32,000 bases of DNA from Candidatus Saccharimonadota bacterium (lineage in GTDB: Bacteria; Patescibacteriota; Saccharimonadia; Saccharimonadales; Saccharimonadaceae): positions 90,001 through 122,000 of the forward strand of contig DIRZ01000002.1 in the NCBI GenBank assembly GCA_002421785.1, in the 5' to 3' direction. Position numbers and translations under genes: made by a program. Below are positions 1 through 32,000 of the stretch, piece by piece (the stretch's first letter is position 1; the number at the start of each line of letters is the position of its first letter). The notes under the pieces were generated by a model. That model was not told the DNA's origin and ran no database searches. It worked only from the letters and a program-made list of their open reading frames with translations.

Positions 1-106
1 CTGTTGCTTCCCACTTTTCAATCCCCTGCGTATAACTGGTCGCCAGGCCATAGGCCAGCGCCGTCAAAAAGAACGTCAGGTAGCTTACGAGCGCTATCAC
101 TGCCAC
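1..106 (-). CDS. Partial CDS (N-terminal part; the gene continues past the window start), hypothetical membrane-anchored protein
   Basis: A minus-strand frame is open from a GTG at 106 to the window edge. It begins with a hydrophobic helix (AVIALVSYLTFFLTALAYGLA). No family motif was recognised and the start is uncertain. Confidence 0.25.
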   Translation of the reverse strand, partial: MAVIALVSYLTFFLTALAYGLATSYTQGIEKWEAT

Positions 107-215
107 GATTAATATAAATCGTGCTTTTTCTTTTACGAGCTCATTTATCGCTAAAAACATGTACCTTTATTATAGGCGACCCACTCGTCGAAAGCTATGG
201 CCACCTATGTGCAGC

Positions 216-614
216 CTACTCGGTTGTTGTACCGTCAAATTCTGGCGCGTCCTGCACTGCGTCTTCCTTCGTAGCGCGCACAATCCCGTCCTTGTGGTGC
301 GGTGGCGTGTAGAGCGTGTACATGTTCAGTGGTTCGGTGTCTGATGTATTAATGATATTGTGCCGCGCGCCTGCGGGGACAATGATTGCCGAGCCATCGG
401 TGACTTGGTATTGATTCCCGTCGATTTCCACGCGCCCGGTGCCGCGCTCAAAACGGAAAAATTGGTCATTCTTGCCATGTGTTTCCTCGCCGATTGCTTC
501 GCCTGGTTTCAGGCTCATTAGCACTAACTGTGCATGAGCACCCGTATACACTACGTGGCGAAAATCGGTATTCTCCATCGTCATTTGTTCAATGTCTCCG
601 TGAAATCCGCGCAT
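216..614 (-). CDS. Cupin domain protein
   Basis: 132-aa ORF with cupin-like motifs (GEAIGEETHGKNDQFF and GSAIIVPAGARHNIIN). A purine-rich GGAAGGA sits directly upstream of the ATG. Confidence 0.7.
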   Translation of the reverse strand: MRGFHGDIEQMTMENTDFRHVVYTGAHAQLVLMSLKPGEAIGEETHGKNDQFFRFERGTGRVEIDGNQYQVTDGSAIIVPAGARHNIINTSDTEPLNMYTLYTPPHHKDGIVRATKEDAVQDAPEFDGTTTE

Positions 615-678
615 ATCCTTCCGTCCTTTCCTTTACAATTATTACCCCTATTATACGCCTCCTCACATTCCCCGTAAA

Positions 679-707
679 TTGACTATGCATAGTGTTTGTG
701 TTATAAT
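679..707 (+). promoter_or_regulatory. Sigma70-type promoter for a leaderless transcript: TTGACT, 17 nt, TATAAT with TGT extended -10
   Basis: TTGACT lies at 679-684 and TATAAT at 702-707, preceded by TGT. The ATG at 714 is 6 nt after the -10, so the predicted TSS falls on the A of the ATG. Confidence 0.6.
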
Positions 708-713
708 GAATAC

Positions 714-938
714 ATGACTTATAACCCCGAAAGCCGCAAGAAGGATATCATCGAGCGCGTTGGCGATTTCACCTTCGGCGTACAAGCCGTTGGTGCGGTG
801 GCCTGCACGCTTATTGGGTTTATGCCCGGTGCCGTTGTCCTCGGCGCAGGGGCAGCTCTCGACAAAGCGGGCAACAACCTATACAAACAAGCCCGCGAAC
901 ACACCCGCCGCAAGCTCGGCGGCATCGCTACCAAGTAG
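714..938 (+). CDS. Small hypothetical membrane protein (74 aa)
   Basis: Read from the ATG at 714. The TTG at 696 in the ORF track would overlap the -10 box. It has one Gly/Ala-rich hydrophobic segment and no family was recognised. Confidence 0.5.
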   Translation: MTYNPESRKKDIIERVGDFTFGVQAVGAVACTLIGFMPGAVVLGAGAALDKAGNNLYKQAREHTRRKLGGIATK

Positions 939-946
939 CTACTCGC

Positions 947-1165
947 TTACAATCCGAACGATTTCAGCGCTTCATATACCAGAAAAGCTGGCCACACCAG
1001 GGCTTTCAAGAACCCAAGCACGCCCATCCAAAAGTCCGGCGCAATCGAAATGTAGTACACTGCTGCACCGATGACGCCCAGCCCGTACACTGCTCCGCTG
1101 CCGCCAGCACTATAGTTGTTGTTACTGTGGTTGCACTGTGCTTCTTTGTCGCCATTTGTCTTCAT
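947..1165 (-). CDS. Small hypothetical membrane protein (72 aa)
   Basis: The ORF has two hydrophobic segments. TATAGT at 1173-1178 lies 7 nt upstream of the ATG. No family was recognised. Confidence 0.5.
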   Translation of the reverse strand: MKTNGDKEAQCNHSNNNYSAGGSGAVYGLGVIGAAVYYISIAPDFWMGVLGFLKALVWPAFLVYEALKSFGL

Positions 1166-1217
1166 AGTTCAGACTATATGCCTATGTACACAGAAATACA
1201 ATCATAGCCAAGCGCTG

Positions 1218-2498
1218 CTACGTGTTCAGCTCGTCAAACTTGGCAGCCATGGTCGGGTTGCCACGCGTTAGGCGCTTGATGGTTAGGTCTTCGGCCTTGT
1301 TGTTTGCTAGGCGCAGGTTGTTTTCTGACGACAGCAGTGCGTCCTTTGTCTTTTGCAAGTGATCGATCGTTTTGTCGATTTCGTCGATGGCAGTTTTGAA
1401 CTTGCGGCTGGCCAGGTCGTAGTTACGCGCGAAGCCTTCTTTGAAGCTATTAATGTTATCTTCGAAGTTTGTGATGTCCACATTTTGCGCCTTTACCAGC
1501 GCCAGCTCGCTCTTATACTTCAGCGAATTAAGTGCGGCATTGCGCAATAGCGTGATCATGGGTATAAAGAACTGCGGGCGTATCACATACATTTTTGGGT
1601 GCTTGTGCGATACATCCACGATGCCGGTGTTATACAGCTCACTGTCGGCTTCCAGCAGCGACACCAGCACGGCATATTCACACTTCTTTTCCATGCGGTC
1701 TTTGTCGAGCTCACGCAAAAAGTCTTCGTTGCGCTTTTTGGTAGCCGTTTCGTCGCCTTCGTTTTTCATTTCAAACATGATGGAGATAATCTCATTGCCA
1801 GCGTCGTCGGTTTCGCGGTAAATGTAGTCACCCTTACTCCCGCTGCGCGCATCGTTGTCTTTTTCGAAGTAGGCGCGGGGGAACGCACTCGCCCGCAGCT
1901 TGTTAAACTCAGTTTCACAGTGCTGCTCCAGGGTTTCACCCACCATTTTGGTCGAAAGCTTGACCTTCATATCCTTGTAGTAGGCAATCATTTCTTCTTT
2001 GGTGCGCAGCTCGGCTTCGTACTTTTCCTTCAGTGACGTTGCCAACAGTTGCTGCTCGGTATCTTTACTTACCAGCTTGTTGGCCAGCTCGTCGCGCTGT
2101 TTTTCCACCCGGTTGACGGCTTCCGTCACGGCCAGTTTCTTTTCGGTTTCCGTTGCGTCCAGTTGTGCGCGCAGTCGTACCAACTCCGACTCTTGCTCGG
2201 CATTTAGCTTGGCCAGGGCAGCGTCTTTTTCGGCCCGTAGCTCCGCCACTTCGGCGTCACGGCGTGCTTTTAGCTCCGCCAGCTCTGTGTCTTTTTTGGC
2301 GAGGCCAGCTTGTAGCTCGTTCTTAGTGGTAGCCATAGCTAGCTCGACGGCGCTTTGCTTTTCGCGCTCAAACAGTTGCAGCCGCTCATGCAGCTCCGCA
2401 TCAAACTCACGGTCACGCACTTGCTTCAGGATGTCAGCGAACCCGGCTTCGTCTACCTTGAAGGCTTTTTTGCAGTGGGGGCATATAATTTCGTTCAT
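1218..2498 (-). CDS. DUF2130 domain protein (N-terminal Zn-ribbon plus long coiled coil)
   Basis: 426 aa. The N-terminus [29 protein letters not shown] is typical of DUF2130, followed by an E/K/A/L-rich coiled coil. The start overlaps the dinD stop (ATGA, 2495-2498). Confidence 0.75.
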
Positions 2499-3340
2499 GA
2501 TTTTTGACCTTTTTTAGCCACCTTAAGAGCCGTTTTTTCATCACTAGCAAGCTTGCGCTGAATCTTCTTAACGTCTAAATCTGGCGGCAAATACTCTGGC
2601 TTGACGCCACGCTCACCCAGAATCTTACGTATTGCCGTGTTGTTCGCAACGTGTTCGCCGGAAATTCTTTGTTGACCGCGCAGATCTTTATCGATCACGT
2701 TGTGCTTTGTGAGTTCTGCAGCAAAATCCTTAGCTTTAATAGTAAGCGTGGGCAAAAAATCAGCCAATGGTCGTTTTGCCGGTACATGTAACCTGGACTT
2801 CATCTCAGCTGTTGAATAGCCTCCAAAAAGGGCTTGGTCACCCTGTGCACGAATCAGCGCAAACCCTGGGCTATCCACTCCCCGTTCATACAAAACACCC
2901 GATAACTTCTTTTCAGTTTGCGACAACTTTTCACGTGCTTCAACACGTTCTATATCCAAAAGCCGCTGCTCTATAATCTCCTGCCTGCGTGTCTGTACAG
3001 CAAAGTACGTTTGCGCAAATGCCACCTGCGTTTTTGTCGAATCGCCGTTTTGAGCGATCAAATAACAGGCATAACGAGTAAGGCTGTAGTCTGTAACTTC
3101 GCGCTGAGCGCCCTTTCCAGTTTCTATCGTCTTCCTGGCTTCAAGAAAATGATTATTTATGTCATAGCCACTATTCTTTGTGGCATCCATAGCACGTTTA
3201 ATAGCCTTTTCGAAGTTTTCCCACTTACTATAGCCGAGCAGAACCTGTAGCTCGCGTGCGCTCCAATATTCTATACCCAATTCTTCCTGCTTAATATCTT
3301 CGAAGCTAGCAAATAATTGCTTGATCAATTCTTTTTTCAT
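2495..3340 (-). CDS. dinD: DNA damage-inducible protein D (DinD family)
   Basis: 281 aa. Blocks shared with E. coli DinD were recalled from memory: [26 protein letters not shown] and [14 protein letters not shown]. The start overlaps the lexA-like stop (ATGA, 3337-3340). Confidence 0.8.
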
Positions 3341-3969
3341 GACTCCACTCCTTTTATCACATCAACCACCTTGCCCTCCACGGCAAAGTCATCGCGGTCG
3401 CTAATCACAATTGGGGCAAAGTCGTCCTGCCGGTGCGATTCCGATAGCAGTAGTACTCGCTGCCGAGCATTATCACGCCGCAGGCGCTTCACGTTCGCCA
3501 GGCCCGCGATGATGGATACCACAATGTCACCGTCCTTCGGTACGTAATCATCCCGCTTTTCAATTACAATGTAGTCACCGTTTTCGATGGTTTTGCCTTC
3601 CACCGTTGCGCGGTTCATAGAATCCCCACGCGCCACCAGGGCATACAATCGCTCCGAAAGCTTCGGCTTCAGCACGCTCGGTGACACCGCCAGGTTATCG
3701 ACGATTCGGCCATCCGCATAGCGCGTCGCTTCGCCACAATCTGCCTCGCCCATCACGGGTATCATCACCAGTCCAGCATTCGTGCGCAGCGCCGGCACCA
3801 GCCGTCCATCCTTACGTACCAAATCGCCCCGCTTCACCAGCTGCTTCAGGTGATGGGTAATCTGAGATGGATACTCGCAGTTAACCATCTCTACCAAATC
3901 CACCCTGCGCAGCCGCTCGATATCTTCGAGCTTAGCAATGTCGAGCAATTTTTGCTGAATTGGGTTCAT
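3337..3969 (-). CDS. lexA: LexA-like repressor (wHTH plus S24 peptidase domain)
   Basis: 210 aa with an N-terminal wHTH. The S24 Ser/Lys dyad context is ARGDSM and ANVKRL, with a Gly-containing linker EADCGEA. Confidence 0.75.
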   Translation of the reverse strand: MNPIQQKLLDIAKLEDIERLRRVDLVEMVNCEYPSQITHHLKQLVKRGDLVRKDGRLVPALRTNAGLVMIPVMGEADCGEATRYADGRIVDNLAVSPSVLKPKLSERLYALVARGDSMNRATVEGKTIENGDYIVIEKRDDYVPKDGDIVVSIIAGLANVKRLRRDNARQRVLLLSESHRQDDFAPIVISDRDDFAVEGKVVDVIKGVES

Positions 3970-3975
3970 ATACCC

Positions 3976-3984
3976 AGTGTAGCA
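3976..3984 (-). promoter_or_regulatory. Extended -10 promoter element (TGcTACACT) 6 nt upstream of the lexA ATG
   Basis: The minus strand reads TGCTACACT-gggtat-ATG, which is a leaderless geometry. Confidence 0.45.
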
Positions 3985-4038
3985 TACCGCTCGTGTTTTG
4001 TGTCTTTTTTGTGTTTTTTACAACCTAACTTGGCATGT

Positions 4039-4659
4039 TTAGTCTGCCAGCACTTCTTCGTCACGCGCAAATGGCAACAGCGCGGCCACGTAGCCAGTCC
4101 AGCTATCGCGGGTCAGCAGCAGCACCATGAGGCCATTAAACACCGCGGCATATAGCGGATACACCACGCCAGTCAGGGCAGCTCCCGAAAGCACTGCGGC
4201 CAGTAGCCCCAGCCCCGAACCCAGTACCGACAGTCCATACGCGCTCAGTGATTCTTCTTCTGGCGCCACCCACCCGTGTACGATGGTTGGCACAAACGCA
4301 ATGATGTCGACAGTGACCGCCACGAAAATTGCGAGCGCAGGGTTATCGAGCATTACCCAGGCAGCAATGCCCAGCGCCGCGCCAACTAGGCTTACAATGT
4401 CTAGTTTGTCCAGGCTTTTGTTGCCTTGCTTCAGGCCAAACAGCAACACAAGCGCGGTCGCACCAACCGTCACGCTCGACATAATGGCGCTCATCACCTG
4501 CCCGCTTGTAAATGCAGCGCCGGTCAGTAGCGCCGCCAGTACGCACCACGTAAACCACGACACCACTTTTGGCCGCACACTCCCCCTATACACGCCGCGT
4601 ATGTACGGCACGGCGCTCATGGCAGACACGACTGCGCCGATGATGACTAATAGTTCCAT
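4039..4659 (-). CDS. Polytopic membrane protein, PQ-loop/SWEET-like internal repeat (putative transporter)
   Basis: Read from the ATG at 4659 (MELLVIIG), preceded by AGGAAGGA. The protein is about 206 aa with about 7 hydrophobic segments. Two similar loop motifs (SAVPYIRGVYRG and AFVPTIVHGW) suggest a 3+1+3 repeat. The family assignment is tentative. Confidence 0.6.
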   Translation of the reverse strand: MELLVIIGAVVSAMSAVPYIRGVYRGSVRPKVVSWFTWCVLAALLTGAAFTSGQVMSAIMSSVTVGATALVLLFGLKQGNKSLDKLDIVSLVGAALGIAAWVMLDNPALAIFVAVTVDIIAFVPTIVHGWVAPEEESLSAYGLSVLGSGLGLLAAVLSGAALTGVVYPLYAAVFNGLMVLLLTRDSWTGYVAALLPFARDEEVLAD

Positions 4660-4877
4660 TGTTGTTCCTTCCTGTGCCATGCCCACCCTAAAAAACCTTG
4701 CTCCGCAAAGGAGCCCGGTGGCATACGCGCACACTTGATTTAGTTGTTAGTACACGTCGAGAATACTCATCGACTTATATTGCCGATCAGTTAGTGCTGA
4801 ACCGATCAAGTGTCCGCCCTAGTGGCGGGTGTCAGCTTCCTCCAGAGAGCATACCAATGGATTCGCAGAAGCTTGTT
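4660..4877 (-). promoter_or_regulatory. Roughly 215-nt structured 5' leader (riboswitch or attenuator candidate, class not identified)
   Basis: There is no credible ORF here. A 9-bp long-range helix (4731-4739 with 4805-4813) encloses hairpins at 4756-4774 and about 4785-4802. Further elements are a hairpin at 4814-4828 and a 6-bp helix (4834-4839 with 4868-4873). A terminator lies directly before the RBS. Confidence 0.45.
4690..4718 (-). terminator. Intrinsic terminator or attenuator inside the leader
   Basis: The minus strand reads CCGGGCUCC-UUUGC-GGAGCAAGG followed by UUUUUU. It lies about 30 nt upstream of the start codon at 4659. Confidence 0.5.
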
Positions 4878-4883
4878 ACCACT

Positions 4884-4912
4884 AGTATATCACATTTCGC
4901 GCCGACCGCGAA
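4884..4912 (-). promoter_or_regulatory. Promoter for the leader and transporter transcript (TTCGCG, 17 nt, TGaTATACT)
   Basis: The -35 is at 4907-4912 and the -10 TATACT at 4884-4889, with an upstream TGn. Confidence 0.45.
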
Positions 4913-4923
4913 GCCACCTAAGC

Positions 4924-4952
4924 AAACGACCGCCCTGTGTGAGCGGTCGTTT
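4924..4952 (-). terminator. Hairpin downstream of the arsR-like gene (probable terminator)
   Basis: A 10-bp perfect stem, AAACGACCGC / GCGGTCGTTT, with a 9-nt loop. On the minus strand the tail is GCUUAGG, so the U-tract is weak. Confidence 0.45.
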
Positions 4953-5012
4953 GCGGTGATTTATGGGGTTAGTTGCATGGGCACATATACATACTCCTTT
5001 TACTTTGTTAGG

Positions 5013-5357
5013 TTAAACATCCCGGGAACTGGCTAGCGCCCTGTGGCGATCGGTTGAGCAGTTTGTGCATGCTGCACCGCAGTAATTCTGGATGTGCTGA
5101 TCGGCAAGCTGCAGTAATGGCACAATCGTTTCGTCGTTCAGCGAATAATAGCGGTTTTTACCCTGCACCTCAATGTGTACGCAGTTACACACCAGCAGTT
5201 TCTTCAGGTTGTGCGACACGGCCGACTGTTCCTGCCCTGTGCCTTCGGCAATCTGCGACACATTTTGTGAGCCATGTAGCTTTAGGTACTGCAAAATATC
5301 CAGGCGACTATCGCCGGAAAGTGTTGCAAAAAATTGCTTGTATGAAATGTGGCTCAT
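5013..5357 (-). CDS. ArsR/SmtB-family transcriptional regulator
   Basis: 114 aa. The wHTH region LSGDSRLDILQYLKLHGSQNVSQIAEGTGQEQSAVSHNLKKL is typical of ArsR, and the tail is Cys-rich. Confidence 0.75.
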   Translation of the reverse strand: MSHISYKQFFATLSGDSRLDILQYLKLHGSQNVSQIAEGTGQEQSAVSHNLKKLLVCNCVHIEVQGKNRYYSLNDETIVPLLQLADQHIQNYCGAACTNCSTDRHRALASSRDV

Positions 5358-5363
5358 ATGAAT

Positions 5364-5391
5364 AGTTTATCATACGTAGTGTTGGTGTCAA
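5364..5391 (-). promoter_or_regulatory. Promoter TTGACA, 16 nt, TAAACT, 6 nt upstream of the arsR ATG
   Basis: TTGACA lies at 5386-5391 and TAAACT at 5364-5369, in leaderless geometry. Confidence 0.45.
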
Positions 5392-6027
5392 CTAGTTTTT
5401 GCTATTCGGTAGGTAATTCTCGTCAAACGACTTGCGGATGCTCGCGAGGGCCTTTCCTTGGTATTTGTATACCTGGAATCCATTTCTGTGCCCACCTACT
5501 GCATCAATGACTGCGCGTGAGATTGACTTAACACTGCCGTCAGGTAACTGAACCTGGTTGACTTCATCTACTACGATTACGTCCGGTATATTTTCATTTG
5601 CAGCGATGAGTTTACTGCCAACTGGCACGCCTAGCATCTTAAACGTCGTGCGATTCCCCTGCTGCTTGATGGTTGTTTCGTCTTTTTCTTCAACGCTACT
5701 GACATTACCGTACTCTACAATTTCCGCATCATCCAATAGTCGGCATAGATTCTTCAGTAAATCAGCCGCATCGACTGGATCAATCTCAAAGAACTCCCTG
5801 TTATTTCTGGTCCTAAAATCTGTCAGTTTGTCCAGCTCACGGCGAATCACACTCTCAAGTAACTTGTACTTACTAGTCTCCACGGTCATATACGGGTCAA
5901 ACGGCAGCGGCACACCAGTTTTGTCCAATTGCGCCAACCGGTCCTTTAGATTAATCGTATACCCAATTTTTATGATGTTGTCCCGGTAGCTCGGGTTAGT
6001 AAGAATATAGACGAATCCTTTTTGCAT
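5392..6027 (-). CDS. T5orf172/GIY-YIG-superfamily nuclease-like protein with an uncharacterised C-terminal domain
   Basis: The N-terminus QKGFVYILTNPSYRDNIIKIGYT...RLAQL is the T5orf172 (MUG113) signature. I prefer the ATG at 6027. The TTG at 6060 in the ORF track would overlap the res stop. Confidence 0.65.
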   Translation of the reverse strand: MQKGFVYILTNPSYRDNIIKIGYTINLKDRLAQLDKTGVPLPFDPYMTVETSKYKLLESVIRRELDKLTDFRTRNNREFFEIDPVDAADLLKNLCRLLDDAEIVEYGNVSSVEEKDETTIKQQGNRTTFKMLGVPVGSKLIAANENIPDVIVVDEVNQVQLPDGSVKSISRAVIDAVGGHRNGFQVYKYQGKALASIRKSFDENYLPNSKN

Positions 6028-6047
6028 GTTGTCATTATGTGGCACAG

Positions 6048-8957
6048 TTAAACTCTCCAATCATCTGGAGTTGATTTTGCATAGTCATGCATACCGATCT
6101 CGGCAAAGTGTTTTTTAGCGCACTCTATTTTTGCTAGTTCCGATTCTCGCTCGCCACCATTTTTAGTTTCACGCACCATGTAAATTTTTTCGCTACCTTC
6201 GACTTCCTTGACGATCGCCCAGTCGGGATTGTATGGACCAACAGGCGTAGGCACGACAAACTTTGCCGGCAACTTCAAAAAAAGCTTTATGTCATCACGA
6301 CTATCTAAATACTGGGCAAACTCGAGTTCGGTCGCAGAATCAAGCGCCAGTTTATCAGATATAGATTTTTGACTATTCTTCACCTCATATAGTCGATCAA
6401 TAAACCGTTCGACTTCATCTTCGCTATCGCGCTGGAATTCACGTAGCTCATAGACTTCATCTGCGATTTTCTCATACTGTATTCCATCGACTACTACTTT
6501 TGCCAAGACAGACTTAATCGCACTTTTTACCATCTGGATATAGTCATATGGATTGCTCAGGAACTCATGTAAGCGATTGCTACCTTGCAATATATCTACA
6601 ATAGTTTTACGAGTCAGGCTGGTCTCGGCCTGCAACTCCCGAATCACGTCCGGCAACTCAAATGTACCGGCCAGGTCGTTGCTGCTTTCGCCCACCACAC
6701 CAGCGTGGTGCATCCCGCCACGAACAAGCTTCATCCTGCTCTTGATAACCTCTATACGAAGCGGTTTGATCTCGGGTGCATGTTTGATAGATTCAACTGC
6801 CGCCATCACTACGCGACCATTATCAAACGACACTCGGTATGTCGTCTTACGAGAGATTTTCTTCCAGAGAGCTTCTAACTCTGGACTATAGAGTATCTCT
6901 TTGTTGAGCTTAATAGTCTGCTTCTGACGCGCATCTTTAACGAACTTATCAATTTTACAACTCTCAACGACATCCACAACCTCACTATGGTATTTCTGTA
7001 AATCACCGGGTAGATCCAGGTTGAAGCCAATATTTTGCGGCGTAAAGTTTGCCAATACCTTGCCGTCAGAGTCGATCATTCCTCGACGGTGCAGGTGGTC
7101 CCAAATTTCACGGGAAGCCTCATGCCCGAGGGTCTTATTCACATCGTCGTGCAGTCGGATTCGCGCAAATTCACCGTGTCGCACATATCCAATCTGAATC
7201 CCAGCCTTTTTATATTCTTTTTGCAGGTTGGTGGCAAAGTCACGGTATGACTCATTCGCTACCACCATCAGTTGATTTATCTGTTCGTCAAATACTCGCG
7301 TGCCGTCTTGACGCACTGGTAGGCGCAACCCGCGACCAATTGTTTGGCGTCGATCGTTCTCGCTGCTACTTTCGCGCATCATACATATCTGGAAAACGTT
7401 TGGATTATCCCAACCCTCTTTTAGCGCAGAGTGGCTGAAAATGAATCGGACAGGATTTGATTGATCGAGCAGCTTTTCTTTACCGCGCATGATCAAGTCA
7501 TAAGCCGACTCGTCGTTAGCATTGCCATTACCCTCTTTGCTATCAACCAAACTTGTCTTACCGCCTTTTCGCATTTCAGCAAAGTAGGCTGCTCGTACTT
7601 CGCTCGATTCTTCGGGAAGCATTTCTATATAGTACGGGCTTTTAGCGCGCTCTTCACGGTACAGCTCATCGAACCATTTTACAAAGCGACCGTCTATCTG
7701 ATTCCCGTCGTCATCATACGTTAAATAGCTCGCTACTTTATCAACGAAGAAAAGGCTAAGGACTTTTATGCCAGCATCCCTCAATAAATACTCACGCTTT
7801 ATGTGTTCCTTCACGGTGGTACGTATCATTTCACGTAGAATTTGATCTTCATTGCCGCCCCAGTTCTCGCCCAGCATTAATACACCATGCGTACCAATTT
7901 CAACATTAGCAGGGATGGTCGAGATGTCGTTTATCGTGTAGCCTTCATAAATGCTATTTCCAGTACGGATATCTAGCTTGTCGTGCTGCTTCACCCAGAG
8001 CGGCTTGCGGCCAACGTTACCGTTTTTGTCACGAACAAGCAGCTCTAGGTATGCTTCTAGCCTCGGCGTATTGCGCGTGTCGAGCAGCTTCACATATGGC
8101 TTAGCATCGCTGCCTTTCTGCTGAGCATTCGCTACCACTATGCCTTTGACAAGCTTCTCGCGATGGGCATCTACTGGGTCAAGCCTGTACATCATATTGT
8201 ACTCACGGCGGTGAGTGGCGCTATATCGCAACGTCCCCAGGGGACTCAATTTATCAATTGCCCCGCCAGCCAAATCACCCTCCATATTCTGTGGCTCATC
8301 CATGATAATGATAGGGTTTGTCGCCGCCATAAAATCTACCGGTGCGATACCGTTCAATTTATCTCGCTCTTGGTGAAATATACGATTTGACTTGTCACCT
8401 TTAATGCTCTGGATGGTCATAATCATGAATTGCATGTTGGTGCTGGTCGCAAAGCTCTGCACTACTTCGGGGCTTTTGCCATCGTATACGTTCATATCAA
8501 ATGGCGTCGCGTACAGCTCCATAAAGTGATCGCGCATACTCTCGATACTACTTTTGACACCTTCTTTAATGGCAACGCTTGGTACGATAATGATAAACTT
8601 CGTGAAGTTGTAGCGCCTTGCCAATTCAAATGCAGTGCGCAGGTACACGTAAGTTTTACCAGTACCAGTCTCCATTTCTATGCTGAAATTCATGCCGTCT
8701 AGCCGTGACAATGGCTCAATTCCATTTTCATTTTGGATAGCTTGAACATTTTCGAGGATTGATTCTTCATCTAGCAACAAGTTATTACCGACCGCACCAA
8801 TCTCACTGAACAAACCTGCTTGCGCGCCACTAACGGCGCGAGTTTTGAGTGCGGTCGAAAAAGCCTCCGCATCATTCGGTTGCCCTTCAAACACGTCAGC
8901 GATAGCATTTATGGCTGTGATCTGAAAATGTTGTTGTGAATCGTATTTAATTTTCAT
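6048..8957 (-). CDS. res: Type III restriction enzyme Res subunit (helicase plus endonuclease)
   Basis: The start MKIKYDSQQHFQ at 8957 is a typical Res N-terminus. It carries Walker A ETGTGKTY, motif II IMDEPQNM, helicase motif VI QTIGRGLRL and a C-terminal PD...E.K nuclease motif (PDWAIV...VRETK). It overlaps the DUF4145 stop. Confidence 0.85.
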   Translation of the reverse strand: MKIKYDSQQHFQITAINAIADVFEGQPNDAEAFSTALKTRAVSGAQAGLFSEIGAVGNNLLLDEESILENVQAIQNENGIEPLSRLDGMNFSIEMETGTGKTYVYLRTAFELARRYNFTKFIIIVPSVAIKEGVKSSIESMRDHFMELYATPFDMNVYDGKSPEVVQSFATSTNMQFMIMTIQSIKGDKSNRIFHQERDKLNGIAPVDFMAATNPIIIMDEPQNMEGDLAGGAIDKLSPLGTLRYSATHRREYNMMYRLDPVDAHREKLVKGIVVANAQQKGSDAKPYVKLLDTRNTPRLEAYLELLVRDKNGNVGRKPLWVKQHDKLDIRTGNSIYEGYTINDISTIPANVEIGTHGVLMLGENWGGNEDQILREMIRTTVKEHIKREYLLRDAGIKVLSLFFVDKVASYLTYDDDGNQIDGRFVKWFDELYREERAKSPYYIEMLPEESSEVRAAYFAEMRKGGKTSLVDSKEGNGNANDESAYDLIMRGKEKLLDQSNPVRFIFSHSALKEGWDNPNVFQICMMRESSSENDRRQTIGRGLRLPVRQDGTRVFDEQINQLMVVANESYRDFATNLQKEYKKAGIQIGYVRHGEFARIRLHDDVNKTLGHEASREIWDHLHRRGMIDSDGKVLANFTPQNIGFNLDLPGDLQKYHSEVVDVVESCKIDKFVKDARQKQTIKLNKEILYSPELEALWKKISRKTTYRVSFDNGRVVMAAVESIKHAPEIKPLRIEVIKSRMKLVRGGMHHAGVVGESSNDLAGTFELPDVIRELQAETSLTRKTIVDILQGSNRLHEFLSNPYDYIQMVKSAIKSVLAKVVVDGIQYEKIADEVYELREFQRDSEDEVERFIDRLYEVKNSQKSISDKLALDSATELEFAQYLDSRDDIKLFLKLPAKFVVPTPVGPYNPDWAIVKEVEGSEKIYMVRETKNGGERESELAKIECAKKHFAEIGMHDYAKSTPDDWRV

Positions 8958-9558
8958 CAGCAACATCTCCACTTGTATTTGTTCGCCTAGCTCTGCGAAC
9001 GGCGGCGCGCGCTGGAGCAACGTACAATACGTCACACATACTCTCTAGTAGTTCAAGTATATCGCGGGCTTCTTCATTAGACACCTCTGTCGCATTCGGG
9101 TGCGCAGCATCATTACCGACATAACGAACTTCGTGCGCCCAACTCTTAATTTCATCAGTAACAATATTATTCTGAAACAGCCAATCAATTTGCTTATGTA
9201 GCTTCATGCTTTCTGGAGCACCCTTATCAAGGCATATCACCTGTAGTGTTCTACGGGCTAGAGCCGCAGCACCACGATATGAGCCCGCCACCTCACAGAG
9301 AAGAGCCTCTTCGAAGTCCTTCTTAATCGGTTCAGGGATTAGATCATTCACCTTGCCGGGTAGTGTCTTCGGCCAGATCTTTATAATGTTGCCACTAGTG
9401 CGGTGCCTCATTACCAAAAAGTGGAAGTCGCAGCTATTGCACTCAGATACACAAAAACCTACATGAGTACCGTTAACGTCTTTATTATAGCTTGCTCTGT
9501 CCGTTAGGGATGAGTAACCCTTGCAACTTGGACAGTAGAATGAGTTTATATCGCTCAT
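8947..9558 (-). CDS. DUF4145 domain protein with N-terminal Zn-ribbon
   Basis: 203 aa with CPSCKG...CNSC and the DUF4145-like core ALARRTLQVICLDKG...WAHEVRYVGNDAAHP. It is inserted between mod and res. Confidence 0.65.
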   Translation of the reverse strand: MSDINSFYCPSCKGYSSLTDRASYNKDVNGTHVGFCVSECNSCDFHFLVMRHRTSGNIIKIWPKTLPGKVNDLIPEPIKKDFEEALLCEVAGSYRGAAALARRTLQVICLDKGAPESMKLHKQIDWLFQNNIVTDEIKSWAHEVRYVGNDAAHPNATEVSNEEARDILELLESMCDVLYVAPARAAVRRARRTNTSGDVADEN

Positions 9559-9561
9559 ACT

Positions 9562-11481
9562 TTACACCGTCCACAACTCTACATCATAACTCTTACAAGT
9601 CTGCACGAGATTTGTCTTCAATTCATTGTCGCCCTGGAACGCGTCGTCGAGGATAACGAATTTGCTTGGAGTGAGTTCGGTCACGATAGCGCGGAGCTGC
9701 TCAAGAGTTGGCTTGGTGTGCTCATTTAAGTAAAAGACTGGCTGCACGTCGGCAGTCTCATCGTCAGCACCGTGCAAGACTTGATGAACTGTCAAGCCAG
9801 ATACTTCGCGTTCGGCTGTTCGGCTGGTAAGCGGCAATCCCATTTTCAGCATTATCTCTACCAGCAGATCTTCTTCGCTCGCATTATCGTCGGCGCTTTC
9901 ACGCATGGCATCCAGTCGGAGCTGAAGTTCGCCAAGGTCGCTTGTGGCGCTGCCTTGCCATTTGCGGAAGTTGGTATCGCTAAGCTTGTAGGTGCGGTAA
10001 CCAACGTCGAGCGGACTGGCGCGCTCGGCAAGGTTGTCGGCAAAACCTTCTTTGATCTTTTCGCCAGCTTTGTCTATCCGCGCTCGAGCGATGTCACTAA
10101 TCTTACGGTAGCCAACCTTATAGGCTTCGCTCTTCTCATCGGTCGGTTCGGGCAGCTGCACCTGGATGTGTCTACGGCTACCGCCATCTTCGGCATTGAG
10201 CTGCATAACGGCGTGAGCAGTAGTTCCTGATCCGGAGAAGAAATCAAGGACAGTTAGATTGTTACTCGGCATGACTTGCAATAAGAGTTTGATTAATTTG
10301 ATTGGTTTGGGATTGCTAAATGGTGTCTCAGGGCTCGCAAAAAGATCTACCAATCGTTTATTTTCCAAAGTTGCAGAACCATAATCTAGTAAGATTGACG
10401 AGAGATAGATTTCACCCATTTCATTACCGTATATCTTTATGGAAGGGGTTTGATTGCCGTCATTGCCCCAAAAAATTCGACCGTCGTTATTTAATGATTG
10501 AAATTCATCAAAAGGCTTCAAAAACTGACGAGTCCATTCTTTCCCTGTTGGGGATTTTACCGTGTAGTAGTTCTTGGAGTTTCGATTTGACAGCTCTTCA
10601 GATCTCGCGATCGAGCCTAACTTATATTCGCCACGAGGATCATTGTCTTTGTTTACAAGCTTTTGCTTATATTCACGCGTAACGAGTATTTTGCTAAAAA
10701 CTGCCCTATCAATGTTCCGATAGCAACAGAAAATGTACTCATGGTCACGACGCATTCGTTTTATAAGCTTCATTTTTTCAGACGATGAGCCAGTACCAAT
10801 TTTATTCCAGATCATCAACTCTACGTTCTGTTCACCAAATATCTCCTCACAGATTTTCCGTAAATTACCCTGCTCCGCATCGTCAATTGAAATAAATATT
10901 ACACCATCATCTGTCATTAAATTCCGCGCCAACTTCAGGCGTGGGTACATCATATTCAGCCAGTTACTGTGGTAGCGGCCGGTTGTTTCGGTGTTGGTGC
11001 TGATCTTTTTGTTACCTTCGTCGACTTGCTTGCTAAACTCTAGGTAGTTTTGCAGGCCTTCTTTGAAGTTGTCGGGGTAGACGAAATCTTTGCCGGTGTT
11101 GTAAGGAGGGTCGATGTAGATCATCTTGATGCTGTTGTGGTATTGCTTTTGCAACACCTTCAGCACCTCAAGATTGTCACCCTCGATGAAGATATTTTGA
11201 GTAGTATCCCAGTCTTTGCTTAGTTCCTTGGCAGGCTTCAGCGTAGCGGTCGTCGGATCCTGCGCCGCGCGCATAGCGTGCTTTTTGCCCGGCCAAAACA
11301 ACCCAAACCGCTCGTTTGTGTCACCAGCGTCTTCCGCCAGCAGTTCCTTTAGCTTCACAACATCTACCTTGCCATCAGCAATAGCCTCCGGCACTAAGTC
11401 TTCGAGCTGCTTTGCTAGCTCCGTGCGAAACTCTGGCGATTTTCCGCTCAGCTCGTAAATATCTGTATTCTGGTCGTTCAT
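9562..11481 (-). CDS. mod: Type III R-M Mod subunit (beta-class N6-adenine DNA methyltransferase)
   Basis: Motif IV IDPPYNTG precedes motif I FFSGSGTTAHAV, with a long variable region (TRD) between them. I chose the ATG at 11481, which has AAGGCGG upstream. Confidence 0.85.
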   Translation of the reverse strand: MNDQNTDIYELSGKSPEFRTELAKQLEDLVPEAIADGKVDVVKLKELLAEDAGDTNERFGLFWPGKKHAMRAAQDPTTATLKPAKELSKDWDTTQNIFIEGDNLEVLKVLQKQYHNSIKMIYIDPPYNTGKDFVYPDNFKEGLQNYLEFSKQVDEGNKKISTNTETTGRYHSNWLNMMYPRLKLARNLMTDDGVIFISIDDAEQGNLRKICEEIFGEQNVELMIWNKIGTGSSSEKMKLIKRMRRDHEYIFCCYRNIDRAVFSKILVTREYKQKLVNKDNDPRGEYKLGSIARSEELSNRNSKNYYTVKSPTGKEWTRQFLKPFDEFQSLNNDGRIFWGNDGNQTPSIKIYGNEMGEIYLSSILLDYGSATLENKRLVDLFASPETPFSNPKPIKLIKLLLQVMPSNNLTVLDFFSGSGTTAHAVMQLNAEDGGSRRHIQVQLPEPTDEKSEAYKVGYRKISDIARARIDKAGEKIKEGFADNLAERASPLDVGYRTYKLSDTNFRKWQGSATSDLGELQLRLDAMRESADDNASEEDLLVEIMLKMGLPLTSRTAEREVSGLTVHQVLHGADDETADVQPVFYLNEHTKPTLEQLRAIVTELTPSKFVILDDAFQGDNELKTNLVQTCKSYDVELWTV

Positions 11482-11656
11482 TTTACCGCCTTGCACTCCC
11501 CTCTGTTGTGTATCTGTTGATAGTATAGCATGATAGACAACGTAATAAGATTCCTGTGAAATGTGTCAATACTTTTATGAAAAAAGTACGAATAAAAATT
11601 ACAGATGAATGTTGTGGATAAAATACACTTATGCTATTGACAAAACACCTCATCTA

Positions 11657-11685
11657 TTGACTGAGTAATAATTATGTGCTATAAT
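11657..11685 (+). promoter_or_regulatory. Near-consensus orphan promoter TTGACT, 17 nt, TGcTATAAT
   Basis: TTGACT lies at 11657-11662 and TATAAT at 11680-11685, preceded by TGC. No plus-strand ORF lies downstream. Confidence 0.6.
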
Positions 11686-11691
11686 GATTAT

Positions 11692-11746
11692 GTTAACGTA
11701 CCATGTTGTTCGATTAACACTGAGAGCGTCCTCATGGGCGCTTTTT
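11692..11746 (+). ncRNA. Candidate small RNA of about 55 nt, bounded by a promoter and an intrinsic terminator
   Basis: The predicted TSS is near 11692. There is a 5' hairpin GUUAA...UUAAC. The terminator is AGCGUCC-UCAU-GGGCGCU plus UUUU (11725-11746) and is specific to the plus strand. Confidence 0.45.
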
Positions 11747-11757
11747 GCGTATATTGC

Positions 11758-12279
11758 CTAGAGTTGCCGAAATGAATTGCCGTATTTTTTCTGTAAATCA
11801 CCTCGCATCCAGCGCTTATCGATATGGTAAGCGGTGATAATTACTCGTTTTTGACCCATCGCTATCGTTTTGCTGTCTTTTGGGCAGATGATTACAACAA
11901 AGTCTAAACCCTGAAGCCAAAGAAAAAGCTTATCTCCCTCTGGGGTGGAGCTCCAAAATCCCGTTACCTCCGGTTCTGTGTAGTTATCGAGGATGGCCTT
12001 CACCCAAGGCAACTTGCGTGCGCGATCATAGTCAATTGCACGGTCCTTTTTGCCTCTCGTTATCATGTGCGTAAAACCGTGCGTGTATTTACCTCCCCAT
12101 CTGGACTTATCAGCGTGTGTATTTACATACACTGCCGAGCCGTCAACGATTGATGCTGCAGCATCCATAAAATCCCTTCTATAAACCTCATGCAGCTCAT
12201 CGAGGTTTCTCTGGAGAGAGTTGCCAGCAAGTCTTAGCTGGGGTGGCAGCCATTCCGGCTCCACTATTTCGGCTCCCAA
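11758..12279 (-). CDS. Hypothetical protein (168-173 aa), family not recognised; possible BECR-like RNase layout
   Basis: The ORF-track start is a TTG at 12279. An alternative GTG at 12264 shares its G with the DUF3800 TAG stop (TAGTG). It has a His-rich KYTHGFTHMITRG block, then LPWVKAIL, then VIITAYHI. Confidence 0.6.
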   Translation of the reverse strand: MGAEIVEPEWLPPQLRLAGNSLQRNLDELHEVYRRDFMDAAASIVDGSAVYVNTHADKSRWGGKYTHGFTHMITRGKKDRAIDYDRARKLPWVKAILDNYTEPEVTGFWSSTPEGDKLFLWLQGLDFVVIICPKDSKTIAMGQKRVIITAYHIDKRWMRGDLQKKYGNSFRQL

Positions 12280-12977
12280 AAGAAGAGATTAAACTTCTCA
12301 ACTCCATATGGCGTACCCTGCGTCAGTTTCTGCTCGATCGATTCCTCGACCAACCGTATCAGCTCCATTTTTGCGCCGGATCTCTGCTGATCTTTTGGCT
12401 TATTTGCATACATTACGGCACCCGTAATAAGGTCGGCAATTTGAAGCCCAATAACCTCGTGCGATCGAAGCGGCTGTGCGGTAAGTGATTTGTGATTGAG
12501 ACTGCCTGTGTTGTTGAGGTATTCTGCCAGTTCGCGCGAGTATTTGCCCGACCAAGCATCTTTGTAGTCCAAAAATAATCGGATGTCACCAAGTCTTTTT
12601 TCGGCAATATTCCGTACTAATATATATTGCATGGTGTAATAAAAAGTCTCGCGAGTCTTACCATGTGCTTCGTAGTCAATTTTAGACTTGTCTATAATAA
12701 CCGAGCGATAATTTACCTGCTCTAGGTTGAGAAAAAGTTGTATCAGTTCTTTGTAATAATCTAGTTTTGCAGCGCTAACTTTTGTCCATTTTATCTCTCG
12801 GTGTGTCGGAATATCGTACTTCTTTTTAATTAGTCTTACAGCGTCATTTAGAACGGGAAGCTGTTCGACATCGAACCATATTGCACCAAGCAACATATGT
12901 CCACCATCATTGTCGTTGTTATGGCGCGATTCATCGATATACACATTGATTGGTTGGAATATTTTTGATACATCCAT
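12264..12977 (-). CDS. DUF3800 domain protein
   Basis: 237 aa. The N-terminal NVYIDESRH acidic motif and overall layout are typical of DUF3800. Confidence 0.65.
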   Translation of the reverse strand: MDVSKIFQPINVYIDESRHNNDNDGGHMLLGAIWFDVEQLPVLNDAVRLIKKKYDIPTHREIKWTKVSAAKLDYYKELIQLFLNLEQVNYRSVIIDKSKIDYEAHGKTRETFYYTMQYILVRNIAEKRLGDIRLFLDYKDAWSGKYSRELAEYLNNTGSLNHKSLTAQPLRSHEVIGLQIADLITGAVMYANKPKDQQRSGAKMELIRLVEESIEQKLTQGTPYGVEKFNLFFWEPK

Positions 12978-12983
12978 AGCATG

Positions 12984-12992
12984 ATTATAACA
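12984..12992 (-). promoter_or_regulatory. Extended -10 element TGTTATAAT, 6 nt upstream of the DUF3800 ATG
   Basis: The minus strand reads TGTTATAAT-catgct-ATG within the 22-bp spacer after the SNF2 stop. Confidence 0.4.
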
Positions 12993-12999
12993 GTAGTGG

Positions 13000-15843
13000 C
13001 TAAATTATAGAGAAGCTGATTTCGAACAGGCCCTCTGTCTGCGTACTACCCTCTGCGGCTTGCTGTGCTAGCAAAATCTTCTCGCTAATTTCATCGTCCA
13101 TGCTGTCCTCGAGGTCGTACTTCTCCCGATTCAGCGCACGGACCTTTTTGCGCAGTACTTGTACTTCACTAGCGATCCTGAGGCGCTCGGATGCGTCGGT
13201 GGCTTGGCGCTCCTGCTTCTGCAAGTCACGGACCTTTGCCTCCAGCTTGTCGGCTTTCATCTCGTATTCAACTATCTTGTCTTTGTATTGGCGCTCCAGC
13301 AGGTCTTTTTTGTCTAAATACGTCTCGGTATTACGCCCCTTAACTTCAGTATGACGGTCGGCTATCTGCTGCTGCAAGAATGTACTTATACTATCAGTTA
13401 ATTCAACCGGCTGCTCATGCACGTTTGTCACGGTCAACTCCAGGATATTGCGGCAGGTTTCGGTATCGATCCTTTGGCCATCGTCAGTCTCGCCCGCAGC
13501 GACAATGTAGCTTTCGCTCATATCGGTGGCGCCAGCTTTCATCGGGAATGTCACCTGCTGAACTACCATCGTTCCGCTTTGGCCTGCTAGGCGCTTTACA
13601 TCGCTCGCAACCCTTTCTGAACCAGCAAGACTAAACGTCAGTTTGGCGGGTGGCGTGTTGGCGCTTTTAGCATTTCTGCGCACGTACTCAGCAAGCTCAC
13701 CCGCATACTTGTACTGTCGCGCATGCGGCACCCGGTCTGTTTTGTAAAAATACAACCCCGTCTCTATGCCTTCTTCTGGCGCCGGGTCAAGCTTGAATAC
13801 GTGTTCGTCTTCAAAGTCTGCCATAGTACGCAGCTCATAACGCGTCAGGCCCATGAACATTCGCTCAAAACTATTAAAGGCATCTTGGGCCTGCTCGCTG
13901 TAGCGCTGGAACCGATCCTGCACATGCGGGTCAAGCCCATTGAACACACGCGCACGAGCAGCATTCTGCTCAGTGGCTATCTCGTCCTTAAACTGCTCTT
14001 GCAGTTGTGCAAATCGCTGATTAATCTCATCATCCGTGCGACAAGTGTTCAAAATATCACTAATAGTGCGCTCGAAGTCGATACCATTCTCGATGGCTCC
14101 GAGCACATCATTGCTTGCGCCAAACGTATCTTTGAACAGGTTGAATTTATCTGCAAGTAAATCAAGAATGCGCCTTTCGGCAGTATTACCTTCGTTGCTA
14201 AAGTTAACGACAACCACGTCATACTTCTGGCCCATTCGGTGCACACGGCCGATTCGTTGCTCCACGCGCTGTGGATTCCATGGTAGGTCGTAGTTAACAA
14301 GCATTGAACAGAATTGCAGGTTTATACCTTCACTTGCGGCTTCCGTTGCGATCATAATTTGCATGTCGTCTTCTTTAAACTTATCGATCAGTGCCTTGCG
14401 TCGATCCGAAGATTCAATGCCAGTAATTAGGTCCGTGTCTTTATTCGCAATCTTCCACTCGTTATATATTTTGGTTTGGTCTGGCGACCTGTTGTTGCCA
14501 TTGAACAAGACGTACTTACCCGCAAAACCCTGCTCTTCAAGAGTATGCGCTATGTATTCCTGCGTCCGGGTTGATTCGGTAAAAATGATTGCTTTGCGTG
14601 CGGCTTTGGCCTGAAGAGTATTAAAACCAAGCGTAATTGCCTCAACCAAGTGGTCTGCTTTTACATTGCGAGTGATCGATTCTGCCAACTCAGCATAACC
14701 GATTAGCTCATCAATCTCCGCCCTGAACTCAGCGCGATCCTTGGCTGATTCGAGTGAGATATCATCGATTTCACCTGAATTTTCATAATATTCAATTTCT
14801 TCATCCGTTAGGTCGTCAAACTCTACGAGGCCACCGCGATTATCACGTATTTTTCCATTCGCATATTCGTCTTCCATGCGAGCAATGATTCTTCGCAGCG
14901 TACTAGCGACCGCGAACGAGGATGAACCCAGGCGCTTTCGTATAATCAGTGCCGCGAGATGGCGCTGCGAAGAAGCAAAAGCATACAGTTTATCACGATG
15001 CAAATAGTCATCGACTAGGTCGTAGAGCTTCTTTTCATCGCCAGATGGTTCAAATGTTACTGTTCGCGCAATACGATTCGTGTATTTGATGTACTTTTTT
15101 GCTTCTGAACGAAGCGTGCGCTTCGCTATCTTACTCATTCGAGCACGGAGGTCCTCTAGCGCATATGGGTGGCTTGATTTAATATAGCGTTGCTTAAATA
15201 CATCGAGACTATGAAAATAGTTCGGATCCACAACCGACACGAGGCCGTACAATTCTTCGAGGCGGTTCTGAAGAGGAGTGGCGGTGAGTAGTAGCGATTT
15301 GCTTGTGCCTTTGGCTATGTCTGAGATAGCGCTAGCCACACCTTTTTTGTTGCTATAGAAATTCCTAAGCTTGTGAGCTTCATCAAGAATCAGCAAGTCC
15401 CAACCAGTGGTAAGTTTCTCTACATTTCGATTAGCGAACTCATACGAGCAAATATAGATCCCGTCTTTAGTGACAGATTTTCCGCCGATCGATTTAGCAT
15501 CGATGATACTCGCATGGAGGTTAAACTTCTCTTCTAGTTCTTGCTTCCACTGCTGACGAAGGCTCGAAGGAGAAACAATCAGTATCTTGCGCTTTCGCTC
15601 AGCCCAGTACTGCATAATAACCACACCGGCTTCAATGGTCTTGCCGAGCCCTACTTCGTCTGCCATGATGACGCCACGCGTATTCGGCGAATCAAGCGCA
15701 AAGAGCGCCGCATCAATTTGATGCGGCGTAGGTGTAATCTGAGCATCAAACATTAAACCAGATAGCTTTGCTACGTCGTCATTTGCGTAGACACGCTCTA
15801 GTTCATGGGCAATATGTTTTGCCTGGTAGTCAGACGATATCAT
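13000..15843 (-). CDS. SNF2-family helicase with a long uncharacterised C-terminal region and terminal coiled coil
   Basis: 947 aa. Helicase motifs are I ADEVGLGKT, II LILDEAHKLRN, III LLLTATPLQN and VI QRIGRVHRMGQ. The following ~380 aa carry no motif I can name and end in an E/K/R-rich coiled coil. Confidence 0.85.
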   Translation of the reverse strand: MISSDYQAKHIAHELERVYANDDVAKLSGLMFDAQITPTPHQIDAALFALDSPNTRGVIMADEVGLGKTIEAGVVIMQYWAERKRKILIVSPSSLRQQWKQELEEKFNLHASIIDAKSIGGKSVTKDGIYICSYEFANRNVEKLTTGWDLLILDEAHKLRNFYSNKKGVASAISDIAKGTSKSLLLTATPLQNRLEELYGLVSVVDPNYFHSLDVFKQRYIKSSHPYALEDLRARMSKIAKRTLRSEAKKYIKYTNRIARTVTFEPSGDEKKLYDLVDDYLHRDKLYAFASSQRHLAALIIRKRLGSSSFAVASTLRRIIARMEDEYANGKIRDNRGGLVEFDDLTDEEIEYYENSGEIDDISLESAKDRAEFRAEIDELIGYAELAESITRNVKADHLVEAITLGFNTLQAKAARKAIIFTESTRTQEYIAHTLEEQGFAGKYVLFNGNNRSPDQTKIYNEWKIANKDTDLITGIESSDRRKALIDKFKEDDMQIMIATEAASEGINLQFCSMLVNYDLPWNPQRVEQRIGRVHRMGQKYDVVVVNFSNEGNTAERRILDLLADKFNLFKDTFGASNDVLGAIENGIDFERTISDILNTCRTDDEINQRFAQLQEQFKDEIATEQNAARARVFNGLDPHVQDRFQRYSEQAQDAFNSFERMFMGLTRYELRTMADFEDEHVFKLDPAPEEGIETGLYFYKTDRVPHARQYKYAGELAEYVRRNAKSANTPPAKLTFSLAGSERVASDVKRLAGQSGTMVVQQVTFPMKAGATDMSESYIVAAGETDDGQRIDTETCRNILELTVTNVHEQPVELTDSISTFLQQQIADRHTEVKGRNTETYLDKKDLLERQYKDKIVEYEMKADKLEAKVRDLQKQERQATDASERLRIASEVQVLRKKVRALNREKYDLEDSMDDEISEKILLAQQAAEGSTQTEGLFEISFSII

Positions 15844-15884
15844 TGTGATAAATTATACACCAATCACCTCTGTTACGCAATTTG

Positions 15885-16526
15885 TCAAATAATAGAGTGG
15901 TCCTGCCTTGTTACTACGATGTGATACTTGACCGGTACGCCTAGTACCCCTCCAGAATCTTCTAGTCGGTATGTTACTGCTTTGTCGTCATCGCTTATTC
16001 CTAGGCTGCCACTCGGGTGGTTATGCGCCACGATGATGCTGGCGGCGCGGTCGGTGATGGCGTCGGCGAAGACTTCGCGGGGATGGACGAGGCTGGCGGT
16101 GAGCGTGCCGATGGTAATGACGCGCTTGGCAATCAGGCGGTTGGCACCGTCCAGTGTGAGGCATACAAAGTGTTCCTGCTTTTTGTCTCGGATATCGCCA
16201 AGCTGCGCAACGGCTTTTTCGGGAGTGTCGATAATCGGTCGCTCAGAAACTTCAAATTGCCGGCGCCATAGCTCAAACGCCGCCATGAACTGCGTGGTTT
16301 TGGCGAGTGCCATACCTTTTACGCCCATTAGGTCTTCGAACGTTAGTTCGCTCCCCTTTTCGGCAATCAACTTTTTCAAATCCCGTGCAATCTTGGTCAC
16401 GTCCGCCGCGCCACTGCCGCTGCCAATGATCGCCATCAACAGCTCAAGGTCACTCAGCTTCCCCGCCCCATACTTTTGCATTTTTTCACGTGGGCGGTTC
16501 TGGAGTTGTCTGTCGGTCATTTTCAT
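15885..16526 (-). CDS. radC: RadC-like JAB/JAMM domain protein
   Basis: 213 aa with the C-terminal JAMM motif VAHNHPSGS and a RadC-type N-terminal helix-hairpin-helix region. Confidence 0.8.
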   Translation of the reverse strand: MKMTDRQLQNRPREKMQKYGAGKLSDLELLMAIIGSGSGAADVTKIARDLKKLIAEKGSELTFEDLMGVKGMALAKTTQFMAAFELWRRQFEVSERPIIDTPEKAVAQLGDIRDKKQEHFVCLTLDGANRLIAKRVITIGTLTASLVHPREVFADAITDRAASIIVAHNHPSGSLGISDDDKAVTYRLEDSGGVLGVPVKYHIVVTRQDHSII

Positions 16527-16567
16527 AGTAATAGTAGTATAATATACCCACTAACCAAAGGATGTAT

Positions 16568-16624
16568 ATGAGCAAAGGCCAAGACAAGCGCAAAGAGAAA
16601 AAGAAGGAACCGAAAGCCAAGTAA
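16568..16624 (+). CDS. Candidate 18-aa Lys-rich small ORF (MSKGQDKRKEKKKEPKAK) ahead of crtE
   Basis: TATAAT lies at 16538-16543 and AAAGGA at 16557-16562, 5 nt before the ATG at 16568. The TAA is at 16622-16624, 6 nt before the crtE ATG. It is too short to judge coding potential. Confidence 0.25.
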   Translation: MSKGQDKRKEKKKEPKAK

Positions 16625-16630
16625 CCCAGC

Positions 16631-17689
16631 ATGCCGCCTGTAACGACGACACAGCTATCGCTTGAGCATACCCGCACGCTCGTTGACGCACACATGCGTG
16701 CACTGTTTACCGAGCGGCGGCAGCGTGCCGCACTGATACACGAATCGTACGCGGCGTTCTGGGACCACATTGCCGAAGTGGCGATGGCGGGCGGCAAACG
16801 CATTCGCCCTTACCTGACCATGGTAGGCAACGGCAGCTTCGACGAGCGCGCACTCCCTGTGGCGCTCGCACAAGAATTCATTCACATCGCCATGCTCGTG
16901 CATGACGACATCATTGACCAAGACACCATGCGCCATGGGGCAAAAAACTTGACCGGTCGTTACATCGACACCTACAGCCCACACGCCGACCCAGCCCGGG
17001 CGCTCCACTACGCCAACAGTGCCGCATTACTCGGCGGCGACAGCCTGATTTCGGAAGCCTACCGGCTGATTGAAACAAGCGATTACCCTCACGATGTACG
17101 ACAGAAGCTCAGCGAACAACTGGCGACATCTATCTTCGAAGTAGTGGGCGGTGAACTGCTCGACGTCGAAGCAGGATTCATTAGCGGTGTGCCCTACGAC
17201 CCAATGACAGTGTACCGCTACAAAACATCCAGCTACAGCTTCATTGGGCCACTGCTTTCGGGCGCGTACTGCGCTGGCACTGACGACGCGACCCTAGCCA
17301 CCCTGGAACGATTCGCCACCAACATGGGCGTAGCCTTCCAAATACAGGACGACCTGCTGGGTGTGTTTGGTGACGAACAACAAACGGGCAAATCGACCAC
17401 CAGCGACCTGCGCGAGGGCAAGCAGACCCTGCTGGTGCGCTACCACACCGAACTAATGACCGCAGAGCAGCACGAACGGTTCACCTGGTTTGGTAGGCAA
17501 GATGCCAGCGAAGAACAGCTACAAGCCATAAAAGCCGATATGACGAGTTCGGGTGCTCGCCAAAAAACAATGGACCTGGCGGAATACTACTTTGCGGCCG
17601 CTCATACCGACCTGGCACAGCTGCCCGACGATGCACGCACCGCCGAACTTACCAACCTGATTACCCAGCTACAGGGGCGGAGTGTGTAA
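16631..17689 (+). CDS. crtE: Polyprenyl (geranylgeranyl) diphosphate synthase
   Basis: 352 aa with the first Asp-rich motif LVHDDIID and the second FQIQDDLLG. It is the first gene of the crt operon, and its stop overlaps the crtB start. Confidence 0.8.
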   Translation: MPPVTTTQLSLEHTRTLVDAHMRALFTERRQRAALIHESYAAFWDHIAEVAMAGGKRIRPYLTMVGNGSFDERALPVALAQEFIHIAMLVHDDIIDQDTMRHGAKNLTGRYIDTYSPHADPARALHYANSAALLGGDSLISEAYRLIETSDYPHDVRQKLSEQLATSIFEVVGGELLDVEAGFISGVPYDPMTVYRYKTSSYSFIGPLLSGAYCAGTDDATLATLERFATNMGVAFQIQDDLLGVFGDEQQTGKSTTSDLREGKQTLLVRYHTELMTAEQHERFTWFGRQDASEEQLQAIKADMTSSGARQKTMDLAEYYFAAAHTDLAQLPDDARTAELTNLITQLQGRSV

Positions 17690-18507
17690 TGGAGCTATAC
17701 GCCAGCACCAGCTACGAACTTGCCGAGCGCCTCACCAAGCGCTATTCGACCTCGTTTTCACTCAGCAGCGGCCTGTTTGACCGTGCTATTCGCCACCATA
17801 TATACGCCGTGTACGGCATGGTACGCATTGCCGACGAAGTAGTCGACACGTACCGCGGCAACGACGCTGCCGAGCAGCTAACAGCCCTAGAGCGTGACGT
17901 GATGGCGGCAATTGCTAGTGGCTACTCCACGAACCCTATTTTGCATGCGTTTGCCCTGACCGCACGGCAGTATGGCATCGACGAGTCACTGATCCATCCG
18001 TTTTTTGAAAGCATGGCAGCTGACCTGACGGTGACAACGTTCACGCAGCAAGAATACACGCGCTACATTTACGGGTCTGCGGAAGTCGTGGGGCTGATGT
18101 GCCTGCGCGTGTTTGTACTGGGCGACGAAGAGCAGTACCAGGCGGCACGTGACGGCGCACAAAAGCTGGGCGCAGCCTACCAAAAGGTGAACTTTCTGCG
18201 CGACATGAAGGCAGATTACGACGAGCTCGGGCGCGTGTACTTCCCCGGCGTACAATTCGACAGCTTCGACGAAGCAGCCAAACAAGCAATTGTAGCGGAC
18301 ATCGAGCAGGACTTTGCCATCGCCGACCGCGCTATTAACGAGCTGCCGGCAAATTCCCGAGCCGCCGTACGCGCCAGCTATTACTACTACCACGAGCTAC
18401 TGCAGCAACTAAAGGCAACTCCCGCTAGCACCCTGAAAACCCAGCGCATCCGCGTGCCAAACTGGCGCAAACTAGCACTGCTGGCGAAAGCGAAGCTGGG
18501 CGCATGA
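17689..18507 (+). CDS. crtB: Phytoene synthase
   Basis: 272 aa of the squalene/phytoene synthase family (YSTSFSLSS..., RIADEVVD, YGSAEVVGLMC, NFLRDMKADY). Confidence 0.85.
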   Translation: MELYASTSYELAERLTKRYSTSFSLSSGLFDRAIRHHIYAVYGMVRIADEVVDTYRGNDAAEQLTALERDVMAAIASGYSTNPILHAFALTARQYGIDESLIHPFFESMAADLTVTTFTQQEYTRYIYGSAEVVGLMCLRVFVLGDEEQYQAARDGAQKLGAAYQKVNFLRDMKADYDELGRVYFPGVQFDSFDEAAKQAIVADIEQDFAIADRAINELPANSRAAVRASYYYYHELLQQLKATPASTLKTQRIRVPNWRKLALLAKAKLGA

Positions 18508-20024
18508 GTAAGCCACGAGCTATCATCATCGGTGCAGGCTACGGCGGCATGGCACTGGCCAACATACTGGGCAAAGCCGGCTACCGTGTGGACGTGTACG
18601 AAAAAAACGCCACCGCCGGCGGGCGGATTGCTGCCATCCACAAGGACGGCTATGTATTCGACCTGGGGCCATCGTGGTACCTAATGCCCGAAGTATTCGA
18701 GCAATACTACCAACTATTTGGTGAATCTGCCGAAACTCGGCTCGACCTGATGCGGTTTAACCCGGGCTACAAAGTCTACTTCGAAAAGTACCCTACCCTG
18801 ACGATTCAGGGCGATGTGGATGTCGACAAGCATACCTTTGAGGCGATCGAACCCGGGACAGGGCGCAAACTAGAGCGCTACGTCGCCCACAGCACCCAGG
18901 CCTACGAACTGGCCGTGAAGCACTTTTTGTACAATAACTTTTTGCGCCTCCGCGATGTGTTTGCGCTGCCGGTGATTCTAAACGCACCGCGCATGCTATC
19001 GCTGGTGTTTACCAACTTGGACCGCCATGTCAGCCGCGTCTTCCGTGACATTCGGCTGAAGCAACTACTGGAATACCACATGGTGTTCCTGGGCAGTTCA
19101 CCATTCCAAGCGCCTGCCATTTATACCCTGATGAGCCACCTAGACTACCGAAGCGGCGTGTATTACCCGCGGCGCGGCATGCTGTCGCTGGTGCAGGATA
19201 TGCAGGCACTGGGCACAGCCTACGACGTGGAATACCATTACAATTCACCGGTTCAGCAGATACTGGTGGAAGGCGGCAAAGCAGTCGGCGTGCGACTACC
19301 TGATGGCAGCGAAGTGCGTGCCGACATAGTCGTGTCGAACGCCGATATGCACCACACCGAAACCGTGCTACTGGCACCCGAGCACCAGAGCTTCCCTGCC
19401 CGCTACTGGGCCAAACGCCAGCCAGGGCCAGGCGCGCTGCTAGTATCGCTCGGCGTCGAGGGCACACTGCCCGACCTAATGCACCACAACCTGTACTTTG
19501 TCGACAATTGGCGCGAAAACTTCGACTCGATTTACGTCGACAAAAAAGTGCCCGAAAATTCGTCGATATACGTGTGCAACCCAACCAAAACCGACCCGAG
19601 CCTCGCCCCAGATGGCCACGAAAACTTATTCATCCTGATGCCACTGCCGGCGGGTGTCGCCCTAAGTGACGATGAGCAGTCGCAACTGGCCGACCGCGCC
19701 ATCGAGCTATTCGCCCGCGCCATCGACGTGCCGGACCTAGCCCAACGCATTACGACACGGCACACATTTGGACCGCGCGACTTTGGCAGCGAATTCAACG
19801 CCTGGCAATACAACGCATTTGGTGGGGAGTCACACTTATTATTCCAGAGTGTCATCTTCCGCACATCCAACCAGAGCCGCAAAGTCAAAAACCTGTACTA
19901 CGTAGGGGCGGGCACCGTGCCTGGCATCGGGCTACCGATGTGCCTGATTGGCGCGCAGCTGACGTACAAAAAAATTACTGGCAACCGCAAAGCCGGCCCA
20001 CTGGCCGAGAGTGACCTATTATGA
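18504..20024 (+). CDS. crtI: Phytoene desaturase
   Basis: 506 aa with the N-terminal FAD fold IIIGAGYGGMALA...YEKN...GGR and a CrtI-type C-terminus (YYVGAGTVPGIGLPMC). Confidence 0.85.
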   Translation: MSKPRAIIIGAGYGGMALANILGKAGYRVDVYEKNATAGGRIAAIHKDGYVFDLGPSWYLMPEVFEQYYQLFGESAETRLDLMRFNPGYKVYFEKYPTLTIQGDVDVDKHTFEAIEPGTGRKLERYVAHSTQAYELAVKHFLYNNFLRLRDVFALPVILNAPRMLSLVFTNLDRHVSRVFRDIRLKQLLEYHMVFLGSSPFQAPAIYTLMSHLDYRSGVYYPRRGMLSLVQDMQALGTAYDVEYHYNSPVQQILVEGGKAVGVRLPDGSEVRADIVVSNADMHHTETVLLAPEHQSFPARYWAKRQPGPGALLVSLGVEGTLPDLMHHNLYFVDNWRENFDSIYVDKKVPENSSIYVCNPTKTDPSLAPDGHENLFILMPLPAGVALSDDEQSQLADRAIELFARAIDVPDLAQRITTRHTFGPRDFGSEFNAWQYNAFGGESHLLFQSVIFRTSNQSRKVKNLYYVGAGTVPGIGLPMCLIGAQLTYKKITGNRKAGPLAESDLL

Positions 20025-20335
20025 AGCTAGCCTACCTGGCGGCCATTCTGTTCAGCACCTTTGGTATGGGGGTGCTCGACAAACGCTTTGCCCTCGCCAT
20101 GTTTCACGACGCGCGCCGGACCATCATCACCATTGCCATTGGCGTGGCGGTTTTCATTGCCTGGGACGTGCTGGGTATCGCTATGGGCATATTCTTTAGC
20201 GGCAGTTCACCCTACACCACCGGGCTGTACCTCGCACCCGAGTTCCCCGTTGAAGAATTGTTCTTCCTGACATTCCTGTGCTACTTTACCCTCATTACCT
20301 ATCGATTATTGGAGCGACGATGGCCACGTACCTAG
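20021..20335 (+). CDS. Lycopene cyclase domain protein, small subunit 1 (CrtYc/CrtYe-type)
   Basis: 104 aa with 3 TM segments, sitting between crtI and crtEb as in heterodimeric actinobacterial carotenoid cyclases. Confidence 0.7.
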   Translation: MKLAYLAAILFSTFGMGVLDKRFALAMFHDARRTIITIAIGVAVFIAWDVLGIAMGIFFSGSSPYTTGLYLAPEFPVEELFFLTFLCYFTLITYRLLERRWPRT

Positions 20336-20616
20336 TGCTCAACCTAGCGGTGCTGGCGGCAGTGATTGCCGTACTAAAGCTGCGCGGCGCTTTGGTGTGG
20401 AACCGCGCCATGACGATTACTCTCGCAGTGCTACTCGCAACGACGGCAATCTTTGACTCGATGATTGTTGCAATGGGCATCGTGCAGTACGACGCTGCGC
20501 AAATACTCGGCGTGACGGTTGGCGCCGCGCCGGTTGAAGACTTCTTTTACGCTGCCCTCGCCGCCCTGCTGATACCGGCCACATGGAACGCACTAAAGAA
20601 AGGGAAGTCCCAGTGA
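20320..20616 (+). CDS. Lycopene cyclase domain protein, small subunit 2 (CrtYd/CrtYf-type)
   Basis: Read from the ATG at 20320 (GGAG at 20311), giving 98 aa with 3 TM segments. It overlaps the previous gene. Confidence 0.65.
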   Translation: MATYLVLNLAVLAAVIAVLKLRGALVWNRAMTITLAVLLATTAIFDSMIVAMGIVQYDAAQILGVTVGAAPVEDFFYAALAALLIPATWNALKKGKSQ

Positions 20617-21467
20617 ATAAACTAAAGATTCTGTTTAATACCTCGCGCCCGATATCGTGGGTAAATACCGCCTACCCGTTTGCACTGGGCTACCTAATGA
20701 TGGGCGGTGCGTTTGACTGGCGACTGATAGTTGGCACGCTATTCTTTTTGATTCCCTACAACCTTGCAATGTACGGTATTAACGACGTGTTCGACTACGA
20801 GTCCGACATTCGCAACCCACGCAAAGGTGGCGTCGAAGGTGCCGTGACCGCCAAAAAGCACCACCCACTCATCATCTGGGCATCCGTGCTGCTGAGCGCA
20901 CCATTTGTGGTTGCCCTGCTGCTGGCGGGTACCGGACTGAGCGCCCTGACCCTTGGTGTAGTATTGTTCTTTGTCGTTGCCTACAGCGCCAAGGGCCTGC
21001 GGTTCAAAGAAATCCCGCTGCTTGATTCCGTGACGTCCAGCATCCACTTTGTCGGCCCGCTCGTCTACGCCTACTCACTAGTTGGCGCCACGCCCGCTGG
21101 CTGGGTCGCCGCGGCAGCATTCTTTGCCTGGGGCATTGCTAGCCAGGCCTTCGGCGCCGTGCAGGACATCGTGCCGGACAGGCAAGCACACATTCGTTCT
21201 ATCGCCACCATATTAGGCGGTGCCTGGACTACCCGCTTCGCGGCTATCATGTACCTGGTTGCGGTCGTACTCGTGGCATCGCTTGGCGGGCTTGCGCTCG
21301 TCGTAGCAGCCGCAGGCCTGGCCTACGTCGTAAACGTGGCGCCATTTTTACACATCAAAGACACTCAGGCACACCTGGCACGGACTGGCTGGAAGCGGTT
21401 CTTGTGGATTAATTACCTGACCGGTGCGGTCGTGACCATCACCTGCGTCGCTGCAATTACTCTGTAG
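20613..21467 (+). CDS. crtEb: UbiA-family prenyltransferase, lycopene elongase (CrtEb-like)
   Basis: SRPISWVNTAYPF and YGINDVFDYESDIRNPRKGGVEGA match my recollection of C. glutamicum CrtEb. A GTG at 20613 forms a GTGA overlap with the upstream stop. The ORF-track ATG at 20583 is the alternative start. Confidence 0.75.
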   Translation: MNKLKILFNTSRPISWVNTAYPFALGYLMMGGAFDWRLIVGTLFFLIPYNLAMYGINDVFDYESDIRNPRKGGVEGAVTAKKHHPLIIWASVLLSAPFVVALLLAGTGLSALTLGVVLFFVVAYSAKGLRFKEIPLLDSVTSSIHFVGPLVYAYSLVGATPAGWVAAAAFFAWGIASQAFGAVQDIVPDRQAHIRSIATILGGAWTTRFAAIMYLVAVVLVASLGGLALVVAAAGLAYVVNVAPFLHIKDTQAHLARTGWKRFLWINYLTGAVVTITCVAAITL

Positions 21468-21472
21468 CTTGC

Positions 21473-21904
21473 TTACTTTTTACTACTTTTCGTCGCGATG
21501 GCGATCTTTTTGGGCTCTGGAAGCGGAGTGAGTGGGATTTGTACCTTTAGTACGCCTTCGTCCAGATGTGCTTCGATCTTGTCGGCGTCTGCCCGCTTTG
21601 GCAAGGCAATACGCCTGTAGAAGCTGCTTGAACTTTCACGTACGACGTACTTTTTGTCCTTGTCCTCCTGCTTTTCGTGGCGCTCAGCACTCACAATCAG
21701 GGCGTTGTCTTCGACCTGAATGTTAATATCGCTTTGCTCAAAGTTTGGCAAATGTGCTTCGACGACGAGTGCGTTGTCTTTGGTGTATACATCGGTGGTT
21801 GGAATGTTAACACCTTTAATTGGCGACATCCAGTCATCACCAAAAAATTGCTTTTGAAGGGCCGTTAGCTCTGAAAACGGATCCCATTTTACAAGATGGC
21901 TCAT
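21473..21904 (-). CDS. Hsp20/alpha-crystallin small heat-shock protein
   Basis: 143 aa with an alpha-crystallin domain (VVEAHLPNF..., FYRRIALP, LKVQIP). An AAAGGAG SD lies upstream. Confidence 0.85.
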   Translation of the reverse strand: MSHLVKWDPFSELTALQKQFFGDDWMSPIKGVNIPTTDVYTKDNALVVEAHLPNFEQSDINIQVEDNALIVSAERHEKQEDKDKKYVVRESSSSFYRRIALPKRADADKIEAHLDEGVLKVQIPLTPLPEPKKIAIATKSSKK

Positions 21905-21966
21905 ACAATTCTCCTTTCGTTATAGTTATATAAGCTCTTGGAGAAGCATAAAAAGCTTCTACTTAC

Positions 21967-21996
21967 AGTATACAAAAATTGGCACTCTCGTGTCAA
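21967..21996 (-). promoter_or_regulatory. hsp20 promoter TTGACA, 18 nt, TATACT, interlaced with CIRCE
   Basis: On the minus strand the -35 TTGACA (21991-21996) lies inside the CIRCE spacer. The -10 TATACT is at 21967-21972. Confidence 0.5.
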
Positions 21997-22005
21997 GAGT
22001 GCCAG
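21979..22005. promoter_or_regulatory. CIRCE-like inverted repeat (HrcA operator)
   Basis: TTGGCACTC-N9-GAGTGCCAG compared with the consensus TTAGCACTC-N9-GAGTGCTAA. The spacing is exactly 9 nt and the arms are complementary over 8 of 9 positions. Confidence 0.7.
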
Positions 22006-22071
22006 TTATCCACCATTCTACCCCAGAAGACTGGCGAGCCAGTGTGCCTATGCGGTATAATCAATAGCACT

Positions 22072-23478
22072 ATGCCGATATGGCTTGAAGCAATGATCGT
22101 TCTCGTTGCCGTGCTCGTACTCGCACGGGTAGTTAAGCGTGGAACAAAGCTCCTGCAGCGATACTTCATTCCAAGCGCGCTCGTGGGTGGTTTTGGGGCA
22201 CTATTACTGAGCCACCAGGTGCTTGACTGGATCCCGAAAGAAATCACTGACGAGTGGAGTATTTATCCAAAGCTCCTCATCAACATTGTATTTGCGGGAC
22301 TCTTTCTGGGGCACACCATCCCCGGACCACGTGAAATATGGCAAAAATCCGCACCAATGCTAGCTTTTGGCAATACCCTTGCCTGGGGTCAGTACGTTAT
22401 CGGTATCGTCCTTACGCTCCTAGTACTCGGGCCCGTATTCGGCGCACCACCCATGACAGGGGCGCTCATTGAAATCGGATTTGAAGGCGGCCACGGCACC
22501 GCTGCCGGGCTTGCGCCAACATTCGAGAAACTTGGCTGGCCAGAGGCGGGAGACATAGCCCTGGGGCTGGCGACAGTCAGTATTGTGGTGGCGATTTTTA
22601 GCGGCATTCTAATACTCAATATCCACCACCGCCGCAATGGTCACATCATTGGCGAAGCGGCCATGATCGAGCAACAAAAACGAATGATTCGTAACGGCTA
22701 TAACCTGACAAACTTCGTCAATAAACTGGAAACAAGTCCAAAAGAAATTGCACTCACCCTGGGGCTGTTCGCTGCCGCCATAGCTATAGGGTGGGGGATG
22801 CTTCAGGGGATTGTGTCACTCGAAAGCTACCTCCTGGAAGGCAAAACACCGCTACGATTCTTTGAGTATCTACCCCTATTCCCGTTAGCCATGATTGGTG
22901 GCTTAATCGTGCAGTGGATACTCCATAAAGCCGGTAGAACGCATATCGTAAAGCGAAACACCGTCAAAGTGTTCTCGGCTATTGCACTTGATGCGCTCAT
23001 CCTTTCGGCCATCGCGACACTGTCACTCAACGCAATACGAGACAATTTTGGCATCTTTATCATCCTAACTATCGCTGGTATCACCTGGATACTCGGCGCA
23101 TTCTTCTTTTTTGCACCACGCTACTTCCGTAGATATTGGTTCGAAAACGGACTTACCAATACAGGCCAGTCCATGGGTATGACTGCAACTGGCTTACTCA
23201 TGAACCGACTCGTCGATCCAAATAATCACACCCACGCCCGGGAAACATTTGCCTATAAGCAACTAGCGTTTGAGCCGTTCATGGGTGGAGGTATCGTGAC
23301 CGCGGTTGCCGCCATCGTCCTCACCGAGTTTGGCCAGATACCCACGCTTATTGGCGTATCGATTATCTTTGGCTTTTGGGTATGGCTCGGACTTCGGCTT
23401 GGGCAAAGCCCTAAAGCCACTAAGCGACGCACCGGCATCGAAAAACGCCTAGGGAGCTTCGCTTCCAAGGCCCAGTGA
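22072..23478 (+). CDS. Sodium/glutamate symporter family (GltS/ESS-like) membrane transporter
   Basis: Read from the ATG at 22072, because the ORF-track TTG at 21979 lies inside CIRCE. The protein is about 468 aa, polytopic, with a GltS-like N-terminus (LLQRYFIPSALVGGFGALLL). TATAAT at 22056-22061 lies 10 nt upstream. Confidence 0.6.
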   Translation: MPIWLEAMIVLVAVLVLARVVKRGTKLLQRYFIPSALVGGFGALLLSHQVLDWIPKEITDEWSIYPKLLINIVFAGLFLGHTIPGPREIWQKSAPMLAFGNTLAWGQYVIGIVLTLLVLGPVFGAPPMTGALIEIGFEGGHGTAAGLAPTFEKLGWPEAGDIALGLATVSIVVAIFSGILILNIHHRRNGHIIGEAAMIEQQKRMIRNGYNLTNFVNKLETSPKEIALTLGLFAAAIAIGWGMLQGIVSLESYLLEGKTPLRFFEYLPLFPLAMIGGLIVQWILHKAGRTHIVKRNTVKVFSAIALDALILSAIATLSLNAIRDNFGIFIILTIAGITWILGAFFFFAPRYFRRYWFENGLTNTGQSMGMTATGLLMNRLVDPNNHTHARETFAYKQLAFEPFMGGGIVTAVAAIVLTEFGQIPTLIGVSIIFGFWVWLGLRLGQSPKATKRRTGIEKRLGSFASKAQ

Positions 23479-23485
23479 ATCATAG

Positions 23486-24118
23486 CTACACGTCAATTGC
23501 GTCGATCCAAGCCAAGCCTGGTTTGGTGAGCAAGCGCGCGCAGACGTTCACGTTACCACGAATCGCGTGATCTTCGTTGGGTGGGCACGCCTGGTTGTCG
23601 AGCGCATAGAATAAGTACGCTCCCGGGTAGTCAACTGGTGTTTGGCTCGATATCGCTGCATAAACAATACCTTTCATAATCTTTGTCCCACTCGTCAGGG
23701 TTTTCATCGCACCCGAACCGGGTGATGATTCCTGGCGCAATAGCACGGGTGTAGGGGTGGGCTTAGTTGGCTTTGGTGGAACGAGCTTGTATTCCGAAGT
23801 CCACATGTCATCGCCCACTATCATACCTCGCTCACACATACCGGCACCAAGGTTATATGCAGTATCAAGTGGAAAGTCAGCGGCAGACGTCCCAAGGCAT
23901 GTCCAATCATCTGGCAATTTCATAGTGTTATTCACCTGATACAAACGAATAGTTTTTTCCCATGTCGCCACCGCCGCAAGCACCTTAGAGTTTTCTGCGC
24001 GTCGCTGTGTGCCACCATAGGCAACCGCCACGATCGTCGCCAGAATACCAATGATCAGAATAACGATGGCTAGCTCAGCTATCGTAAAACCTAATTTTCG
24101 TCTGTGTTTTATTGCCAT
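23486..24118 (-). CDS. Type IV pilin-like protein (prepilin N-terminal methylation domain)
   Basis: KLGFTIAELAIVILIIGILATIV is a class III signal peptide with a G/F cleavage site and Glu5. Confidence 0.8.
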   Translation of the reverse strand: MAIKHRRKLGFTIAELAIVILIIGILATIVAVAYGGTQRRAENSKVLAAVATWEKTIRLYQVNNTMKLPDDWTCLGTSAADFPLDTAYNLGAGMCERGMIVGDDMWTSEYKLVPPKPTKPTPTPVLLRQESSPGSGAMKTLTSGTKIMKGIVYAAISSQTPVDYPGAYLFYALDNQACPPNEDHAIRGNVNVCARLLTKPGLAWIDAIDV

Positions 24119-24171
24119 TTACTCCCTAGAGTATAGAGCATAAGCAGAATGAGGTCAAAGCAAGATACAAC

Positions 24172-24798
24172 TTAATAACTAAGAACGTAACACGCCTTGG
24201 CAAAGCCGCTCGCAGGATCACCAAAATAGGCGTTGCTGCAGGTAACGGGGCTCGTCTGATCCTTGCGAGCAGTAAACCGGCCGACCGCTAGTGAGCCGTA
24301 GGCGATGGTCGCGGTATCGCTAAAGGTACACGATCCGTTTTCGTTGGCACACGATGTAGCTGGCATGCCAAAGTAAATAGTTGTTGCCGACGCCACGCCA
24401 AGGCCAGGGCAGGGATTCACCACGTCAATGGCATTGTTCTGTACCGGCACCGCCCCATTCAGCGAATAGTATTTGTTGCCATTGGGCAATTCCGCAGCCA
24501 GCACATGCCCCTGGGTCGACGCGCAAAACGAATAGAGTTTATAAATCCCCTTTGCTACCGTTGGTTTGGTGCTGGCCTGTAGTACGTCCGTGGTGAGTGG
24601 CGGCGTGCCAGTTGTTGCACCTGCCAACTTAACCACCTTGTTATTATTGGTAAAATCGGCAGTTACCGCCGTCACGCGGGCGCGTTCCTGAACACCGTTG
24701 TACGCCACGATTGTCACGGCGGCCAATATGGCAATCACCACAATCACAACCAGGAGCTCGACGATGGTAAAGCCTGGATTGTTACGTTTTGCCCACAT
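24172..24798 (-). CDS. Type IV pilin-like protein (prepilin N-terminal methylation domain)
   Basis: Read from the ATG at 24798, giving MWAKRNNPGFTIVELLVVIVVIAILAAV. The C-terminal region is Cys-containing. Confidence 0.8.
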   Translation of the reverse strand: MWAKRNNPGFTIVELLVVIVVIAILAAVTIVAYNGVQERARVTAVTADFTNNNKVVKLAGATTGTPPLTTDVLQASTKPTVAKGIYKLYSFCASTQGHVLAAELPNGNKYYSLNGAVPVQNNAIDVVNPCPGLGVASATTIYFGMPATSCANENGSCTFSDTATIAYGSLAVGRFTARKDQTSPVTCSNAYFGDPASGFAKACYVLSY

Positions 24799-24861
24799 AG
24801 TAAACCTAGTATAGCAAAAGCGGGATAGGTCGAACAATGAACAATTAGTGTTTAATGCACA

Positions 24862-25110
24862 CTAATGTGCTAACGCCTGGCTAAATTTTTCACGGTCAAA
24901 TCCCAGAATTTTGCTTATCGTGCCATCATCATGTTCAACCGTACTAAACGGCACACCCCTTTCGCCCCCGCTCTGCATCGCCATCATCTGCGCAGCATAC
25001 GGGTTTGTGTCAACCGTGTATTCTTGGTATTCCACGCCCTTGTCGTCAAGCCACTTTTTTAGCATCACGCAGTACGGACACGTTGTCGTGCTGTATACTG
25101 TTACTTTCAT
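24862..25110 (-). CDS. Glutaredoxin-family small redox protein (CPYC)
   Basis: 82 aa with MKVTVYSTTTCPYC and a cis-Pro context GVPF. The start overlaps the upstream stop. Confidence 0.75.
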   Translation of the reverse strand: MKVTVYSTTTCPYCVMLKKWLDDKGVEYQEYTVDTNPYAAQMMAMQSGGERGVPFSTVEHDDGTISKILGFDREKFSQALAH

Positions 25111-25523
25111 TGAGTAAGCGCTCCAGGTTCGGTCACGAAGACTCCACCGATTTCTTGAACGTCTGGCAGGCCGCCAAGGTCGACAATATCCGTATAACCT
25201 GCATCCTTGAGGATGGCCGCCGCTTGGCTAGAGCGGTTGCCGCTGCGGCAATATACGTATAGTTTGGTATCTTTAGGAACGTCTGGTAATTTACCTTTCT
25301 CCATATCCTCAACCGGCCACAGGATTGCTTTGTCAAAGTGACCCGCATTGTATTCTTCGCTCGTGCGCACATCGTACAGCTTGGCACCAGCAGCGGTGTC
25401 TTTTTGGATAGTCGCGAATGTGAGTGCTGGCTCCGGGGAGTCCTGCTGCTGAGCATTGCCAAACCACACCAGGCCGCCCACAATGCCAACAGCAATAACT
25501 GTCCAAATAATTAGGTTTTTCAT
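25107..25523 (-). CDS. Membrane-anchored rhodanese-domain sulfurtransferase
   Basis: 138 aa with an N-terminal TM helix and the active-site loop YCRSGNRS. Confidence 0.75.
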   Translation of the reverse strand: MKNLIIWTVIAVGIVGGLVWFGNAQQQDSPEPALTFATIQKDTAAGAKLYDVRTSEEYNAGHFDKAILWPVEDMEKGKLPDVPKDTKLYVYCRSGNRSSQAAAILKDAGYTDIVDLGGLPDVQEIGGVFVTEPGALTQ

Positions 25524-25921
25524 AGATCTTTGCCCTCCTTATGACATTGTTTACATATACCAGATACTGTCAGATTGCCAGCGATTGAGCAACCGTCACC
25601 GATTGCCTGTTCAATTTGTGGACGAATAATTGGTCCAAGATTTGCATCCCGCAGTAAGCCACACAGGCTGCACATAAAGTGATCGTGGGGAAGTGGATTA
25701 GCATCGTAGCGCAACACGTTTTCGCGCCCAGTGGGAGCAAGCTGTAGCTCCCCACGCTCGTGTAGGCGCGCCGTTACGCGGTGCACGGTCGTCGCGCTCA
25801 GGTCTGGATACTCACCCCGCAGCGATTCAAGCAATTCAAAATTAGTGGCGTGGCCCATTTGGTGCATGAGCGAACGCACAGCGCTCACGTATTTGCTTTT
25901 TCGTTCCTTTGCCAGCTGCAT
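25520..25921 (-). CDS. Fur-family transcriptional regulator (Fur/PerR/Zur-like)
   Basis: 133 aa with a wHTH, then HDHFMCSLCG and CKQC metal-site motifs. Confidence 0.75.
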   Translation of the reverse strand: MQLAKERKSKYVSAVRSLMHQMGHATNFELLESLRGEYPDLSATTVHRVTARLHERGELQLAPTGRENVLRYDANPLPHDHFMCSLCGLLRDANLGPIIRPQIEQAIGDGCSIAGNLTVSGICKQCHKEGKDL

Positions 25922-25922
25922 G

Positions 25923-26864
25923 CTAGCCCTCCTGCTTCTCTAGGTATTCGCGTATCTTCAGTGCCGCCGTGGCACCGTCGCCCACCGCGCTGGCTATCTG
26001 CATGGTCGCGTGGCTCCGTACGTCACCGGCCACAAACACGCCCGGCACGGCCGTTTGCAAATTGGTATCAGACTTAATCAGTCCCACTTCGTCGAGTTCC
26101 ACGCCGCTGCCTGCCAAGAACGTAGTGTTTGGTAATAGTCCAATAAACACGAACACGCCGTCGGTTTCTATGGTGTGTTCCTCGCCCGTCGCCCTTTGCT
26201 TAACGCGAACACCCGACACCGATTTGCCGGTGGCGACGATTTCTTCGACGGTTACGTTGGTGTGAACGGTGATTTTGTCTTTCATGGTTTCAAGTTTTCG
26301 CTGCAACACTTCGCTGGCCCGTAAATCACTGCGAACCAACAGGTCAATATGCGTCGCAAAGCGGGTCAAAAACATCGCTTCCTGCACGCCGCTATTGCCA
26401 CCACCCACCACGACGAGTCGCTTGCCCGCGTAGAAAGCACCGTCACATGTCGCGCAGTAGTGCACGCCCTGGGCGTAATATTCTTCCTCGCCAGGTACGC
26501 CAAGCTTGCGATAGTTGCTGCCAGTCGCAATGAGCACCGCTTTGGCAGTGACGTCTTTGTTGTCTACTCGTAGCTTCAACAAGTCACCCTGCCGCTCTAG
26601 TTTGGTGACGTCACCAAACTCAATTTTGGCACCAAATCGTTCCGCTTGCCCTCGCAGTTCATCTGCAAGCCGAAGCCCCTCAATGCCTTTCATGTAGCCG
26701 GGATAGTTATCAATCCAATCCGTCGTGGCAGCCAATCCGCCAACTATGCCTTTTTCATAAAGAACAGTTTCGATTTCTTCGCGGGTCGTGTAAATAGCCG
26801 CAGCCAGCGCAGCCGGACCGGCGCCAATCACGACGAGTTCGTGTGTATTATCGTTATTTGTCAT
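25923..26864 (-). CDS. trxB: Thioredoxin-disulfide reductase
   Basis: 313 aa with the FAD motif VIGAGPAALAAAIY, the redox centre CATCDG and the NADPH motif VVGGGNSG. Confidence 0.9.
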   Translation of the reverse strand: MTNNDNTHELVVIGAGPAALAAAIYTTREEIETVLYEKGIVGGLAATTDWIDNYPGYMKGIEGLRLADELRGQAERFGAKIEFGDVTKLERQGDLLKLRVDNKDVTAKAVLIATGSNYRKLGVPGEEEYYAQGVHYCATCDGAFYAGKRLVVVGGGNSGVQEAMFLTRFATHIDLLVRSDLRASEVLQRKLETMKDKITVHTNVTVEEIVATGKSVSGVRVKQRATGEEHTIETDGVFVFIGLLPNTTFLAGSGVELDEVGLIKSDTNLQTAVPGVFVAGDVRSHATMQIASAVGDGATAALKIREYLEKQEG

Positions 26865-26871
26865 AGTACTC

Positions 26872-26909
26872 AGTATACAGGCTTTACTTATTATTGTAAA
26901 TAGTTTACA
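26872..26909 (-). promoter_or_regulatory. trxB operon promoter (TTTACA, 17 nt, TATACT, 7 nt to the ATG) with an overlapping 6-3-6 palindrome
   Basis: The -10 is at 26872-26877 and the -35 at 26895-26900. The palindrome TGTAAA-tag-TTTACA spans 26895-26909 and covers the -35. Confidence 0.45.
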
Positions 26910-26938
26910 TTAAGAAAGATAAAAAATGAAAGGGAAGT

Positions 26939-27202
26939 ATGAACAGAATTATCATAGACGTACGAGAACCGTTTGAATACAAGATGGGACACGTAAAGGG
27001 CGCGATTAACCTACCACCCGCCAAGCTGATGAAGGGTTTACCCGGGGAGCTAGAAGACACCCCAAAAGACACCGAAATCGTGCTGTACTGCCTGAGTGGT
27101 GCGCGCTCCGGAGCATCAATTCGCATCCTCCAGCAGCACGGGTTCACCAACCTAATTAACGGCATCAACAAAGACCACGTGAACGCACGTTTCAGCGCGT
27201 AG
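26939..27202 (+). CDS. Single-domain rhodanese protein
   Basis: 87 aa with EPFEYKMGHVKGAINLP and the active-site loop YCLSGARS. Confidence 0.8.
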   Translation: MNRIIIDVREPFEYKMGHVKGAINLPPAKLMKGLPGELEDTPKDTEIVLYCLSGARSGASIRILQQHGFTNLINGINKDHVNARFSA

Positions 27203-27213
27203 TTTCCCCCGCC

Positions 27214-28215
27214 CTACTGTTGCTGCGTTAATGCCCGCACAGCCTGCCGAATTAGTTGCCCGGGGAGCGGCTGGTCAAGTGGGAACCACAAGGTTCCTTT
27301 ACCTTTAGTGTACGGAGCTAATTGTTCCCGCAGCTCTGCATCGTGCGGGATCGGATACATCGCCACGTGGTCTTTCCAGCCGCTCACAAATACGCGAGCT
27401 CGCCTATTATCGATTTTGTACCCGATAATCCCATAACTTAGAGCTTCCACGGCATGCGGTAACTCCGCGCGAATGAGATTCCTTAGCTCATCAAAGAGCG
27501 GGCGACCCGCTCGTGGGACACTCGCTACATAGCCGTCGACAGTTTGTACTGTACTGTCCGTGCCTACATTGCTAGCATACGATTTTTTGAGCATGCCTTC
27601 CAATACCACCATGTCGATGTCGGTTAATTTGTTGATGTATAGACACGAGACAGATGTTTTGTGCTTACCGAGCCGCTGCAACTCGTCGTGATAGTCTGCA
27701 AAGCCCTCCATAAAATACACGGTAATAGCAGCTTTGCGCGGACTGAATCCGAGCTTCGCCACGTCGCCTTCCCTGCCAGTTTCGTATTTATAATGCGCCT
27801 GTCCGAATCCAATGATACTTGGTCCCCACATTACCGGTTTGTCACCACTAACTTTTGTCATAATTTGCATCAACTGCTCAGCCTCACCGCGGCGACTTTC
27901 GGATAGACTTGCCAAAAAATCATTCACGTTTACTGTAGTCGGTACTGTTTTGTTGGTCGCCGAGGTGCGCGAAGTCGTGTATTTGACCAAGCGGAACTGG
28001 CCCTTAGCGGGCTTGCATACAAGGTCCGGGAATTTTTCAACGAGCTTCCATACGCAGCCATTGATGGTTTTTGGATGAAGAGCTTTGTCAGATGCCTTAA
28101 TGAGCGCGTTTAGTTCCGACCATTGCAATCCCTCTGGGTTCGCGTCGAGCAATTCAAGCGCTTTGGCGTTGATGCGGCCCGTAATTGTAGCCAGGTTGAT
28201 ACGATTATCGTTCAT
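27214..28215 (-). CDS. Protein with two DUF1801 (YdhG-like) domains and an N-terminal wHTH-like region
   Basis: 333 aa. Two DUF1801-like segments begin at VNDFLASLSE... and VDGYVASVPR... Confidence 0.55.
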   Translation of the reverse strand: MNDNRINLATITGRINAKALELLDANPEGLQWSELNALIKASDKALHPKTINGCVWKLVEKFPDLVCKPAKGQFRLVKYTTSRTSATNKTVPTTVNVNDFLASLSESRRGEAEQLMQIMTKVSGDKPVMWGPSIIGFGQAHYKYETGREGDVAKLGFSPRKAAITVYFMEGFADYHDELQRLGKHKTSVSCLYINKLTDIDMVVLEGMLKKSYASNVGTDSTVQTVDGYVASVPRAGRPLFDELRNLIRAELPHAVEALSYGIIGYKIDNRRARVFVSGWKDHVAMYPIPHDAELREQLAPYTKGKGTLWFPLDQPLPGQLIRQAVRALTQQQ

Positions 28216-28409
28216 AATGCCCCAGTATTGAAATCCGTTTCACAGTCGTTACAATGCCTGTCGGGGGCGTTTTCCGATATACCACAGCCAGCCAGATGGA
28301 GCCTACCGGCCTCTAGGTCGGCATTTAGACTTTCGTCAAACGCCACCATTCCGTACACAATGCGACAGGTGTTCGTAGAAGCACAGCTTGGGCAAGTAAC
28401 TTTTGTCAT
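28212..28409 (-). CDS. Small Zn-ribbon protein (65 aa), hypothetical
   Basis: CPSC...C and C..C pairs are present. The stop overlaps the downstream start (ATGA). Confidence 0.45.
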   Translation of the reverse strand: MTKVTCPSCASTNTCRIVYGMVAFDESLNADLEAGRLHLAGCGISENAPDRHCNDCETDFNTGAL

Positions 28410-28442
28410 TCTGTATACTATTTAAGCACACCCAGTCGAAAC

Positions 28443-29546
28443 CTACCGCGCCTTGCGTTTGCCGATGGTTGCTTTGGCAGTTTTTATAAACTTCCCAAAC
28501 TTTCGACTTTTTTGTTGCTTCTCGTAGGTGGTCATTTCGTGATGTTTTATTTCCTTTTGCAGCTGCACGTAGTTTGCATACCTTGCAGCGTCTATCGTAC
28601 CAGTGCGCAGTGCGTCCTGCACCGCACACCCGGGCTCGTTGGTATGGCTACAGTTGTTAAACCTGCAGGCCCTTACTAAATCGTCGATATCGTCGAAGAC
28701 TTCACCGACCTTGCTACTGCTCGCGCCCATCACCCCCACTTCACGGCTACCCGGGTTGTCGATAATGATGCCGCCTGTCGTCGTAAAATACATCTGTCTG
28801 GCGGTCGTGGTATGCATGCCGCGCCCCGTCTTTTCACTAATTTCTGTTGTAGCGATACTGTCCTGGCGCAATAGCTTGTTGATGAGCGACGACTTGCCCA
28901 CACCAGATGATCCGACGAAACAATACGTCACACCAGGCTGTATATAGCCCGTGAGCTGCACCAGGCCAGCATCAGTCACAGTGTTCGTGGCGATCACCTC
29001 CACATCACCGAAGCGCTCGTGAATAGCCGCAATGCTAGCTTCCATGGCGCCGTCTGCATATAAATCCGACTTGTTCAGAACGATGACTGGCTTCACTCCG
29101 CCCTCACGCGCCAATACCAAGTATCGCTCGAACCGATTTAAGCTGTAGTCGCGATCGGTTGATTCAACAATCAACGCAACGTCGATATTAGCCGCGATAA
29201 GCCGAGATTCATCACGGCCTCCCCGTTTTTTGTGTAGCGTGGTTTGGCGTGGCAATATATCTGTGATTACCTTTGCGTCATCGACGTCATTTTTTATTAC
29301 CACCCAGTCTCCCACTGCGGGGTAGTCATCACGACCCATGGCAGTCGCCATGCGTCTACCCGTCACTGCCGCCCGGTGAGTGCCGTTGATGCCCATAACT
29401 TCGTACTCGCCCTTATGTTCGGCGGTGACTCTCGCGAGATTGTCGGTATTTGCGCCCAGCTCTAATCGGCCTGCCTCAACGAGCGGGTTGTAGCCTAGTT
29501 GCACGAGCGATTTACTGCTATCGTCTTCATTCATACCTACGCTCAT
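28443..29546 (-). CDS. rsgA: Ribosome small-subunit-dependent GTPase A
   Basis: 367 aa with the circularly permuted GTPase order (NKSDL before GSSGVGKSSLIN) and a C-terminal Zn cluster CRFNNCSHTNEPGCAV. Confidence 0.9.
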   Translation of the reverse strand: MSVGMNEDDSSKSLVQLGYNPLVEAGRLELGANTDNLARVTAEHKGEYEVMGINGTHRAAVTGRRMATAMGRDDYPAVGDWVVIKNDVDDAKVITDILPRQTTLHKKRGGRDESRLIAANIDVALIVESTDRDYSLNRFERYLVLAREGGVKPVIVLNKSDLYADGAMEASIAAIHERFGDVEVIATNTVTDAGLVQLTGYIQPGVTYCFVGSSGVGKSSLINKLLRQDSIATTEISEKTGRGMHTTTARQMYFTTTGGIIIDNPGSREVGVMGASSSKVGEVFDDIDDLVRACRFNNCSHTNEPGCAVQDALRTGTIDAARYANYVQLQKEIKHHEMTTYEKQQKSRKFGKFIKTAKATIGKRKAR

Positions 29547-29579
29547 ACTAACAGATTGCTAGACTACTCGTCCCATATG

Positions 29580-29608
29580 TTGACCTAAGCTATAAAAACT
29601 GTTATAAT
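29580..29608 (+). promoter_or_regulatory. Near-consensus promoter TTGACC, 17 nt, TGtTATAAT
   Basis: TTGACC lies at 29580-29585 and TATAAT at 29603-29608, preceded by TGT. The surrounding DNA is AT-rich. Confidence 0.6.
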
Positions 29609-29691
29609 TTTATTTCAATTCCTGTCGTTCGACTGGTATTGTTTTTTGTCGCTTCGGCGATGCACCTACTGATGAAAGGGTGGTCAGCCCC

Positions 29692-30018
29692 ATGACCAAA
29701 ACCAAGCGCACGTTCGTCACCCTCAACGTGACGGATGGCCCGAGCCACCAGGAAATCCTGGAATCGTTGACTCCCCCGGTAGCCGGCCGCGGCCACAAGC
29801 CCCCGGCGACCAGAGAGTTCACCGGCACATTCAAGGACGCGTCCGATCCCAGTGAGGTCGTGAAGGTTCCCATGCTCTTGCGCGGCGCGCTGTACAAGTC
29901 GCGCGGCGACAATGACACGCTGCAGGTGTTCGGCTACGCCACTGGCTACTCGGGCCGCGCGAAGGGCACCTACAACGTCCAGAGCCGCACGGGTTCCCTG
30001 ATGCTGCCGCTGGAGTAG
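29692..30018 (+). CDS. Hypothetical protein (108 aa) encoded by a very GC-rich cassette
   Basis: The ATG at 29692 is preceded by GAAAGGGTGG. G/C dominates codon third positions in this frame. A plus-strand terminator follows. The antisense 150-aa ORF is a shadow ORF. Confidence 0.6.
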   Translation: MTKTKRTFVTLNVTDGPSHQEILESLTPPVAGRGHKPPATREFTGTFKDASDPSEVVKVPMLLRGALYKSRGDNDTLQVFGYATGYSGRAKGTYNVQSRTGSLMLPLE

Positions 30019-30042
30019 CAGTTCGCCAACCCCCTTTTCATA

Positions 30043-30091
30043 CCCCCGTACCATCCGAGCCTCACGGCTTGGGAGTGCGGGGGTCTATTTT
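30043..30091 (+). terminator. Intrinsic terminator
   Basis: The outer stem is CCCCCG/CGGGGG (30043-48 with 30078-83). The inner stem is CCGAGCC/GGCTTGG (30055-61 with 30066-72). The tail is TCTATTTTAT. Confidence 0.65.
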
Positions 30092-30156
30092 ATATCGCCG
30101 CTATACGTCGCGCCGAAAAAGTCAAAGCGTGCAACAGGAGTGTGCACTTACTCACA

Positions 30157-30900
30157 CTAATTCTTCTTAAACGACTCCTCGATGCGCATAATCGGATCAT
30201 ACCAACCTCTTTCAAGTACATACTCTTGGACCTTTTTGTCTAAGCCGGCTATCACAAACACCCCGACGAGAATGAACAGTATGCCTACTATTTTTTTTGA
30301 ATATACCGTGGGGGTTGCTCATCCATTTCATTTTATTCACCAATAGTCGGCCGAAGATACTTACAAGGAACAGTACCAGGCCGAGTCCTAAAGAATAAGC
30401 CGCCAAATACCCCGCGCCACTCGCAAACGATACCGGCAAAATCACCGCCACAATCAGCGCGTAGGTTGGACTGCAACTATTGAACACAGGCCCGAGAGCT
30501 GCGCCAAGCACTATGTCTCTACCGACACCCTGCTTCCCTTGTGGTGCACCCATGAGACGGCTCGTCAGCGCACCAATGCCCGTCGCGAGCGTGAACCTAT
30601 CCCACATGGCAGGAAACAGTAGGTTAACACCAAATAACAAAACAATTCCTCCCGATACAACCGCCCACACCGCCGCGGGTATTCCCAGCAGCGCCGTAGT
30701 TGCTTTGAGCAAGAGTGTGAAAACGAGTATCGAAACGACAAGACTAGCAATAGTAACGAGTGGCTGCTTGAGCGACACGCTTTTTTGCCATCCTGCTGCA
30801 ACGAACTCCCGCCAACAATCACTGGAAGCAAAGGCAGGATACAAGGGGCAAGTACCGTCAGTACCCCGGCAACAAACGACACTACATACAGTTCAATCAT
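30157..30900 (-). pseudogene. ccdA: Cytochrome c biogenesis/thiol-disulfide transporter CcdA (DsbD family), interrupted by two homopolymer frameshifts
   Basis: The N-terminal frame carries LAPCILPLLPVIVGG and the middle frame carries FNSCSPTYALI. The C-terminus (KKIVGILFILVGVFVIAGLDKKVQEYVLERGWYDPIMRIEESFKKN) returns to the first frame. The shifts occur at A6 (30781-30786) and A8 (30291-30298). Confidence 0.75.
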
Positions 30901-31145
30901 CGCAAGAGCTCGCGCTCGACCGAGCTAAAGCGGGGCTCTTCATACGCCACATAGCTGGCAACCTTATTACCCTCATCGTCGACCTTCACAAATGTCGTCT
31001 GCAAGGTAACCCCGTACTGCTGGCGTAGGCTTTGGTTGGAATCGTAATCAACTTTAAATACCGTCACACCGCTTGGAATGCCGCGCTGTTGAATGCTCGC
31101 CTCCATTTCGCGACACTGCGGACACCATGGAGCATGAGCAATTTG
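30897..31145 (-). pseudogene. Small thioredoxin-fold protein (WCPQC) without a usable start codon
   Basis: The open frame reads QIAHAPWCPQCREMEAS... The CxxC motif (31113-31127) lies upstream of the only ATG (31106). In-frame TGA TAG stops lie immediately 5' (31146-31151). Confidence 0.5.
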
Positions 31146-31184
31146 CTATCAAATGCTGCCTATAGCCCTTATACTTTAAAGGGT

Positions 31185-31850
31185 ATGAATGGACCTGAGT
31201 TTATCCTCCCTATTTGGTACGACCTCGTTGCCACATTCGCATTTGCGATCACCGGTGCGATTATTGGCTTACAGAAAAAATACGACATCGTCGGAGTAGT
31301 TGCCCTCGCTATTGCAGTGGGTGTCGGTGGCGGCACTATTAGGGATGGTATATTCCTGCAAACCCCACCCGCCATTGCGACCGACTGGCGCTACATGGCC
31401 GCTATACTTACAGCGGTTGTGGCTGCTATCGGATTGTTTCATGTCTTGCACAACAAGGCACTGAGGTTAACGGTAGACATGCTCGACGCGCTCGGGCTGG
31501 CAGCCTACACCATTGTAGGCACCCAAAAAGCCACCCTTGCTGGATTTGTGGTGTTCGGTGCCGTTTTGGTGGGTGTTATCAATGCCGTGGGCGGAGGTGT
31601 GCTTCGGGACATCTTAAGTGGCGTCGAACCACGCATCTACCGCCCTAGCCAGTGGTATGCCATTATATCCGTGGGTGGCTCACTGCTGTTTTTGGCGATT
31701 GCAGGGCTGGCGGGACTTGATATGCAGGTATCCGCAATCATCGCCATCGCCACCATGGTCATCATCCGCGCCATCGTCATTGTATTCGACATCAAGACGA
31801 GGCCTGCCGAATCGGTGAGGAATATTGTCCGTGGCAAAAAGCAACCCTAA
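31185..31850 (+). CDS. TRIC-family/UPF0126 membrane protein (duplicated glycine-rich motif)
   Basis: Two repeats are present, with GGGTIRDGIF and GGGVLRDILS. I prefer the ATG at 31185 (TATACT at 31170-31175, 9 nt upstream). An ATG at 31134 is possible. Confidence 0.7.
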   Translation: MNGPEFILPIWYDLVATFAFAITGAIIGLQKKYDIVGVVALAIAVGVGGGTIRDGIFLQTPPAIATDWRYMAAILTAVVAAIGLFHVLHNKALRLTVDMLDALGLAAYTIVGTQKATLAGFVVFGAVLVGVINAVGGGVLRDILSGVEPRIYRPSQWYAIISVGGSLLFLAIAGLAGLDMQVSAIIAIATMVIIRAIVIVFDIKTRPAESVRNIVRGKKQP

Positions 31851-32000
31851 GCAATTGGGTTCATAAAGCCAATTTTTTGCAATGTGCGGCAGGTGGGAAG
31901 TCCGATGTTTTCTGTAGCTAATTCGTCCGCCGTAAACCAGCGGGGGCTCGTCCAGTCATCTTCCGCACACACAACAACACTATCTGCATCCTGCGGCAGC
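31847..32000 (-). CDS. Partial CDS (C-terminal 50 codons; the gene starts beyond the window end), unknown function
   Basis: A minus-strand frame is open from the window edge to the TAG at 31847-31849 (...DDWTSPRWFTADELATENIGLP...GFMNPIA). No motif was recognised. Confidence 0.3.
   Translation of the reverse strand, partial: LPQDADSVVVCAEDDWTSPRWFTADELATENIGLPTCRTLQKIGFMNPIA

What the first reader, a model, noticed from the sequence alone, without database searches (positions are those of the whole stretch)
11758..15843. Candidate undescribed defence system: SNF2 helicase, DUF3800 and an unknown 173-aa protein
Three consecutive minus-strand genes sit between a RadC/JAB gene and the Type III R-M. 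The first is a 947-aa SNF2 helicase with motifs I-VI in the first ~560 aa. Its remaining ~380 aa have no motif I can name and end in a charged coiled coil. After 22 bp comes a DUF3800 protein with an N-terminal YIDES-type acidic motif, possibly a nuclease-like fold. Its TAG stop shares a G with a GTG start (TAGTG, 12262-12266) of a 168-173 aa protein of no recognisable family. That protein's layout (KYTHGFTHMITRG, then LPWVKAIL, then beta-like VVIICP and VIITAYHI) reminds me of phage BECR-fold RNase toxins, which is inference only. The window lacks the partner genes of known SNF2-containing systems: DISARM DrmA/B/C, Zorya ZorA/B/C and BREX PglZ/BrxC. A helicase sensor or motor with a putative nuclease and a small toxin-like effector in a defence island fits the logic of a new anti-phage or abortive-infection system. 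One caveat is that SNF2 and DUF3800 each have a -10 box just upstream (15852-15857 and 12984-12992). The minimal unit may therefore be the coupled DUF3800/173-aa pair.
Basis: partly seen in the sequence, partly recalled or inferred. Interest (0 to 1): 0.8.

Follow-up and report, generated by a model that had tools for sequence, protein, structure and literature searches.

The report
RlfAB-like nuclease pair with hidden sRNA
The helicase belongs to the neighbouring restriction system, while the DUF3800 gene and its small partner form a separate mobile cassette, related to phage P1 rlfA/rlfB and already listed as an untested defence candidate, that also carries a conserved, previously unannotated small RNA gene.

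Summary
The three ORFs exist exactly as described, but they are not one system.

**SNF2 helicase.** The 947-aa protein is DrmD-like along its whole length. It belongs to a conserved SNF2–Mod–Res operon. In 50 of 52 distant homologous loci it is followed by a Type III Mod, usually within 150 nt, and none of those loci has the pair.

**The pair.** The DUF3800 protein and the small protein (true length 168 aa) match PADLOC candidates PDC-M04A and PDC-M04B, which are predicted but untested. They are homologues of phage P1 RlfA/RlfB. The two genes are adjacent in 50 of 51 loci carrying the small gene. In more than half of the species-level loci there is no SNF2 within 10 kb.

**The slot.** In Saccharibacteria relatives the position between SNF2 and Mod is a cargo slot. 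It alternatively holds Gabija, a retron-type RT, Fic/SoFic and other cassettes.

**Folds.** DUF3800 models as an RNase HII-like fold with invariant acidic residues. The small protein gives only weak colicin-D (BECR) matches.

**New here.** A convergent ~55-nt small RNA gene lies just after the small gene, with its own promoter, a covarying hairpin and a terminator. It has no Rfam match. The same layout occurs in Saccharibacteria, Helicobacter, Aliarcobacter, an Enterobacter prophage and phage P1.

The likeliest function is a nuclease-based anti-phage or abortive-infection cassette held in check by the RNA. This is inferred, not shown.

The parts
15885..16526 (-). RadC/JAB gene. It is the upstream neighbour of SNF2 and part of the Saccharibacteria version of the R-M backbone, not of the pair.
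   Evidence: Pfam RadC 8.9e-33 plus UPF0758_N. NCBIfam TIGR00608 scores 169.5 against a cut-off of 133.85. RadC is upstream of SNF2 in 20 of 21 Saccharibacteria-type loci and in 0 of 52 distant SNF2-Mod-Res loci.
13000..15843 (-). DrmD-like SNF2 helicase (947 aa). It is the first gene of a conserved SNF2-Mod-Res operon and not a component of the DUF3800 cassette.
   Evidence: PADLOC DrmD PDLC02619 3e-173. NCBIfam DrmD_b scores 583 bits (cut-off 950) and DrmD scores 283 bits over residues 30-920 (cut-off 610). Mod lies directly downstream in 50 of 52 distant homologous loci. The same order occurs on Salmonella, Cupriavidus and Aeromonas plasmids.
12984..12989 (-). TATAAT box 7 nt upstream of the DUF3800 start codon, the putative promoter of the cassette.
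   Evidence: Read from the sequence. An equivalent TGTATAAT lies upstream of DUF3800 in L013. The consensus scan did not call this site because it has no -35. Its function is untested.
12264..12977 (-). DUF3800 / PDC-M04A / RlfA-like protein (237 aa) with an RNase HII-like fold and conserved acidic residues.
   Evidence: Pfam DUF3800 2.8e-13. PADLOC PDC-M04A 1.6e-62. AF2 pLDDT 91.6. Foldseek finds RNase H2/HII at E 2e-7. D15, E16, D137, D140 and D182 are invariant and Q179 nearly so. P1 RlfA is 30% identical, with an hmm E-value of 3e-98.
11758..12264 (-). PDC-M04B / RlfB-like small protein (168 aa from GTG), translationally coupled to DUF3800 through the TAGTG overlap.
   Evidence: PADLOC PDC-M04B 2.6e-28, with 12 models hit. 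Homologues are 164-170 aa. The family has 797 clusters at 50% identity. AF2 pLDDT 90.8. P1 RlfB gives an hmm E-value of 1.7e-16. Colicin D fold matches are weak.
11692..11746 (+). Predicted ~55-nt small RNA, convergent to the pair. It has hairpin 1 (11692-11718, conserved loop UACCAUGUUGU), then a GC-rich hairpin (11725-11742) and a U-run that would act as an intrinsic terminator.
   Evidence: It is conserved 0-13 nt after the small gene in 47 loci and is absent from pair-less loci. The covariance model scores 89.7 bits. Covariation is supported. The predicted fold is shown. No Rfam family matches. Transcription has not been shown.
11657..11685 (+). Promoter-like site for the small RNA: TTGACT, a 17-nt spacer containing TGn, then TATAAT.
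   Evidence: This is the best promoter-like match in 11300-16700, at 11 of 12 positions with a TG. A 17-nt-spaced promoter-like pair of hexamers is found in the same place in 18 of 33 distinct Saccharibacteria-type sequences by a strict pattern, and by eye in the rest. It is also present in P1, Enterobacter, Helicobacter, Aliarcobacter and L123.
11560..11656 (.). Conserved non-coding stretch upstream of the sRNA promoter. It holds a second GTCAATAG/TTGACA repeat (11634-11641), a DnaA-box-like TTATCCACA (11613-11621) and a TTGACA (11564-11569) facing Mod. Its role is unknown.
   Evidence: nhmmer 'el2' hits occur in 32 loci, all 63-75 nt after the small gene. The 200 nt downstream are 64-85% identical between loci, against 61-71% for the two coding genes.
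9562..11496 (-). Type III Mod methyltransferase, the backbone partner of SNF2.
   Evidence: PADLOC MTase_III 1e-178. Pfam N6_N4_Mtase 4.1e-33.
8947..9558 (-). DUF4145 / PD-T7-4-like gene embedded between Mod and Res, marking a second cargo slot.
   Evidence: Pfam DUF4145 1.3e-17. PADLOC PD-T7-4 1.9e-17. A KilA-N gene occupies the same position in L004-L009.
6048..9035 (-). Type III Res endonuclease, a backbone gene.
   Evidence: PADLOC REase_III 2.7e-272. Pfam ResIII plus RE_endonuc.

Best explanation
The region is a composite defence island built on a three-gene restriction-modification operon: a DrmD-like SNF2 helicase, a Type III Mod and a Type III Res, with RadC upstream in Saccharibacteria. 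Its gene junctions act as cargo slots.

**The cassette.** The DUF3800 gene and the 168-aa gene are one such cargo. They form a self-contained, mobile cassette of the PADLOC PDC-M04 / phage P1 RlfA-RlfB family. As read here the cassette has three parts:
1. An RNase HII-fold protein, presumably a metal-dependent nuclease (DUF3800/RlfA).
2. A translationally coupled small alpha/beta protein (RlfB-like), probably a stoichiometric partner and possibly a second, colicin-D-like RNase.
3. A convergent ~55-70-nt small RNA gene with its own promoter, one conserved hairpin and an intrinsic terminator that abuts the stop codon of the small gene.

**Proposed mechanism (inferred).** The RNA holds the nuclease pair or its mRNA in check, in the manner of a type I or type III antitoxin or an RNA cofactor. 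Infection would disturb that balance. The nuclease would then cut RNA:DNA hybrids or RNA, aborting phage replication.

**Shown here:** gene anatomy, family memberships, independence from SNF2, predicted folds, and the conservation and covariation of the RNA element.

**Inferred:** nuclease activity, complex formation, transcription and role of the RNA, and the anti-phage phenotype.
For: **SNF2 belongs with the R-M genes.**
- In 50 of 52 distant homologous loci Mod lies downstream, within 150 nt in 46. Res follows in 39 of 40 loci long enough to show it. None has the pair.
- The same order occurs on proteobacterial plasmids, sometimes with other embedded genes.

**The pair is autonomous.**
- PDC-M04A and PDC-M04B hits.
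- DUF3800 is adjacent in 47 of 48 loci that carry the small gene.
- In 3 of 3 loci fetched through the DUF3800 protein, the next ORF is the small-protein family.
- The pair occurs without SNF2 in many unrelated contexts, including phage P1 rlfA-rlfB with the same 1-nt overlap.

**Slot behaviour.**
- The same SNF2-Mod gap holds GajA/GajB, a retron-type RT, Fic/SoFic, DUF6119 and PDC-M36A cassettes.
- One locus (L046) keeps only an 89-aa remnant of the small gene.
- L013 equals L050 plus the cassette, flanked by an 84-nt direct repeat.

**Folds.**
- DUF3800 matches RNase H2/HII at E 2e-7, with invariant D15, E16, D137, D140 and D182.
- This agrees with published modelling of DUF3800 (PMC7736814, PMC10910872).

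**Small RNA.**
- The non-coding DNA after the small gene is better conserved than the genes.
- The element is found only next to pairs, in 47 loci.
- Promoter, hairpin and terminator have the same layout in Saccharibacteria, L123, P1, Enterobacter, Helicobacter and Aliarcobacter.
- Covariation: 96.2% of cells are paired against 79.0 +/- 2.6 in shuffles. There are 24 double-change cells against 7.4 +/- 2.4, exceeded by 0 of 500 shuffles. Slid controls give 20-48% paired.
- G.U pairs occur only on the strand opposite the genes.
- Weinberg et al. reported 11 different RNA motifs next to DUF3800 genes (PMC5737381).
Against: - No experiment links PDC-M04 or rlfAB to phage defence. The PADLOC authors list it among 145 untested candidates. 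P1 rlfA and rlfB are simply non-essential in a CRISPRi screen.
- In P1 a C1-controlled operator (Orlf) is annotated between repL and the predicted rlfA promoter. Repression in the lysogen, if real, fits a lytic-phase function better than lysogen-encoded immunity.
- Several pair-only loci sit among housekeeping genes rather than in defence islands.
- The fold match of the small protein is not significant.
- Transcription of the RNA is only predicted. The covariation rests on 13-17 sequences in two or three clades, and the tested structure was derived from those same sequences.
- No conserved complementarity between the RNA loop and the cassette mRNA was found, so a simple antisense mechanism is not supported.
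Confidence: 0.6

Rival explanations
1. First reader's model. SNF2 helicase (sensor or motor), DUF3800 (nuclease) and the small protein (toxin) form one new three-gene defence system.
For: The three genes are consecutive and co-oriented, with a 22-nt gap and a 1-nt overlap. The same order recurs in 9 species-level Saccharibacteria loci.
Against: - All co-occurrences fall in one clade, where SNF2 is about 78% identical between loci, so they are not independent.
- In the same clade 11-12 loci keep SNF2-Mod-Res but carry other cargo in place of the pair.
- None of 52 distant SNF2 loci has the pair.
- 14 of 24 species-level pair loci have no SNF2 within 10 kb.
- The pair has its own -10 box.
- P1, Enterobacter, Helicobacter and Aliarcobacter carry the pair without SNF2.
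Confidence: 0.04
2. The cassette is a replication or maintenance function of mobile elements, as the P1 annotation 'possibly associated with lytic replication' suggests. The RNase H-like protein would process RNA primers or R-loops. The downstream repeats and the DnaA-box-like site would be origin-like DNA.
For: - P1 rlfA and rlfB lie directly after repL/oriL.
- The fold is RNase HII-like.
- The conserved non-coding stretch has two GTCAATAG repeats 20 nt apart and a TTATCCACA sequence that matches the DnaA-box consensus.
- The pair is carried by phages and prophages.
Against: - rlfA and rlfB are non-essential for P1 lytic growth. They are deleted or replaced in P1-like plasmids.
- One GTCAATAG repeat is better explained as the -35 box of the sRNA promoter.
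- Chromosomal copies sit alone inside operons, with no other mobile-element genes.
- Known defence cassettes occupy the same slot.
Confidence: 0.12
3. The cassette is a toxin-antitoxin-type addiction module with an RNA antitoxin. It stabilises the element or island that carries it and has no direct anti-phage role.
For: - The layout, two coupled genes plus a convergent small RNA ending at the toxin gene's 3' end, resembles type I TA loci. This comparison rests on established knowledge of Bacillus txpA/RatA-like loci.
- The cassette is present on the P1 plasmid-prophage and is scattered in varied genomic contexts.
Against: - Toxicity has not been tested.
- The proteins are much larger than type I toxins.
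- There is no conserved complementarity between the RNA loop and the mRNA.
- Many TA systems also act as abortive-infection systems, so this rival overlaps the best explanation rather than excluding it.
Confidence: 0.12
4. The cassette is primarily a phage or mobile-element counter-defence or inter-element competition tool. For example, it might destroy host immune nucleic acids such as retron msDNA or other RNA:DNA hybrids. Chromosomal copies would then be captured phage genes.
For: - Homologues occur in P1/P7, in other phage records and in a BFVD viral protein.
- In P1 a C1-controlled operator (Orlf) is annotated just upstream of the predicted rlfA promoter. If it controls rlfA, expression would be lytic-phase.
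- DUF3800 has an RNase H-like fold.
- The RNA gene alone is present on a viral contig.
Against: Most copies found are chromosomal. Within the Saccharibacteria R-M slot they alternate with bona fide defence systems. Guilt-by-embedding is the criterion by which PADLOC nominated the pair.
Confidence: 0.08

Closest known systems
PADLOC phage-defence candidate PDC-M04 (Payne et al., bioRxiv 10.1101/2024.01.29.577857)
   Same: Both proteins match the PDC-M04A and PDC-M04B HMMs over their full length (1.6e-62 and 2.6e-28). They are adjacent, co-oriented and embedded in an R-M-type system, which is the criterion used to nominate PDCs.
   Different: PDC-M04 is defined as two protein genes and is untested. 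The convergent small RNA gene and the link to P1 rlfA/rlfB did not appear in anything I could search. The embedding host here is an SNF2-Type III R-M operon, whereas the preprint screened BREX, DISARM, Type I R-M and Hma.
Phage P1 rlfA-rlfB (P7 'rapA'), annotated 'possibly associated with lytic replication'
   Same: RlfA is 30% identical to the DUF3800 protein over 97% of its length. RlfB matches the small-protein profile at E 1.7e-16. P1 has the same gene order, the same 1-nt overlap, and the same convergent promoter-hairpin-terminator unit after rlfB.
   Different: The P1 copy sits in a phage-plasmid next to repL, and a C1-controlled operator is annotated just upstream of its predicted promoter. 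The window copy sits in a chromosomal R-M operon of a probable Saccharibacterium. Neither has a demonstrated function, and rlfAB is non-essential.
Other DUF3800 partners: retron type VII (RT + DUF3800), TPR-DUF3800 with Cas12a2/a3, Csx32 in Cas13 CASK loci
   Same: They share the Pfam domain and the RNase H-like fold, and they recur alongside immune systems and non-coding nucleic acids (PMC7736814, PMC10910872, PMC13594972, bioRxiv 10.64898/2026.08.25.746378).
   Different: The window has no RT, Cas or kinase partner. The window protein keeps both the DE and the QxxD motif, whereas the retron VII proteins lack the Q. The partner here is the RlfB-like protein. The retron-type RT next to the pair in some sister loci best matches type VI, not type VII.
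DUF3800-I to DUF3800-XI RNA motifs (Weinberg et al. 2017, PMC5737381)
   Same: These are structured RNAs encoded next to DUF3800 genes, on either strand, several with their own Rho-independent terminator. That description fits the RNA found here.
   Different: No Rfam model, including the DUF3800 motifs held there, matches the window or related loci, even at E up to 5. The RNA would therefore be a further class. I did not compare it with motifs that are absent from Rfam.
RNase HII / RNase H2 catalytic subunit
   Same: These are the best structural matches, at probability 1.0, E 2e-7 to 1e-5 and TM about 0.5. Conserved acidic residues lie on the first strand, at the end of a later strand and in a helix.
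   Different: Sequence identity is only 9-14%. Neither substrate nor activity has been tested. DUF3800 has its own QxxD motif and extra helices.
DISARM class 1 DrmD, as a comparison for the SNF2 helicase
   Same: DrmD models are the best HMM matches in PADLOC and NCBIfam, and one aligns over nearly the whole protein. As in class 1 DISARM, the helicase gene precedes a methyltransferase gene.
   Different: Scores fall below both curated cut-offs (583 against 950, and 283 against 610). There is no DrmA, DrmB or DrmC. The partners are a Type III Mod and Res. I found no paper naming this SNF2-Mod-Res triad.
Colicin D tRNase / BECR-fold RNases, as a comparison for the small protein
   Same: The top four PDB Foldseek hits are colicin D tRNase chains. 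The family has an invariant His, Arg and Asp (H66, R75, D78, R81).
   Different: The matches are not significant (E 0.17-0.39, TM 0.29 and 0.43-0.46) and cover about 90-100 columns. There is no sequence match to any PDB chain.

Membership tests
PADLOC PDC-M04 | Protein A matches a PDC-M04A HMM | tested here: met
   PDLC04353 at 1.6e-62, covering residues 9-236 of 237.
PADLOC PDC-M04 | Protein B matches a PDC-M04B HMM and is adjacent to A on the same strand | tested here: met
   PDLC04360 at 2.6e-28, plus 11 further PDC-M04B models. The two genes overlap by 1 nt.
PADLOC PDC-M04 | Anti-phage activity | not testable with these tools
   The source preprint lists the PDCs as untested.
Pfam DUF3800 (PF12686) | Score above the gathering threshold, with the N-terminal DE and C-terminal QxxD motifs | tested here: met
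   51.3 bits against a cut-off of 21. D15, E16 and D182 are invariant and Q179 is at least 90% conserved.
RNase H-like (RNase HII) fold | Fold similarity of a confident model to solved RNase HII/H2 structures | tested here: met
   pLDDT 91.6. 23 PDB hits have E <= 1e-3, all RNase H2, HII or HIII.
RNase H-like (RNase HII) fold | Catalytic carboxylates superpose on the DEDD site, and the protein has nuclease activity | not tested
   Only sequence conservation of the acidic residues was seen. No residue-level superposition or assay was possible.
Phage P1 RlfA/RlfB family | Both proteins are homologous to RlfA and RlfB, in the same order and with overlapping genes | tested here: met
   RlfA: BLASTP 2.9e-34 and hmm 3e-98. 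RlfB: BLASTP 8e-9 and hmm 1.7e-16. In P1, rlfA is at 51740-52444 and rlfB at 52444-52908.
DISARM class 1 | DrmD equivalog score | tested here: not met
   NF038318 scores 583 against 950, and NF038317 scores 283 against 610.
DISARM class 1 | DrmA, DrmB (DUF1998) and DrmC (PLD) present in the locus | tested here: not met
   None of the 17 window ORFs scanned has DrmA, DrmB or DrmC as its own family. The only DrmA hit is a weak secondary match of the SNF2 helicase core.
Type III restriction-modification | Mod (N6_N4 MTase) and Res (ResIII helicase + endonuclease domain) both present | tested here: met
   MTase_III 1e-178 and REase_III 2.7e-272. Pfam N6_N4_Mtase, ResIII and RE_endonuc.
Zorya / BREX / Hma (BR) systems | ZorA/ZorB; PglZ/BrxC; or DUF499 ATPase partners of an SNF2 helicase | tested here: not met
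   There are no such hits in the window. BR systems require a DUF499 ATPase (PMC12839542).
BECR-fold RNase toxins | Significant fold match to a BECR member | tested here: inconclusive
Retron type VII | A retron RT and msr/msd RNA next to DUF3800 | tested here: not met
   The window has no RT. The RT in sister loci best matches RT_VI.
Rfam DUF3800-associated RNA motifs | Covariance-model match | tested here: not met
   No match at the gathering threshold or at E <= 5 in the window. None near pairs in 9 other loci.
Bacterial small RNA gene (generic) | Own promoter, conserved structure with covariation, and an intrinsic terminator | tested here: met
   Promoter-like site matching 11 of 12 positions, repeated across phyla. 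Covariation. A GC hairpin plus U-run.
Bacterial small RNA gene (generic) | The transcript is detected | not testable with these tools
   No expression data are available here.

The most novel reading that the evidence does not exclude
The RlfA-like RNase HII-fold nuclease, the RlfB-like protein and the convergent small RNA form a previously unrecognised, phylum-spanning RNA-plus-protein immune module. The RNA would act as antitoxin or cofactor. Some phages would carry the RNA gene alone as an antidote, as the viral contig L133 does. This would also assign a function to the P1 genes rlfA and rlfB.
Probability: 0.25. Interest if true: 0.8.

Novelty: new variant of a known kind. Interest (0 to 1): 0.62.

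Why it matters
**Annotation.** The result corrects a tempting mis-annotation. A helicase lying next to two unknown genes in a defence island need not belong with them, and neighbourhoods from outside the clade settle the question.

**A link between two records.** An untested PADLOC candidate (PDC-M04) turns out to be the same family as phage P1 rlfA/rlfB, two genes of a classic model phage whose function is unknown. The conserved small RNA gene next to them is not annotated in the P1 reference record. The candidate can therefore be tested directly in E. coli with existing P1 genetics.

**DUF3800 biology.** The result gives a concrete example of the unexplained association between DUF3800 genes and structured RNAs.

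**R-M operons as cargo carriers.** The SNF2-Mod-Res operon is widespread and apparently unnamed. In Saccharibacteria it works as an exchange slot for defence cassettes, which is of interest because these reduced genomes have little room for immunity genes.

Tried and rejected
- **SNF2 C-terminus.** A word-index search with the C-terminal region returned only gene fragments from close relatives. The question was answered instead by the NCBIfam DrmD alignment and by tblastn on fetched loci.
- **Small protein against PDB sequences.** The profile search gave nothing.
- **Rfam.** Nothing was found in the window at the gathering threshold or at E <= 5. In 9 related loci at the gathering threshold, nothing was found near the pair.
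- **Strand of the RNA element.** I first read the conserved element as a 3'-UTR structure on the gene strand. I dropped this in favour of the opposite strand for three reasons: the conserved promoter, the position of the U-run, and the G.U pairs.
- **Antisense pairing.** I looked for conserved pairing between the RNA loop and the cassette mRNA. Only chance 7-mers at varying positions turned up.
- **DnaA box and iterons.** The idea that the downstream region is an origin was not pursued further. One repeat is explained by the sRNA promoter and the rest remains unexplained.
- **Viral-contig pattern scan.** It gave 6 loci. One (L133) carries a strong full-length copy of the RNA element. Three (L129, L132, L134) match only part of the model, and the one inspected (L132) looks like a chance match within apparently coding sequence. 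L130 gives a weak full-length match and L131 gives none.
- **Literature.** Searches found no paper naming an SNF2 + Type III Mod/Res system, none mentioning PDC-M04 in its main text, and no experimental test of a DUF3800 defence system.

Full report
**1. Checking the observation**

The ORF list shows three consecutive minus-strand ORFs: 13000-15843 (947 aa), 12264-12977 (237 aa) and 11758-12279. RadC is upstream at 15885-16526. A Type III Mod (9562-11496), a DUF4145 gene (8947-9558) and a Type III Res (6048-9035) are downstream.

Pfam places SNF2-rel_dom at residues 41-292 and Helicase_C at residues 451-538 of the long protein. It finds DUF3800 in the second protein and nothing in the third.

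The sequence shows the 22-nt gap and the TAGTG stop/start overlap at 12262-12266. It also shows TATAAT boxes at 12984-12989 and 15852-15857. Neither box has a usable -35, and the consensus scan did not call either one.

Homologues of the third protein are 164-170 aa, so the GTG start and a length of 168 aa are correct. The island from about 5 to 16 kb has lower G+C (0.44-0.49) than its flanks (0.51-0.57). Related loci are all from Candidatus Saccharibacteria assemblies, so the window probably is too.

**2. The pair is already catalogued**

PADLOC-DB matches the DUF3800 protein to PDC-M04A (1.6e-62) and the small protein to PDC-M04B (2.6e-28, with 12 models hit).

PDC systems come from the 'guilt-by-embedding' preprint of Payne et al. 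That work nominated 145 untested candidates from genes nested inside BREX, DISARM, Type I R-M and Hma systems. Its supplementary table 8 reads 'Assign as candidate PDC-M04' for a two-family cassette.

No paper in the library mentions PDC-M04 in its text. None reports an experimental test of a DUF3800 defence system.

**3. The SNF2 helicase belongs to the restriction system**

The helicase best matches DrmD of class 1 DISARM (PADLOC 3e-173). It falls below both NCBIfam cut-offs. One DrmD model aligns across residues 30-920, so the C-terminal region is DrmD-like rather than orphan.

A metagenome scan with an SNF2 alignment returned 80 loci, which split into two groups.
- **Distant relatives (48-61% identity).** Of 59 loci, 52 have at least 700 nt after the gene. 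Of these, 50 have a Type III Mod downstream, 46 of them within 150 nt. Res follows in 39 of the 40 loci with enough sequence. None has the pair and none has RadC.
- **Saccharibacteria-type loci (70-78% identity).** Of 21 loci, 20 have Mod downstream, but always 1.5-5.6 kb away. Nine carry the pair and 20 have RadC.

Annotated plasmids of Cupriavidus, Salmonella and Aeromonas show HTH-SNF2-Mod-Res. In Salmonella an IS256 and an Abi gene sit between SNF2 and Mod. In Aeromonas an AAA ATPase and a DUF4276 gene sit between Mod and Res.

I found no publication that names this triad. The BREX-related 'BR'/Hma systems need a DUF499 ATPase, which is absent here.

**4. The pair is autonomous and mobile**

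A species-level genome scan with the small-protein alignment gave 24 loci.
- DUF3800 is immediately upstream of the small gene in 23 of them. The exception is a fragment.
- The RadC-SNF2...Mod-Res backbone is present in 9. One further locus has SNF2-Mod-Res on the other strand. Fourteen have no SNF2 within 10 kb.

With profile searches, 47 of 48 loci holding the small gene also hold DUF3800 next to it.

Pair-only contexts include:
- polysaccharide-synthesis genes;
- housekeeping genes;
- a phage-like region;
- the end of an Enterobacter ludwigii prophage, next to the integrase and tRNA genes;
- a position beside an MmeI-type enzyme in Aliarcobacter.

The small-protein family has 797 clusters at 50% identity, and among the 150 best hits listed nearly all are stand-alone proteins of 155-175 aa.

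**5. The SNF2-Mod gap is a cargo slot**

In the Saccharibacteria loci the gap holds different cassettes:
- the pair alone, as in the window;
- the pair plus a retron-type RT (best PADLOC model RT_VI, 2.6e-60);
- the pair plus GajA/GajB (1.4e-144 and 2.9e-125);
- the pair plus a Fic/SoFic-like gene and two unknown genes;
- the Fic set without the pair;
- Fic plus DUF6119;
- a PDC-M36A-like gene;
- small unknown ORFs.

L046 keeps only an 89-aa remnant of the small gene next to Gabija.

L013 equals L050 or L037 plus a 1.6-kb insertion comprising the pair and its downstream DNA. The insertion is flanked by an 84-nt direct repeat that copies the 3' end of SNF2 and its hairpin. This points to recombination anchored on the SNF2 3' end.

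The Mod-Res junction is a second slot. It holds DUF4145/PD-T7-4-like in the window and KilA-N elsewhere.

**6. Link to phage P1**

A tblastn search of phage records found P1 rlfA (P7 'rapA'), at 30% identity over 97% of the DUF3800 protein.

In NC_005856, rlfA (51740-52444) and rlfB (52444-52908) overlap by one base. They follow repL, and a C1-controlled operator lies between repL and the predicted rlfA promoter. Both are annotated 'possibly associated with lytic replication'.

RlfB matches the small-protein profile at E 1.7e-16, and BLASTP against the window protein gives 8e-9. Both genes are non-essential in a CRISPRi screen. They are deleted or replaced in P1-like plasmids.

**7. Folds**

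The DUF3800 model (pLDDT 91.6) matches RNase H2/HII catalytic subunits, with 23 PDB hits at E <= 1e-3 and the best at 2e-7. This agrees with published modelling. D15, E16, D137, D140 and D182 are invariant in 44 homologues, and Q179 is nearly so.

The small-protein model (pLDDT 90.8) has no significant PDB match.
- The top four hits are colicin D tRNase chains, at E 0.17-0.39.
- In the viral library there is one true homologue, and the other matches are weak.
- Invariant residues include H66, R75, D78 and R81.

The BECR idea therefore stays a lead and is not a result.

**8. A conserved small RNA gene**

The non-coding DNA after the small gene is better conserved than the genes. Between the window and 12 other loci, identities are:

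| Region | Nucleotide identity |
|---|---|
| First 75 nt downstream | 68-97% |
| 200 nt downstream | 64-85% |
| DUF3800 gene | 63-70% |
| Small gene | 61-71% |

A profile of the first ~60 nt finds the element in 47 loci. It is always 0-13 nt after the stop codon of the small gene, and it is never found in the roughly 70 loci without the pair.

RNAalifold predicts two hairpins, and 4 of 14 pairs show compensatory changes.

Read on the opposite strand, the element has the anatomy of a gene.
- **Promoter.** The best promoter-like site of the region is TTGACT-17-TATAAT with a TG, at 11657-11685 on the + strand.
- **Hairpin.** It lies 6 nt upstream of a hairpin with a conserved loop.
- **Terminator.** A GC-rich hairpin and a U-run follow. 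The invariant A-run on the gene strand is this U-run.

The predicted RNA is about 55 nt, at 11692-11746 on the + strand.

The same layout follows the small gene in L123, phage P1, the Enterobacter prophage, two Helicobacter species and Aliarcobacter. It consists of a promoter-like site with a 17-nt spacer, a hairpin of the form UAC-C(A/G)NGN-GUA, and then a second hairpin. That second hairpin is followed by a U-run everywhere except in Helicobacter.

On a 13-sequence alignment of the hairpin across these lineages:
- 96.2% of cells pair, against 79.0 +/- 2.6 in shuffles and 20-48% when the partner column is slid;
- 24 cells change on both sides, against 7.4 +/- 2.4, exceeded by 0 of 500 shuffles;
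- four of eight pairs are compensatory;
- eight cells are G.U on this strand, which would be A.C on the gene strand.

Several caveats apply. The sequences are few and fall into two or three clades. The structure was derived from them. Transcription is not shown.

No Rfam family matches. Weinberg et al. described 11 unrelated RNA motifs next to DUF3800 genes, several with terminators and on either strand. This RNA looks like a further class of that kind.

One viral contig (L133) carries the RNA gene with its promoter but no pair.

I found no conserved complementarity between the loop and the cassette mRNA.

The roughly 100 nt upstream of the sRNA promoter is also conserved. It holds a second GTCAATAG repeat, a DnaA-box-like TTATCCACA and a terminal TTGACA facing Mod. 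Its role is unexplained.

**9. How it most likely works**

*Shown:* the anatomy above.

*Inferred:*
- The RNase HII-like protein is an active nuclease.
- The small protein is its partner, as suggested by translational coupling and strict co-occurrence.
- The small RNA controls or assists them.
- The cassette acts against phages or other mobile elements, as suggested by its alternation with Gabija, retron-type and SoFic cassettes in one slot and by the embedding criterion.

I favour a model in which the RNA restrains the nuclease pair and infection releases it. The P1 regulation, the housekeeping contexts of some copies and the absence of any experiment keep the rival readings alive. These are a replication or maintenance function, a pure addiction module, and a phage counter-defence tool.

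**10. Verdict**

The three-gene interpretation is not supported.

What is new is the conserved convergent small RNA gene, the link between P1 and PDC-M04, and the description of the SNF2-Mod-Res operon as a cargo-bearing backbone.

Noticed in passing
L004-L056 (related loci), between the SNF2 and Mod genes: The SNF2-Mod junction is a hypervariable cargo slot in Saccharibacteria. It alternately holds Gabija, a retron-type RT, Fic/SoFic with or without DUF6119, PDC-M36A-like and PDC-M14B-like genes, or the DUF3800 pair. L046 holds a decayed remnant of the small gene.
   Followed up: yes
L013:9150-9233 and L013:10761-10844; L026:9085-9137 and L026:10768-10820: The inserted cassette is flanked by direct repeats of 84 nt (96% identical) in L013 and 53 nt in L026. 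The repeats copy the 3' end of the SNF2 gene and its terminator hairpin. This suggests cassette exchange by recombination anchored on SNF2.
   Followed up: partly
L133:11885-11965 (IMG/VR viral contig IMGVR_UViG_3300033066_000441): A full copy of the small RNA gene, with promoter, scores 71.6 bits on a phage-like contig that has no DUF3800 or small-protein gene. It lies next to a 70-aa winged-helix ORF, with large ORFs typical of a phage structural or packaging module nearby (not family-tested). It could be a phage-borne antidote or a remnant.
   Followed up: partly
L125:4655-4760, equal to NC_005856 about 52906-53011, complementary strand: Phage P1 has an unannotated promoter-hairpin-terminator unit between rlfB and pmgF: TTGAAA-17-TAGATT, a hairpin CUCAUCUACCAUGUGUAGAAAGAG, then a 14-bp terminator with a U-run. 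It is homologous in layout to the window's small RNA.
   Followed up: partly
window 8947-9558 (-): A DUF4145 protein matching the PADLOC model PD-T7-4 (1.9e-17) is embedded between Type III Mod and Res. A KilA-N gene occupies the same position in L004-L009. This marks a second cargo slot.
   Followed up: partly
window 2495-6060 (-): The island continues beyond Res. It holds a T5orf172/PDC-S57-like gene (5392-6060), an unknown 231-aa ORF (4039-4734), an S24 peptidase/LexA-like gene (3337-3969) and a Bro-N/PDC-S13-like gene (2495-3340).
   Followed up: partly
window 16631-21467 (+): A carotenoid-type cluster lies directly beside the island in what appears to be a Saccharibacteria genome. It comprises polyprenyl synthetase, phytoene synthase, a CrtI-like desaturase, two small lycopene-cyclase-type subunits and a UbiA prenyltransferase. 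G+C rises from about 0.45 to 0.56 at the boundary.
   Followed up: partly
L126 (Salmonella IncFIB plasmid), L127 (Aeromonas pE31A), L128 (Cupriavidus plasmid): HTH-SNF2-Mod-Res operons occur on proteobacterial plasmids. PGAP labels the helicase only 'SNF2-related protein'. Some carry embedded genes: IS256 plus Abi in Salmonella, and an AAA ATPase plus DUF4276 in Aeromonas. I found no name for this triad in the literature.
   Followed up: partly
L003:11926-15483; window 15885-16526: RadC sits next to a helicase gene in two different settings: SNF2 in the window and a SLFN-g3-type helicase in L003. It is absent from the distant SNF2-Mod-Res operons, where a small HTH gene takes its place on the plasmids examined.
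   Followed up: no
L060:17886-20696: A TrlF-family AAA-like ATPase (479 bits against a cut-off of 350) directly follows Res in one distant SNF2-Mod-Res operon.
   Followed up: no
window 11560-11656: The conserved non-coding stretch upstream of the sRNA promoter contains a perfect DnaA-box consensus (TTATCCACA, 11613-11621). This is kept as TTWTCCAC in most of the distant Saccharibacteria loci. The stretch also holds a second GTCAATAG repeat. Its function is unexplained.
   Followed up: partly
L004-L009, L024, L025, L028, L040, L041, L048, L053, L056: In this sample the retron-type RT cassette (15 loci) is seen only next to the DUF3800 pair. The loci are closely related, so this may reflect shared ancestry. 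Because DUF3800 is a retron type VII effector, a functional link is worth checking.
   Followed up: no
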